A DNA stretch of 64,000 bases from NCBI GenBank assembly GCA_963767925.1, contig CAVYGB010000008.1:1920001-1984000 (forward strand). Reading direction: 5' to 3'. Each line of letters begins with the position of its first letter. Positions within the stretch are counted from its first letter, which is position 1. This DNA is from an uncultured delta proteobacterium (GTDB lineage: Bacteria; Myxococcota_A; Polyangia; Fen-1088). A program made the translations under genes and the position numbers. The notes beneath the pieces were generated by a model that saw only the letters and a list, made by a program, of their open reading frames with translations, had not been told where the DNA came from and searched no databases. Shown one piece after another: positions 1 to 64,000 of the stretch.

Positions 1-35
1 TAGGCACCGCGGGGGGTTTTGTGTAGTTTCCCGTC

Positions 36-968
36 ATGGGGCGTCTGGAACGACGTCGGGACGGAACGCGCGTGCTCCTCGCGGCGGAGCACGTGGTGGG
101 CCGCCTCGTGCGCAGCCACCTGGCCCTGCAAGCGTCTTTCATCTCCACGGCCCACGCGCTGCTGCGCTGGACCGGTGAATTCTGGGAGCTCCGGGATCTG
201 GGGAGCAAGAACGGAACCTACGTCGACGACCAGCGGGTGGCGGTCGGCACGTCGGTGCGGCTCGGGCCAGGGGTGGAGATCGTCTTCGGCGAGGCCAGCG
301 AGACCTGGCAGATGGTCGATGACCGGGGTCCGGCGCCGGCGGCGGTTCCCCTCGACGGCGGCGACGCCAGCCTGATGAAGTCGGGCACCATCCTCGTCCC
401 CACGGGCGCCGACCCGCTGGCCAGCATCCACGCCGAGGGCGAAGGCTGGGTGCTCGAGATGGACGAGCGGACGAGGCCGCTCGAGCCCGGGCAGGAGTTC
501 GAGGTCGCCGGACGGCAGTGGCGCTTCGACTGCGCCACCGGAGCGGCCCAGACCCGGGCCAGCGAGATCCCCTGGAAGCGGCTCTCGGAGGTCGAGCTCG
601 TGTTCGGGGTCTCCCGCAACGAGGAGCACGTCGCCCTGAAGGTGCGCACCGGCCTGATCGAGCAGGACCTGGGCGAGCGCGGCGCCTTTTATCTGGCGCT
701 GGTCCTGGTCGAGCACCGCCTGAAGGAGCGGGACGAGGGCCTCAACGAGCCCGGCTGGCTGGAGGTCCACGAGCTGCTGGAGATGGTGCCGGAGTACACC
801 AGCTCCTCCCATGTCAACGTCGCGGTCTGCCGCCTGCGCCAGCTCCTGCACGCCGCCGGGGTCCAGGACGCGCCCCGGGTCATCGAGCGCCGGCGGGGGC
901 AGCTCCGCTTCGGGACCGACCGGGTGCAGATCCTGCGAGAGTCGGTCGGGGCGGAGCCTCTCCCGTGA
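36..968 (+). CDS. FHA-domain protein with putative C-terminal winged-helix DNA-binding domain
   Basis: N-terminal FHA motifs (VGR...S..HA...LRDLGSKNGTYVD); C-terminal VNVAVCRLRQLL...IERRRGQLRFG resembles an OmpR-type wHTH; stop overlaps the next start (GTGA at 965-968). Confidence 0.85.
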   Translation: MGRLERRRDGTRVLLAAEHVVGRLVRSHLALQASFISTAHALLRWTGEFWELRDLGSKNGTYVDDQRVAVGTSVRLGPGVEIVFGEASETWQMVDDRGPAPAAVPLDGGDASLMKSGTILVPTGADPLASIHAEGEGWVLEMDERTRPLEPGQEFEVAGRQWRFDCATGAAQTRASEIPWKRLSEVELVFGVSRNEEHVALKVRTGLIEQDLGERGAFYLALVLVEHRLKERDEGLNEPGWLEVHELLEMVPEYTSSSHVNVAVCRLRQLLHAAGVQDAPRVIERRRGQLRFGTDRVQILRESVGAEPLP

Positions 969-3900
969 AGCCGCTGGCCATCGACAGGGACGAGCTGCGC
1001 GCCGCCCTGGGCGACGGATACGAACCCCTCGAGCTGCTGGGCCAGGGCACCTACGGCGCGGTCTTTCGCGCGACCCAGACCCGCACCGGTCAGGTCGTGG
1101 CGATCAAGGTCCAGCGCCTGAGCGCCGATCTCAGCCTCGAGCAGAGGGCGGCCCGGGTGGCGCGCTTCGAGCGCGAGACCCGCCTGTGCGCAACCCTCAA
1201 CCACCCGAACATCGTCCGGATCATCGACACGGGCCGGGCCGACGACGGCCTCTACATGGTGTTCGAGCTCGTGCCCGGCGAGACGCTGACCGAGCTGCTG
1301 GCCCGGCGGCGGGCGCTGCCCCCGGCCGAGGCGGTCGAGCTGCTGGGGCAGGTCCTCGAGGCGCTCGAGACGGCCCACGGACAGGGCATCGTCCACCGCG
1401 ACCTCAAGCCGGAAAACATCATGGTGGTCACCGGCGGAGGCCTCCCCTACGTCAAAGTGCTGGACTTCGGCATCGGAGCCTACGTCACCGACGCGGGCGC
1501 CGGGCTCCCCACCCTCACGCGCAGCCACGAGTTCGTCGGCACCCCCTCGTACAGCGCCCCCGAGCAGCTCCGGGGCGAGCCGGCCACGCCTCGCTCGGAC
1601 ATCTACGCCTGGGGGCTGGTGCTGCTGGAGTGCTTGACCGGGCGCCGCCTGATGGACGGCGCGACGGTGGCCCAGGTCTTCTACAAGCAGCTCAGCCCCG
1701 AGGAGGTGCCCCTGCCAGCGTCGGTGGTGATGCACCCGCTGGGCGCGTTGCTGCGCCGGGCGCTGGCCAAGCAGTCCCGCGAGCGGGCCAGCAGCGCCGG
1801 CCGGCTCGCGCGCGAGCTGCGGGAGCTGCGGGTCTCCGACCTGGTGGGCCCGCTGGCCCAGCCGGAGACGGCCCCGCCCGCCCGGACAGTAGCGCTGGAG
1901 GGGGTGGCCTTCGGCGGCGAGCGCCGTCAAGCCACGGTGGTGAGCTGCAGCCTCGCCGTGGTCCCGGCCTGCCCCAACCCGCCCGACCTCGAGACCTTCG
2001 ACGCCATCGCCCGCGACCAGCTCAACACCTGCGTGGACATCGCCACCCGCTTCGGCGGCCACGTGGTGGGCCGGCTGGCCAATCGGATCGTGGCGCTGTT
2101 CGGCTTCCCCCAGGCCAGCGACAGCGACGCCCGCCGCGCCTGTCGCGCCGCCCTGGAGCTGTCGTCCCGGATCCACGCCCGGCGGAGCATCCTCGCCGCC
2201 CAGCAGGGCGTCGACCTGGAGCTGAGGATCGGCATCCACACCGGGATGGTGCTGGTGGCCTCCGACGGGACGCCGGGGGGGCCGGCGTTCAGCGCGGCCA
2301 CCCGGCTCGAGGGTATGGCGCCGGTGGGGGCCACCCTGGCCAGCGCGGCCACCCGGGGCCTGCTGCGCCGCCAGCTCGGTTTCCGGCCGTTCGAGGCGGC
2401 CGGCGAAGCTGGCCCGGGCGCCGACCAGCCGGCATATCTCCTGGTCTCGGAGGGCCCCTCCGGCGGCGGCGATCCCGGACTGGAGCGGGGGCCCGGTCCG
2501 CCGCTGGTGGGCCGGGACCAGGAGCTCGAGACGTTGCTCGAGCACTGGGAGAAGGCCCGGGGCGGCGCCGGACGCACGGTGCTCCTGCGCGGGGAGGCGG
2601 GGGTGGGCAAGTCCCGGCTGGTGCAAGAGATCCGCCAGCGCGCGCTGGCGGAGGACGCCTCTTGCTACGAGTGCCGCTGCTTTCCCGAGGAGATCAACAA
2701 CGCGCTCGACCCGGTGCTGGGGTTCCTCCGGCAGCAGCTCGAGCTGGCGGGGGTCAAACCCGAGGCCCAGGCGGCGGCGCTCGAAGCCGCGCTGGCGGCG
2801 TGCGGGCTCGAGCCCGCCCGGTCGATGCCGGTGGTGGCGTCCTGGCTGTCCCTGCCGACGGGCCATCCTCCCTTGCCGCTCTCGGGGGAGCGACAGCGCG
2901 AGGTCCTCCTGGACGCGCTCGTCCGGCTGTTCGGCGTCACCCGCTCCGGCGAGCCGCGCCTGATCGTCGTCGAGGATCTGCACTGGTCCGATCCCACCAC
3001 CCGTCAGTTCGTCTCCCGGCTGGCCGAGCTGGCCACCGGTCAGGCGGTGCTCATGCTGCTGACGGCCCGGCCCGAGCTCGAGCAGGCGCCGGAGGGGGCC
3101 CACCCCCTCGAGCTGGCCGGGCTCGACCGGGCCTCGGTCGAGCGGCTGATCGAGGCCAGCGCCGGGCCCCTGGCGCTCGATCGGGCGGTGGTCGAGGGCA
3201 TCGTCGCCCGGACCGACGGGATTCCGCTGTTCGTCGAGGAGCTGACCCGCAGCTTGCTGGGGTCCGGGCGGGGCGAGATCCCGGCGTCGCTCCTCGATCT
3301 GCTCAACAGCCGGCTCGACCGCCTGGGCCCCGCCAAGGAGACCGCCCAGGTCGCGGCCGCCCTGGGGCGGGAGTTCGAGCTGGACCTGCTCGACGTGGCC
3401 TCCACCCGCGGCTCCGAGGCGCTCAAGGCGCACCTCGAGGTCCTGGTGGAGGCGAACATGCTGCGCCAGCGGTTGCAGGCCTCGGGGGCGCGCTACCAGT
3501 TCCGCCACGCCCTCATCCAGGAGGCGGCCTGGCAGAGCATGCTCAGCGGCCAGCGCCGGACCGTCCACGGCCGCATCGCCCAGGCGCTCGAGGACCGGGC
3601 CGGCCAGGGCGGCGGGCGCGACGCGGCCCGCCTGGCCCGCCACCACGAGCTGGCCGGCGCCATCGCTCGAGCCGTCGGTTACCGCCTCCAGGCCGGGACC
3701 GAGGCGGCCCAGGCCTCGGCCTCGCAGGAGGCCCTCGCCCACCTGCGGGCGGGGCTGGCCCTGCTCGAGCAGGTGCCGCCGGGCCCCCGCGCGTCTCTGG
3801 AGATCGATCTGCTCAACGCCCTGGGCGGGGTCCTCATCGCCACCCGGGGGCTGGCCGCTCCGGAGGTCGTCGAGACCTACACCCGCTCGTGGGAGCTGGT

Positions 3901-4981
3901 GCGCGGCGGCGGCCCGAGCCCCATCCAGGGCTTCCGCACCTTGCGGGGGCTGTGGACCTTCCACAACGCCCGGGCCGACTACCCCAGCGCCGGGGAGATC
4001 GTCGAGCGGATGCTCGACCTGGCCGCGCGCGAGCAGGGCTCCGAGTTTCAGCTGGCGGCCCACGAATGCGCCGGGCAGACCGCCTTGCTGACCGGTCGGT
4101 TCCAGGCCACCGTCCAGCACAGCCAGGCCTGCGCGCGCTATTTCGACCCCGCGCTCCAGCGCGAGCAGATCGTCCGCTACGCCTCCGACCTGCGCCTCAA
4201 CGCCCTCTCCTTCGGGTGCATCGCCCAGGCCCTCCTGGGTCAGGTCGACCGCACCCGCGAGGGGCTGGTCATCGTGCTCGAGGAGTCCGAGCGGCTCGGC
4301 CTCCCCGGCCTGCGGGCGCTGATGCTGGGACAGGCCGCCTGGATCGATCTGCTGTGGAGCGGATGTTTGCTCCGCAGCAACCCGGCGCGGGCCCAGGCCC
4401 AGGCCCGGGCCCAGGAGGTGGTGCGCCTGGCCGACGAGGTCGGCTTCCAGTTCGGGCAAGCTTACGGGCGGCTGCTGGCGTCGGCCGCCGGCGCGCTCGA
4501 CGGCCAGGCCGAGGCGGTGGCCGGGCTCGAGCAGCTCACGCACCTCTGGCGCCTGTCCGGGACCTCGGCCCTGCTGAGCTGGCAGCTCGCCTTCCTGGCG
4601 CAAGGCAAGCTGGCCCTCGGCGACCATGCCGGGGCCCGGGCGGCGGCGGACGCCGCGGTGGAGCACTGCGAGCGCACCGGCGAGGCCTACGGCGCGTCCG
4701 AGGCCCAGCGCGTGCTCGGGCTGGTGCTGAGCGCGCCCGGCAACCCCGCCCGCGATCCCGGGCGGGCGGCGCAGGCCTTCGGCCGGGCGCTCGAGATCGC
4801 CGAGCGGCAAGAGGCGCGCTGGCTGACCCTGCGGGCGGCCTTCAGCTTTGCCGGGGCGGCCTCGCCGGAGCTGGCCGGGCCGGCCCGGGACCGGCTGGCT
4901 GAAGAGCTGGGCTGGTTCAGGGAACAGAGACAGGGACTCGAGACACCGCTGGTCGCCGACTGTCGGGAGCTGCTGGCTTGA
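965..4981 (+). CDS. Ser/Thr kinase - class III cyclase-like - AAA ATPase - TPR fusion (TOMM-system kinase/cyclase, TIGR03903-like), ~1338 aa
   Basis: GQGTYG, VAIK, HRDLKPEN, DFG and APE kinase motifs; LRIGIHTG cyclase motif; Walker A GEAGVGKS; VEDLHWSD; TDGIPLFVEEL; YQFRHALIQEAAW; helical C-terminus. GTG start at 965 inferred from coupling. Confidence 0.9.
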   Translation: MKPLAIDRDELRAALGDGYEPLELLGQGTYGAVFRATQTRTGQVVAIKVQRLSADLSLEQRAARVARFERETRLCATLNHPNIVRIIDTGRADDGLYMVFELVPGETLTELLARRRALPPAEAVELLGQVLEALETAHGQGIVHRDLKPENIMVVTGGGLPYVKVLDFGIGAYVTDAGAGLPTLTRSHEFVGTPSYSAPEQLRGEPATPRSDIYAWGLVLLECLTGRRLMDGATVAQVFYKQLSPEEVPLPASVVMHPLGALLRRALAKQSRERASSAGRLARELRELRVSDLVGPLAQPETAPPARTVALEGVAFGGERRQATVVSCSLAVVPACPNPPDLETFDAIARDQLNTCVDIATRFGGHVVGRLANRIVALFGFPQASDSDARRACRAALELSSRIHARRSILAAQQGVDLELRIGIHTGMVLVASDGTPGGPAFSAATRLEGMAPVGATLASAATRGLLRRQLGFRPFEAAGEAGPGADQPAYLLVSEGPSGGGDPGLERGPGPPLVGRDQELETLLEHWEKARGGAGRTVLLRGEAGVGKSRLVQEIRQRALAEDASCYECRCFPEEINNALDPVLGFLRQQLELAGVKPEAQAAALEAALAACGLEPARSMPVVASWLSLPTGHPPLPLSGERQREVLLDALVRLFGVTRSGEPRLIVVEDLHWSDPTTRQFVSRLAELATGQAVLMLLTARPELEQAPEGAHPLELAGLDRASVERLIEASAGPLALDRAVVEGIVARTDGIPLFVEELTRSLLGSGRGEIPASLLDLLNSRLDRLGPAKETAQVAAALGREFELDLLDVASTRGSEALKAHLEVLVEANMLRQRLQASGARYQFRHALIQEAAWQSMLSGQRRTVHGRIAQALEDRAGQGGGRDAARLARHHELAGAIARAVGYRLQAGTEAAQASASQEALAHLRAGLALLEQVPPGPRASLEIDLLNALGGVLIATRGLAAPEVVETYTRSWELVRGGGPSPIQGFRTLRGLWTFHNARADYPSAGEIVERMLDLAAREQGSEFQLAAHECAGQTALLTGRFQATVQHSQACARYFDPALQREQIVRYASDLRLNALSFGCIAQALLGQVDRTREGLVIVLEESERLGLPGLRALMLGQAAWIDLLWSGCLLRSNPARAQAQARAQEVVRLADEVGFQFGQAYGRLLASAAGALDGQAEAVAGLEQLTHLWRLSGTSALLSWQLAFLAQGKLALGDHAGARAAADAAVEHCERTGEAYGASEAQRVLGLVLSAPGNPARDPGRAAQAFGRALEIAERQEARWLTLRAAFSFAGAASPELAGPARDRLAEELGWFREQRQGLETPLVADCRELLA

Positions 4982-6050
4982 AGGGACCGGGAGCCAGCGC
5001 CCGGGCCGCGAACCCCAGGTAGGCCTTGCAGAGGAGGGGACGCCCCGGGGTCTGGGCGAGCTTGAGGTCGAACCAGCGGTCGATCCGGTCGCCGTCGACC
5101 TCGGCGCGCGCCGGCCAGCCCAGGAGGACGTCGCGCTCGGCGGCGGCGCACAGCCCCTCTGCCACCATCTGCTCGAGGAGGGCCCGCCGGGAAGGGTCCC
5201 GCTCGCGGGCGAGGCTCAGCTGCTGCTGGGCGAACACGATGCCCAGGCCGGCGCTCCCGGGCTCGAGCATCCCCGTGACCGGCAGGTCGACGTAGACCAT
5301 GCCGCCCGTGCGCTCCGGGGGACAGGTTCGTTCGAGGAGCCTGGCGATGGCGCCTGGGTCTCCCGCCCAGCCAACCTCCTTCAGGTAGGGAACGACGGTC
5401 TCGGTCGGAAAGGCGCCGTATAGCTTCAGCTCGATGGGCGCGCGGGCGGCCATCACCGACAGGTGGATCCAGCGGGCGCCGGGCGGCAGCCGCTCGATGC
5501 AACGCTGAAAGCAGGTGCGCTCGCTGGCATCGACCTCCTCCCCGCGAATCACCCGCACCGCCTCGAGCACGGTGGCGATCACCTCCGCGGCGGGCTGGCT
5601 CGGCAGGGTGGCGGCCGGATCCAGATAGGCCGGCGCGACACAGACCCCGACGTTGGCGATTGGCTGGAGCTCGTGCTCCATGTGATCGAACTCCAGCCAG
5701 GTCACCGGCACCGACCCGTACAGGGCGGAGGCGGGCGAGGCCCATGCCTCGACGAGCCGGGCGATCGGCCAGAGCTCTGGCCGCGACAGGCCAGCCAGCA
5801 GGGCCTGCAAGCGCGCGCGTTCGAGGGTCGTGGCGGCCGACACGAGGAGGTCGATCTGCGAAGGCCCTCCCGCCTGGCCCAGGCGACATTCGAGGTACTG
5901 GGTCTGGCCCAGGTCGGGCAGCCCGCGGGTGAAGGCCAGCAACCGGTTCAAGGTGGGCTCGGGCACCAGGGCGGCGCCCAGGCCGTCGGAGACGGCCTGG
6001 AGCGCCCGGTACGCGGAGCGGTAGACCGGTGAAATCCCCTGCTCCGACAT
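4917..6050 (-). CDS. Conserved hypothetical protein, possibly ABBA/aromatic prenyltransferase-like
   Basis: Protein-like ORF with motifs YLECRL..IDLLV, WLEFD, HLSVMAAR, DLKL, KAYLGF; start lies just after the orf174 stop. Fold assignment is inference only. Confidence 0.6.
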   Translation of the reverse strand: MSEQGISPVYRSAYRALQAVSDGLGAALVPEPTLNRLLAFTRGLPDLGQTQYLECRLGQAGGPSQIDLLVSAATTLERARLQALLAGLSRPELWPIARLVEAWASPASALYGSVPVTWLEFDHMEHELQPIANVGVCVAPAYLDPAATLPSQPAAEVIATVLEAVRVIRGEEVDASERTCFQRCIERLPPGARWIHLSVMAARAPIELKLYGAFPTETVVPYLKEVGWAGDPGAIARLLERTCPPERTGGMVYVDLPVTGMLEPGSAGLGIVFAQQQLSLARERDPSRRALLEQMVAEGLCAAAERDVLLGWPARAEVDGDRIDRWFDLKLAQTPGRPLLCKAYLGFAARALAPGPFKPAAPDSRRPAVSRVPVSVP

Positions 6051-6055
6051 CTCGC

Positions 6056-6580
6056 TCACCACATCGGCAAGGGAGGAACTCGGGAATCGCGCTTCATGAG
6101 CTCGGCCTTGATCAGGCTCAAGATGCCGTCGATCTGCGCCTCCTGGGGCAGGACCGCCTCCTGATCGGCGGGGTCCCGGCTGGTCATGACCTCCCGCCGC
6201 ACCTGCAGCGTCCCCACCAGGGCGGTCACCTTGCCCGCCAGGTCGGCGGCCGCGGCCCGGGCGGCGGCCACGTCGGCCTCCACCTTCTGGCGAACGGCGG
6301 TCACCACGTGTTCGCTCTGGCCGAGCACCGCCGCCACCGTGGCCTCGCCGCGCGCCCGGGCCGCGTCGACCACCGCGTCCACCAGGTAGGCCCGGGCGAA
6401 GGGGCCCCCGTGATCACAATAGAGGGTGTGCTCGCCGCCGGCGTAGACCGCGTAGAGCAACGAGAGCACCGGGTAGTCACCGTTGGTGAACCGCAGCTTG
6501 TAACAGGAGAGCGGGCGCGCGACGTTGATGGCGGCCTGGATCGCTGGATGCAGCGGCGCCTTTTCTACGGGCAATGACAT
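6056..6580 (-). CDS. Hypothetical protein (174 aa) ending in ...RVPPLPMW
   Basis: ATG with upstream GGAAAGG; codon usage typical of the host; sits between the ECF sigma and the 4917-6050 gene with overlap or tiny gap. Confidence 0.75.
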   Translation of the reverse strand: MSLPVEKAPLHPAIQAAINVARPLSCYKLRFTNGDYPVLSLLYAVYAGGEHTLYCDHGGPFARAYLVDAVVDAARARGEATVAAVLGQSEHVVTAVRQKVEADVAAARAAAADLAGKVTALVGTLQVRREVMTSRDPADQEAVLPQEAQIDGILSLIKAELMKRDSRVPPLPMW

Positions 6581-7386
6581 GGAACGGCCTTTCCAGGGTT
6601 GTTCACGGCTCTCGTTGGCGGCGACGCCAGCCGACCCACCCCCAGATGATCGGAAGGAACCATCGAAGACCCTGCCGAAACCGGCCGCGGGCCTTTGCGA
6701 CTCGAGCCACCAACGCCAGGAAGACGCGCCGGCGGGGACTTATTTCCGGCCTCATTTGCGGCTTTCTCTCCGGTTTCGTCGCCCGCGTCGTCTCCGCCGT
6801 CGTCTTCGACGTCTTCTTCGCCCCTTTCGATCGCGCCTTCCAGGAGCGGCGTGAGCATCCTGCGCAAGTGGCGCTTGGCCCGCAGCAAGCGGGTCCCCAC
6901 CGTCCCCGCCGGCAACCGGAGCTGCCGGCTCATCTCCGCGTAAGACCAGCCCTTGAGCTGCAACTCGATGATCGTGCGGAAGGGGCCCGGGAGCCGGGCG
7001 ATGCAGGCGTGCAGCCGCTCATCGTCGATCCGGCGCCAGAGCGCCAGGGGAGCCTCCTCGCGTGCCAGCCGCTGCTCGAGCTGGGGGTCGAGGGGAATCC
7101 ACCGGCGCACGGCCCGCGCCCGGCAGACGTCGAGGTGAGCGTTGTGCATGATGGTGAACAGCCAGCGCAGCCCGGCCCCGCCCCCCACCGGTCGACCCGG
7201 TCGGCGAAGCGCCCGGGCCACCGTATCCTGGACGAGGTCTCCGGCGTCGCTCGGGTTCCGGGTCAACCAGAGGGCGCGTGTCTGGAGGGTCCGGCGGTGG
7301 AACCGGATCAGCTCCGGGAGCCACGCCGCGGCGGGCGCCTCCTCCTGCGCCGCAAGCGACTCGCTGGACGAAGAATCCCTCATCAC
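6565..7386 (-). CDS. ECF RNA polymerase sigma-70 factor with acidic C-terminal extension
   Basis: Region 2 DAGDLVQDT...WLFTIMHN; region 4 LP..FRTII.L...GWSYAEMS..L.LPAGTVGTRLLRAKRHL. Confidence 0.85.
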   Translation of the reverse strand: MMRDSSSSESLAAQEEAPAAAWLPELIRFHRRTLQTRALWLTRNPSDAGDLVQDTVARALRRPGRPVGGGAGLRWLFTIMHNAHLDVCRARAVRRWIPLDPQLEQRLAREEAPLALWRRIDDERLHACIARLPGPFRTIIELQLKGWSYAEMSRQLRLPAGTVGTRLLRAKRHLRRMLTPLLEGAIERGEEDVEDDGGDDAGDETGEKAANEAGNKSPPARLPGVGGSSRKGPRPVSAGSSMVPSDHLGVGRLASPPTRAVNNPGKAVPCHCP

Positions 7387-7428
7387 CCCCCTTTACCGAC
7401 TCCGTCCGTCACGATCGATTACGGGGCA

Positions 7429-8421
7429 TTACCGCGCCGGCGTCCGACCGAGGAGGGCGATCTCCGCGGCCTCGAGGGGACGATCATAGATCCGAAGGTC
7501 GTCTATCTGCCCGGCGCACAGCTCGTTGGGCGGCGTGTATGTTCCGACGTAGAGGATGCTGGGCGGGCCGGCCTGCGAGGCGGCGGTCGAGCTGTCGACC
7601 GGCGCGCCGTCGAGGTAGAGGCGGTGGATGGACCCGTCGAAGGTGTAGGCCAGGTGGTGGACGCCGGTCCCGAGCGGCGCTCCGGCGATGACGAGGCCCT
7701 GGTTCTCGGCCCAGCCCCAGGCCGCCGGACGGTCGCGATCGACTCCCACCTGGATGCCGGACGACAACGTGGGGTTCACCAGCGCCACGCAGGTACGCTG
7801 CCCGGTGACGCCGCTCGAAGGGGGCGCCGCGGGATCGGCCGCGAACCAGAAGCCGATCGTCTTGGCCCCTTCTATCCGGGGGACCCGCGCCCCCACGGTG
7901 GCCGCCAGGTAGTCGTCCTGTCCGTCGAGCCGCACGGCGAAGTCGGCGGGGGCCCGGGCGACCCGGCTCCGCTCCCAGCGGGCGCCGTTGTTGAGCTGCG
8001 CATGGTTTCCATTTCCCGTGGCGTCGCCGGCGCGCGTCCCTTCGCCCTCGTCGAAGGGCCAGTGCGCGACGAGGCCCCGTTCGGGAATCGCCGGCAGCAG
8101 ATCGATCGCCCGATCCGGCGGGCGCAGGTCGGCGGGGCGGTCGGGCAGAGGCTCCCGATCGAGCCCGAAGTCGGCCGCGCCGCCCACCCGGTCGGAGGGA
8201 CCATCGGGGGCAGCGTCGCCGTCATGTCGGGGCGCCAAATCGGTCCCCGCGGCGGCGGGATCCGCTCCGCCCGGGAGCGAGGGCGGCCCATCGAGCAGGG
8301 TGCGGCGGGGGCGCGCATCGGGCGCCTCTGGCACCACCCGTGGCACGACCAGCTCGCGGCGACACGCCGCACCGGATGCCACGAGCAAGATGAGGCAATT
8401 GCACGCGAGCGGACCCCTCAT
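7429..8421 (-). CDS. LamG-like jellyroll domain protein, probable lipoprotein
   Basis: LVAHWPFDEG.G...D.TGNGNHA, HHLAYTFDG...LYLDG, GQIDDLRIYDRPL; N-terminal hydrophobic stretch ending GAAC; Pro/Asp linker. Confidence 0.85.
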   Translation of the reverse strand: MRGPLACNCLILLVASGAACRRELVVPRVVPEAPDARPRRTLLDGPPSLPGGADPAAAGTDLAPRHDGDAAPDGPSDRVGGAADFGLDREPLPDRPADLRPPDRAIDLLPAIPERGLVAHWPFDEGEGTRAGDATGNGNHAQLNNGARWERSRVARAPADFAVRLDGQDDYLAATVGARVPRIEGAKTIGFWFAADPAAPPSSGVTGQRTCVALVNPTLSSGIQVGVDRDRPAAWGWAENQGLVIAGAPLGTGVHHLAYTFDGSIHRLYLDGAPVDSSTAASQAGPPSILYVGTYTPPNELCAGQIDDLRIYDRPLEAAEIALLGRTPAR

Positions 8422-8625
8422 CAATCGCCTCCCTTCCGGGCCCCTCCCAGGGGGTCCCGACAAGGAGACGCCCACTACCGCCGTTTCATGCGGGCCTTTC
8501 TGCGCCCCTTCCGCTCCGAAACGGCTCCAGCGGCGTCCTTCGACCGGTCGATCGTGGCACCTCCGCGCGGGCGGCCGACACGGCTCGCAAGAGACCTCTG
8601 CGCGACCGCGTCGGAGCGCGGACCT

Positions 8626-9441
8626 TCAGGCGGCGCCGGTCACCTCATCGGTCCACACCCGGAAGCCCTCGAGCGTGTTGGGGCCGAAGGTCGTGGCGAT
8701 GGCCACGTCCGAAGCGTCTCGGCCCCGGGCGATCAGGATGCGGCCGATGCGCGGCACGTTGTTGCGCGCATCGAAGGTATGCCAGCGCCCGCCCACGAAG
8801 GCCTCGAACCAGCCCGCGAAGTCCATCGGAGCGGCGGAGAGGGGCACGCCGATGTCACCGAGATAGCCGGTGCAATAGCGAGCGGGGATGTTCATGCACC
8901 GGCAGAGCGCGATCGCCAGGTGGGCGAAGTCCCGGCAGACGCCCCGGCGCTCGTTGAACACCTCCCAGGCGGTCTTGGTGGAGCTGGCGAATTCGTACCC
9001 GAAGGTGATGTGGCGGTGAACGAAGTCGCAGATGGCCTGCACGCGGGCCCAGCCCTGGGGGGCGTTCGCGAAAATCGCCCAGGCGGTCTCCGACAGGCGA
9101 TCGGTCTCGCAGTAGCGGCTCCCCAGCAGGAAAACCAGGGTCTCTTCCGGCAGCGCCTGGACCGGGTGCTGCTGGGCGAAGGCGTCGACTTCGTCGGGCT
9201 TCCCCGAGTCGTTGACGATGCCGTCGGCCGAGATCTGCACCGGACCGGCGGGCGCGACAAGCCGGGTGCACCAGTTGCCGAAACCATCCCGGTAGGCCGC
9301 GATCGGGACCGAGGGTCGGATGGTCATGTGATCGGGACGGACGATGTCCGAGACGCGTGAGTAGTGAACGTTCAGGGTCACGATCATGGGCGTGGGCTGC
9401 GGGAACCGGTACGTGAGCTCGTATCCAACTCGGATCAACAT
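8626..9441 (-). CDS. Transglutaminase-like family protein
   Basis: GVCRDFAHLAIALCR.MNIPARYCTGYL, GWFEAF.GGRW.TFDARNN, ARGRDASDV. Confidence 0.9.
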   Translation of the reverse strand: MLIRVGYELTYRFPQPTPMIVTLNVHYSRVSDIVRPDHMTIRPSVPIAAYRDGFGNWCTRLVAPAGPVQISADGIVNDSGKPDEVDAFAQQHPVQALPEETLVFLLGSRYCETDRLSETAWAIFANAPQGWARVQAICDFVHRHITFGYEFASSTKTAWEVFNERRGVCRDFAHLAIALCRCMNIPARYCTGYLGDIGVPLSAAPMDFAGWFEAFVGGRWHTFDARNNVPRIGRILIARGRDASDVAIATTFGPNTLEGFRVWTDEVTGAA

Positions 9442-9710
9442 GGCGCTCCCTTCGGTCGAGATCTCCCCAGCGCCGCAGGCTAGCAGGTGGGAGCCACGAT
9501 CCGGAGCGCGGGCGAAAACGTACTCCGCCCGGCAACCGGCCCGAAGCCTGCCGGAGGACCTGGGCGAAACCTGAGCGGGCTCGCCCTCGCGGTCGGCGCC
9601 TGCTCCCTGCAAGGTGGAGCGCCGCCGCTCCCGAGGGCCCCGCTCCCGCGAGGCGCGGGAGGGGCCGCCGGGCGGGCCGCCCGGGCCTGCAGGCCCGGGG
9701 TGTGGGGGGA

Positions 9711-10706
9711 TCAGGGTTCGCGCGAGACGGCGGTCCGGGGCCGGGCCTTGCTGGCGGCGGGCGACGACACGCCCGCGTTGGCCGAGCGCAGGTAGCGATA
9801 GACCTCGTCGTCGGTCGAGAGCACCAGCGAGGTCTGCTTGTCGACCGTGTCGCGGTACATGGTGAGGGTGCGGACGAAGCGGTAGAGTTCTCCATCGCGA
9901 CCATAGGCCGCCGAATAGATGCCCGCCGCCTCGGCGTCGGCCCGGCCCATGATCTCCTGACCCTTGCGGTAGGCCTCGGAGTCGATGCGCTTGAGCTCCC
10001 GCTCCTTCTTGCCCCGGATCTCGGCGCTCTTGCCCTGCCCCTCCGAGCGGTGGCGGTCGGCGATCCGCTTGCGCTCGGAGATCATGCGCTCGAAGACCTT
10101 GGTCTGGACGCTATCGACGTAGTTGATCCGCTGGATCTGCACGTCGACCAGCTCGACCCCGAACTCGGGCATCACGGTCGAGGACCGCTGCAGGATCATG
10201 CGGGTGATGCGATCACGGCCGTGAGCCACCTCCTGCCGGGCCTCCTCTTCGAGGATGTCCTGGGCTTCTTCCCCCTGCTCGAACGTCCGGTTCGAGCTCC
10301 GCACCACCTCGATGAGGTTGTGGCTGGCGATCACGTTCCGGGTCTCGCCGTCGATGATGTCGTCGAGGCGGGACTGCGCGCCCCGCTCGTCGCGCAGCCG
10401 CTGAAAGAAGCGCAGGGGATCGGCGATGCGCCAGCGGGCGTAGGTGTCCACCCAGATGTACTTCTTGTCCCGGGTGGGGACCTGGTTGGCGTCGCCGTCC
10501 CATTCCAGCCAGCGCTTGTCGAACACGTTGACGTCCTGGACGAACGGCAGCTTGACGTGGAGACCGGGAGCGACGACTGCCTGGCCGATCGGTCGCCCGA
10601 ACTGGGTGATGACCACCTGTTCGGTCTCCGAGACGGTGTAGAGGCCGGACCAGACCGTCACCAGCATCACCAGCGCGGCCAGGGAGATCGTGATGGCGCG
10701 ATTCAT
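9711..10706 (-). CDS. hflC: FtsH protease modulator HflC
   Basis: N-terminal TM, TQFGRP..PGLHVKLPFVQ, VDTYARWRIADP, RMISERKRIA; downstream of and overlapping hflK. Confidence 0.92.
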   Translation of the reverse strand: MNRAITISLAALVMLVTVWSGLYTVSETEQVVITQFGRPIGQAVVAPGLHVKLPFVQDVNVFDKRWLEWDGDANQVPTRDKKYIWVDTYARWRIADPLRFFQRLRDERGAQSRLDDIIDGETRNVIASHNLIEVVRSSNRTFEQGEEAQDILEEEARQEVAHGRDRITRMILQRSSTVMPEFGVELVDVQIQRINYVDSVQTKVFERMISERKRIADRHRSEGQGKSAEIRGKKERELKRIDSEAYRKGQEIMGRADAEAAGIYSAAYGRDGELYRFVRTLTMYRDTVDKQTSLVLSTDDEVYRYLRSANAGVSSPAASKARPRTAVSREP

Positions 10707-11731
10707 GGCTTCACCTCCGCGGTCTCCGTCGCCTTGCCCAGGGAAAACAGGGGCAGCAGACCTTTTGTCTGCTCGTCGAGCACCAGCTTGTGACCGGCCT
10801 TGGGCAACACCACCGACATGGTCTCGAGGTGCAAGCGGGTGCGGGTCACCTCGGGAGCCTTGCGGTACTCCTCCTGCAGCGCCAGGAACCGCTGGGCGTC
10901 GCCCTTGGCCCGGTTGACCCGGTCGATGGCGTAGCCCTCGGCGCCCTCGAGGAGCTGCTCGGCGCTGCCCCGGGCTCGCGGGATCTCCTGGTTGTACTCC
11001 GACCAGGCCTCGTTGATGGCCCGTTCGCGCTCCTGGATGGCCTGGTTGACCTCGTTGAAGGAGGCCTTCACCGCCTCGGGCGGATCCACGTCCTGCAACA
11101 CGAGCTGTTGCACGGTGATGCCGTTGTCGTAGAGCTTGCACATCTCGGCCAGCATCTCCTTGGCCCGGGTGGCGATCGCCTCCCGGCCCACCGTCAACAG
11201 CTCGGTCACGCTGTGGTCGCCGACCACCCGCCGCATGGCCGCCTCGGTCATCATGCGGAAGGTGGCTTCCACGTCGCGCAGCTTGAACAGGTATTTGTAG
11301 GGATCGGAGATCTTGTACTGGACGATCCACTCGACGGTGGCGACGTTGAGATCGCCGGTCAACATCAGCGCCTCGGCCGACGTCTTCTCGTCCTTGCGGA
11401 ACTCAGCCTCCACGCCCGAGCGGATGGTGCGAAAGCCGAACTCCTGCTTGAGCTGGCGCTGCACCGGCACCTTCTGCACCCGCTCGATCCCCAGGGGCAG
11501 CCGCAAGTGCGGTCCGGGGTTGGTGGTGCGGACGAAGCGCGAGAAGCGGGTCACGACCCCGACCTCGTCGGGCTCGACCTGGTAAAAGGTCGTCGCCAGC
11601 ACGAGCAGGAGCAACAGCACGAGCCCGCCCTTCCAGACCAGCGATCGGCGAAGCAGGACCTGCTCCCGCACCTGGAGCATCATCCGTCGCAGATCATCCG
11701 GCGAGCTCCAATCGAACTCATTTCCCGACAT
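10703..11731 (-). CDS. hflK: FtsH protease modulator HflK
   Basis: SPFH domain: MLTGDLNVA.VEW.VQYKI.DP, VDPPEAVKASFNEV, IPRARGSA, APEVTRTRLHLETM. Confidence 0.92.
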   Translation of the reverse strand: MSGNEFDWSSPDDLRRMMLQVREQVLLRRSLVWKGGLVLLLLLVLATTFYQVEPDEVGVVTRFSRFVRTTNPGPHLRLPLGIERVQKVPVQRQLKQEFGFRTIRSGVEAEFRKDEKTSAEALMLTGDLNVATVEWIVQYKISDPYKYLFKLRDVEATFRMMTEAAMRRVVGDHSVTELLTVGREAIATRAKEMLAEMCKLYDNGITVQQLVLQDVDPPEAVKASFNEVNQAIQERERAINEAWSEYNQEIPRARGSAEQLLEGAEGYAIDRVNRAKGDAQRFLALQEEYRKAPEVTRTRLHLETMSVVLPKAGHKLVLDEQTKGLLPLFSLGKATETAEVKP

Positions 11732-11882
11732 GCGCGCAGGCTCCCACGGTTACCCCGCCGAAGCCATGGCAATCGTCCGCGCGCGGCACGCGTGCCTCGG
11801 AGCGCGCCTGAGCGGGAAGAATGTCTGTTCGTTCGGTACTCGGTGGTTGACGGGACCGCCCGCGTAACGAAGTGTTGCCACC

Positions 11883-12167
11883 ATGACAAACGAGGAGTCG
11901 GGGACGAAGATGATGCAGGAGGACTGGATACCCTCCGGGCAAGAGATGTGGCAGTTCCAGACCGCCGACGGCTACGTCGGAAATGCCTACTGGAAGGCAG
12001 CCGGCGCGGCCATCGCGGTCACCCGACCGGACGGCAGCGACCTGGTCAAGAAGGTCTGGCGGGCGCGGGAGATCTTCCCTGCGGCCTGGCCGGGCATGTT
12101 CGCCTGGCTCAAGGTGCACGTCCGCGAGCAAATCTCCGCGGACCGGGCCAAGCGCGAGCAGAGCTAG
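11883..12167 (+). CDS. Hypothetical protein
   Basis: Protein-like 94-aa ORF filling the gap between hflK and dbpA; start may be 11910. Confidence 0.6.
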   Translation: MTNEESGTKMMQEDWIPSGQEMWQFQTADGYVGNAYWKAAGAAIAVTRPDGSDLVKKVWRAREIFPAAWPGMFAWLKVHVREQISADRAKREQS

Positions 12168-12200
12168 GACCGTCGGTCGGCGAACCGGCCGGCGGCTGTC

Positions 12201-13574
12201 TCAGCCGAGGCGACGGAGGCGGAGGGACTTGCCCTTGATCTTTCCGCCACGCAGCTTCTCGATGGCGGCGTCGGCGAGCTCCCTCTTGATGGCGACGTAG
12301 GTGCGGGCCGGGAGGACGTCGATCTTCCCCACCGCCTCCCCGGGCAAGCCCACATCGCCGGTCAACGCGCCCAGCACATCCCCCGGGCGCAGCTTGTCCT
12401 GCTTGCCCCGCTCGATGAGGACGGTGACCATGGGTGGCGGGCGCGGAGGCTCGGAGCCCGCCTTGGAATCGAGCTTTCCCCAGCGAAGGGGCCCCTTGCT
12501 TCGACCTTCGATGGCGCTCCAGCGATCGCGCTCCCGGCGGGCGCAGAGACTGAGGGCCAGGCCCTTGCTCCCCGCTCGCCCGGTCCGGCCGATCCGGTGC
12601 ACGTGCACGTCGGGGTCGACCGGCAGCTCCCAGGAAATCACGACGGAGAGGTCCTTGATGTCCAGGCCCCGGGCGGCGATGTCGGTGGCCACCAGCACCG
12701 CGCAGCTCCGGTGGGCGAAGCGCAGGAGGACCTCGTCGCGCTCCCGCTGGTCGAGCTCGCCATGCAGGGCGAGGGCGGAGAAGCCCGCCGCTTGCAGCCC
12801 GGCTGCCACCTCGCGCGTGTCGTTCCGGGTGTGGCAGAAGACCAGCGCCGACTCGGGCGCCCGATCGCGCAGCAAGGTGGTCAGGGCGGCCAGCTTGGCG
12901 GCCGGCTCCACCTCGTAAAAGACCTGCTCGCGCTCGACCTCGCCCGCTTCGAGGTCGACGGTGACCTCGACCGGCTGCCGCTGGAACGTCCGGCTGAGGG
13001 TGCGGACGTCGGCCGGAAAGGTCGCCGAGAACAGGACGGTCTGCCGGTCAGGGGGGGTGTGCGCGGCGACGGCGGCGATGGCGTCGACGAACCCCATGTC
13101 GAGCATCCGATCCGCCTCGTCGAGGACCAGCACCCCCAGCCCATCGAGCTTGACCGTCTCGCGGCGCAGGTGGTCCTGGATGCGGCCCGGGGTGCCCACC
13201 ACCACCTGGGGCGTGCGTTGCAGGGCCGGCCGCTGCGTCCGCAGCGGCACGCCCCCACAGAGGGTGACGACGCGCAGGTTGGGGATGAAGCGCGCCAGCC
13301 GGCGAAGCTCGCTGCTCACCTGGTCGGCCAGCTCCCTGGTGGGGCAGAGCACCAGCGCTTGCACCCGATCCGCGTCGACGTCCAGTCGCGACAGCAGCGC
13401 CAGGCCGAAGGCGAGGGTCTTGCCGCTGCCGGCGCGGGCCTGGGCGATGACGTCTTTGCCCGCGAGCAACGGCGGCAGGGCCTGCTCCTGCACGGGCGTC
13501 ATCTCCGCGAAGCCCAGCACCTCGATCGCCTTCGCCAGCGACGCACTCAGTCCGAAAGCGGTGAAGGCAGTCAT
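12201..13574 (-). CDS. dbpA: ATP-dependent RNA helicase DbpA
   Basis: AGSGKT, PTRELA, TPGR, LDEADRML, FSAT, HRIGRTGRAG and the DbpA RNA-binding domain (GKQDKLRPGDVLGALTG). Confidence 0.93.
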   Translation of the reverse strand: MTAFTAFGLSASLAKAIEVLGFAEMTPVQEQALPPLLAGKDVIAQARAGSGKTLAFGLALLSRLDVDADRVQALVLCPTRELADQVSSELRRLARFIPNLRVVTLCGGVPLRTQRPALQRTPQVVVGTPGRIQDHLRRETVKLDGLGVLVLDEADRMLDMGFVDAIAAVAAHTPPDRQTVLFSATFPADVRTLSRTFQRQPVEVTVDLEAGEVEREQVFYEVEPAAKLAALTTLLRDRAPESALVFCHTRNDTREVAAGLQAAGFSALALHGELDQRERDEVLLRFAHRSCAVLVATDIAARGLDIKDLSVVISWELPVDPDVHVHRIGRTGRAGSKGLALSLCARRERDRWSAIEGRSKGPLRWGKLDSKAGSEPPRPPPMVTVLIERGKQDKLRPGDVLGALTGDVGLPGEAVGKIDVLPARTYVAIKRELADAAIEKLRGGKIKGKSLRLRRLG

Positions 13575-13645
13575 GTGCGCACACGTATCACACCCCTCCG
13601 GGGAGCGGGGAACCGCCCCCGGAGGGGTTCCAGCCTCGAACGGGG

Positions 13646-14119
13646 CTAGACGCGGGCGGCACCTACCGGCTGGGCCCCGGGCTCGCGCCGGGTCATTCCG
13701 TCGAGGGAGGCGAGCCCCCCGCCCCGGGCGGCGATGTACAGGAAGACGAAGCAATAGATGGCGGCCAGCTCACCCCGGTTCAGCGTGGGGATCCACATCG
13801 CCCCGGCGAGGGCAAACTTCCAGTGGAACTGGATGTAGGCAACCGCCATCGTCCCCGAGACGAGGAAGGCGGCCGGACGGGTGAAGAGGCCGAGCGCGGC
13901 GAGCGCGCCTCCCAGGAGCTCGATCATCCCCCCGAACCAGAGCTGCGAGCCCACCGCCGGCACGAAGCCGGCGGCTTGCCAGCCGACGACCTTCTGCACG
14001 CCATGGAAGGCCAGCATGGCGCCGGCGACGATCCGCATGGCCGCATAGATGAACGGTTCGGCCCGAGCGGCGAGGGACTTGATGCTTGTGTTGGTCACGG
14101 GGGGTTTCCTTTTTCTCAA
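13646..14119 (-). CDS. DoxX family membrane protein
   Basis: RIVAG...FHGVQK, GMIELLGG..LGLFTRPAAFL.SGTMAVAY, ELAAIYCFVFL. Confidence 0.88.
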   Translation of the reverse strand: MRKRKPPVTNTSIKSLAARAEPFIYAAMRIVAGAMLAFHGVQKVVGWQAAGFVPAVGSQLWFGGMIELLGGALAALGLFTRPAAFLVSGTMAVAYIQFHWKFALAGAMWIPTLNRGELAAIYCFVFLYIAARGGGLASLDGMTRREPGAQPVGAARV

Positions 14120-14990
14120 TACCGGCGAAAGGTGCCGGCCCGGTAGCGATCGAATGCCTGAACGATGTCCTGGAGGCTGTCCCCGATGAACGGCCCGTGA
14201 GAGACGATGGGGACGTTCTGGCGCTGGCCCGAATAGAAGAGCGCCCGCAGCGGCTCCGGGCCGGCGTTTGCGATCAGCAGGGTGCCCTCGCCGTCTTCGT
14301 CGCCACCTTGCCCGGGGCGATCGAGCCAGCCGACCTGTCCCGTGCGAAGGGGCGTGGCCTCGGCGCCGATGCGGGCCTCTCCTCGCAACGGGTACAGGAA
14401 CCCGTTGTGTGACGGCGATACTGCCTGATCGATGGCGGCGCCAGGTTGAAGGCTGATGTCGGCGAGGGTGATCGGCACCCGGTTCCGGGTCGGTGAACGA
14501 AGCGTGCCGCTCTGACCGCTGTAGAGGCGGACCTCCGCGCCGGGCGCCTGCCGCAGGGGTGCTCCCGCGGCGGGGACGAGCTGATTGTCCGGGTCGGTCC
14601 AGCGGTCGGACGAGGCAAGGTCACCCAGAGCTGCAGGACGCGTAGCCGACCTTCGACCGGTGCGGTCGAGCCGTGCACGATGCCGCTGCCGGTGGTGGTC
14701 CACTCGACATCTCCCGGGGCCAGACGGCCGGAGCCCCCTTCTGCATGGAGCTGACCGTCCACCGGGAAGGCGACGGTCTCGAAGCCGGCGTGGGGGTGGG
14801 GTCCGCCGATCAACTTGCCGTCGATCCGATCGTCCATCAGCAAGATGAAGGGATCGGCGCGGGGCCACTGATCGGGGGTGATCACCTCGACAACCCGATG
14901 GTCGGGGCCGAACTGCCCCGGTTTGGGGGGCGGCTGCGTGACCACCCGCGCGAGCTTGCAGCACTTGATGTCTTGCGTTATTTCCCTCAT
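14116..14990 (-). CDS. Pirin family protein (1-nt frameshift near 14615, probably an assembly error)
   Basis: N half DPFILLMDD..HPHAGFETV..WTTTGSGIVH..LQLWVTLP in one frame; C half ..VPIVSHGPFIG..AFDRYRAG in another frame. Confidence 0.85.
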
Positions 14991-15045
14991 CCTGATTCGC
15001 CGGTCTGGACGTGTCAGACTATGAGGGACTCCTGCTGGACGTTCC

Positions 15046-16104
15046 ATGCCTTCCAGTCCAAAGAATTTGCCTGATCGTCCAGGTCCGCTGGAGGATCCGG
15101 CAACAGACATCCTCGCCGATCTGCTCAGCAGCCTGCGCCTGACGACCCTCGTCTACGGCCGGATGGAGCTGGGCGCCCCGTGGGGCCTGCGCTTCCCCGA
15201 TCAGGTCGACGCCGTCAGCCTGTACGTCATCGCCCGGGGAGGCGCGCAGCTCGTCCTCGAACATCCCCGTCGGGAACAGGCGCCGGCCACGGTGCTGGCG
15301 GCGGGCGACGTCGCCCTCTTGCCCGACGGCGGCAGCCACGTCCTGCGCGACGGCGAGGGCAGTCCCGTGCACGTTCTCGGGGAAGGGGCCTGCCGCCGAT
15401 CCTCGCCGCTGGCAGCGCGACCGATCCACCTGGGGGGCGAGGGTGCGCCCACCACGCTGGTGGCTGGCGCCTTTCACGTGGGGGCCTCCCGGCGAACCCT
15501 CCTGCTGCAATCGTTGCCCCCGATCATCCACATCTCCGCCTCGGATCCGCAGGCCTCGCCCTGGCTGGCGTCGACCGTCCAGCTCCTCATCGGGGAGAGC
15601 GGCGCGCGTTCGCCGGGAGGCACGGTGGTGGTGAGCCGCCTGGTGGACGTGTTGCTGATCCAGGCCCTGCGCACCTTCGTCACGGGCGCCCCGAGCCAGG
15701 ATCACGGCGGGCACCGGCTGTGTGCACTGGCCGATCCCCAGATCGGGCGGGCCCTGCAACAGATTCACGCCCGGCCCGCCGAGGCCTGGACCGTCGAGGG
15801 CCTCGCCGGGGCGGTGGGCCTGTCGCGATCGGGCTTCGCCGCGCGCTTCTCCGAGCTTGTCGGCGAGCCTCCCCTCGAATACGTGGCCCGCTGGCGCATG
15901 ACGAAGGCCGCCGAGCTCCTGCGCGAGAGCGACCTGTCGATGGGCCAGGTCGCCGAGCAGGTCGGCTACCACAGCGAGACCGCCTTCAACCGGGCCTTCA
16001 AGCGCTGGGAAGGGACCGCGCCGGCCAGCTACCGCCGCCAGCAGAGCACGGCCCCGGTCCGGGGCGGGCGGGCCGCGCGAGCTCCTGCCGACCCACCGCG
16101 ATGA
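15046..16104 (+). CDS. AraC family transcriptional regulator (cupin + HTH)
   Basis: WTVEGLAGAVGLSRSGFAARF..VGEPP..Y..RWRM, VGYHSETAFNRAFKR; divergent from the pirin-doxX pair. Confidence 0.92.
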   Translation: MPSSPKNLPDRPGPLEDPATDILADLLSSLRLTTLVYGRMELGAPWGLRFPDQVDAVSLYVIARGGAQLVLEHPRREQAPATVLAAGDVALLPDGGSHVLRDGEGSPVHVLGEGACRRSSPLAARPIHLGGEGAPTTLVAGAFHVGASRRTLLLQSLPPIIHISASDPQASPWLASTVQLLIGESGARSPGGTVVVSRLVDVLLIQALRTFVTGAPSQDHGGHRLCALADPQIGRALQQIHARPAEAWTVEGLAGAVGLSRSGFAARFSELVGEPPLEYVARWRMTKAAELLRESDLSMGQVAEQVGYHSETAFNRAFKRWEGTAPASYRRQQSTAPVRGGRAARAPADPPR

Positions 16105-16201
16105 CCCGGCCACCGGACGGTCGGCAGCGGGATGGCACGGCCAGAGCGGTCGCCCGAAACGGCGCGCGGGCATTGCCCCGGCGACGTGGTACACCGACGG
16201 C

Positions 16202-16990
16202 GTGAGACGCCGCGAAGGCGAGAGCAAGATCTACGGGGTCCACGCCTGCCGGGCGCTGTTCGCCCGGCGGCCGCAGGACATCCTCAAGCTGTTCCTCACC
16301 GAGGAGCGCGCGCGGGAGATGGGCGACCAGCTCCGGTACTGCGCCCAGCAGCGGCGGCCCTACCGCGTCGTCCCCGAGGGGGATCTGGAGAAGCTCACCG
16401 AGAGCCGCCACCACGAGGGGATCTGCATCCTGGCCCGCGACCCCGCGATCCCCGACCTGGCGGAGGTCTTCGGCGATCCGGGGGCGGGCTGCGTGCTGGC
16501 GCTGGTGGACGTCGGTAACCCCCACAACGTGGGGGCCATCCTGCGCAGCGCCGCCCACTTCGGAGCCCGGGCGGTACTGCTGCCGGGTGCGCAGACCCGT
16601 CTGCCGGCGGCCGCCGCCCGCACTGCCCAGGGCGGCGCGGAGTGGCTGGACATCGTCCACGAGCCCGACCTGCAGCGGATCCTCGTGGCGGCGCGGGCCG
16701 GCGGCTTCGCCATCGCCGCCACCGGCAGCCGGGGTGGCCGGGACCTGTACGCCACCGCCCTGCCCCCCCGGCTGTTGCTCCTGATGGGGTCCGAAGAGCG
16801 CGGCCTTCCTCCCGAGATCTTCGCGGCCGCCGAGGAGGTCCTGAGCGTACCCGGCACCGGCAACGTGGAGAGCCTCAACGTCGCCGCGGCCACCGCGGTG
16901 CTGCTCGGCGAGTTCTGGCGGCAGCACCGACGCGCCGGGGCCCCGGCCCGCCCGAAGGCCGGCGGCCGGCGGCCGGTGGCGAGGCGGTGA
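16202..16990 (+). CDS. TrmH/SpoU family RNA methyltransferase
   Basis: NPHNVGAILRSAAHFG, LMGSEERGL, VESLNVAAA; true start may be 16101 with a frameshift. Confidence 0.9.
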   Translation: MRRREGESKIYGVHACRALFARRPQDILKLFLTEERAREMGDQLRYCAQQRRPYRVVPEGDLEKLTESRHHEGICILARDPAIPDLAEVFGDPGAGCVLALVDVGNPHNVGAILRSAAHFGARAVLLPGAQTRLPAAAARTAQGGAEWLDIVHEPDLQRILVAARAGGFAIAATGSRGGRDLYATALPPRLLLLMGSEERGLPPEIFAAAEEVLSVPGTGNVESLNVAAATAVLLGEFWRQHRRAGAPARPKAGGRRPVARR

Positions 16991-16997
16991 GCTCCGG

Positions 16998-17696
16998 ATG
17001 ACCCGTCCGGCCCACCACGAACACCATCGTTCCGGCAGGGTCGGCTGGCTGCGGGCCGCCGTGCTCGGCGCCAACGACGGGACCGTCTCCACCGCCGCCC
17101 TCCTCGTCGGCGTCGCCGCCAGCGGCGCCGAGCCCGGCATGGTGCTCACCAGCGGCATCGCCGGCGCGGTGGCCGGTGCCATGTCGATGGCCGCCGGAGA
17201 ATACGTGTCCGTGAAGTCGCAGGCCGACGCGGAGCGAGCCGACCTCGCCATCGAGCGGCGCGAGCTCGCCGAGAGCGCCGACCTGGAGCTGCAGGAGCTG
17301 GCGGCCATCTACCGGCGTCGTGGGCTGTCACAGGAGCTCGCCCAGCGGGTCGCCGAGGAGCTCACGGCGAAAAATGCCCTCGACGCCCACGCCCGGGACG
17401 AGCTGGGCATCACGGAGTCCCGGGCGGCCCGCCCGATCCAGGCAGCCCTGGCGTCGGCGACGTCCTTCGCCGTGGGTTCCCTCCTTCCCCTGGCCGGCGC
17501 GCTGCTGGCCCCGCAGGCCTTGCTGAGAGCGACCGTCATCCTCCTCACGCTGGTCAGCCTCCTCATCACCGGGGGCCTGGCCGCCCGCACCGGAGGCGCT
17601 CCCATCCTCCGCGGCGCCATCCGCCTCGCCTTCTGGGGCTCCCTGGCGATGCTGGCCACCAACCTCGTCGGCCGCCTCTTCAACGCCCCGATCTAG
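16998..17696 (+). CDS. VIT1/CCC1 family metal transporter
   Basis: WLRAAVLGANDG, AGAMSMAAGEYVSVKSQAD, HARDELGI. Confidence 0.92.
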   Translation: MTRPAHHEHHRSGRVGWLRAAVLGANDGTVSTAALLVGVAASGAEPGMVLTSGIAGAVAGAMSMAAGEYVSVKSQADAERADLAIERRELAESADLELQELAAIYRRRGLSQELAQRVAEELTAKNALDAHARDELGITESRAARPIQAALASATSFAVGSLLPLAGALLAPQALLRATVILLTLVSLLITGGLAARTGGAPILRGAIRLAFWGSLAMLATNLVGRLFNAPI

Positions 17697-18000
17697 TGCA
17701 CCGGCTTCGAATCAGCGTCGAAGACGGCGCACGAGCACCTGCGCTGTCGCCAGGGCCGCGGCGCATTGTGAAGGAGCGGAGAGCCGCCTGCTCGAACCGC
17801 TTCGGCCGAGACTTCGCCTCCGAGAGGGCGGTTTTCTTCGAGCAATCCAGGCAAGTATCGCGCCGACGCGTCGCCCTGGGATCCGCGTTCTGGACCGTTG
17901 AGGCTGCCGGCGCCGGTTATCGGAGCCGAAATCGGCGCTCGCCGCTGTACGATTTGTCGTGCCCCGAGGGTCGCGACCGCTCAGGGTTGGCCCCGTGAAC

Positions 18001-18282
18001 ATGGAACCAGGCATCGGTGGGACAGAGTTCATCGACGACCAGAAGCGCTCCCGGGGCATGGCCAGCCTCGTGACCAAGCGCAGCCGTGCTCAGTCGGATC
18101 TGACGGTCATCGATGTGGTGGGCGCCGACGCGCGGCTGACCGCCTTTCTGTCCCAGCTCGTCCGGAGCAGCCTCGTGGTCCAGGAACCAGATGGCGGCAG
18201 CACCCTGTTCAGCTTCCAGTGGGCGTCGGGCTTCGTGAACGGGCCCGACATCCGCATCCAGGGCCTCCTCGAGCGAACCTGA
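18001..18282 (+). CDS. Hypothetical protein
   Basis: Protein-like 93-aa ORF; no family recognised. Confidence 0.45.
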   Translation: MEPGIGGTEFIDDQKRSRGMASLVTKRSRAQSDLTVIDVVGADARLTAFLSQLVRSSLVVQEPDGGSTLFSFQWASGFVNGPDIRIQGLLERT

Positions 18283-18474
18283 TTCACGGGCCGCCGGGCG
18301 CACGACAAGCGAGCTGCTCGCCCCTTGCGCCGGAGTTGGCCGCTGCTGGCTGGACGCTTCGGACGTCCAAGCGCGAAGCTGGCCTTCTCGCCTTCGCCGC
18401 CCACGGTTGGGTAGGTCTTGGCTGGCGTGCGACAGATAACCGGTGACGGAGACCGGGTCAGCCTCACTAACTGA

Positions 18475-19443
18475 GTGATGATCACACGACCGTTGACCGG
18501 GAAGGGCCGCGCCGCGTACGCCTGCATCGTTCTGCTCTGTGGGGCCACGGCGGTCGGTTGCGGGATGGATTCAGACAACGCCGCAGAGGGGCCGCCGCCG
18601 GCCGCAAGCGCCCCCGGCGCGCCCGCGCCCACTGAAGGCGGAGGACGGCCGCCCGCCCCGGAGACAGGGGCCGGTGGTGCGGTCGTGCCGCCTCCCGCAC
18701 CGTCGCCTGCGCCCAGCCCGCCCACGCCGCCCGAGCCCGCGCCTCCAGGGATGGCGCCGCCCAATCCGACCACCCCGCCAACCGGGATCGATCCAGGCAC
18801 GCCGCCGGCGCCGCCCGCCGTCGCCCCGCCACTGACCGGCGCTGCGCCCTACGGCTGCACCGGGTGCACGCGGCTGTTCAACGGCGTGGATCTCGAGGGG
18901 TGGGAGACGGCCCCCGGCGCCTGGGTGGTCCAGAACGGTGTCCTGGCCAGCACCGGCAAGGTGCCCGGCGAGCTCTACACGAAGGAAGATCTCGGCAGCT
19001 ACCGCATCTTCTTCCAGGTTCGCCACGTCAAGGCGATGGGCGGCAAGGACCATCAATCTTGCACCACCCTGTTCGGCAAGCGGCCGGCTGACCCAGCGAG
19101 CGCCCGGTCCGGGATCAGCGGGGCGCAATTTCAGCCCCCCAGCGGCTACTCCTGGGACTACGGCGCCGGCGGCAGCTTCAAGGGGGCTTCGCCCCGTCCG
19201 AAGTTCGACAACAAGCAGTGGCACCAGTGCGAAGTGCTGGTGAAGGAGGCGGGCTCATTCCGCGCGGCCTGCTGCACGATGGGAGAGACGGCCTGCAAGA
19301 CCGTCGAGGTCCTGAGCTGGACGGGCACCGGCCGCAAGCACCCCTTCAACATCCAGATGCACAACGGCGGCCTGTTCGACGAGTACAAGGAGCTCTGGAT
19401 CGAACGCGATCCGACCGTCGACGACCTGCTCTCGAACAAGTAA
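18475..19443 (+). CDS. DUF1080 (3-keto-disaccharide hydrolase-like) lipoprotein with Pro-rich linker
   Basis: Lipobox-like AVGC, Pro-rich linker, LFNGVDLEGW..W.VQNGVL..LYTKE, IQMHNGG..YKELWI. Confidence 0.8.
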   Translation: MMITRPLTGKGRAAYACIVLLCGATAVGCGMDSDNAAEGPPPAASAPGAPAPTEGGGRPPAPETGAGGAVVPPPAPSPAPSPPTPPEPAPPGMAPPNPTTPPTGIDPGTPPAPPAVAPPLTGAAPYGCTGCTRLFNGVDLEGWETAPGAWVVQNGVLASTGKVPGELYTKEDLGSYRIFFQVRHVKAMGGKDHQSCTTLFGKRPADPASARSGISGAQFQPPSGYSWDYGAGGSFKGASPRPKFDNKQWHQCEVLVKEAGSFRAACCTMGETACKTVEVLSWTGTGRKHPFNIQMHNGGLFDEYKELWIERDPTVDDLLSNK

Positions 19444-19491
19444 CTGCGGCGGTGGACGGACCACCCTGACCCCGCCTACGCTCCGGCGGGC

Positions 19492-20196
19492 ATGCCCGAA
19501 TCGTTGACCCTGGCCCCGACGCCGTCCCCCCGCACCTTCCGCGCTCCCGACGGATCCCTGCTGACGCCGCCCGCCGACTGGGCCTGTCTTCCCCCCGGGG
19601 ACGCCGGGCTCACCCGGCGGGTGAAGGCGGCCGGGCCGTCCTGGGTCGTGGTGGAGAAGCGCGGACGCAAGATCTTCTCACAGGGTCTCTGGGCCCCGGC
19701 GGTCAACATCGCACAGGCGCGCGCGATCCTGGTCGCCGAACGCGCGACAGACAGCTACGCCAGGCGCCGCGAACAGGACCTGCGCCGGCGTGAAACCCAG
19801 CAGTCCGCCTACGTGGAGCGCTTCGAATCCGAGGTGCTCGCCTTCCTCGACTTCTCCCCCCGCTGGCGCAGCCTGGCCGCCAGCCTGGCCGCGCAGGTCA
19901 CCGCCCTGGCCACGCCCGTGGGCAGCGGCACGGTCGCCCGGACCACACGGATCCCCGTCGACCAGCGGGCCGAAGCCGCCTTGGTGGCCTGGATGCGCCA
20001 CCAGACCACCCTCTACGACCGCCTGAAGATCCCGCGCATCAAAGGCATGCGCCGCCAGGTGCGCCGCGAGCTGGCCTCGATCTCGCGCGTCGTCCTGGAT
20101 CGCCACCGCCTCGACGATGGCCACGACGCCGCCCCCGCCGGCCCCTGCCCCCTCTGCGCGGCCCTGGCCCCGGGAACCCCGGCCCCGGAGCGCTGA
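19492..20196 (+). CDS. DUF2293-domain protein
   Basis: LPPGDAGLTRRVK, KIFSQGLWAP, ATPVGSGTVART, AWMRHQTT.YD. Confidence 0.82.
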   Translation: MPESLTLAPTPSPRTFRAPDGSLLTPPADWACLPPGDAGLTRRVKAAGPSWVVVEKRGRKIFSQGLWAPAVNIAQARAILVAERATDSYARRREQDLRRRETQQSAYVERFESEVLAFLDFSPRWRSLAASLAAQVTALATPVGSGTVARTTRIPVDQRAEAALVAWMRHQTTLYDRLKIPRIKGMRRQVRRELASISRVVLDRHRLDDGHDAAPAGPCPLCAALAPGTPAPER

Positions 20197-20254
20197 GGTT
20201 CCGGACCTCCTCCGCGCCCGGCCCGCCCTCCGCCAGCGATCGAAATGAGCGGCC

Positions 20255-20908
20255 TCAGCCTTTGTTCGCCCGGACGAACTTCAGGTGCGTGACCCTGGGC
20301 GCGGCCACCGTGCGCACCAGCTCCAGCCCATGCAGATCGCCGCCCAGCCCCGCGAACAGGCGCTCGCCTCCTCCCAGCAGAATGGGCACCAGATTGATCT
20401 CCATCTCGTCGACAAGGCCAGCCGCCAGGTACTGGTTCGCGACGCTGGCGCCGCCCGCCAGCGCGACATCTTTGCCCCCGGCCGCGCGGCGTGCCTGCTC
20501 CAGCACGGACTGGATGCCCTCGCTGACGAAGTGAAAGGTCGTGTCCCCTTCGCAGGTCAGGGGTGCCCGCGCGTGGTGGGTGATCACGAACACCGGGTGG
20601 TGAAACGGCGGGCTGGCTCCCCACCAGCCCGTCCAGGGTTGCTTCACGTCCCAGCCGCCAGGATGCCCGCCGAACATGTTGCGCCCCATGATCGTCGCCC
20701 CGATGTTGGCCGACGACTCGTCGACCACCCCGCTGCTCTCGTTGGTCTCGCCCCCCTCCAGGCCGTGCACGCTGCGCCACTGTTTCAACGGGACCACCCA
20801 CTCGTGCAGGCCTTCGCCCCCCTTCCCCAGCGGATCTTTCACGCTCTGTTCGGGCCCCGCGACAAACCCATCGAGCGACATCGAGATTCGAAACCGCAGC
20901 CTGGACAT
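20255..20908 (-). CDS. Dihydrofolate reductase-like (RibD C-terminal) protein
   Basis: ISMSLDGFVAGP, GATIMGRNMF, PVFVITH, GGASVANQYL.AGLVDE, PILLGGGERLF. Confidence 0.9.
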   Translation of the reverse strand: MSRLRFRISMSLDGFVAGPEQSVKDPLGKGGEGLHEWVVPLKQWRSVHGLEGGETNESSGVVDESSANIGATIMGRNMFGGHPGGWDVKQPWTGWWGASPPFHHPVFVITHHARAPLTCEGDTTFHFVSEGIQSVLEQARRAAGGKDVALAGGASVANQYLAAGLVDEMEINLVPILLGGGERLFAGLGGDLHGLELVRTVAAPRVTHLKFVRANKG

Positions 20909-21024
20909 GGTCAGCCTCCCTGGCGCCGAAGTGTCTTCCGGCGCTCCTGACCAGGCGACGATCCAACCCGTCCCGGATCGACATGCCAGCGAGGTTTTTC
21001 AGACCTCGTGCGCGCCCGGCCCCC

Positions 21025-21348
21025 CGCTTGGCCGCCGCTCACCGCCTTCCGGAGCTCGAGCGCGCCCTCCTGGGAACGGTCGAGCGCGCGCGGCCCGGGA
21101 GAAGCTTGCCGCCCTGCGGGAGGCCCTCGGGAAGGACCGCGAGGCGTTCGCCAGGTCTTCCAGGCATCTTCTCCGGCGAGCTGCGCCTTGCCCCCACCGC
21201 AGCGGGCGACCGTAAGCGCTCGGCGATGGCCGGGAGCGCACGGCTCGACCAGCTCACCAATTCGAGTGACCCCACCGGGTCTTTTGAGTTGGTGAACCCG
21301 GTGATGCCGGTGGCGGTGGTGGCGCCACGACGGCGGATGGCGGTGTAG
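21025..21348 (+). pseudogene. Decayed 3' remnant of a large serine recombinase
   Basis: Frameshifted pieces LAAAHRLPELERALL / AREKLAALREALGKDR / GIFSGELRLAPTAAGDRKRSAMAGSARL align with the C-terminus of 39731-41425 (LAVAGRLPQMRRDLL / ARQKLASLRQALATDR / ALFPPGSLRFRPTVADGRKVWAIHGTAHL) and run into the same att core. Confidence 0.8.
21266..21279. repeat. att core GTGACCCCACCGGG (left copy)
   Basis: Exact 14-bp match to 41387-41400 (tRNA-Glu 3' end); flanked by the imperfect inverted repeat TCACCAATTCGA / TTGAGTTGGTGA. Confidence 0.88.
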
Positions 21349-21490
21349 TACGGCGGTTGAATGCCTGAGGCAGGGGTCCGTGCGGCGATTGCCGAGCATG
21401 GTGGCCGCGTCTTCCGGGGCACCGAGCGCAGTGTGCCAAACGTAAGGCCCGGAACCGGACACCGGGCCGACAGACGGGTATCGTGTTCAC

Positions 21491-21709
21491 ATGGCGGTCG
21501 TTCTGAACTGGGACGGGAAGGAGGTTCCCGAGGAGTTGCGCACGCTCCCCAAGGGGCGCTACGTCATCGCACCGGTGGACGCCGTACCTGCGCTCACGGC
21601 CGATGAGGAGCAGGGATTGGAGGAGGCGCTCGACGCCCTGGACCGCGGCGAGGGCGTGGACCTCGACCAGGTCCGATCTGAACTCGACGAGCTCGTGCGG
21701 CGCCGTTGA
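21491..21709 (+). CDS. Putative antitoxin
   Basis: 72-aa acidic ORF (LTADEEQGLEEALDALDRGEGV) overlapping the toxin start (TTGA). Confidence 0.7.
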   Translation: MAVVLNWDGKEVPEELRTLPKGRYVIAPVDAVPALTADEEQGLEEALDALDRGEGVDLDQVRSELDELVRRR

Positions 21710-21992
21710 GGTTCACGCTCGCCCCCCAGGCGCGGCAGGACCTCCACTCGGCCGTCTCGTACTTGCTGGACAGGAATCCGGCTGCCGCCGTCGCCCTCAA
21801 GGACCAGTTGATCGGGACCATCGAGCAACTCGCCCGCGGCGACTTCGACGGTCCGGAGGTGCAGCTCCGGTCCGGCGGTGGGTCCGGAGTTGGCCGGTCC
21901 CACCGTACCGGATCTATTACCAGCGCACCGCCGACGTGCTGAGGGTCGTCCGCGTCTACCATCAAGCGCGCCGGCCAATCGTCCGGAGGTAG
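21706..21992 (+). CDS. ParE/RelE family toxin (frameshift near 21875)
   Basis: LAPQARQDL..AVSYL.DRNPAAA in one frame; RSWPVPPYRIYYQR...LRVVRVYHQARRP in another. Confidence 0.82.
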
Positions 21993-21997
21993 CCCGG

Positions 21998-22951
21998 TCA
22001 ACCACGTCGGCGGCTACCTTCGCCACCGCCGCTTCGACCTGTCGGACCAGGTCGCCCGGGCCGACCTGCGCCCCGGATCATGTCCGAGAAGGAGCGGCAG
22101 ACGAACCGGGGGTAATGCCTCTTCGTTACCAGCGGCGAGGAGTGGTTTACCGCCGCAGAGACCTCATCGAGGGGGACACCGGCTTCCAGGTTGTGACTGA
22201 TGAACGAGTGCCGGGTCGCCTCGTAGAAGGTCATGTCGGGCACCTCGCAGACAATCCGGGCGGCCTCCCAGCAACTCTGCACGAACTCCCTCCGGCCCCT
22301 GCCAGCTTGACGCACGCGGACGGTCACCCGGCTTTGTCGGCGTGAAGACCAGGTCCTCGCGCCCCGCCCCTTCCGCCCTCCGGCGCTGCAGCCATGGGCC
22401 GATCACCTTCTTCGTGTCCACGTGTGCGGGCACCATCTTGGCCTTGCTGTGGCCCCGCCAGTCTTCCTTCAGAGGTCCGATTCCGTCCTCCGCGGCACTC
22501 CCCCGCACCACGATGAGTCCCTCATCCACGAACGCGAAGTCGTGCATGCGCAGCGCCCGTGTCTCGGATGGTCGCAGTCCTGACCGGTTGCCGAGCCAGA
22601 AGACGTAGTTGACCGGCTCCGGCAGCGCGGTGAACAGCTTCTGGAATGTCTTCTCGTCCCGAATCCACGGCCGGTCCCTGTCCGGCGCCGGATGCGGTCG
22701 GCGCCCCGGGGGCACCGACCGGCAGGGATTCACCTCGGCGTGCCCCATCCCGATGGCCCAACTCCAGAATCGGGAAAGCAAGTTGAAGGCGTGCCGCTGT
22801 GACTGGCCACTACCTCCACTGCCCTTCAGGACTTGTAGCCATCTCATGACTGCGGCTACCGTCTGGCCGTCGCCCAGCGTGACGTCCCTCCAGACGGGGA
22901 CCACGTGCGCCTCGGCGCGCTTCCGGTCGTTCTTCGCGTTCCGGTTGGACA
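21998..22951 (-). pseudogene. Tyrosine recombinase, 5'-truncated by an IS21 element and frameshifted near 22295
   Basis: GNRSGLRPSETRAL, FYEATRHSF, VNHSSPLVTKRHY; closely similar to 35037-36266; similarity stops at 22951. Confidence 0.85.
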
Positions 22952-23068
22952 TGCTTGTCGACGGCAGCCTGAATCCGCATCGATCTGACGGTCGAGGTCG
23001 GACCGGCAGGAAAGTCGCGGAGACAGTGCCCGCGGTGTAGACGCACGCGCGCGGGAGCGGAAAGAGGT

Positions 23069-23098
23069 GGGGGACCGGGTCTTGCCACCCGGTCCCCC
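23069..23098. other. Perfect 12-bp hairpin in the leader of IS21 element A
   Basis: GGGGGACCGGGT-cttgcc-ACCCGGTCCCCC. Confidence 0.6.
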
Positions 23099-23173
23099 GT
23101 GCGCGGATGGACGCGCGCTGGGAAGATCGCCCAGCTCGCGCCCGCCGTCCAGTTCCTCCGCTGCCGCGGGCGG

Positions 23174-23845
23174 ATGGACGAGCTCGAGTTCCTGGACCTG
23201 CGATGCGCGTGGTGCCTGCGGACCTTTCAGGTCTGCGTCCCCTGTTTCCGCGGGCAGCGGTATTGCACTGAGGACTGCCGCAAGCACGGCGACCTGCGAG
23301 CCCGGCGAGCGGCGAATGCCCGGCACCAATGTTCGGCTGAAGGCCGCGAGGATCACCGGGACCGCATGCGGGACCTGCGCGCTCGGCGGCGATGCCGCGT
23401 GACGGATACGGGTATCGAGAAATTTGCGTTCCTGGCTCCCTTGGTGCCGCCGGGTGCTCCGGCCTCCGCCATGCCGGCGGGATCCGCGGGCGACGGCCAA
23501 GGAGAGTCCGACGAGCCGATACACCGTGATGCTGTCGACGAGCATGAGCCGGACGCGCCTGCTCTTGCTGGATGGCCAGGACGAGCTGATGAGGGCGGTC
23601 CTGCCGCCCGGGCACCTGCTCCGTCAGCGCAGGGCAGCCAAGAGCCTGCTCGAGGGGATCTCGCTGTGGCTGGACGCCCAGGTCTCCGTTGTGCTGTCTG
23701 CGGACGAGGCGGAGGCCTCGTACTACCTGGACCTCGTCGACGAGCTCGGCACGCCAACCCGAAGCGTGTACTTCGACGTGCGGCTGGTCGACAAGGCCGG
23801 GCGCCGCCGGCCGCGACGTCTGCGCGGCGTGTGCGATTTCACTGA
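23174..23845 (+). CDS. Cys-rich (putative Zn-binding) IS21 accessory protein
   Basis: CAWC..F.VCVPCFRGQRYCTEDCR..RRAANARHQ...GR; homologous to 29806-30261. C-terminal extent uncertain because it overlaps the next ORF. Confidence 0.65.
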   Translation: MDELEFLDLRCAWCLRTFQVCVPCFRGQRYCTEDCRKHGDLRARRAANARHQCSAEGREDHRDRMRDLRARRRCRVTDTGIEKFAFLAPLVPPGAPASAMPAGSAGDGQGESDEPIHRDAVDEHEPDAPALAGWPGRADEGGPAARAPAPSAQGSQEPARGDLAVAGRPGLRCAVCGRGGGLVLPGPRRRARHANPKRVLRRAAGRQGRAPPAATSARRVRFH

Positions 23846-23888
23846 CCTGCGCCAACTGTCGCTCCTGGCCGACGGTGGTGCCCGATGA
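23529..23888 (+). CDS. Second IS21 accessory hypothetical protein
   Basis: Protein-like ORF (RTRLLLLDGQDELMRAVLPP..LLEGISLWLD); stop overlaps the istA ATG (ATGA). Confidence 0.7.
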   Translation: MLSTSMSRTRLLLLDGQDELMRAVLPPGHLLRQRRAAKSLLEGISLWLDAQVSVVLSADEAEASYYLDLVDELGTPTRSVYFDVRLVDKAGRRRPRRLRGVCDFTDLRQLSLLADGGAR

Positions 23889-25363
23889 CACTCGACCCCG
23901 AGCGTGAAGCCGAGATTCGCCGGCTCCATTACGCCGAGCATTGGCCGGTCGGCACGGTGGCGTCACAGCTGGGCGTGCACCCAGAGGCGGTCAAGCGCGT
24001 GCTGGGCCTGCTCGAGGCGCGCGCACCAGGCCCGCCACGACCGCGCATCGTCGATCCCTTCCGGTCCTTCGTGGAGCAGACCTTGTCCAAGTACCCCCGT
24101 CTGCGCTCGACGCGCCTGCACGACATGCTCGTCGCCCGGGGCTTCAAAGGCAGCGTCCGCACCCTGCGAGACTTCGTCGCCGGTGTGCGGCCCCGGCCAG
24201 CGCGAGAGGCGTACCTCCGCACCGACCCGCTCATCGGCGAGCAGGCCCAGGTGGACTGGGCGCACGTGGGGGATGTCGATGTCCGTGGTGGACGCCGCAC
24301 GCTCTGGCTCTTCGTCATGGTCCTCTCCTGGTCGCGCGCGCTCTGGGGCGAATTCGTCTTCGACCTCACCGTCTACTCCCTGCTTCGCTCGATGCTCCGC
24401 GCAGCCATCCACTTCGGTGGCAACTGCCGGCAGTGGCTCTTCGACAATCCCAAGACCGTCGTCCTCGGTCGGGTCGGCGAGGCCGTCCGCTTCCACCCGC
24501 TGCTGCTCGACTTCGCCGGCAAGATGTACGTCCAACCGCGCGCCTGCGCGGTCCGCAAGGCCAACCAGAAAGGTCGCGTCGAGAGGGCGATCCGTTTCAG
24601 CCGTGACCGCTTCCTCGCCGGTCGCGAAATCACGAGCATCGAGCAGGGCAACCGCGAATTCGCCGATTTCATGGCCGGCATCGCCCTCGATCGGCCCCAT
24701 CCCACCATCCCCAACCGCACCGTGCGCGATTGCTTCGAGGAGGAGAGGCACCGGCTGCTCGCACTTCCGCCGGCCCTGCCCGAGACCGACCTGGTCACGC
24801 CTGCGCGCGTGGACAAGACCGCGTTCATCCGCTTCGACGTCAACTCCTACTCCGTCCCCCCGCGCCACGTCCTCGAGACGCTCACCATCGCCGCAGACGA
24901 TCGCTGGCTCCGCGTCCTCGATGCCTTCGGCGCGACCGTCGCCAGGCACGCTCGCTGCTGGGGCCGGCGCCAGACCATCGAGCTGCCCGAACATCGTGAG
25001 GCCATTCTCGAGCAGAAGCGCGGCGCCCGCGAGCACAGGGGCCGCGACCGCCTGCGCGCCGCGGTCCCCGCGATCGACCGCCTCTTCGACCGTTGGCTGG
25101 AGATGGGCTGCAACGTCGGCAGCATGACGTCCCGAACCCTCGTCCTCCTGGACCTGTACGGCCGTGACCTATTCGCCGCTGCCGTGACCGACGTCCCGGC
25201 CCGCGGCACCTGGGACGTCGGCGCAATTTCGCAATTGTGCGAGCTGAGGCGCGTGGCCGCCACCCGCCCCGTGCCCGTCCCCGTTGCGCTCGGAGCCCAT
25301 GTGCCAGAGCGAGACGTGATCCCCCACGCCCTGGAGGGCTACGATGCCATTCGACGTCGTTGA
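23885..25363 (+). CDS. istA: IS21 transposase IstA
   Basis: N-terminal HTH, GEQAQVDW, LSWSR, LFDNPKTVV, KGRVERAIRF. Confidence 0.92.
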   Translation: MTLDPEREAEIRRLHYAEHWPVGTVASQLGVHPEAVKRVLGLLEARAPGPPRPRIVDPFRSFVEQTLSKYPRLRSTRLHDMLVARGFKGSVRTLRDFVAGVRPRPAREAYLRTDPLIGEQAQVDWAHVGDVDVRGGRRTLWLFVMVLSWSRALWGEFVFDLTVYSLLRSMLRAAIHFGGNCRQWLFDNPKTVVLGRVGEAVRFHPLLLDFAGKMYVQPRACAVRKANQKGRVERAIRFSRDRFLAGREITSIEQGNREFADFMAGIALDRPHPTIPNRTVRDCFEEERHRLLALPPALPETDLVTPARVDKTAFIRFDVNSYSVPPRHVLETLTIAADDRWLRVLDAFGATVARHARCWGRRQTIELPEHREAILEQKRGAREHRGRDRLRAAVPAIDRLFDRWLEMGCNVGSMTSRTLVLLDLYGRDLFAAAVTDVPARGTWDVGAISQLCELRRVAATRPVPVPVALGAHVPERDVIPHALEGYDAIRRR

Positions 25364-25959
25364 AGCTCTCCGCGACCTCGGATTCCGCTGCCCGACGGCC
25401 AGCATCACGGCCATGCTCGAGGAGGCCACCAAAGCCAAGCTTTCCCCGATCCAGGTCTGTGAGCGTCTCGCCAAGCTCGAGCGTCGCGAGCGCGACGCGC
25501 GTAATCTCGCCCGCCGCACACGCGCCGCCACCCTCGGTCCATTCGCCGCGCTCGACACCTTCGATTGGAATCACCCCGCAGCATCGACCGCGCGCTCTAC
25601 GAGCACCTGCTCGGCCTCGACTTCGTCGAAGCCGGTGAGAACGTCCTGCTCCGTGGCCAGAGCGGCGTCGGCAAGACCACGCTTGCCCAGAACCTCGCGC
25701 TTGCGGCGCTCAACGCCGGCCACCGCGTCCGCTTCTGCACCTTGGCCTCGGCCCTCACCGACCTGCTCAAGCAGGAGTCCTTGCCTGCCCTCGACCGCCG
25801 CCTGCGGCGCTACGTCCAACCCACCGTCCTCGTCCTCGACGAGCTTGGCTACTTGCCCTGCGACTCGCGATCGGCTGACCTGCTTTACACAATCCTCAGC
25901 CGCAGGCACCTCGTCCGGCCGACCGTGATCACGACGAACCTGGCCTTCAAGGAATGGGG
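25344..25959 (+). pseudogene. istB: IS21 ATPase IstB, frameshifted near 25578 and truncated after AFKEWG
   Basis: LDTFDWNHP / RSIDR, Walker A GQSGVGKT, Walker B LVLDELGY, ITTNLAFKEWG; the DRL..H C-terminus is missing. Confidence 0.88.
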
Positions 25960-26274
25960 TGCTGGTGGCAGTGAAATCCTCCCCCGGCACGGCGGCCGAA
26001 ATCGCCTCGGGTGACGGAGAGGCGGATCGCGCGGTGACGCCGATTTCGGGCCCGACAGGGAATCGCTTTGGGTGCCCGGCGCGACCTGATTGGGCCGGAA
26101 GTTGCCTGGTAGGTCCGTGGCGAGGCGAAAGCCTGTAGTGGGGCCGCGAGGGCGCCAGGGCGATCTCAAGGGGGGCACGCGGATGGCGGAGGGTCGGCCG
26201 GGGAGGCGTGCCCCCCCTCCCGGGGCGCGGCTCGAGGCGGATCCCGAGACAGACGGCGCCCGCTCGGCGGTCGA

Positions 26275-26505
26275 TCAGAAGAGCGAGTCGTCCGGATCGT
26301 ACGACGGGGGATCGCTGTTCGAGGCGGGATCCTCAGCGACGTCGGGATCGGGCTCGGGCTGGAGGATCGCCTCGCGGTAGACCTGCCACAGCTCACCCTG
26401 GAGCTGCTCGAGGCAGTCGATGAGCGCCCCGGCCTCGCGCGGGCCGAGCGCGGGCAGCACGAGGGTGACGATGCGTGGTGGAGGCGCGGCTGGACGACTG
26501 CTCAC
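26275..26505 (-). CDS. Small acidic hypothetical protein downstream of istB
   Basis: GTG overlaps the istB stop (GTGA); 76 aa, ALIDCLEQLQGELWQVY...YDPDDSLF. Confidence 0.6.
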   Translation of the reverse strand: MSSRPAAPPPRIVTLVLPALGPREAGALIDCLEQLQGELWQVYREAILQPEPDPDVAEDPASNSDPPSYDPDDSLF

Positions 26506-27345
26506 GATCGCTCCGGGCGCTTCCGGTCGGCGTCTCGGTGGCCGCGATGGCCGGAGGGACGTCGACCTCGCTTCGGCGGCAGTGGGCCGGGGGACGAGTC
26601 TCGATCGACGCGGAAGCTCTTGGCGTCTTTGGGGAAGGTGAAGATGTGCGCGCCCTCGATGAGGCGGTCGAGGGCGGGTGTGACCTGGGAGGGACTGCCG
26701 AGCGCCTGTGGCCACTCCTCGAAGCCGAGGTTGGTGGCGAGGATGATCGAATCCGCGACGGTATCGGCGGGCGACGAGCTCGAAGAAGACGCCGGCGAAG
26801 TCGTGCTCGCGCTTGCGGGGACTGTTTCCTAGCTCGTCCACAATCAATAGATCCGGCTTGCACATCTCGTCGAGGATCTGGTCGAGCGTGTCGTCGGCGA
26901 GCGAGGCGTAGAGGCGGGTCAACAGCTCGTAGGCGCGGCAGAAGCGCACGCGGTAGCCAGCCTGACACGCGCGCACACCGAGGCTCACCGCCAGATGGGT
27001 CTTGCCCACGCCGCTCGGGCCGATCCACAGAACGGCCTGACGGCGGTCGACAAAGCCCAGCTCGGCGAGGTCGAGCACCTGCTTGCGGTCGAGGCTCGGC
27101 TGCTTCTTGAAATCGTAGTCTTCCAGCCGACAAATCTCGGGGAAGTCGGCCTGGCTGATCCGTTTTTGTGTGCCCGTCTCCTTGCGTGCCAACACCTCCG
27201 CCTCGGCGATGCGTGCAATGAACGCGAGGTGCCCGAGCTTGAGCGCGGCGGCCTGTCGAATGTGCTCGTCCAGATTCTGGGCGGCGTGGCGCAGCCCGAT
27301 CCTGCGCAGGTGCTCGTACAGGCGATCCATTTCTTCGCTAGCCAT
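26502..27345 (-). CDS. istB: IS21 ATPase IstB (frameshift near 26755)
   Basis: LEDYDFKKQPSLDR, GPSGVGKTHLA, LLIVDELG; after the shift IILATNLGFEEW..ALDRLIE. Confidence 0.88.
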
Positions 27346-28915
27346 GCGCTCCTCCGTCTTCGTCGTCGGGATCCCCGCGCCGCTTGGGCGGCGGGGGCTC
27401 GGTGGATGGATGGCTCGCACGATCGCGGGCCAATCGCTCGTACGCGGCCAGGCTCCGCTGGAAAGATCCCGCGCCCTTGAGGAAGTCAGCCACGTGAGCG
27501 GGCACCGGGTCCGACGCTGGTACAACCGGACCGGGCGCTCCGGGCGGGCGCGGCGGATGACGGCCGGTCACGATCCGCGCGACCGCATTGTGATCGAAGG
27601 CGCCGTAGCGGGTCGCATGGCGCAAGGCCTCGGCCACGCGGATGACGCCGACTCTGTCGGCGAGCTGCAAGATTTTGCTCATGTGGTAGCCGGCCGCGCC
27701 CCCGCGCGCCTCGCGCAGGCCGGCGGCGAAATCCTCCGCGCCGCTGCCGAGCCGCAAGAATTGCTGGGCCAGCACGTGCCGGCTCGTGCTCCGCTGCCGA
27801 AACTCCGCCTCGTGCTCGGGCAAGATGACCCGCGGTCCGTCGGTACCGATGGCGTGCTCGGCGACGATCTGGCCATCGACATGCACCTCCATTCGCCCCT
27901 CGAGCACGTGCAGCCACGCGTCTTTGCCGGTCAGGCGCGGCGGCACCGAATAGCGGACGCTCTGCCAGGCGACACAGAAATCGTCGCCGACGAGCCGCGG
28001 GACCACCTCTGCCGCGACGAAGGCCTTGGGCGGCAAAGGCACCAGCTGCGGCCGCTCCTCGGCGAGAAGATGCGCGGGCTGCTGCCCCGTCGTACGGTGG
28101 TCGCGCACGTTTGCCCGGGCCAACCAGGCCACTGCCTGGTCGTTGAGATCGCCGAGATCGCGAAAGCGACGGCCCGCCAAGAAATTCTCCTCGGTGAAGC
28201 GAAAGGGCTCCTCCACCTTGCCCTTGCCCTCCTTGTACCCGGGGGCCAGCGGCACCGCCGTGAAGCCGTAGTGCTGCACCATCTTCTCGAACAGCGGGTG
28301 ATAGAGCACGCCGTCGCGGTAGCTCTCGAGCACGACTTGCTTCATCCGGTCGTAGAGGATCTCGTGCGGTACCCCGCCCGCTGCCTCGAAGGCCAGCACG
28401 TGACTGTGGCAGACGCTGTGCACTTCCGCCGACAGCGTGAAGCGCATGAACCGCCACCGGCTGAATCCCAGAACGAGAGAGAAGCACACGACCTTGGTGG
28501 GCACCTCGCCGAAGAGCACTGTGTATGGAGAGAGATCTACCTGTCCTTGCACGCCAGGCCCGGTCTCGAAGCGCAGGTGCGGACGTCGCCGGGTCTTGGG
28601 CCGAAAGCCGCGGATGTGCTTCTTGAGGATCGTGTAGCCGCCCTTGTACCCGACGGCCTCGATCTCCTCGTACACGCGGACCGCCGTCAGCTCCTGGTCG
28701 AGCACGAGCGACCGGATGAGCGGCCGGAATGGATCGAGCATCGACGGCCGTGGCTTCCTTTGCCGCACCTTTCGTCGCACCACCGCGCGCACCGTCTTCG
28801 GATCCACACCGAGCTCGCGCGCGATCGCGCGGATCGACTGACCCTCTGTCTTTAGCCGCTCGATGAGGACGTTGCGGCGGTCGCGTCGCTCGCGCCGGCG
28901 CTTGGTCGTTTCAAC
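27338..28915 (-). CDS. istA: IS21 transposase IstA (no canonical start codon seen near the HTH)
   Basis: SIRAIARELGVDPKTVR HTH, RFETGPGVQGQVD, LGFSR, LYDRMKQV, KGKVEEPF. Confidence 0.88.
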   Translation of the reverse strand, partial: VETTKRRRERRDRRNVLIERLKTEGQSIRAIARELGVDPKTVRAVVRRKVRQRKPRPSMLDPFRPLIRSLVLDQELTAVRVYEEIEAVGYKGGYTILKKHIRGFRPKTRRRPHLRFETGPGVQGQVDLSPYTVLFGEVPTKVVCFSLVLGFSRWRFMRFTLSAEVHSVCHSHVLAFEAAGGVPHEILYDRMKQVVLESYRDGVLYHPLFEKMVQHYGFTAVPLAPGYKEGKGKVEEPFRFTEENFLAGRRFRDLGDLNDQAVAWLARANVRDHRTTGQQPAHLLAEERPQLVPLPPKAFVAAEVVPRLVGDDFCVAWQSVRYSVPPRLTGKDAWLHVLEGRMEVHVDGQIVAEHAIGTDGPRVILPEHEAEFRQRSTSRHVLAQQFLRLGSGAEDFAAGLREARGGAAGYHMSKILQLADRVGVIRVAEALRHATRYGAFDHNAVARIVTGRHPPRPPGAPGPVVPASDPVPAHVADFLKGAGSFQRSLAAYERLARDRASHPSTEPPPPKRRGDPDDEDGGAHG

Positions 28916-29787
28916 GCGGACCCAAGCGCGGTCAGAAGTGTCGAGACCGCCGCCTTCGTCTGCCCCAGATCCTTGGCCAGCAGCCGATGATCTGCCTCCG
29001 GCGGTGGTGGATCCAGAAGCCCTGCCGTCCGCGGCGCCACTCCCTGCAGCAGGCGCAGCAGGCGCACCAGCTTCTGGCTCTGCGACGACAGCCGCGGATC
29101 CTGCGGCGGCTGCGACAGCTCCGGGTGCGCCTTGCTCAGCGCCGCCCTCGGCTCGCGCAGTAGGTACCGCCGCGCCTCCGGATCCGTCGCTCGCTGCCAC
29201 AGGCTCACCAGGATCTCGGTGTCCCGTGGCCCGAGCCCCGCGCTCTGAGCCGCCGCCGCGACCTCGAGTTGGTTGCCCGCGGGCAACGGCAGAAGCCGCC
29301 GCGCCACTCCCGGGTGCATCACCCCCACCTTGATCCCCTCCACCAACTCCGGGTGCAGCCGCTCCACCAGCCCGATCCGCCGCGACACCCAGCTCTTGTG
29401 TCGCTGTAGCATCTGGGCGATCTGAACCTGCGTCAGCCCCGTCGCCGCCAGCTCCCGCAGCACCAACGCCTCCTCCAGCTCTGTCATCGAGTGCGGGCCG
29501 CGATTGAGCGCCAGCATCGTCACCCACTGCCCCGCCTCGTCGAGCGGCATCACCCGCACCATCAGCGTCGGCCACCCAAGCGCCGTCGCCGCCTCCCTCC
29601 GCTTGAAGCCGTCCACCAACTCCAGCTTCCCCTCGCGGTCCACCGCCACCATCGGTTGCAGCTGCCCCTGCGCCGACAAGCTCTGCCGCATCCGCTCGAC
29701 CAGCGCTGGCCGCTGGCAACGCGCACGCCCGAGCGTCGTCCCCAGCATCGCGATCGGGCGCTGCTCGGCCGGGCTCGGCGCTACCAT
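28852..29787 (-). CDS. ParB N-terminal-like domain + HTH protein
   Basis: MRQSL..QGQLQPMV..LVDGFKRREAA..LG; HTH LTQVQIAQMLQRHKSWVSRRI; RBS GAGGAG. Confidence 0.82.
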   Translation of the reverse strand: MVAPSPAEQRPIAMLGTTLGRARCQRPALVERMRQSLSAQGQLQPMVAVDREGKLELVDGFKRREAATALGWPTLMVRVMPLDEAGQWVTMLALNRGPHSMTELEEALVLRELAATGLTQVQIAQMLQRHKSWVSRRIGLVERLHPELVEGIKVGVMHPGVARRLLPLPAGNQLEVAAAAQSAGLGPRDTEILVSLWQRATDPEARRYLLREPRAALSKAHPELSQPPQDPRLSSQSQKLVRLLRLLQGVAPRTAGLLDPPPPEADHRLLAKDLGQTKAAVSTLLTALGSALKRPSAGASDATAATSSSSG

Positions 29788-29805
29788 TGTCTCGCTCTCC
29801 TCTCG

Positions 29806-30261
29806 TCATGGGGGGCAGTGATCGGACGGGGGCCATCGTCGCGGCGGTCTCTGCGCCCATCCCACCCGCCCGCACCGCATGCAATGCCCCCGTCGCGGCC
29901 ATGGAGCCACGTCGACAACCCGCGCGGCTACAGCCTGATCTATGTCGATCTTCGGGTCCGGTACCGCCGTGGCCGTGCTCGACGCCGGTGACGGCGCCGA
30001 GATGGCGGCCGCCGCGGGCAGCTCCGCCGCTGGGCGCCTCTGTCGCAAGCCGCTGCGGTAGGCCTCGCACGCTGCCGCTCGACGGAGTCGCCCCCCGGGT
30101 GTCGACATGTACTGGGCCTGCGCTCGCCGGCACTGCTCCCGACGTGCACGCTCCCGGCAGCCACCGCCGCAGTAGCGCTGTCCGCAATAGCAGCGGCGGC
30201 ACATGAAAAACGGCCGACCGCACTCCGGCCGGGCGCACTCGAGAACACGTAGAGGAGCCAC
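29806..30261 (-). CDS. Cys-rich (putative Zn-binding) IS21 accessory protein
   Basis: CARPECGRPFFMCRRCYCGQRYCGGGCR..RRAQAQY...GR; C-terminal CMRCGR. Confidence 0.7.
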   Translation of the reverse strand: MAPLRVLECARPECGRPFFMCRRCYCGQRYCGGGCRERARREQCRRAQAQYMSTPGGRLRRAAACEAYRSGLRQRRPAAELPAAAAISAPSPASSTATAVPDPKIDIDQAVAARVVDVAPWPRRGHCMRCGRVGWAQRPPRRWPPSDHCPP

Positions 30262-30794
30262 TCGTCCCTGCGACAGGCGCTGGACGAGACGCAGGGACTG
30301 TGCGAAATCGGACCTACCGGATCGCGTCCCTGCGTTTCGGCCCGAGGGCTCGGAGCTACCAACTCCGGGCCCTCACCTTTTCGGTCACCTGCTCAGAGCC
30401 GATCTACCCCGACACGACGCTCCGTAGCCAGAAAGGCCGCCTGGCCGGCGTGGCCGTCAGCCGTCCCCCCCCGAGGGCCTTTTCACCGCCACGGTGGGGG
30501 AGAATTACGCCGCCACTCGCAATTGTTCGCCCACGACGGGCCGGGGCCGTGAACCAGAACCCTCTCCTCAAGCTGTCCAGTTACGTGGCAACCCGCCCCG
30601 CCGCGACACTCTGCCACGGCGACCAGCATAGGCCCTCACGCCCCTGCTCGATTATCAACCATCTTCGGCGCCCGGCTTGCTTGGAAGGTGCTCGCGGCCC
30701 ATCGTGTGTCGGTGTTCATGGCCACGAAAACCACCCCCCATCACGCCGCCCTTCGGGCCGGCGCTCTGGCGTCGTACCTCTCCGTGAGATCTGA

Positions 30795-31199
30795 ATGGAA
30801 GCATCTCGGACGCCCGTATCGGCCCCGGCTTCACCGCCACTGGTGCTGGTCGTCGACGATGACGCGGACATCCGGGAGGCACTGCGGGACGTGCTCGAAG
30901 CGGCTGGATACGCCGTCGCCGAGGCGGCCAACGGCCTGGAGGCATTCACTTATCTCGAGCGGAATCCAAGGCCGGGGGCGATCCTCCTCGATCTCTTCAT
31001 GCCGGTCATGGATGGGTGGCAACTCGCCAGACGAATCGAATCGGTTCCAGCGCTGGCCAGCGTTCCGCTGGTCGTGGTGACGGCCAGCGGGTCTCACTGG
31101 GGGTATCCCAGCAAACGCGTGCTGCTAAAGCCGATCGACCTGCCCCGCCTGTTGCAGGAGCTCCATGACCTGGCCCCGGTACCCGAAGCGGGCCGCTGA
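30795..31199 (+). CDS. Single-domain response regulator (CheY-like)
   Basis: VLVVDDD, AANGLEA, ILLDLFMPVMDG, VVVTA, LKPID. Confidence 0.9.
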   Translation: MEASRTPVSAPASPPLVLVVDDDADIREALRDVLEAAGYAVAEAANGLEAFTYLERNPRPGAILLDLFMPVMDGWQLARRIESVPALASVPLVVVTASGSHWGYPSKRVLLKPIDLPRLLQELHDLAPVPEAGR

Positions 31200-31285
31200 C
31201 GACTCGAATTGCCAATAGCACGAGGCGTATCCGCAGTCGTCCGATAGCAGCCCGTTTGCCTGGTGAGGTGCCGCCAGCCGGCCCG

Positions 31286-32461
31286 TCAGTATTCGGGAAG
31301 CTCGATCTCGTCGGTAAGCTGGCGACCGATCGCCAGGTCGGCCACCAAGGGGAGGTTGAGCAAGCGAGTCGTCTGGCGTTGCAGGAACAGGCGCAACCTC
31401 GAAGAGGGGGCAAAGAACCGGGCGAACCGCTCCGCGGCCTGCTGTTTTCGGGCGATGAACGCGCCCAGCCGCTCCTGATATCGATTGAACGCGCGTGTGT
31501 GGTCTCCGCCCGCAACCTTCAACTCCCCGGCCAGTACGTACGCGGAGACCATCGCGAGCGCGGCGCCCTGCCCGGCGAGCAGCGAGGGGCAAAAGGCCGC
31601 ATCACCCACCAGGCCGAGACGTCCTTTCGTCCAGCGCTCCATGCGGATCTGACTGACCCGATCGAAATAGAGATCCTGCACCGTCTCCATCGCGGCCAGG
31701 ATCTGGTCGCACTCCCAGCCTGCACCTGCGAACCGCCGGCGCAGCCTGGCCTTGGCCGCGGACACATCGTTCAGCTGTTCTCCGCCGGTCTCCTTCTGGG
31801 CGTACACGAACAGGAACATGGTCCTATCATCGCGAAGGCTGAACCGCGCCGCCTGGCCCCCAACTTGGTGATACATGACATAGACGTCGGGATCTCGCGG
31901 GCGGTAGTGCGCGATCTCGAAGGCAGCCACCTGGCAACCGAGGTATCTCTCGAATCGGTCCTCTCCGAAACCGAGCCGTCGGACGTTCGAATGCAGCCCG
32001 TCGGCGCCGATCACCAGATCGTAGCTCCGCCGCCCCGACCGCGCGAGCTGAACGCGCACCTGCGGGTCTTCCGGTTCCAGCGAGACGATGGACTCCCCGA
32101 AGATCACCTCTGCCCTGGTCTCGATCGTCCGGTAGCAGGCGGCCGCCAGCTCCCCCCGAGCGATGCTGAGGTAACGTCCCCGGGTCAGCCGGGCGAACAC
32201 CTCGGCCGAAAAGCCGCCCACCCGCCCGCCCGCGCGGTCGACCATCCGAACCTCGCGGACCTTGTACGCCCTGGCCTCCAGGTCGTGGAGCAGGCCCATC
32301 CGCTCGGCGATATCGAAGCCGGCACCCCAGAAGTCGATGATGTAGCCGCCGGTACGCAGCGCTGGCGCCTGCTCGACCAGGGTCACCTCCATCCCGTTCC
32401 GGATGAGCCAGTGGGCCAGCGTTGGGCCGGCCACGCCAGCACCGGAGATCAGAATCCTCAC
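31286..32461 (-). CDS. FAD-dependent oxidoreductase/monooxygenase
   Basis: ISGAGVAG, DLVIGADGLHSNVR, LVGDAAFCPSLLAGQG. Confidence 0.9.
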   Translation of the reverse strand: MRILISGAGVAGPTLAHWLIRNGMEVTLVEQAPALRTGGYIIDFWGAGFDIAERMGLLHDLEARAYKVREVRMVDRAGGRVGGFSAEVFARLTRGRYLSIARGELAAACYRTIETRAEVIFGESIVSLEPEDPQVRVQLARSGRRSYDLVIGADGLHSNVRRLGFGEDRFERYLGCQVAAFEIAHYRPRDPDVYVMYHQVGGQAARFSLRDDRTMFLFVYAQKETGGEQLNDVSAAKARLRRRFAGAGWECDQILAAMETVQDLYFDRVSQIRMERWTKGRLGLVGDAAFCPSLLAGQGAALAMVSAYVLAGELKVAGGDHTRAFNRYQERLGAFIARKQQAAERFARFFAPSSRLRLFLQRQTTRLLNLPLVADLAIGRQLTDEIELPEY

Positions 32462-32708
32462 GCCCCGAGCCTACGCGACCGCCAGCCCGGACGCTCAGCG
32501 CAGAGTGATGGTCACGAACCCGGCTCCGCGTAACCCGATCTTGCAACTCGGCAAGGTGGGCGTTCGCCCCAGGCCGATAGGGCAATCGCCCGGATTGGGA
32601 GCAGGCGTTCCGCTCGATAGGGTAAACGTATCGCCGGCTGCAGGGAGGGTCACCGCCGTGCCAGCCGTCGAATGGAGGCGGTAAATGAGGACGATTCTGG
32701 TTGATGCG

Positions 32709-33227
32709 GATCACTTTCACGGTCGGCTCCAGTCCGTCGGTCAGCATCACGTTGCCGGGCTTGATGTCGCCGTGAACGATCCGTCGCCCGTGGGCGGCCT
32801 CCAGCGCAGCCGCGATCTGCGCCACCATCCCTCCTGCGCGTTGCGGAGACATCAGCCCGCGCTCCGAGATGTGGCGAGCGAGGTCCAGACCCTCCACGTA
32901 CTCCATGGCCAAGAAGGGACCTTGCGGCCCCCGGGTGTCAAAGTCGAGCAGGCGTACCACGTTCGCATGCTGGACCAGCCCGAGCATCCTCCCTCCCTCA
33001 CCGAAGCGAGCCAGTGCCGCAGGGTCTTCGCGCAGGCGGGAGGGCAAGACCTTCACCGCGAAGCGACCACGCCAGCGCGTGTGGCTCGCAATATAGACTT
33101 CTCCCATCCCACCGGCCGCAAGTTTCCCGAGGATTCGGTAGGAACTGCCCACCAAGGCGCCGCGATCGAGCTTGTCTGATTCGTCGGCTGGCACCGGCGA
33201 TCGTTCCCCGGGCACCTCAGCCTCCAA
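32709..33227 (-). pseudogene. Ser/Thr kinase N-terminal fragment, truncated just before DFG
   Basis: AGGMGEVY, AVKVL, AMEYVEG, VHGDIKPGNVML..VKVI, then unrelated sequence. Confidence 0.82.
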
Positions 33228-33651
33228 GACCGTGCCATCAGCTGGCCCGCTCGACTGGGCGGCTACTCCGGCTGCGAAACCCCGACTCGGACGTTCATGT
33301 GGACAGCGAGACCGGCCGCCCGAGCGTGGCCAGACGCCACCCGAGGCGCTATGCTACGCCACGAGCGCAGACCGACGGCTCAGGACGGCTCCTCGTCTGA
33401 CGAGCTCGTTGCTCCAGGCTCGCTGGATCACCGATCTGCGCATCGTCAACCCTGACGCCGACGAGTGAGCTACGCGTCGAGGCGCGTGTGGCACTCGCGT
33501 TGCAGTTGCACGCCTCAAGATGGCATCGAGGGCACTCGACGCTGCCGTGTTAGCTCGCACGTAGTTTCGTAGATCACCGCGAGGATCCTCCGGCACTGCG
33601 CCCCCGGTGAGCCGGGTGAGATGGGGGGCGAGACCGGGACGGTGTGGCGGG

Positions 33652-34431
33652 GAGGTATACGCCGAGATCGACAATGCCGACAAGACGTACCTGCTGTCGG
33701 GGGGAAAATGGTACGCCGTCTCGGCGAGCTTCGTGGCCGAGGTCAACGCGTCGGTGCAGGCCTTGGAGAACAAGACCGTTGAGCTCCCCAACTACGACGA
33801 CACCAACGAGGCGACCTACAACGCCCGCGCGGCGGCGCAGAACCCGAGCTACGCTCTCATGGACCGGAAGAACATCCCCTACGGCGCTGCCCGCAGCTCC
33901 ATCGAGCTGTGCGACCTGTTCAGCGACAGGAAACAGCTCATCCACGTCAAGCGCGGGGCTTCCAGCGACGTCCTGAGCCATCTCTTTTCCCAGGGCGCGG
34001 TCTCGGCCGAGGCGTTCGCCATGGCAGCGGACTTTCGCGACAAGTGCCGGACCCGCCTCCCGGCCTCTCACCGATCTCTGGTCCCAAAGGACCGGCCCTC
34101 GTACGACGCCTACGAGGTGGTTTTCGCGGTCATCACCGGCAGCCTCAAGGGCCTCGCCGAAGCCCTGCCCTTCTTCAGCCGGATCAACCTGCGCAATCGC
34201 GCGCAGACGTTGCGCGCGCTGGGATACCGGGTCTCGTTGACCAAGGTCCCGGTCCAGGCGTCAGCCGTGGTGTCGACGGCCCGCTCGCGCATCCGCGCCC
34301 GGCCGCCCTCGGCCACGGTGCCTACGCTGGCGGGCGCCCCGATGCATGCCCCGCCAGGCTCCCTGCCGCATCCTGCCGGGCTGAAAGGCCGACGCGCACC
34401 GGGCAAGAGGCGCCCTCCGGCTCCACGTTAG
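33652..34431 (+). pseudogene. C-terminal fragment of a TIGR04141/DUF6119-like protein
   Basis: YLLSGGKWY, E..YN, IELCDL...LIHVKR..SS.LSHLFSQG.VS, LPFFSRINL; no N-terminal half or credible start. Confidence 0.72.
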
Positions 34432-34590
34432 GATCGTGGACCGATCCGGTCACTCGATGTGACCGTCAGGCCACGCCCGTTCCAGCACCGAGCCCGAACG
34501 GACCGATGCTTCGCACGTCGCCGCAGCCTGCCAGCCGAACAGAGTCACGGCACCGTCCTGCGCCTCACCACCGGCTCGGCTCCGGTCACC

Positions 34591-34890
34591 TCAGCCGAAC
34601 ATCTTGTCCAGCCGCTTCCGCTTGGGAGCGGCTGGACCCTTCGGGCTGTAGAGGTACGGATTGCTGCCAAGTCGGTCCCGCGTCTCCGTCTCGACCTCGC
34701 TCAGCGGCTGGCCGAGGCCGATGAACAGCTCAAGCTGGCTGACGATGTGGAACTTCAGCTTGCCGGCCGCGGTGGTGAGGGTGCAGACCCTCGACTCGAC
34801 CGTCTGACTGTCCGGGTCGCCACCGTAAAAGGCGATCTTGGCCTCTTCTCGGCTGTACCCCAGGCCGAACTTCTTCCTGACGGTCGCCAT
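34591..34890 (-). CDS. Hypothetical protein
   Basis: Protein-like 99-aa ORF downstream of the integrase; an alternative start at 35040 overlaps the integrase stop. Confidence 0.55.
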   Translation of the reverse strand: MATVRKKFGLGYSREEAKIAFYGGDPDSQTVESRVCTLTTAAGKLKFHIVSQLELFIGLGQPLSEVETETRDRLGSNPYLYSPKGPAAPKRKRLDKMFG

Positions 34891-35036
34891 CGCCGAACGT
34901 CGGTGCGCAGACGTAGATCGGTCGGGGGCCAGCGGGCCCCGGCTTGGGCGTCTGCGGTAGGCGGACAACCGACATGATCGGGTGGTGCTCATCATACGCC
35001 GCCCCGTCGACAGCACCAGCCCCCGAGACCATCCGG

Positions 35037-36266
35037 TCATTCGCGGCGGTCACCACCTCTGCCTCGTCGAGGACTACGGCGGCCGATCGGGGCAACGCCA
35101 CGAATCGCGTCCGAGAACGACCGCCGGATGAACCGGGCGTAGTGCTTCTTCGTCACGACCGGAGACGAGTGGTTGACCGCGGCCGAGACCTCGTCGAGCG
35201 GGATGCCGGCTTCGAGGTTGCGGCTGATGAAAGAGTGTCGGGTTGCCTCGTAGAAGGTCATCTCCGGCACGCCGCACCCCACGCGGGCCTTCTCCCAGCA
35301 GCTCTGCACGTATTCCTTGCGAATCCCGGCCCAGCCGGTGGTTCTCGGGCGGTCGCCCGGGTCGATGGGGACGAAGACCAGGTCCTCGCGCCGCGCCTTC
35401 TCGGCCCGGCGGCGCTCAAGAAAGGGCCCCAGGATCTTCGCCGTATCGGCGTGGGCGGGGACCATCTTGGACTTGCCCTGCCCGCGGCGATCCTCCTTGA
35501 GCGGGCCGATCCCCTCGTCGGTCGCGCTCCCGCGCACCACGATCAGGCCGTCATCGAGGTAGGCGAAGTCCTGCATCCGGAGCGCCCGCGTCTCCGATGG
35601 CCGGAGGCCGGAGCGGTTGCCCAGCCAGAAGATGTAGTTCACCGGCTCCGGGAGCACGGCGAACAGCTTCTCGAAGGTCTTCTCGTCCTGGATCCATGGC
35701 CCGTCCGTCTTCGGCGCGCCCTGCGGGCGCCGGCCCGGCGTCACCGAACGGCAAGGGTTGACCTCCGCGTGGCCGAGCTCGATCGCCCAGCTCCAGAACC
35801 GGGACAGCAGGTTGAAGACGTGCCTCTGTGACTGCCCGCCTCCGGCTGTCTTCTTGAGCAGCTCGAGCCACCGCATGACGCCGGCCACCTTTTGCCCCTC
35901 GGCCAGGGTGACGTCCGCCCACGCGGGGATCACCTGCACCTCCGCCCGACGCCGGTCGTTCTTCGCATTCCGGTTCGACAGGCCCGCCAACCAAACGGCC
36001 ATGAGCGGCCCCATCGTGGGAGCCGACGGCGCGGCCGGCTCCGGCACGCCGGCCGACGGCGCCCCTGCTACCGCCCCCGGCGCATCCTCCTCCATCCCCG
36101 GCTGCCCCGCCGCTACGCGCAGCTCGATCTCCGCCAGCCGCGCCCTACCCTCCGCCTTCGACCGCACCCCTCTCAGCAGCCGGGTCCGCCGGGTCCCATC
36201 GACGTCGTAGTAGTCCGCGTACACCTTGGGCAGGTCACGCGTACCCCGGATAACGATGCGGCCCAC
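35037..36266 (-). CDS. Tyrosine recombinase/integrase, intact
   Basis: Arm-binding-like N-terminus, GLRPSE (R), PLKE (K), YEATRH, VNHSS, KHY (Y); GTG start with GGGAG RBS. Confidence 0.9.
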   Translation of the reverse strand: MGRIVIRGTRDLPKVYADYYDVDGTRRTRLLRGVRSKAEGRARLAEIELRVAAGQPGMEEDAPGAVAGAPSAGVPEPAAPSAPTMGPLMAVWLAGLSNRNAKNDRRRAEVQVIPAWADVTLAEGQKVAGVMRWLELLKKTAGGGQSQRHVFNLLSRFWSWAIELGHAEVNPCRSVTPGRRPQGAPKTDGPWIQDEKTFEKLFAVLPEPVNYIFWLGNRSGLRPSETRALRMQDFAYLDDGLIVVRGSATDEGIGPLKEDRRGQGKSKMVPAHADTAKILGPFLERRRAEKARREDLVFVPIDPGDRPRTTGWAGIRKEYVQSCWEKARVGCGVPEMTFYEATRHSFISRNLEAGIPLDEVSAAVNHSSPVVTKKHYARFIRRSFSDAIRGVAPIGRRSPRRGRGGDRRE

Positions 36267-36394
36267 GGCTAGCTCCCGCTCCTGCACGGGTACCCGCACT
36301 TTTGGAGTACCGGAGGAGTACAGGTCCTTCGGGGCGATCCGGCCTGGAGTTTCCGGATCGGTGGATTCTCGTCAGAGATCCACAGCTTGCGCTG

Positions 36395-36471
36395 CGCGCC
36401 CGGGCTGAGTCGAACAGCCAACCCCAGGCTTCGTAGGCCTGGGGCCAGCACTGGTCCGGTGTAGCGGGGGG
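36395..36471 (-). tRNA. Atypical or degenerate tRNA-Arg(ACG)-like element
   Basis: Anticodon arm CAGGC-CT ACG AA-GCCTG; T arm GGCTG-TTCGACT-CAGCC; 3' acceptor strand CGGGCGC-G. The 5' strand CCCCCCG pairs only 5/7 and the D arm is non-canonical. Confidence 0.65.
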
Positions 36472-36584
36472 AAACCAGAACCGCCGCTACTTCGGAACAC
36501 CCACAGAAATCTGCCCGACGGAACGGCCCTGCCGCCCGCCTTGGCCGAGCGGCGCTCAGTTGAGCTGGGCGCCCCCCGTGCGGG

Positions 36585-37187
36585 TCAGACCCGGCTGTCC
36601 CACGGCCCCTGTTCCCTCGGGGCTGGTCCCATTCGGTCTCCTTGAAGACGGCGGATGGTCGCTTGCAGTGCTACCTGGGTACGCGCACGCCATCGCCGGA
36701 TTCGGATGGTGGCCAGCGACGAGATTGGAACAAGGACTGCGGCACATAGAGATGTTGCCCGAAGGAGCTCCTGGAATCTCTCCCCGATCACCTCCCGCGG
36801 TAGGAGCGAGAGAACCGCTGGGAACACCGCGATGCTGACCTGGACTACGACTCTCGGCCGCTGCATTTCGAGTCCCTCCCGGGATGCCATCACGACGATC
36901 GCCGGCCAAAACAGGGAGGCGAGTATCAAACCGCCCAGCACGCCGCGAATCGGCCATGCAAACGGTGTCTGGTAGACGAGCGGTGGCCCGTCCCACCCTT
37001 TGTCCTCTGGATGATGTTCAGTCCCGAACACCGCCGACCCGAAGGACACTCTCTGCGTGCAGTGCGGGTTCGTCTCGAACGCCCCCAGGAATGCTGTGCC
37101 AGCCATCACGAGTAGCGCAATCGAAGCCCGACCAGGCGTGGGACTCGGTCGAAGATCGACTTCTACGGCCGCTGGATCTTCCTGCAT
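36585..37187 (-). CDS. Hypothetical membrane protein
   Basis: 200-aa ORF with about four hydrophobic segments. Confidence 0.5.
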   Translation of the reverse strand: MQEDPAAVEVDLRPSPTPGRASIALLVMAGTAFLGAFETNPHCTQRVSFGSAVFGTEHHPEDKGWDGPPLVYQTPFAWPIRGVLGGLILASLFWPAIVVMASREGLEMQRPRVVVQVSIAVFPAVLSLLPREVIGERFQELLRATSLCAAVLVPISSLATIRIRRWRARTQVALQATIRRLQGDRMGPAPREQGPWDSRV

Positions 37188-37327
37188 CTACGTCGTCACC
37201 ACCGAGTGCAAACGTTGGACCGATCCCTTCGACCAGCCCTGGCCGGCCTTCGCAGGTGCCCCGGCCGGGAATCCGGTCGCCGACCGGATAGCCAGCAGTC
37301 TTGATTCCGATCGTCCGTACCTCCAGG

Positions 37328-38746
37328 ATGAGAATCATGCGGCGCCCCCAAAAACCTGGACCCAGACCACGTGTCAGCGAAGCCAGATGGTCCACGCGAA
37401 TGACCCGCATCGGGGCGACCGTTACATTGACCGCAGAGCTCACCGGAAACGACCCCCAGGGCTCCGACGAGGTCGACCTCGGGGTTGCCCGCTTCATCAT
37501 CCACGAGTACAGCGGGAAGCCGCCGCAGGAAGGAGGCGGCTTCGACGTGGAGGAGATAGACACGATCGATGTGACCGTCGAGCCCGGTAAGTCGTCGGTG
37601 AGCACGACCTGGACGGTCACCGCCGAGGAGGAGGTCGGTCAGTACCGCGAAGTCCCGGAGTACCGCTTCACGGTGGAATGGGCCGAGACGAAGGCCGTCT
37701 CGAAGCTGCTCAAGCTGGGTGAAGTCACGATGGTGCAGTGGTCGTCGATCGGCGCTGCCCAGCCAATTCCCCAGGGCTATGGCGACTGCGTGGCCCGGAT
37801 CGACGAAGGCAAGCCGATATCCGTCGAGGTCCTCGCCAGCGGGCTTCAGCGCTTCGTTTGCGACATCGAGGTTCACGAGGATCGCCCCGGCCCGCTCGGC
37901 GCACCTATTGCCACTATCAAGAGTGTGCCCTTTCGCTCTGGAGTCGCACGAGCGCGATGGTCCATGCCCGAGGAGCGCGCTACGGAGTTCTCCGGCGCTC
38001 GCCTGCAGCTGGTGGCCAGACTTCGCCACGGGGTCCACATCTATGCGCCGAGACGTGCTCGATCACGACTCGCCTGCTTCATCACCCCGCGGCGCGTGTA
38101 CTTTGCCCTCTACTATGTGGTTTCCGACAACGCCTTTCGACGGGCAGCGGACACGTGGGCACAGGCGGTGAAGTCCGCGCCGGCCTGGAACAACCGGTGC
38201 GACATGATCATAAAGCGCTTCCGCAAGGAGGATGATTTTCGCGCTGCCTGGGATCTGGTCCATCAGGGCATGGCCAACTCCGGTATGAGCACGAGCATCG
38301 CGGAAGGTCACGTGTTCTCGCACGCATCCCGATGGACGAATAACGACGGGCTCGAGTTCGAGGACGGCACTTTCGACAGAAACGATATTCGGACTGCGCC
38401 GGTACTTGCCTGGGCGAAGGGAGAAGGCTTGCTGGTTCTCCACGGCTGCAACTCGGGGCGTTCGCGTGGAGGCGGCTGGTCGCCAGCCGCCGAGTTCGCT
38501 ACCCGACAGGGCGTGCGGACGATCGGCCAGACTGGGACGTCCTACATGTCCGGCCGGGAGGATCGCTACGAGGCAATCACGCCGACGACCCCGCGGGTCT
38601 ACCTGTGGGCATATCGCCGGGGACGAAACGACCCGCTCGGCGACGGAAGCAAGATGACGGGCCTCGATTTCCCCGCGTCGCAAGCCCCGATGAAGAAGAA
38701 GCGGCGATCGCGCACGACTTCACGACCGGCCGTCGACCTCGTCTGA
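37328..38746 (+). CDS. Beta-rich repeat N-terminus + putative His/Cys catalytic domain (DUF4347 / clan CD-like)
   Basis: HVFSHAS...LVLHGCNSG...EFATRQGVRTIGQ; visibly lower GC than the host; function inferred. Confidence 0.65.
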   Translation: MRIMRRPQKPGPRPRVSEARWSTRMTRIGATVTLTAELTGNDPQGSDEVDLGVARFIIHEYSGKPPQEGGGFDVEEIDTIDVTVEPGKSSVSTTWTVTAEEEVGQYREVPEYRFTVEWAETKAVSKLLKLGEVTMVQWSSIGAAQPIPQGYGDCVARIDEGKPISVEVLASGLQRFVCDIEVHEDRPGPLGAPIATIKSVPFRSGVARARWSMPEERATEFSGARLQLVARLRHGVHIYAPRRARSRLACFITPRRVYFALYYVVSDNAFRRAADTWAQAVKSAPAWNNRCDMIIKRFRKEDDFRAAWDLVHQGMANSGMSTSIAEGHVFSHASRWTNNDGLEFEDGTFDRNDIRTAPVLAWAKGEGLLVLHGCNSGRSRGGGWSPAAEFATRQGVRTIGQTGTSYMSGREDRYEAITPTTPRVYLWAYRRGRNDPLGDGSKMTGLDFPASQAPMKKKRRSRTTSRPAVDLV

Positions 38747-39473
38747 CTTTGCGCTCGAGGGCGCCATTGCGACGACGGCTCCGCCGTTCTTTCTCACAAC
38801 TACAGGGCTTGACGCTGGCTGCGAATAGGCGCGGACGCGGTGGGGCTCCACGGCTCGCGCCGTGCCCCTCTTGTAGGGGCCTGGGCTCGAGGCGCGTGGC
38901 GCTGCGCCTTGTCGGGCGGGCCGGAGCGAGGGCACAGGACGCCGACCGATAGTGCTCGCCGGCAAGCGATCAGCGCAGAAACTCTTCCGGCCATCTCCCC
39001 CGATGTCGCCGCCAGCCTCGTCGAGATCGACCCTGCGACCGCCCAGCTCGACGAAGGTTGTGTACGAATGCTTGTCCGGTTCCAGGGAGCTCGATCGATC
39101 CGTTGGGCGTCCGGATGATTCCAGGGCGTGAGGTGGCTCTTGGCCGTGGTTCTGGCTGATCACGGATCGCACATAGGAACGAGGACTCGGCCGCGGCAAT
39201 TTTACGCTGCGGGGCAACGCACGTCGACCGTGCCGTGGCAGGCAGCGGCGTTCTGGACGTTGCGCTTGCGCGGGGGAGAAGCCAGGGCACCGGATCGGGA
39301 CGATGATGCTCGACGGCATCCATTCAACGCGGAAACTTTTCCCATGATCTCCCCGATCGCAGAGATGTCTTGGTTGCCCCATCAGACGCTTTTCCGGAAC
39401 GCTCGGCGCGGCTCGTGGGCGCGGGCAGGGCGTCCTCGGGGGCGCCGCGGCTGGCGCCTGTGGAGGACTGAAG

Positions 39474-39698
39474 ATGGCCCGCGCCTCATCCTCTCCAAGG
39501 CTCAGAGCCGCAGCCGCTACGAATCGCCCGCGTGCAGCCGGACACGCCTCGCCGCCACCCGCAAGCGATGATCAAAGGGATGCAGCGCTCACCCTTCACC
39601 TCCCAGAACCCACCGCGGAGGCGAAGGCCGAGACGGCCGGCGCGCTGGCCCGCATTCTGGCGCGACAGATCCTGCGGGAGCTGCGCGAAGCGCGCTGA
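39474..39698 (+). CDS. Small hypothetical protein upstream of the recombinase
   Basis: 74 aa ending in the amphipathic ALARILARQILRELREAR, 32 nt before the recombinase ATG. Confidence 0.45.
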   Translation: MARASSSPRLRAAAATNRPRAAGHASPPPASDDQRDAALTLHLPEPTAEAKAETAGALARILARQILRELREAR

Positions 39699-39730
39699 TC
39701 CCGTGCAGCAGCTCTGGCAATCTGACGGCC

Positions 39731-41425
39731 ATGCCCTCGTCTGACGGTCACGGTCCTCGCAGCGCGGAACTCAAGCTCGTGCGGTCCCAACCGGCGCTGC
39801 GGATTCTCCTGCGGCGGTCCGAGAAGGAGGGCCAGGAGTTCAGCATCGACACCCAGCGCGCGGGCGCGCTTCGCTTCGCGGAGGGACTCCGCCGCCGCGA
39901 GCCGCCCGTCCTCTGGGACGGCGTCCACGACTACATCGACGACGGAATCGCCGGCGATGACTTCGCCGGACGGGTGGCGCTTCGCAAGTTGATGGCCGAC
40001 GTTGGCCCGGGCGACATCGTCGTCTGCCGGGACCACTTTCGCCTCGGCCGCGACGCGATCGACTCCGCGGTGACGGTCCGGGAGCTGGTCCGGGATCGCC
40101 GGGCGCGACTTTTCTATTACAGCTCCGGCCAGGAGGTTCCGTTCAGCAGCGCGATCGACGCGGCGATGACCTTCATCCAGGGCGTGGGCGCCCAGATGGA
40201 GCTCGAAGCGATCCGCTCCCGCACTCGGGAAGCTCTCCGCCAGCGGGTGCGGGCCGGTCGCATCGCCGGCGGTGCCTGTTTCGGTTACCGGAACGAACGC
40301 AGGTCGGACGCGAGCGGCCGCCAGTACACCGAGGCCGTCGTCGACGAGGCCGAGGCGGAGGTCGTCCGGTGGATCTTTCGCGTGTGCCTGGAGGGCTGGG
40401 GGCTCAAGCGCACGGCCGAGGACCTCAACCGCCGGGGCGTTCTCTCACCGGGTCGCGGTCGTCGCGGCACGCGTTCCTGGGACCCCAGCGCCATCCGGGA
40501 GATCCTCCGGCGCGTGCGGTACATCGGGATCTACGTTCATGGCCGCAAGGATCGGATCAAGCGAGGCGGCAAGCGGATCGCCCAGGAGGCCGACCCCGCC
40601 CACGTCATGCGGGTGCCCGTCCCCGCGTGGCGGATTGTCGACGATGCGACCTGGGAGGCGGTCCAGGCAGAGATTCCGAACCGGGGCCCCCGCACCTACC
40701 GGGTTGGGCGAGGCTCGAAGCACGCGCTCGCCGGGATCGCGAAGTGCGACCACTGCGGTGGGGGCATCAGCACGCGGAACACCAAGACCAGTCGCGGCCG
40801 GGTGACGGCCTACGCGTGCGGCTGGCACCACAAGCGCGGCCAGGCCGTCTGCCCCGTGACGATCTGCCAGCCCGCAGACGAGGTGGAGGGCGCCCTCGTC
40901 GAGTACATGTGCGCGACCGTGTTGACCGACGAGATCGTCGAGCGCATCGTGGCGGAGGTCGCCTCGGAGATCGAACGCGCCGTGGCGGCCCCGCTCGAAT
41001 CGACAGCCCTGGAGGCGGAGCTCGCCCAGCTTCGCTCCGAGCAGAAGAAGTACGCGGCCGCCCTGGCCGCCGCTCCCGATGTCAGCGAGTTCGTCACGGA
41101 GCTGCAGCGCCGCTCGGCCCGCATCCGTCAGATCGAGGCCGAGCTGGCCGTGGCCGGCCGCCTCCCACAGATGCGCCGAGACCTGCTCACACAGGCGCAG
41201 GCCTCCGCCCGCCAGAAGCTCGCCTCCCTACGCCAGGCTCTCGCCACCGACCGCGCCGGGACGCGGGAGGCGATCCAGGCCCTCTTCCCACCTGGTTCGC
41301 TCCGCTTCCGCCCGACCGTGGCCGACGGCCGCAAGGTCTGGGCGATCCACGGGACGGCGCACCTAGAAGCAGGTGTACCTTTGCGTGTGACCCCACCGGG
41401 AATCGAACCCGGGATTGCGCCGTGA
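39731..41425 (+). CDS. Large serine recombinase (resolvase + recombinase + Zn-ribbon + coiled coil)
   Basis: LLRRS..QEFSIDTQR, YIDDGIAG, RLGRD, GGACFGY, VR.IF, CDHCGG..YAC..C; the last 12 codons and the stop lie antisense to tRNA-Glu. Confidence 0.93.
   Translation: MPSSDGHGPRSAELKLVRSQPALRILLRRSEKEGQEFSIDTQRAGALRFAEGLRRREPPVLWDGVHDYIDDGIAGDDFAGRVALRKLMADVGPGDIVVCRDHFRLGRDAIDSAVTVRELVRDRRARLFYYSSGQEVPFSSAIDAAMTFIQGVGAQMELEAIRSRTREALRQRVRAGRIAGGACFGYRNERRSDASGRQYTEAVVDEAEAEVVRWIFRVCLEGWGLKRTAEDLNRRGVLSPGRGRRGTRSWDPSAIREILRRVRYIGIYVHGRKDRIKRGGKRIAQEADPAHVMRVPVPAWRIVDDATWEAVQAEIPNRGPRTYRVGRGSKHALAGIAKCDHCGGGISTRNTKTSRGRVTAYACGWHHKRGQAVCPVTICQPADEVEGALVEYMCATVLTDEIVERIVAEVASEIERAVAAPLESTALEAELAQLRSEQKKYAAALAAAPDVSEFVTELQRRSARIRQIEAELAVAGRLPQMRRDLLTQAQASARQKLASLRQALATDRAGTREAIQALFPPGSLRFRPTVADGRKVWAIHGTAHLEAGVPLRVTPPGIEPGIAP
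41387..41400. repeat. att core GTGACCCCACCGGG (right copy, tRNA 3' end)
   Basis: Identical to 21266-21279. Confidence 0.88.
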
Positions 41426-41459
41426 GAGGGCGCCGTCCTAACCGCTAGACCATGGGGCC
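41388..41459 (-). tRNA. tRNA-Glu(CTC), CCA not encoded
   Basis: GGCCCCATGGTCTAGCGGTTAGGACGGCGCCCT-CTC-ACGGCGCAATCCCGGGTTCGATTCCCGGTGGGGTCA folds as a cloverleaf. Confidence 0.96.
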
Positions 41460-41561
41460 AGTGTCCCTATTCAGTTTTGCTCTGCCTGTCTCGTCTGCTG
41501 TTTCCTCTGCGGCCCTCTTCTAGCCGTTCCTGGAGGTTTTTTCGAGCCACCGGGTGGCTCC

Positions 41562-41635
41562 TGGTTCGGGGACAAGGATTCGAACCTTGATAGCCAGATC
41601 CAGAGTCTGGCGTCCTGCCGTTAGACGATCCCCGA
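41562..41635 (-). tRNA. tRNA-Gln(CTG)
   Basis: TCGGGGATCGTCTAACGGCAGGACGCCAGACT-CTG-GATCTGGCTATCAAGGTTCGAATCCTTGTCCCCGAACCA. Confidence 0.96.
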
Positions 41636-41660
41636 GTGACCCCGCCCCGCGGGACCCACA

Positions 41661-41688
41661 TTTGTAGCAATGGTTCTTTCCCTGTCAA
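41661..41688 (-). promoter_or_regulatory. Probable sigma-70 promoter of the tRNA-Gln/Glu operon
   Basis: Minus strand TTGACA-16 nt-TACAAA with a preceding TG, 25 nt upstream of tRNA-Gln. Confidence 0.6.
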
Positions 41689-41813
41689 GACTCTCGCCAG
41701 CCTCTCGATGCTGTCGATGAGGCTGGGGGGCTTCGGGGGGCGGAAGCTTGCTCGGGTGCCCAGTTCAGTGTAAGGGACGAGGAGGCCACCGCTCGACGAG
41801 CCGAGAGGGACAT

Positions 41814-43098
<1,285 letters not shown>

Positions 43099-43117
43099 CC
43101 GGGGGAGACGGCGGCGC

Positions 43118-43687
43118 TCAGTTGCCGCGGGGAGCGCGGGAGCCGGGCAGGACCTCGGCGCAGTCCCCGCACAGCGGCAACATGCCCGCCCTGTAATACG
43201 GGCGGGCGGTCTCCGCCTTGCCACAGGCGGTGCAGGTGGTGGCCTCGATCTCCTCTCCATCCTCGGCGGGGGTCTCGATCTCCACCGAGGCGATCAGCGA
43301 TCGGGCGGGGGCCTTGCTGCCGGTCAGCTTCGACAGGCGATCCCGGGTGATCATCCCGACGAGGAACGTTCCCGTGACGACCGGCAGGCAGCCGACCTCG
43401 TTCTGGTCCATGATGTCGACCGCGTCCTTGACCGTCGTGTCGGGGCCGATGCACAGGACCGGGCTCTTCATGCAGCCGCTCACCAGGGACGACTCGCGGG
43501 CCTGTCGCAGGTCGCTCTGACAGACGATGCCGGTCAGGCTGCCGTCCTCGATGACGAGGAAATGGCGGATTCGCCTGGCGCTCGCCAGGCGAAGCGCGGA
43601 GGCCACCACGGTGTCGGGCGTGAGCGTGAACAGCTCCGTACCCATGATTTCCGCCACGCAACACGAAGGATCGATGGAGGGTCCCAT
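43118..43687 (-). CDS. CBS-pair protein with C-terminal Cys cluster
   Basis: IRHFLVIEDG.L.GIV, VGCLPV..LVGMIT; CTACG..CGDC. Start uncertain. Confidence 0.8.
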   Translation of the reverse strand: MGPSIDPSCCVAEIMGTELFTLTPDTVVASALRLASARRIRHFLVIEDGSLTGIVCQSDLRQARESSLVSGCMKSPVLCIGPDTTVKDAVDIMDQNEVGCLPVVTGTFLVGMITRDRLSKLTGSKAPARSLIASVEIETPAEDGEEIEATTCTACGKAETARPYYRAGMLPLCGDCAEVLPGSRAPRGN

Positions 43688-43952
43688 CGCAGCGGAGCGT
43701 ACCCCCTGGACTCGAGTACGACGACGCATCTTGGCTTCGTGACCCCCTCGTGTGCGGACTGATCCGCCGATCGTCGCGATCGGCTCCCCTAAGATCTTAG
43801 TCCCCCGTCCACACCTTGGCCACCTGAGCACCCCTGGCTCACCTGCGGCGGCGGTCCGGCGCCCTCTGTCATTTTCAATGATCCCGCAGCTTTACGCCGA
43901 AGATTTTCGTACGACTCCACGCGCGAAGATTCGCTCGCCAAGTCGCATCACG

Positions 43953-44438
43953 TCAATTAATGCGTTGTCTGAGACTCGAAAGTGCCGAGACCACGCTCGG
44001 TTCGTCGGGGCATAGGTTGAGGGCCGACTCGAACTCCCGAATCGCCTTTTGTACCCTCCCCTGGGCCGCGAACACCCTGCCCAGGTTTATGTAGGGAAAG
44101 TGACGGGGCTCGTACCGAGGGGCGCGCTTCGCCTTCTCCAGCCAGACCACCGACTCTTTCATCTTCCCCTGCGCGATGAGATACGACCCGATGTCGTTGT
44201 AGGGGTTGCCGAAGGAGGGGTCGACCTCGATCGCCCGCTTGCATTCGTCGATGGCGTCGTCGAGCCGGTTCTGGAAGCTGTAGGCCCACGCCCGAAAGGT
44301 GTGGGCTTCTGCCGTGGGGAAGACGGCAATGGATTGGTCGTAACAGTCGATGGCCGCCGATAGCTCACCGTCGAGCTGCAGGCGCTGCCCCTCCTGCCAC
44401 AGGGCAAGGGCGCGCTTCCGCAGGAAGATCTCCTCCAC
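43953..44438 (-). CDS. TPR protein
   Basis: AIDECKRAIEVDPSFGNPYNDIGSYLI, PYINLGRV. Confidence 0.88.
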   Translation of the reverse strand: MEEIFLRKRALALWQEGQRLQLDGELSAAIDCYDQSIAVFPTAEAHTFRAWAYSFQNRLDDAIDECKRAIEVDPSFGNPYNDIGSYLIAQGKMKESVVWLEKAKRAPRYEPRHFPYINLGRVFAAQGRVQKAIREFESALNLCPDEPSVVSALSSLRQRIN

Positions 44439-44465
44439 GGGTCCCGACCGTAGCGCTTTTTCTGC

Positions 44466-45557
44466 TCAGCGGCTCAAGAACCTTTCGGCCTCTCGCCGTT
44501 CGCGCTCCATGCTCGGGGGCGCCTCCTCGAGAAACTGCTGCGTCTCCCGCCGGCCCTCGTCGACCTGCCCGGCCAGAATCAAGGCCTCGGCGAGCACCAG
44601 GCGGGCCCAGGCGTAAGGACGACGGAGCCGCAGCGCCCTCCGGGCGGCGGCGATGGCCTCGGGGAGTTGCCCGCGCTTCAACGAGACGTACGCGCGCAAG
44701 AAGGCCACCTCGGCGCGGCGGGGGGCCGCCTGCTCGAGGCCGGCCAGCTCCCGGTCGGCCTCGTCGTTGATCCCGGCCGCGACCAGCAGGGTCACCAGCA
44801 GGACCCGGTTGTCGATCGAGGCGGGCTCGGCCGCGACCGTGGTCCGCGCTTCCTGGAGGGCGCCCAGCATGTCCCCCCGCTTCGAGAGGATCTCGGCCCG
44901 CGCCCGGTGGGCTGCCGGCAAGTTGGGATCGAGGGCCAGCGCCTTCTGGACCGCCTCCTCCGCCGCCGCCACGCGGTTCAGCCGGGCCAGGACACGGGCG
45001 TGCGAGGCGTGGGCGTTCGGGTTCTGCGGCTCGATCTCGCACAGCTTGGCCAGCTCCCAGCGCGCCTCCTCGATCTTGTCGAGCTGCAAGAGGGTGTCGC
45101 CGACCGCGAGGCGCGAGGCTCCGAAGCCCGGGTCGATGGCGAGCGCGGCCCGGAAGCTGGCCATCGCCTCCTCGAAGTCGCCCCGGTCGGCCTGCAGCAG
45201 GCCCAGGTTGTGGTGGGCCTCGGCCAGGTCCTCGTTCATCGACAAGGCGGCCTTGAACTCCTGCTCGGCCGTCTGCTTGTCCCCGCGGGCGAACGCGACC
45301 AGGCCCTTCCCGCTGCGAGCCTCGGCCATCCGCGGATCGTATTCGAGCGCCAGGGAGAACAGCCCGGCCGCCCGGTCCAGCTCGCCGCGGGCGTAGGCCC
45401 GGGCCCCCTCGGCCTGGTACTGCACCGCCTTGGCGCTGGGATTTGCCCTCGCGGTGGCGCAGGCGACCCCGCCTGTGAGGGCGAGCGCCACGAGGGCGAA
45501 GGCGAAGGCCTGCTGCGCGATCGACGCGTGATCCCGGAAAACCGTCCCTGGCCGCAT
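44466..45557 (-). CDS. TPR protein, probable lipoprotein
   Basis: Hydrophobic leader ending GVAC; repeated AL..DP..AEA..LG TPR units. Confidence 0.85.
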   Translation of the reverse strand: MRPGTVFRDHASIAQQAFAFALVALALTGGVACATARANPSAKAVQYQAEGARAYARGELDRAAGLFSLALEYDPRMAEARSGKGLVAFARGDKQTAEQEFKAALSMNEDLAEAHHNLGLLQADRGDFEEAMASFRAALAIDPGFGASRLAVGDTLLQLDKIEEARWELAKLCEIEPQNPNAHASHARVLARLNRVAAAEEAVQKALALDPNLPAAHRARAEILSKRGDMLGALQEARTTVAAEPASIDNRVLLVTLLVAAGINDEADRELAGLEQAAPRRAEVAFLRAYVSLKRGQLPEAIAAARRALRLRRPYAWARLVLAEALILAGQVDEGRRETQQFLEEAPPSMERERREAERFLSR

Positions 45558-45567
45558 GGGAGCTCTC

Positions 45568-47973
45568 TTATCGGCAAGACCGCGCACAGGTTGTCTGCAT
45601 CTCGCCATCGGGCTCGATCGCCACCGTCACCGCCCCGTGCCAGTCGGTCCGCAGGAGTTTTATGCCCCGCGAGGCGTACCGCGCAAGGACTTCTGCGCGC
45701 GGAAAGCCGAAGCGGTTTCGCCGCCCCAGCGAGATCACAGCGAGGGCGGGCCGGACCGCCGCGAGCAAAGCATCGCTGGACGAGGTCCGGCTACCGTGGT
45801 GCGGCACCTTGAGCACGTCGCTCTCGAGCGGCTCGAAGGCGGCGCCGGCGACCAGCTCGGCCTCGCCCTGGCTCTCGATGTCTCCCGTGAGGAGGATCCA
45901 GCGGCCGGAGAAGCCGATGCGCAGAACCAGGGAGGCGTCGTTCACGCTCAAGCCCGGGGGCGCCCGGACGGCTTCACCGAGCAGCGGCCCCCGGGCCTGC
46001 ACGGTGAGGGGCCCCCGCGCGAAGCTGCCGGGCTCGGCGACGGTCACGCCCCGAGCCTTCGCCAGGGCTAACAGCCGGTCGTACTCCGGATTGCCACCCC
46101 CCTCCCCGGGTGTCCAGAGCGCGCCCACCTCGAACCCCGCGATCAGGTGAAACAGCCCGGTCATGTGATCGGGATGGGCGTGCGACAGCACCAGGAGGTC
46201 GATCCGGCCGATCCCCTTGCGGCGCAGGACCGGGCCCACGACGCGGGCGCCGGGATCGAACGACCCGGTCAGCGCGCCCCCGCCGTCGATGAGGACGGTG
46301 AACCCGCCCGGCGCCTCGACGAGGGCGGCGTCCCCCTGCCCGACGTCCAGGAAAGTGACCCGCAGATCGGTCTGGCTTCGCTGCACCAGCCGCCGGATCC
46401 CCATCGCCGCCACCCCGAGCAGGACCAGCAACCCCGCAACCAGCAGCAGGCGCCGCCGGATCGGTCGGCCAGCCGCCACGAGGATCAGCAGCACGCCCAG
46501 CCCGATCAGGGCCGTCTCGGCCAGACCGGGGCTCATCAGCGGGATCACCGGCGCCCAGGTCCGGAACCCGCCGGCGATCCAGAGCGCCGCCGCCGCCAGG
46601 GCCCCCGCCAGTTTGAGCGGAACCCACCCCAGCACCGGATGGATCGCGCCCAGGGTGCTCCCCGCCAGACCGAGCGGCAGCGCACCCAGCTCGAGCGGCG
46701 GGACCAGCAACAGGTTTCCCAGCGGTGCGGCCGGCGCGATCTCGGCGAAGTGGTGAACACCGAGCGGCGCGGTCACGAGGAACGCGGCCACGCTGGCCAC
46801 GCCACCCCGGACCAGCCAGCGCCCCATCCGGCGGAGCGCCCCGCGGGGCTCCGCCGGTTCATCCGGCCAGGTCCGCGCGACGACGGCCAGCGCGATGACC
46901 CCGGCGAACGAGAGCTGGAACGAGACGTCGATCAGCAGGAGCGGCGCGCCCAGCAGCAGCACCACCGCGGCGCCGGCGATCGCGGTGGCCACCGAGGGCG
47001 GTCGTCGGAGCGCGATGGCCCCGAAGGCCAGGCCCCCCATCCAGGCGGCCCGGGCGGTGGCGACCGCCTCGCCGGTGAGGAGGGTGTAAAACCCGAGGGC
47101 CGGCAAGCAGGCCAGGGCCGCCACCACGTCCGGCCGGACGCGCAGGGCGATCCAGGGAAACCCGATCAGCAGGCGCCGAACGATCAGGAACAGGACGCCG
47201 GCGACCGCCGTGAGGTGCAGGCCCGAGACAGAGAGCACGTGCAGGGCGCCGGCGGCTCTGAACCCGGCCTCCGCCTCTTCCCCGGCGGCGAACCGATCGC
47301 CAAGGACCAGCGCCTGCAGCAGACCCCGCTGCGGCCCCCGGACCCCGTCGGCGATCGCGGCGGTGAGGACGGCGTGGGCCAGGTGGGCGAGACGGCGGGG
47401 GGACAGGCGCCCGCCCACCTGCTCGACGACGAGGGGCTCATCCCCGGAGGCGGTTGCGAGAAGATCGATCCCGGAAGCCCGGATGCGCAGGTCGGGATCG
47501 GGCAGGCCCGGGTTGGCCAGGCCGGTGGGCAGGCTGAGCCGCGCCCGGAACCGCACCCGGTCACCGGGCAGGAGGTCCCCGCGCGGCGGGGGCAGGGTCA
47601 CCAGCGCCCGGGCGGCCGCCGGCGCCCCGGCGACGGTCAGCAGGTCGGCCAGAAAGCGCGTCCCGGCGGGCCCGGCCTTTCGCTCTTGCCGGAAGGCCCG
47701 CACCAGCCGGACGCGTAGCTCGACCGGCCCACCGCCGTCGACCGCCCGGACGATGGGCGGCGGAAGCGACGCCGGTCGGGCCGCCTGGTGCCCGAGCGCG
47801 GCGCCCAGCCCGAGCGCGAGCGACGCTCCGCCCAGGACGGCGCGTCGCAGAACCACGAGGGCCCCTCCCCCCAGGAGCGTCAGCCCCAGAAACCCGAAAA
47901 ACCAGGGCCCGCCAGCCGAAATGCCGGTCGCGATGCCAGCCGCCAGCGCAACGGACCAGAACGGTAGGAGCAT
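45568..47973 (-). CDS. comEC: DNA uptake competence protein ComEC/Rec2
   Basis: HVLSVSGLH, SFQLSF, FLDVGQGDA, SHAHPDH, LLTGDIE, KVPHHGS. Confidence 0.93.
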   Translation of the reverse strand: MLLPFWSVALAAGIATGISAGGPWFFGFLGLTLLGGGALVVLRRAVLGGASLALGLGAALGHQAARPASLPPPIVRAVDGGGPVELRVRLVRAFRQERKAGPAGTRFLADLLTVAGAPAAARALVTLPPPRGDLLPGDRVRFRARLSLPTGLANPGLPDPDLRIRASGIDLLATASGDEPLVVEQVGGRLSPRRLAHLAHAVLTAAIADGVRGPQRGLLQALVLGDRFAAGEEAEAGFRAAGALHVLSVSGLHLTAVAGVLFLIVRRLLIGFPWIALRVRPDVVAALACLPALGFYTLLTGEAVATARAAWMGGLAFGAIALRRPPSVATAIAGAAVVLLLGAPLLLIDVSFQLSFAGVIALAVVARTWPDEPAEPRGALRRMGRWLVRGGVASVAAFLVTAPLGVHHFAEIAPAAPLGNLLLVPPLELGALPLGLAGSTLGAIHPVLGWVPLKLAGALAAAALWIAGGFRTWAPVIPLMSPGLAETALIGLGVLLILVAAGRPIRRRLLLVAGLLVLLGVAAMGIRRLVQRSQTDLRVTFLDVGQGDAALVEAPGGFTVLIDGGGALTGSFDPGARVVGPVLRRKGIGRIDLLVLSHAHPDHMTGLFHLIAGFEVGALWTPGEGGGNPEYDRLLALAKARGVTVAEPGSFARGPLTVQARGPLLGEAVRAPPGLSVNDASLVLRIGFSGRWILLTGDIESQGEAELVAGAAFEPLESDVLKVPHHGSRTSSSDALLAAVRPALAVISLGRRNRFGFPRAEVLARYASRGIKLLRTDWHGAVTVAIEPDGEMQTTCARSCR

Positions 47974-48038
47974 CGGACCCACTTGTCGGCCGGCAGCCCC
48001 GGTGCGTTGTGGGTTTTGGTGCGCACTTAGATACGCTA

Positions 48039-49283
48039 ATGTCTAATCCCTTGAGCGCGCTTCGCCCCAAGACGTCCCCTGCGCCCTCCGAAACGCATCG
48101 CAACGAGGTCATCCGGCAGCGGATCGCGGTGCCGTTCGAGTACCCGGTGGTGTTCACCCGCCGCGTGTTCGACCCGGAGAACCCGACCCTCGTCGACGTG
48201 TTCGCCGAGCGCGAGCCACAGCGGCGCCACCGCGTCCTGGTGGTCATGGATGCTGGCTTCCACGCGGCCTATCCGGAGGTGCCCGCGGCGATTCAGACCT
48301 ACTTCGCCCGGCACGCCCGCCACCTGGAGCTCGTCGCGCCGCCGGCCGACATCCCCGGCGGGGAGGCGGCCAAGACCGAGGCCGGCGTCATCGACCGCCT
48401 GCACGAGCTCTTCTTCCAGCACCGCATCGACCGCCACTCCTACATCCTGATCGCCGGGGGTGGCGCGGTGATCGACGCCGCCGGCTACGCCTCGGCCACC
48501 TGCCACCGCGGCCTGCGCACCGTCCGGATGCCGACCACGGTGCTCAGCCAGAACGACTCGGGCGTCGGGGTGAAAAACGGCATAAACGCCTTCGGCGCCA
48601 AGAACTTCCTGGGAACGTTCGTACCGCCGTTCGCCGTGGTGAACGACGCCCTCTTCCTGGAGCGCCTGCCCCGGCGGGAGGCCATCGCCGGGCTCGCCGA
48701 GGCGATCAAGGTCGCCCTCATCCGGGACGCTTCCTTCTTCGACTGGATCGAGGCCAACGCCCAGGCGCTGTTCGACTGCGAGCTCGAGGCCATGGACCGG
48801 GCCATCCGCCGCTGCGCTCAGCTCCACCTGCGCCACATCGCTACCGGGGGAGATCCCTTCGAGCAGGGCAGCGCTCGCCCCCTCGACTTCGGTCACTGGG
48901 CGGCCCACAAGCTCGAGAGCATCAGCAAGCACGAGGTTCGCCACGGCGAGGCGGTCGGCCTGGGGATGCTGCTCGACAGCCGCTACAGCCTCGAGATGGG
49001 GCTGCTTCCGGCCCCCGAGTTCGACCGGATCCAGCGCGTCCTGCGGGCGGTCGGCTTGCCGAGCTGGGACGAGCGGCTCCTGGCCCAGGCCCCGGGAAAG
49101 CAGCACGATCGGCTGGCCGTGCTGGCCGGGCTCGACGAGTTCCGCGAGCACCTGGGCGGCGATCTCACCATCACCCTGCTGCGCGGGATCGGCCGGGCGG
49201 TGGACGTCCACGAGATGGACGAGGCCAAGCTGGTCCAGGCGCTCGACTGGATGCGCCGGCAGCGCCCCGCCGTCGGGCAATGA
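48039..49283 (+). CDS. eboD: 3-dehydroquinate synthase-like sugar-phosphate cyclase EboD
   Basis: GGGAVID.AG, PTTVLSQNDSGVGVKNG, DPFEQGSARPLDFGHWAAHKLE; ebo gene context. Confidence 0.88.
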   Translation: MSNPLSALRPKTSPAPSETHRNEVIRQRIAVPFEYPVVFTRRVFDPENPTLVDVFAEREPQRRHRVLVVMDAGFHAAYPEVPAAIQTYFARHARHLELVAPPADIPGGEAAKTEAGVIDRLHELFFQHRIDRHSYILIAGGGAVIDAAGYASATCHRGLRTVRMPTTVLSQNDSGVGVKNGINAFGAKNFLGTFVPPFAVVNDALFLERLPRREAIAGLAEAIKVALIRDASFFDWIEANAQALFDCELEAMDRAIRRCAQLHLRHIATGGDPFEQGSARPLDFGHWAAHKLESISKHEVRHGEAVGLGMLLDSRYSLEMGLLPAPEFDRIQRVLRAVGLPSWDERLLAQAPGKQHDRLAVLAGLDEFREHLGGDLTITLLRGIGRAVDVHEMDEAKLVQALDWMRRQRPAVGQ

Positions 49284-50500
49284 AGCTCGCCTCCGGCGGC
49301 GCCCACCTCACCTACTGCACCAACATCCACGCGGGCGAGACCTGGCCCGAGATCCGGGCCAACATCGAGACCCACGTGCTGGCGGTCAAGCAGCGTGTCT
49401 GCCCCGACCGTCCCTTCGGGGTGGGCCTCCGCCTGGGGGCCGCCGCCGCCCGGGGGCTCGCCGAGCCCGGGGCCCTGACCGCCTTCGAGGAGCTGCTGGC
49501 CCGCCACGGACTCTACGTCTTCACGATCAACGCCTTCCCCTACGGGACCTTTCACGGCGAGGTGGTCAAGGAGGCCGTCTACCGGCCCGACTGGCTCGAG
49601 CCCGAGCGCCTCACCTACAGCGACGAGGTGGCCGCCATCCTCGACCGGCTCCTGCTCGCGAACCCGGGGGCCGGCGAGGGAGCGACCGGCTCGATCAGCA
49701 CCGTGCCCGGCTGTTTCCGGCCCCGGGCCGCCGAGGCCGGGGGCCCGGCCCGGATCGGCGAGCAGGTGGCTCGGCACGCCGCCACCCTCTGGCGGATCGC
49801 CGAGACCAGCGGCTCCCGCATCGCCCTGGCCCTCGAGCCCGAGCCGGAGTGCCTGTTCGAGACAACCGTCCAGGGGATCAGCTTCCTCGAGGAGCACGTC
49901 TTCTCGACGGCCGGCCGGGCCGCCTTCGCCCGCGAGAGCGGGCTGGACCCGGGTGCGGCCGAGCGGGTGCTCCGCGGGCACGTGGGCCTCTGCCTGGACG
50001 CCTGCCACGCCGCCGTGGAGTTCGAGGAGCCGGCCGCCGCGGTGGCAGCGCCCCGGGCCGCCGGCATCGGCATCTTCAAGCTCCAGGTGAGCGCCGGCCT
50101 GCGGGTGCCGGAGGCCGACGGGGAGCGCCGCGAGGCCCTCGCCCGCTTCGCCGAGGGGGTGTACCTGCACCAGGTCGTGATCCGACGCGGCGGCGAGCTG
50201 CGCCGGGTCCTCGACCTGCCGGCCGCGCTGGCCGGGCCCCCCAGCGGGGAGGGCGAGGAGTGGCGCATCCACTTCCACGTCCCGATCTTTCGCGAGTCGC
50301 TCGGTCCCTTCGCCAGCACCCAGGGCTTCCTGTCCGAGCTCCTCGCCATCCAGGCCCGGACGCCCTTCACCGACCACCTCGAGGTCGAGACCTACACCTG
50401 GGACGTGCTGCCGGAGGAGCACCGGGGCGAACCGGTCGCCGACGCGGTCGCCCGCGAGCTAAGCTGGACCCTCGACAAGCTAGGGGAGAAGAACCCGTGA
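49280..50500 (+). CDS. eboE: Metabolite traffic protein EboE (TIM barrel)
   Basis: LTYCTNIH, INAFPYG.FH..VKE.VY.PDW, EPEP, WRIHFHVP, LEVETYTW.VLP. Confidence 0.92.
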   Translation: MKLASGGAHLTYCTNIHAGETWPEIRANIETHVLAVKQRVCPDRPFGVGLRLGAAAARGLAEPGALTAFEELLARHGLYVFTINAFPYGTFHGEVVKEAVYRPDWLEPERLTYSDEVAAILDRLLLANPGAGEGATGSISTVPGCFRPRAAEAGGPARIGEQVARHAATLWRIAETSGSRIALALEPEPECLFETTVQGISFLEEHVFSTAGRAAFARESGLDPGAAERVLRGHVGLCLDACHAAVEFEEPAAAVAAPRAAGIGIFKLQVSAGLRVPEADGERREALARFAEGVYLHQVVIRRGGELRRVLDLPAALAGPPSGEGEEWRIHFHVPIFRESLGPFASTQGFLSELLAIQARTPFTDHLEVETYTWDVLPEEHRGEPVADAVARELSWTLDKLGEKNP

Positions 50501-51212
50501 CCGCACCCTCCGCCCTCACCACCGCGCTCCGGCTCGGTCGGGTCTCGAACGTTCCGACGGTATGGACCAACGTGGCGGCGGGCATGGCCCTCACGGGGGC
50601 CAGCTTGCAGCCGGCCCTGCTGGTGCTGCTGGGCTTCGCGGTGTCGCTGTTTTACGTCGGCGGGATGTACCTCAACGACGCCTTCGACGCCGCCTGGGAC
50701 CGCCAGCACCGACCCGAGCGCCCGATCCCGTCGGGCCAGGTGCGCGCCCGGACGGTCTACCTCGCCGGCTTCGCCATGCTGGCCGCCGGGCTGGTGATCG
50801 TCGCCTGCAGCACCACCAGCCGCCCTCCGCTCTACGCCGCCCTGGTTCTGTGCGGTCTGATCGTGCTCTACGACCTCTCGCACAAGAACAACCCGGCCAG
50901 CCCGGTGATCATGGCGCTGTGCCGGGTATCGGTCTATGCCCTGGCCGCCCTCTCGGTAGCGCGCCCTCCCCTGCCCCGCGGCGTCTACTTCGGCGCCGCC
51001 GCCCTGCTGCTCTACCTCATCTTCCTGAGCACGCTCGCCCGCAAGGAGACCCTGCACCCGCGCCTGCCCCGCATGATCGGCAGCCTCGTCGCCGGCATCG
51101 CCTTGCTCGACGCCGGCTTGCTCCTGATCACCGGCCACGAGCTCGCCTCGGCCCTCGCGGTGGGCGCGTTCTTCCTCACCCGCCGGCTGCAGCGCTCGTG
51201 CCGGGGAGCTGA
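50497..51212 (+). CDS. eboC: UbiA-like prenyltransferase EboC (probable frameshift near 51195)
   Basis: LGRVSNVPTVWTN, YVGGMYLNDAFD..D...RPERPIPSG, MALCR, AGIALLD. Confidence 0.85.
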
Positions 51213-51228
51213 GCCCCTCGGCCGCCGA

Positions 51229-52608
51229 TCAGCGCCCGAACAGGTGGTCGCAGCATCAGGTCCTTGACCTCGGTCGCCTGCGACCTCGGCCCTCGGGCGG
51301 CAGCAGGTCGGCCTCGCTGGTGATGAAGACCGGCCCCTCGTCCGAGTCGTCGGTGGGACGCCCGTGGGAGCCCTTCACGATCCCGGCGTCCAGTGAGATC
51401 ACGTCGAGCAGGCTGCGGAACCCGAGCTTTCGCTTGAGCAAGGTCCAGCCGACCTTGAGCCCCGGAAAGGGGATGGTCGGATCGACGAACAGCTCGACCG
51501 GGTCGTAGCCCGGCTTGCGGTGGATGTCGACCGTCCGGGCGTAGTCGGGTGCCCGATCGTCGTCGAGCCAGTGGTAGTAGGTGAACCAGCGATCGGCCCG
51601 GCTGACCGCGACGATCTCGCCCGACCGGGGGTGGTCGAGGCCGGCCGCCCGGCGCTCCTCGCCGGTCCAGACCGACTCGACGCCGTCCAGGTCCCGCAGC
51701 AGGCGCGGCCACCTCGGCGATCCGCTCCGGCGGCGCACGTAGACGTGGGCCACCTGGTGGTCGGCCACCGCGAAGGCCTCCGAAGCGCCGGCGTCGAGCT
51801 GCTCGCCCATCTGCTCGGGGCGCACCCGCAGCAGGCCGGCCTCGCGCAGGGCCCGGTTGATGTGGACGGGCCCCGCGACCTCGGTGATGCCGTATTCGGA
51901 CAGCACGATGACGGCGGCGCCCGCCTTCTCGGCGGCCGCCAGCAGAGGCTCACAGGCGGCGTCCACCGCCGCGACCTCCCGGGCGATGTCGGGGTGGTCA
52001 GGGCCGAGCCGCTGCAGGTCGTAGTCCAGGTGGGGCAGGTAGACCAGGGTCAGCGTGGGCTTGCGGGTCTCCCAGACGTGCAGCGCCGAGCGGGCGATCC
52101 AGTCGGTCGAGACCAGGTTGGCCCGCGGACCCCAGAAGTTGAACAGCGGGAAGGTGCCGAAGCGCTGCTGCAACTCGTCCCGCAGCTCGGGCGGGGCGGT
52201 GTACACGTCGGGCAGCTTGCGCCCGTCGGCCGGGTACTGCGGCCGCGGCGTGACCGCGAAGTCGACCGCCGCGTACATGTTGTACCACCAGAAGAGCTTG
52301 GCGCAGGTGAAGCTGGGATCGCGGCGGCGGGCGACGTCCCAGATCTTCTCCCCCTGCACCAGGGCGTTCGACTGCCGCCAGAACGAGACCTCGGACAGAT
52401 CGCGGAAGTACCAGCCGTTGCCGACGCAGCCGTGACCGCTGGGCGGCAGGCCGGTGGTGAAGGTCGACTGCACCGAGCAGGTGACGGCCGGCGTGATGGT
52501 GCGCAGGGGCCGCATGCCGCCGCGGGCGGCGAGCGCGGCCAGGTTGGGGGCGTAGGGAAGCAACTTCGGGGCGAGCCCGACCACGTCGAGCACGAGCGTC
52601 TGGCGCAT
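51229..52608 (-). CDS. eboF: Alkaline phosphatase/nucleotide pyrophosphatase EboF (frameshifts in the 3' part)
   Basis: PAVTCSVQST, GNGWYFRD, LFWWYNM, YLPHLDYDLQR, VDIHRKPGYDPVELF, VKGSHG. Confidence 0.9.
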
Positions 52609-52619
52609 GAAGGCTCCGC

Positions 52620-53507
52620 TCAGGAATCGACGCGCGGCTGCTGGCCGCGCAGGACGGAGTTGCCTTCCCAGAGCTGCCGCTGATCGATCTTGGCGGCGTC
52701 GGGCTCGTCGGCGAGGTCGAGCCGTCCACTCTGGGCGAAGAAGCGCACCGGGTTCCGCCACAGCACCAGCTCGATGTCGGCCTCGGGGATGCCCGCCTGG
52801 CGCATGGCCGCCGCGGTCTTCGGCACCTTGAGGGGATCGCTGACCCCCCAGTCGGCGGCGCTGTTGACGATGATCCGCTCAGGGCCGTAGCGCTGGACCA
52901 GCGCCACCATCCGCCCCTCGTCCATCTTGGTCATCGGATAGATCGAGTGTCCGGCCCAGCAGCCCGACTCCAGCACCAGGGGCAAGGTCTCCTCGTTGTT
53001 GTGATCGACGAGGGTCAGCTCGGCGGGGAACCCCACCTCCTTGACCAGGGCCGAGCGTGCGCTCGGTGCCGCGCTTCTTGTCCCGGTGGGGCGTGTGGAT
53101 GAGGATCGGCAGGGCGAATTCGCGCGCCAGCTCGATCTGCGCCCGGAAGTAGCGGTCCTCGGCGTCGGTCTGGTCGTCGTAGCCGATCTCGCCGACCGCC
53201 ACGACCCCGTCTTTGGCCAGGTAGCGGCGCAGGAGCGCGATCAACCCCGTCGGCCACCTTGGGGTTGTTGGCCTCCTTGGGGTTGAGGGCCAGCGTGCAG
53301 AAGTGACGGATGCCGAACTGCTGGGCCCGGAAGCGTTCCCAGCCCGAGCAGGGACAGGAAGTAGTCCTCGAAGGTGCCGACGTGGGTGCGCGGCTGGCCG
53401 ACCCAGAAGGCCGGCTCGACGATCGCCGCGATCCCGGCGTCGGCCATCGCCTGGTAGTCGTCGGTCGTGCGCGAGGTCATGTGGATGTGCGGATCAAACA
53501 GGCGCAT
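52620..53507 (-). CDS. eboB: TatD-like hydrolase EboB (about three frameshifts)
   Basis: FDPHIHMTSRTTDDY, EPAFWVGQPRT / GEIGYDD, HTPHRDKKRGT / DHNNEET, NSAADWGVSDPL spread over several frames. Confidence 0.88.
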
Positions 53508-54162
53508 TCGGCGTTCCTCCCAGAATGAAGTCCACGTCGGCCGGGACCGGTCGCCCCGCCGCCCGGCGCTCGCTGGCGTAGTCCGCCACCATCCGCCTCA
53601 GCTCGGCGTTGTTCCGCTCGGGCAGGCCCCGCACGCGCGCGAGGGGCAGGCCGTTGAAGAGGGCCTTCATGACGAGCTGGTTGAAGGCGAGCTCCGGCAT
53701 GTGGCGCGCGGGGAACGGGTTGTCGCAGGCGAGCGCCTCCAGCACCGACACCGCGTTCGTCCGCACCGCGTCAGCGGCGAGCGCTGCGTACCGCGCCGGC
53801 TCCGGCAGGTAGGCGAGCACCCGCACCACCGCCTGCTGCTCGCGCAGCTCACCTTGAGCGTAGAGGTCGCTCACCGCCTCGGCGGTGGTCCCGGTCGCCG
53901 CCAGCAGCAGCAGGGCCCGGCCGACCTCGTCCAGCCCCCACCCCAGGGGCTGGAAGGGGACCGCCGGATCGGCCAGCGTCCCGCCCTCCGCGCTCGGCGC
54001 GATCGACTTGCCGAGCCGCCGGCCACACGCGCTCCAGGCCACGGCGAACGCCTCGTTACCGATACCCGTGCGGCGGGCACTTGCCAGCGCGCTCTCGTAC
54101 CAGGTTCGGGTGTCGCCCGACAGAAGGCCGGTCAACCAGTCTTGCAGCGGCAACAGGGACAC
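53494..54162 (-). CDS. eboA: EboA domain protein
   Basis: DEVGRALLL, GELREQQAV...L, VRTN..VLEALACDNPFP, FNQLVMKALF. Confidence 0.88.
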   Translation of the reverse strand: MSLLPLQDWLTGLLSGDTRTWYESALASARRTGIGNEAFAVAWSACGRRLGKSIAPSAEGGTLADPAVPFQPLGWGLDEVGRALLLLAATGTTAEAVSDLYAQGELREQQAVVRVLAYLPEPARYAALAADAVRTNAVSVLEALACDNPFPARHMPELAFNQLVMKALFNGLPLARVRGLPERNNAELRRMVADYASERRAAGRPVPADVDFILGGTPNAPV

Positions 54163-54189
54163 GGCCGCCTAGTACTACTACGTCGGAGC

Positions 54190-54250
54190 AAATAAAAAAG
54201 GGAGAAACAGGGCGGGGCCGCCTCCGGCTCCCTCCCCGTTCCTCCCTTTG
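54190..54250 (-). terminator. Probable intrinsic terminator after the sigma gene
   Basis: Minus strand AAAGGGAGGAACGGGGAGGGAGCCG..CGGCCCCGCCCTGTTTCTCCCTTTTTTATTT: long imperfect stem followed by a U-tract. Confidence 0.65.
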
Positions 54251-54288
54251 CTGCCGATCCTTCCGCCCCAGAGGGCGGGGCGCGCGAC

Positions 54289-55878
<1,590 letters not shown>

Positions 55879-56140
55879 TCCTTTTTTGCGCTCCGGAGCA
55901 CGTTTCGTGCCCGCATACCTACTACGGCCGCCAGCCCGGAAATATTCCTATTGGCGCCACTGAGATAGATGCTCAAATCCTCTCATCGGTCACACGCCTC
56001 CACTCATTGAGTCGCGGGACCCACGTCCCGTTAGACACCCTTGAAATAAGTTTTGGTGTCGACCTTCGTCGGCGGCAGCGGGGAGGGAGCCCTAAATGCT
56101 CCTGGGCTGCGTCGACGCCGGGCCCCCGGCAAGAGTGGCG

Positions 56141-57589
56141 TCAGTCGGCCGGGCGCTCGCAAAGCATGATGACGCTTCGCGACGTAGACCCGAAGAAGTA
56201 ACCCTGGGTGGCAACGCCGCCCGACACCTCGAGCACGCGGAACCCCGCCTGGCGAAGGAGCTTTCCGATCTCGTGCAGGCTGTAGGCGCGGATGGACATG
56301 TCGTGCTCGACCTGGCGGCCGTCCTGAAACACCACCGACCGGCGCACCGTCAGCCGACTCGTCTGGTAATTGAAGTCGACTTCCTCCAGGACCACACATC
56401 CTTCCCCCTCCCACCACACCCGTGTGGGCAACCCGGACACGATGTAGTCCCGGTTGATGGTGTCGACGAGGAAGCGCCCGCCGGGCCGCAACGCGCGACA
56501 GATGCTCGACGCTACCTTGAGGTTGGCCTCCTCGTCGAAGTACCCGAAGGAGGTGAGGAAGCTGTAGGCGCCATCGAACTGGTTCTCGAAGGCCATCTCG
56601 CGCATGTCGGCGTGTACGAAATTCACCGACAGCGCCCGCCGCTGCGACTCGTCGGCGGCCCGGATCAGGAGCGGCAGGGAGAGGTCGATCCCCGTCACCC
56701 GGTAGCCGCCCTGCCCGAGCTCGATGGCGTGGCGGCCATAGCCGCAGCCGACGTCCAGGATCTCGCCGTCGGAGGGTGGCCGCAGCGACTGCTTGATGAA
56801 CGCCACCTCGCGCAGGGTCTGGTCGGGCGTCATGAACGGAAGCGTGCGCAGGTAGTCCTCGTCGAACGCCTCCTCGAACCAGGGCTTGAGCCGCTTGCGG
56901 CGCGGGCGCTGCGAGAGCGCCTCCGCCCAGGTCGCGCCCGGCTGCAGGAAGGGATGAACCGGGGCGGGCGCGGGCGCAGCCGCCGCTGGCGAGACGGTCG
57001 CCGGCGCCGGCGCCGCGGCCGACAGCACCGGGGACCCGGCCGCCGGCGTCGCCCGCGGGCGGTTGCTCCGCTTGGGTGGTGCAGGCGGCAAGGCCGAGGG
57101 CCGGCCGCCCGCCGAGGCCACCAGGCGCTCTGCGGCGGCTTCGCCGTCGGGCGAGAGCCGGGCCATCGCCGGGGCACGGGCCTCGAGCCGGGTGGGCGGT
57201 GGGATCGGCCGCCGGGGCTTCGAGGGAGCGGCGGGGCGTTCCCCCTCGACGACCGGGGCCGGGGTTGGCGCCGAGTCCTCCTCGAACAGGGCGTCCGGCT
57301 CGGCGAACTCCACCTCCTCGACCGGCAAGGGCACGGTGCCCTCCTCCGCCATGGCGCTGGCCGGCTGGGCCGACCAGGGCTTGATCTGTGCCCCGAGCGC
57401 CGGACCGTTGGCGGCCCGCTCCGATCCGCCCGGCTGGGGCAGGCCCTTGACCACCGGGGACCGCGCCTCGAGAGGAATGATCTCCGGGGTCGGGGTGGCG
57501 GGTTCCAGGGTCACATCGGGTGGAGGGGTGATCGGTTCCTGAACGCCCAGCCCGGTTGCGGTCGGCGGAGGATTGGGCGTCTTCGGCAT
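56141..57589 (-). CDS. Class I SAM methyltransferase with long Pro/Ala-rich N-terminus
   Basis: [34 protein letters not shown]. Confidence 0.88.
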
Positions 57590-57597
57590 GGCCTCCC

Positions 57598-58476
57598 TCA
57601 GCTCCGCGCGCGCAGTCGGCCGACCGGAGCACCCATACGTGTCGTCGCCCCCCGCTCGAAGCGATCGAGGGACACCGAGCCCGGCTCGAAGACGATGATC
57701 GTCGTCGATCCGAGGTTGAAGATCCCGAGCTCGTCGCCTCGTGCGATTGGCACGGGTTCGGCGAAGTGCTTGTGCCGGACGTTCCCCCGGGAGAAGCCGT
57801 TGCCGTGGGTGGAGACCTCCGGATCGTAGCTGGCCGTGATGTGACCGACCCCGACGGCGGCCACCATCACCACGGCACACAGCCCGGCCGGCCCCTCGAT
57901 CACGGTGACGAAGCGTTCGTTCTTGCTGAACAGGCCCGGCTCGCGGGCCACGCTCCGGTCGTTGACCGGAAACAGCCGGCCCGGCACATGATGCCACGCA
58001 ACAACCTTGCCCCCCACGGGGGCATGGACACGGTGGTAGTCCCTCGGCGAGAGGTAGGTCGCGAGGTAGGCACCGCCCTCCAGCCGCCTGGCTGCCTCTC
58101 CGTCGGCCAGGAGGTCGGCCAGAGTGAAACCGGCGTCCTTGGCGTCGAGGAGGTGCCCGGTCGTGACCGTGCCCCCCTCGATGACGGTTCCGTCGGCCGT
58201 GGAGACGACCACATGTGGGTCGGACGGCAGCGGACGGGCACCGGGGCGCAGGCGCCGGGTGAAGAACTCCTGCAGCCCGCTGTATTGCTCGAGGGGCTTC
58301 TCCGCCTCGCCAACATCGATGCCGTACTGGCTGGCGAACCGGCGCAAGAAGGCCCCCCGCAGCGAAGCGGGGAGCGAGCGGGTCGCACCCCATCCGATGA
58401 TCTGCGACAGGGCCCTCTGGGGCGTCATCCGCCAGGCGGAGCGAGCCATGCGCTCGCCGAAAGAAAGGGTGGACAT
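57598..58476 (-). CDS. psd: Phosphatidylserine decarboxylase
   Basis: [37 protein letters not shown] autocleavage motif. Confidence 0.92.
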
Positions 58477-58550
58477 GCGGAATTCTCCGCTCGAAAGGCG
58501 GGCATTTGACTTTAGGCCACCGGGCGACCGGCGTCAAAGGAAGCGGAGAG

Positions 58551-58588
58551 CAAAAGCAAAACGGCGAGCCGGAGATCCGGCTCGCCGT
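58551..58588 (-). terminator. Intrinsic terminator after glnA
   Basis: ACGGCGAGCCGG-agat-CCGGCTCGCCGT perfect stem, followed on the minus strand by TTTGCTTTTG. Confidence 0.8.
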
Positions 58589-58644
58589 CACTTCAGGCGC
58601 GTTGGTCGCGAGGTAGGAGCGAGGTGCTCGTCCCCCGGAGGGAC

Positions 58645-60062
58645 CTAGTTGTCGAAGTAGAGCGCGAACTCGAGCGTGGTCGGCCGCAGGCGGGCCGGCT
58701 TGATCTCGTTCTCCTCTTTCCAGTCGACCCAGGCGTCGATCACGTCCTGGGTGAACACGTCGCCCTTGCGCAGGAAGGTGTGGTTCTTGCGGAGGTTTCC
58801 GATGGACTCCTCGAGCGAGCCGGGCGCCTTGGGCACGTCCTTGAGCTCCTCGGGCGACAGGGCGTAGATGTCCTTGTCGAGCGGCTGGCCGGGGTTGGCC
58901 TTGGTCTGGATGCCGTCGAGGCCCGCCATCAACATGGCGGGGAACGCCAGGTAGGGGTTGGTGGTCGGATCGGGGCAACGGAACTCCAGGCGCTTGGCCT
59001 TCGGCGAGGCCCCGCTGACGGGGATACGCACCGACGCCGACCGGTTGCGCGAGGAGTAGGCCAGGTTGACCGGCGCCTCGTAGCCCGGGACCAGACGACG
59101 GTAGCTGTTCAGGCCGGGGTTGGTGATGGCCAGGAACGACGGGAGCGTGCTTGAGCAGGCCGCCGATGTAGTTGAGCGCCAGGTCCGACAGACCGGCGTA
59201 CTTGTCACCGGCGAAGAGGTTCTTCTCGTCCTTCCAGATCGACTGGTGACAGTGCATGCCCGAGCCGTTGTCGCCGAAGATCGGCTTCGGCATGAACGTC
59301 GCGACCTTGCCGTGGCGGCGGGCGATGTTCTTGACGATGTACTTGTACCACATGGTCCAGTCGGCCATCTTGACCAGGCGAGTTGAAGCGCATCGACAGC
59401 TCGCACTGACCGCCGCTGGCGACCTCGTGATGGTGCACCTCGACCGGGATGCCCGACCGCCTCGAGCGTCAGCGACATCTCGTTGCGGATGTCGGTCAGC
59501 GTGTCGGTCGGCGGCACCGGGAAGTAACCGCCCTTGAAGGCCGGCTTGTAACCCAGGTTCGGGCCCTCGGCGCTGCCAGCGTTCCAGCGGCCTTCGGCCG
59601 AGTCGATCGTGTAAAAGGAGGTATTCGGACCCTCGGAGAAGCGGACGTCGTCGAAGATGAAGAACTCGGGCTCCGGGCCGAAGTAGGCCGTGTCGCCGAT
59701 CCCGGTCTGCTTCAGGTACTGCTCGGCCTTGCGGGCGATGTAGCGAGGGTCTCGGCTGTACGGCTGGCGGGTGACCGCATCCACGATGTCGCAGATCAGC
59801 GACAACGTGGGCTGGGCGAAGAACGGATCCATCACGGCGGTGGTCGAGTCGGGGATGAAGACCATGTCCGACTCGTTGATGGCCTTCCATCCGCGAATCG
59901 AGCTGCCGTCGAAGCCGAAGCCCTCGCTGAACGAGTCCTCCTGCCAGCTTCTGCGATCGGCATCGTCGTGTGCTGCCAGATCCCGAGCATGTCGACGAAC
60001 TTGAAGTCGACGAACTTGGCCCCATTCTTCTCTGCGAACTTCAGTGCTTCGGCTGGTGTCAT
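58645..60062 (-). CDS. glnA: Type I glutamine synthetase (about four 1-nt frameshifts)
   Basis: [73 protein letters not shown] spread over shifting frames. Confidence 0.95.
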
Positions 60063-60179
60063 GGCTCCTTCTCCTCCTTGGACCACACTATCGCAAAGGC
60101 CTGGCGCGGGAACGCGAGCGAGCGAGCGGGGCGCCCGCTTCCGTCACGGGAGAACGAACCAGGCCGGGTCACGTCTTGC

Positions 60180-60707
<528 letters not shown>

Positions 60708-60832
60708 TTAAATGGCCAAAAACACAGAGCACTTTTCCTTCGCCGCAGGAGGACACCCCGGACCCGCAATTTGTTTGCAGGGGAGATATTCCTGTGTTAC
60801 TAGCCGGACGTTCGGGGTTTCCGAAGGCACGT

Positions 60833-61870
60833 ATGGACTTCATGTTTGAGGACGAAGTCGATGAAGTCGGCTCTGACGTCGAGGCCTATTGCCCCAAGTG
60901 CAAGGCCGATACGACGCATGTAGTTATTTCCAAATACGAGGAGGAGATCCGCAGGGTTCAATGCAACCCCTGCGGGGACGTGCACTCCTTCCGCAAGCCG
61001 CGGGGTGAAGCCGAGGACGACGTCCCGGAGCCTGTTGCAGCGCGCAAACGCGCGATGTTGAAAAAACCTGGCTGGGAGGAGTTCTTCGCCCGCCGGTCCC
61101 CGAACGACGCCAAGCCCTACGAGTTTCGCGAGGCGTACCGGGAGAACATCATTGTTCACCACCCGAAGTTCGGGGTGGGCTTCGTCTCGGAGGTCGTCTC
61201 GGACAGCAAGGTCGAGATCACTTTCCAGGACGCGCGCCGGATCCTCGTGCACAACCGGCGGGACATTCCCGGGCTGCCCCTCGCCGCCGAGGGCGACGGG
61301 ATGCCCACCCCCAGCAAGGGGGCGAACGCGGCCAAAGAAGCGGCCCGCGAGGCTGCCAAGGAGGCCGCGCGCGAGGCGACCCGGGAGGCCCGCGAGTCGG
61401 CCCGGGAAGCTGCCCGCGAGGCTGCTCGGGAGGCGGCCGCCCGCGAGGGCGCCGGCGCCAAGGACGCGAGCAGCAAGGACGCCGGTGGCGGCAAGGACGC
61501 CGCCAGGGACAGCGGCAAAGAAGGTGGCAAGGACGCCGGCAAGGAAAGCAGCAAGGAGCCGAAGGCGGCAGCCAAGGCCGCTGCCAGGCCCGCTCCGCTC
61601 GCCAAGGCCCCGGCGCCCGCGCCGAAAGCCCCACCCCCCGCACCCAAGGCCCCGCCCCCTCCCGTGAAGGAAGCGGCCCGCCCGGTTGCCAAGGAAGCCG
61701 CCAAGCCTGCTCCCGCCGCCAAGGGCAAGCCGATGCGACCGGCCGTGGCGGTGAAGGCCGCCAAGGCAGCCGCGCCTCGCGGCGGCAAGGCCACGGGCAA
61801 GACCGCCGCCAAGTCGGCTGCCAAGAAGCCAGCGCCGAAGGCCAAGAAGAAGGCCGGCAAGAAGCACTAG
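60833..61870 (+). CDS. Zn-ribbon protein with histone H1-like Ala/Lys/Pro tail
   Basis: CPKC..H..CNPC..H, HPKFGVGFV; AAREAAKE repeats, KDAG repeats and a KA-rich end. Confidence 0.8.
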   Translation: MDFMFEDEVDEVGSDVEAYCPKCKADTTHVVISKYEEEIRRVQCNPCGDVHSFRKPRGEAEDDVPEPVAARKRAMLKKPGWEEFFARRSPNDAKPYEFREAYRENIIVHHPKFGVGFVSEVVSDSKVEITFQDARRILVHNRRDIPGLPLAAEGDGMPTPSKGANAAKEAAREAAKEAAREATREARESAREAAREAAREAAAREGAGAKDASSKDAGGGKDAARDSGKEGGKDAGKESSKEPKAAAKAAARPAPLAKAPAPAPKAPPPAPKAPPPPVKEAARPVAKEAAKPAPAAKGKPMRPAVAVKAAKAAAPRGGKATGKTAAKSAAKKPAPKAKKKAGKKH

Positions 61871-61996
61871 CCGGCCCAGCCAGGCAGCAGGGGCCAACCG
61901 AGGCCTCGCGACCCAGCTTGGTGGCTGTGCTGCTGACGCCAGCCGAGCAGCCGGGAGGGAGCCTGAGGCCGGAGCCCGGCCTCGCTGGACGTGGTG

Positions 61997-62707
61997 CTAG
62001 CGAATCAGCAGCACGTAGACGTCGTAGAGCGCGTGCGTGTAGACGGCCACCGCGAGGCCGCGGAGCGAGAACAGCAGGCCGAAGAAGACGCCGGCCAGGG
62101 CGCGGAAGGTGAAGATGTCTACCTTCAGCGGATCGCCGTAAGGGGGGATGTGGTGGGCGGCGGAGAAGGCCAGGGACGACACGACGAGCGCGACCGCCAG
62201 CGAGGGCCAGCGGCCCCAGCCGAAGACCTTGTCCCCGATGTAGGCCAGGCCGCCCAGCAGGCCCAGCCGGAAGACCAGCTCCTCGTAGACGCCGGCGCCC
62301 AGAGACATCACCAGCCGGGCGACGATGCCCTGCTGCTCGATCGCCGCCGATAGGACGGGCGAGATGCCGAAGACCTTCGTCATCACGAGGACGATGAGCG
62401 AGCCCATCGTCAGGGCGTAGATCGTGCTTTCGAGCACGATGGGGACGACGATGCGGGTCTGGAAGGGCTGATGTTGCCGGCGCAAGGCGACCAGGCAGAC
62501 GAGGAACGCGCCCGTCACCACCGCCACGAACATCAGGTACTGGATCTGGGTGAAGCCAAGCTGCCCGAACAGCAGGCCGGACACGAAGTCCGCGCCGTTG
62601 AGCATGGGGTAAGTGACCAGAACCCCGAGCTGATAGATGAGCAGCAGCGGGAAGATGAGGATCAGGTTCGTGAGCAGATTGCGGCTCTGGTCGATGCGCG
62701 GGCTCAT
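61997..62707 (-). CDS. CPBP/Abi family intramembrane metalloprotease
   Basis: AGVYEELVFR, FSAAHH, YTHALYD; multiple TM segments. Confidence 0.88.
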   Translation of the reverse strand: MSPRIDQSRNLLTNLILIFPLLLIYQLGVLVTYPMLNGADFVSGLLFGQLGFTQIQYLMFVAVVTGAFLVCLVALRRQHQPFQTRIVVPIVLESTIYALTMGSLIVLVMTKVFGISPVLSAAIEQQGIVARLVMSLGAGVYEELVFRLGLLGGLAYIGDKVFGWGRWPSLAVALVVSSLAFSAAHHIPPYGDPLKVDIFTFRALAGVFFGLLFSLRGLAVAVYTHALYDVYVLLIR

Positions 62708-64000
62708 GGGCGTTGGGCGGATTTGAAGCGGCCGGCGACCGGCTTACGGGAGCGTTTCGCGGCGGGTCGGACGTCCACGCGAGGGCGGATGATCGCGACC
62801 ACCTCCCTCTCGGGTTGCAGATAGTTCTGAGCGGCGCGACGGAGCTCTGCAAGGCCGACCGCGCGGATCTGGTCGGCGTACTTGCGGTAGGCCTGCCACC
62901 CCTGGCCGTAGGCCTCGTTGAAGACGAGCGCAGCGGCGATCGCGCTCTTGCGTTGCAGCCCGATGGCATGGGTCCCGACCAGGTAGCGCTGGGCCCGCTC
63001 GAGCTCCTCGAGACCGATGCCGGCCTCCGGCTCCGACAGCTTGCGCAGCTCGAGGCGCACGCTGCGTAGAACCTCCTCCACCTGGTCCGGGCTGGTGCTC
63101 ACGTAGATCGCGAAGTAGCCGGGGTCGAGGCCCTCGAGAGAAAACGCGCTGACCCGATAGGCCAGGGCGCGCTTCTCCCGGATCTCGACGAAGAGGCGCC
63201 CGCCCTGCCCGGACAGCACCTGGGCCAGCAGCTCGAGCCGGTAGCGGTCGGGACTCGACAGACTGGCGCCCGGGAACCCCAGCACCACGTGGGCCTGCTC
63301 CCGGGCCAGATAACGCACGGTCTCGCGCGGCGCCAGCACGGGAGGCTCGACGATCCGGGGGGGTGGCGCAACCTTCTGCCCGCCCTCTGCTCGGAGCGAC
63401 GACGAGAGCTGGTGGATGACCTTCTCGGGATCCACGTCGCCCACGATGGCCAGCGTCAGGCCTGCGGGGGTGTAGTGCTGCTTGTAGAACGAGAGCAGCC
63501 GGCGACGCGACAGCGCCCCCAGCGACTCCGCAGTCCCCAGCGGGTCGAGCCGGTAGGGGTGGCGGGTCCAGAGCGCGCCGTGAAAGGTCCGGAAGGCGAC
63601 GTGGGTGAGGTTGTCTCCCTGGGCCCGGAGATCGTCGAGGATGAGCCGGCGCTCGTGATCGATCTCCGACTGGGGGAAAGTGGCGTTCTGCAGGCAGTCG
63701 GTGACCAGCTCGAGGCCCGGCTCCAGGTGGCGGGACAGGAACTCGGCCTGCAGCCCCAGGCTGTTGCGGCCCGAGTAGCCCGAGAGCGCCCCCGCCATCC
63801 CCTCCACCTCGCGCATGAGGGTCTCGGCGTCGCGCGAGCGGGTCCCCCGGGTGAGCAGCGCCGCCGTCAGGTTCGAGATGCCCCCCACCCGCTCGTCTTC
63901 GTAGCGGAGGCCGCCCACCCAGGCCGCGCGCAGGGCGACCACCGGGACCGAGGGATCCCGGAGGATGAGGACCCGGGTGCCGGAGCGAAGGCGGTGCCGG
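62704..64000 (-). CDS. M16 (insulinase-family) peptidase, 5' part outside the window
   Basis: LLTRGTRSR, HPY....GT.ES, LAIVGDVD, GGRLFVEIREKRALAY; the ORF runs off the window end. Confidence 0.88.
   Translation of the reverse strand, partial: RHRLRSGTRVLILRDPSVPVVALRAAWVGGLRYEDERVGGISNLTAALLTRGTRSRDAETLMREVEGMAGALSGYSGRNSLGLQAEFLSRHLEPGLELVTDCLQNATFPQSEIDHERRLILDDLRAQGDNLTHVAFRTFHGALWTRHPYRLDPLGTAESLGALSRRRLLSFYKQHYTPAGLTLAIVGDVDPEKVIHQLSSSLRAEGGQKVAPPPRIVEPPVLAPRETVRYLAREQAHVVLGFPGASLSSPDRYRLELLAQVLSGQGGRLFVEIREKRALAYRVSAFSLEGLDPGYFAIYVSTSPDQVEEVLRSVRLELRKLSEPEAGIGLEELERAQRYLVGTHAIGLQRKSAIAAALVFNEAYGQGWQAYRKYADQIRAVGLAELRRAAQNYLQPEREVVAIIRPRVDVRPAAKRSRKPVAGRFKSAQRP

Follow-up and report, generated by a model that had tools for sequence, protein, structure and literature searches.

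An IS21-type transposon with a ParB-like gene nested in a long istA reading frame

Layout, mobility and accessory genes

The window, the whole 64,000-nucleotide stretch of DNA analysed here, contains an IS21-type element that spans 4,562 bp (positions 25960..30521) and carries five genes, all on the minus strand, in the order ORF1 (putative Zn finger), parB-like, istA, istB and ORF5. Its features are:

30496..30521, minus strand: left (upstream) terminal inverted repeat, 26 bp, beginning TG, and a second repeat core farther in, at ~30477-30490
29806..30261, minus strand: ORF1, 151 aa, with a Cys-rich putative Zn finger at its N-terminus (Cx4C..CxxC..CxxxC), a basic helix and a C-terminal CxxC
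27338..29809, minus strand: long istA ORF, 823 aa, from NF033546, pLDDT and DDE residues
28852..29787, minus strand: parB-like gene, 311 aa, contained completely within long istA but read in a different frame, from Pfam, pLDDT, Foldseek and VIA
29272..29287, no strand: perfect 16-bp palindrome GTTGCCCGCGGGCAAC within parB (codons 168-172) and within the leader of long istA, where ParB is predicted to load
26502..27345, minus strand: istB, AAA+ helper, 280 aa when intact, Pfam IstB_IS21 (E 5.7e-42)
26275..26505, minus strand: ORF5, 76 aa, with an acidic tail that ends in DDSLF and a start that overlaps the stop of istB
25960..25985, plus strand: right (downstream) terminal inverted repeat, with a second repeat core at about 25991-26004

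The terminal repeats are imperfect (20 of 26 positions identical) and both start TG; repeats lie at positions 8 and 32 of each end, the second 24 bp inward. An initial annotation had described a five-gene, co-oriented IS21 element with 26-bp inverted repeats, and the ends, the ORFs and a DGFKRR motif were all found again. The gene order it gave also stands. Its reading of istA as an ordinary gene following parB does not, because the istA frame is open across all of parB, a nesting that it overlooked.

In passages of PMC11208146 and PMC10293859, IS21 serves as the structural model for transposition under ATPase regulation and counts as a two-protein system. The element shares with canonical members (IS21, IS5376) an IstA that passes the NF033546 IS21 transposase model (252 bits against a cut-off of 160), an AAA+ IstB and TG ends each with two repeats, a layout described in part of PMC11208146; relatives of the element also make short target duplications. 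It differs from the canonical two-gene form in its size (4.1-5.5 kb), in its additional ORF1, ParB and ORF5, in an IstA of ~800-840 aa whose gene contains parB within its 5' part and in its internal palindrome. Rather than two genes with an istA start beside the HTH there are five ORFs, and a canonical start near the HTH is absent here and in 28/43 representatives.

The element is a real, recently mobile IS21-type transposon, and its relatives show recent movement. Genome G061 holds four full copies with differing flanks, three of them with readable 5-6-bp duplications, and G062 holds five copies, with different flanks in the two that are fully readable. Target duplications of 5-6 bp accompany nested relatives (L167-L169 and L135), and those of non-nested relatives (L178, L179 and L073) measure 8-9 bp. 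The host genome (G000) contains three downstream and two upstream element ends including the present copy, the others being partial copies with different flanks: the upstream end recurs beside another flank at G000:C13:119579, and also in public run X1, and the downstream end recurs at G000:C8:884846 and C2:496951. The present copy interrupts istB of another IS21, in a region rich in integrases. No target duplication is present at its rearranged site, and the sequence past its other end is unrelated, pointing to a subsequent deletion or rearrangement. An Rfam search of window positions 20000-40000 gave no match and a sigma-70 promoter scan found no promoter; none of 30 candidate viral contigs checked was related to the element, phage records held no match to it, and the sole match in a plasmid search was one weak, unrelated ParB.

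The TGA of ORF1 overlaps the ATG of long istA (ATGA). The ORF1 family occurs in 108 loci, and ORF1 has no Pfam or NCBIfam match; in 7 of the 34 representatives with ORF1, it runs in frame into ParB. For both ORF1 and ORF5, the ESM Atlas returned only unnamed hypothetical clusters. The present istB has one extra base at ~26750 (a +1 frameshift), which is absent from the sister copy at C8:884846 (an intact 280 aa) and from the run X1 contig and thus reflects either an error of sequencing or a lesion confined to this copy. In relatives the ORF5 slot is often filled by other small proteins ending DIPF or DFPF, and a phmmer search of the downstream ORFs of the loci found no ORF5 homologues, so we regard ORF5 as a variable slot, not a conserved fifth gene.

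A second reading frame over parB

The istA frame opens at the ATG at 29809, 22 nt ahead of the parB start, and continues without a stop through all of parB, so that a ~900-base stretch comprising parB and the istA extension can be read in two frames. Residues 1-288 of the long IstA form a Gly/Ala/Asp-rich extension (~290 aa) that is overprinted on parB and predicted to be disordered (pLDDT <50); a helix (291-321), the HTH and the DDE core follow, with D425, D487 and E533 invariant in 36 sequences. In the present copy, istA has no ATG, GTG or TTG within 60 codons of its N-terminal HTH.

Both the open long frame and its upstream start are kept in 73 of 74 related loci. The sole exception, L110, is a copy broken by a 34-bp deletion, which rules it out as a revertant. 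Among metagenome loci with a full parB the frame is open and the upstream start present in 56 of 57, and in all 19 GTDB-plus-window loci the nested frame contains zero stops, against 0.6-4.6 expected per locus from synonymous shuffling. The avoidance is most evident in nucleotide usage: T3 in stop-forming contexts was found 0 times in 1573 in nested parB, compared with 540/7376 in other contexts and a control range of 4.7–6.8% across the istA core (151/3202), istB (92/1360) and non-nested parB (32/580). Since T3 is common to pairs of elements only 24% of the time, this avoidance is not inherited inertia. The +1 frame over parB, by comparison, has 487 stops and is open in 0/43 representatives. 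SD-like motifs are found ahead of the long start in 32/43 representatives and ahead of 131/973 internal ATG/GTG codons. In non-nested relatives istA mostly has its own ATG or GTG at -4 to -12, and the frames are mixed.

Judged from these sequence patterns, the arrangement is one of overprinted dual coding, in which selection appears to hold a second frame open behind a conserved start. The long istA frame is very probably translated, and the ~900-base stretch likely encodes two proteins. The extension itself has a 4-fold-site ratio of 0.87 versus 0.85 and 0.89; no position-specific constraint was detected, and thus no function of its own is demonstrated for it. Conserved extension residues such as Q179 are accounted for by the palindrome or by stop avoidance. 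A GTG or ATG does lie near the HTH in 15/43 representatives and a CTG at +3 in 18/43, which may allow a shorter IstA to be produced as well; 6/43 have no candidate start at all.

Frameshifting of the -1 type is common in IS elements, and an alternative account is that a ParB-IstA fusion is produced by such a slip from the parB start, with the upstream start incidental. The istA frame is -1 relative to parB in 65/65 loci of the clade, and an early slip in parB would likewise need an open frame. However, a conserved slippery motif is ruled out, since the best heptamer position is shared by 16/43 representatives (explained by the palindrome) and A/T tetramers by at most 3/43, and nearly every locus keeps the istA-frame start just ahead of parB; we consider a fusion of this kind very unlikely.

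Sister elements bear on a further explanation. In ATGA-coupled sisters the -1 frame already shows the G-rich third positions (G share 0.57-0.83) and the low charge (+5 to +21), and in the non-nested sisters it contains 0-5 stops, with L186 open unaided and L210 closed only near its end. High GC thus makes open frames fairly easy to obtain, and the acidic make-up of the extension cannot be wholly credited to selection; the sister group likewise weakens the idea that the acidic composition is due to the extension alone. Together with the CTG codons at +3, these few-stop frames could suggest that GC-rich codon bias produced the open frame as a side effect and that IstA starts at a near-cognate codon by the HTH, but this is hardly credible given the complete lack of T3 in stop-forming contexts, the closed +1 frame, the six representatives with no candidate start and the conserved Trp/Arg helix (291-321) that a start at +3 would miss.

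The ParB-like protein and its candidate site

The ParB-like protein consists of an N-domain (with GQLQP and DGFKR), an HTH and a helical C-terminal part. Pfam identifies HTH_ParB (E 1.4e-8) and, weakly, ParB_N (E 0.004); the predicted structure has a pLDDT of 88.7 and a Noc/ParB match in Foldseek (E ~1e-10), and VIA aligns the N-domain with PadC (Z 13.5, rmsd 2.1 over 95 residues), Srx (12.4) and KorB (12.1). The GxxR motif noted initially as DGFKRR is kept, with G60-F-K-R63 invariant in 30/30 aligned homologues. The catalytic glutamates of GERR and ENLQR are missing: in the alignment F61 and L94 replace E78 and E111. CTP binding is plausible from the GxxR motif, but CTPase activity is doubtful. 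PadC of Myxococcus, the best VIA match (Z ~1 above Srx and KorB), likewise has Phe at E78 and no ENLQR glutamate and, according to passages of PMC8494293 on the roles of these residues, binds CTP without hydrolysing it. The protein described here is distinguished from PadC by its ParB HTH, a candidate DNA site and a transposon setting. Part of a recent preprint (10.1101/2025.10.10.680097) holds that nucleotide preference is not predictable from sequence.

A survey of ParB-istA-istB synteny marks ParB as a stable part of the element and not the sporadic cargo that the initial annotation had allowed for. istA lies directly downstream of parB in 59/63 informative GTDB parB loci, parB lies upstream of istA in 65/65 informative loci of close IstA relatives, and the ParB tree is congruent with a quick version of the IstA tree (Spearman 0.88 on patristic distances). 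Many distant IS21s (29-36% IstA identity) have ORF1 and no ParB by HMM, which indicates that ParB is not required for IS21 transposition generally.

The intragenic palindrome, which had been overlooked, has the form GTTGCC-N4-GGCAAC. All 44 representatives retain 6-8 of its 8 pairs, and a null model reached at least 7 pairs in 340 of 8800 draws. The Leu codon inside it is TTG in 44/44, compared with 236/1938 Leu codons, and a Desulfobulbales group carries the compensatory pair GTTGCA/TGCAAC. The element has just this one site, which lies 1.2 kb from one end and 3.3 kb from the other; no second conserved palindrome was found in ORF1 or elsewhere in the element. Elsewhere in the host genome there is one perfect site versus 1.4 expected by chance, and other ParB-IS21 elements in that genome carry a near-identical site. 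ParB probably binds the palindrome.

Possible roles of ParB in transposition

We lean towards a regulatory or self-marking role for ParB rather than one in targeting or partition. In the fuller model, which we regard as evenly poised, this is an IS21-type transposon with parB nested in a long istA, whose ParB clamp would control its own element in cis. We envision one transcript on which ribosomes choose between starts 4-25 nt apart to make long IstA or ParB; this choice would set the IstA:ParB ratio and couple the amounts of transposase and ParB produced. The extension would be a tolerated soluble passenger, with the open frame selected and no particular residues kept. ParB dimers would use the HTH to recognise GTTGCC-N4-GGCAAC and then, with nucleotide bound in a PadC-like active site, close into a clamp that is let go only slowly and slides along the 4.5-kb element. 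Perhaps with ORF1 as a partner, the clamp would control istAB expression or the accessibility of the ends, in the manner of KorB and BisD on their elements. Cut-and-paste transposition by IstA and IstB would follow, as it does for other IS21s. Most frameshifts in parB would also destroy the transposase, which could help keep the module.

KorB-OB of RK2 and BisD-bisS of ICEclc similarly pair a ParB N-domain and HTH with a parS-like palindrome on a mobile element, and KorB is among the structural matches. Passages of PMC11790492 and PMC12409273 describe long-range control by KorB and BisD, CTP-hydrolysing proteins carried on plasmids or ICEs. In contrast, the ParB described here is carried by a 4.5-kb DDE transposon, lacks the catalytic glutamates, has its site within its own gene and is not accompanied by a parA.

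In an extended version that we consider rather unlikely as a whole, an IS21 clade found in bins of many phyla would carry a control circuit overprinted on the IstA leader, in which a two-start switch sets the transposase:clamp ratio and frameshifts in the clamp gene mostly kill the transposase, a non-hydrolysing ParB gives cis control or target immunity, and ORF5, as an SSB-tail mimic, recruits host repair proteins.

Another possibility, unlikely in our estimation, is that the clamp provides target immunity, or aids end synapsis or handling of the excised circle, instead of regulating expression. The single internal site and the predicted long-lived clamp would suit such a role, and passages of PMC11208146 describe the IS21 immunity mechanism as unresolved. 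However, no ParA ORF was found between the inverted repeats, and the near-identical sites on other ParB-IS21 elements of the host genome would be expected to cause cross-talk under an immunity function.

A further role for ParB is that of a Tn7-like selector steering IstB to particular sites, the leading option of the initial annotation. PadC-like ParB domains serve ATPases as adaptors, and the present copy sits in another IS21 in an integrase-rich region. The relationship of IstA and IstB to TnsB and TnsC (PMC10293859, in part) also favours it; the same passages note that no target selector has been reported for IS21. Tn7 and CAST elements (TniQ/TnsD, TnsE, TnsF) share with this one a DDE transposase, an AAA+ ATPase and accessory DNA-binding genes. 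Unlike them, the element has no fixed attachment site, no TniQ-family gene was found at the cut-off and no TnsA was seen. The flanks differ among the four G061 copies and the two readable G062 copies, no palindrome occurs within 600 bp of the five element ends in G000, and the one other perfect site in the host genome is within chance expectation. Varied flanks without a nearby palindrome leave site targeting unsupported, and we judge this role improbable. A regulatory or self-marking ParB remains our preferred reading.

The lineage is widespread and has a co-evolving ParB that comes with its own site, which would make the question of IS21 immunity and regulation directly testable. Overprinted genes are familiar from phages, with B in A of phiX174 and Rz1 in Rz of lambda. 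The nested frame resembles these in its same-strand dual coding and disordered new frame, but what it encodes is a ~290-aa transposase leader, not a protein in its own right, and 16 of its bp serve three uses. Engineered overlaps can protect a gene from loss (PMC8528312, in part). The nested frame is a long, naturally occurring overlap on one strand of a bacterial element; its selection signal is unusually clean and its origin can be traced from ATGA-coupled sisters, so it could serve to model de novo overprinting and the use of overlap against gene loss. A literature search, which did not cover ISfinder/TnPedia, found no description of a ParB-bearing IS21 or of the nested frame; supplements to a bioRxiv ParB survey may list such proteins. 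Gene callers yielded two long-form IstA proteins against 606 ParB matches, which suggests that they miss the nested frame and that annotated IstA proteins are probably truncated.

The nested istA frame

The distinctive result of this analysis is a nested, overprinted transposase leader. As proposed in the initial annotation, five co-oriented genes lie between terminal inverted repeats (20/26 positions identical, both beginning TG); a second repeat lies 24 bp inward at each end. IstA passes NCBIfam model NF033546, and the element is a new variant of IS21.

25960-30521, element bounded by imperfect 26-bp terminal inverted repeats
30261-29806, minus strand, ORF1, Cys-rich
29809-27338, minus strand, long istA frame, 823 aa
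29787-28852, minus strand, parB-like gene
27345-26502, minus strand, istB
26505-26275, minus strand, ORF5

In the window, no ATG, GTG or TTG lies within 60 codons of the IstA HTH. The istA frame runs open to 27338 from an ATG at 29809, overlapping the ORF1 stop and 22 nt ahead of the parB ATG, with parB wholly inside. In relatives whose ParB is at least 48% identical, istA is always -1 relative to parB (65/65). The frame is open over parB (stop counts omit its last 25 codons) with a start just upstream in 73/74 loci, the sole exception, L110, carrying a 34-bp deletion. After dereplication at 85%, 43/44 representatives have the long frame (complete frames 799-842 aa), its start 4-25 nt from that of parB. 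Motifs resembling a Shine-Dalgarno sequence accompany 32/43 long starts and 30/43 parB starts, versus 131/973 internal codons. Among these 43 representatives (L110 excluded), a third-position T that would make a -1 stop occurs in 0/1,573 cases, versus 540/7,376 in other contexts; the stop-forming context contains T in 151/3,202 cases in the istA core, 92/1,360 in istB and 32/580 in 15 GC-rich non-nested parB genes. Since 4-fold sites are near saturation among nested representatives and third-position T is common to the compared elements in only 24% of cases, this avoidance is not due to kinship. No conserved slippery site was found in the 43 representatives, and only two long-form proteins were found in the protein database; we infer from the sequence that the long frame is translated. 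In two database proteins, P0213 and P0224, a ParB-like segment is fused directly to a catalytic fragment of IstA; these are probably deletion derivatives or misassemblies.

The leader itself (IstA residues 1-288) has pLDDT <50 and no predicted structure, and no position-specific constraint was detected in it. Its pairwise identity is 39%, compared with 54% for ParB and 60% for the IstA core, and it is rich in Gly, Ala and Asp, with a mean charge of -11 versus +25 expected from istAB codon use. A local GTG or ATG is also present in 15/43 representatives, so a short IstA may coexist.

Nested elements, chosen by similarity to the query, form one clade (SH-aLRT 100 for IstA, 99 for ParB). In distant relatives istA is mostly separate, begins at a start of its own and occurs in mixed frames; in the sister group it is ATGA-coupled in the -1 frame, which suggests that the nested state arose when an upstream start replaced the local one. 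Six sister elements already have G-rich third positions, with charges of +5 to +21; the -1 frame is open in one and closed only near the end in another. G-rich third codon positions in parB with a usually closed -1 frame are seen in the sisters L184-L188, L210, L045 and L049. These positions may reflect either pre-adaptation or reversion.

ParB in one branch of IS21 elements

Of 7,996 candidates scored, 606 are relatives of the ParB-like protein, which also has 332 cluster representatives at E values no higher than 1e-30. In 67 GTDB loci found by ParB alignment, istA lies directly downstream of parB in 59; four are too short to judge, and the four without it comprise one disrupted, two truncated and one in which parB is apparently alone. 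Conversely, of 79 metagenome loci found by IstA alignment, 8 5'-truncated loci and 6 with <300 bp upstream were set aside, and parB is upstream in 65/65 of the remainder. This synteny speaks against sporadic cargo, the alternative that the initial annotation had raised. Trees of ParB and IstA for 56 elements, the latter a quick version, have identical subclades (Spearman 0.88).

An IstA search of a 301-genome sample from the phylum found parB at 6/6 loci of 40-43% identity and at 5/23 more distant ones, 15/23 of which have ORF1 without parB. ParB thus characterizes a single branch within a broader group of IS21s that bear accessory genes. Many IS21s (L190-L209) have an ORF1 zinc finger 400-800 bp upstream of istA and no ParB, pointing to other genes in the ParB slot across this group. 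ORF1 is present in 108 loci, reading in frame into ParB in 7/34 ORF1-bearing representatives and into IstA in 2. Desulfobulbus elongatus DSM 2908 (L076) is a cultured host of the non-nested form; titles of the locus records name none for the nested form.

The slot 3' of istB is variable, and no homologue of the window ORF5, whose tail is DDSLF, was found among the loci. Small ORFs ending like DIPF/DFPF occupy it in 14/27 nested representatives with enough flank, compared with 1/20 non-nested and 1/47 on the reverse strand; those at L021, L023, L025, L090, L100, L104, L107, L109, L145, L147 and others are helical. These endings presumably resemble the SSB C-terminal tail motif. At L101 and L141 the slot holds a ~147-aa unknown protein instead, and at L088 a 137-aa protein ending DDQVPF.

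ParB, its palindrome and a possible mechanism

The ParB-like structure model (pLDDT 88.7) matches Noc/ParB, and its N-domain matches PadC (Z 13.5), Srx (12.4) and KorB (12.1). The GxxR motif previously noted is present and invariant in aligned homologues. On solved ParBs, F61 falls on GERR E78 and L94 on ENLQR E111, glutamates that hydrolysis requires; PadC, which likewise has Phe at the GERR glutamate position, bound CTP and did not hydrolyse it (both from PMC8494293). Invariant D59 might stand in for the missing glutamates. Nucleotide preference in the ParB family is not predictable from sequence, according to 10.1101/2025.10.10.680097, whose main text lacks the string 'transpos'.

Within parB, at 29272-29287, lies the palindrome GTTGCCCGCGGGCAAC. 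Six to eight of its 8 pairs are kept in 44/44 nested representatives and at least 7 in 38/44, against 340/8,800 null draws with at least 7; Leu168 is TTG in 44/44, versus 236/1,938 Leu codons. Among non-nested loci (rows include near-copies) the site was located in 36/39, with 7-8 pairs in 29, including a compensatory GTTGCA/TGCAAC. The ParB-palindrome module is common to a wider group than the nested clade. No second conserved palindrome was found in the element, and the source genome (G000) holds one other perfect match, versus 1.4 expected. The same 16 bp thus lie in ParB codons and in the IstA leader frame, and probably also form a binding site. A second, non-nested ParB-IS21 family in G000 (contigs C8:861336-863763 and C10:1309225-1310500) has the near-identical site GTTGCCCCGGTGCAAC, so cross-talk between the families is possible.

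Transposition by IstA/IstB as in IS21 is established. Most likely, by analogy, ParB would act in cis as a clamp loaded on the intragenic site and control expression or end access; KorB and BisD exert such control on their elements (PMC11790492 and PMC12409273). The shared start region would tie transposase synthesis to ParB synthesis, and gene overlaps can protect against gene loss (PMC8528312). The main rival to a cis-acting clamp is that ParB serves immunity or circle handling, as the initial annotation had entertained. Its other suggestion, ParB-directed site targeting, is the least supported, with no palindrome within 600 bp of five element ends in G000. According to PMC10293859, no target selector has been reported for IS21, and the part of PMC5009743 covered here mentions neither IS21 nor ParB; no description of a ParB-bearing IS21 or nested frame was found in literature outside ISfinder and subscription journals.

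Mobility and surroundings

Relatives of the element transpose: one relative's genome (G061) holds four full copies, with 5-6-bp duplications readable at three of them, and another (G062, non-nested type) five, with 8-9-bp duplications readable at two. In G000, where the window spans C8:1920001-1984000, the element's ends also flank three partial copies (98-99.8% identity) with differing flanks, and public sequencing run X1 has yet another flank beside an element end; these differing flanks around near-identical copies indicate recent movement. The window istB has one extra base at ~26750, absent from the C8:884846 copy and the X1 contig.

The window element disrupts the istB of a second IS21, intact at G000:C8:2077894-2074886. 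Because the far-end flank is unrelated to this IS21 and target duplication is absent, the site was rearranged after insertion. The interrupted IS21 is of the accessory-gene type without ParB:

22956-25959, plus strand, interrupted IS21
23099-23845, plus strand, Cys-rich ORF
23424-23888, plus strand, 154-aa unknown ORF, followed by istA and istB

Its istB is likewise frameshifted in the window, and its own insertion site is a tyrosine integrase gene. Related tyrosine integrase genes at 22164-22955 and 35037-36299 (minus strand; 77% DNA identity across 354 bp), together with the tRNA-Glu and tRNA-Gln at 41387-41635, suggest that IS21s accumulate here in an integrated element. A 416-bp end of another IS, which we take to be IS66-like from its GTA start and TnpA-like ORF, adjoins broken copies of the window element and of the second ParB-IS21 (G000:C8:883304, C13:118400, C10:1310526, C8:3303757); this other IS therefore repeatedly inserted into or deleted those elements.
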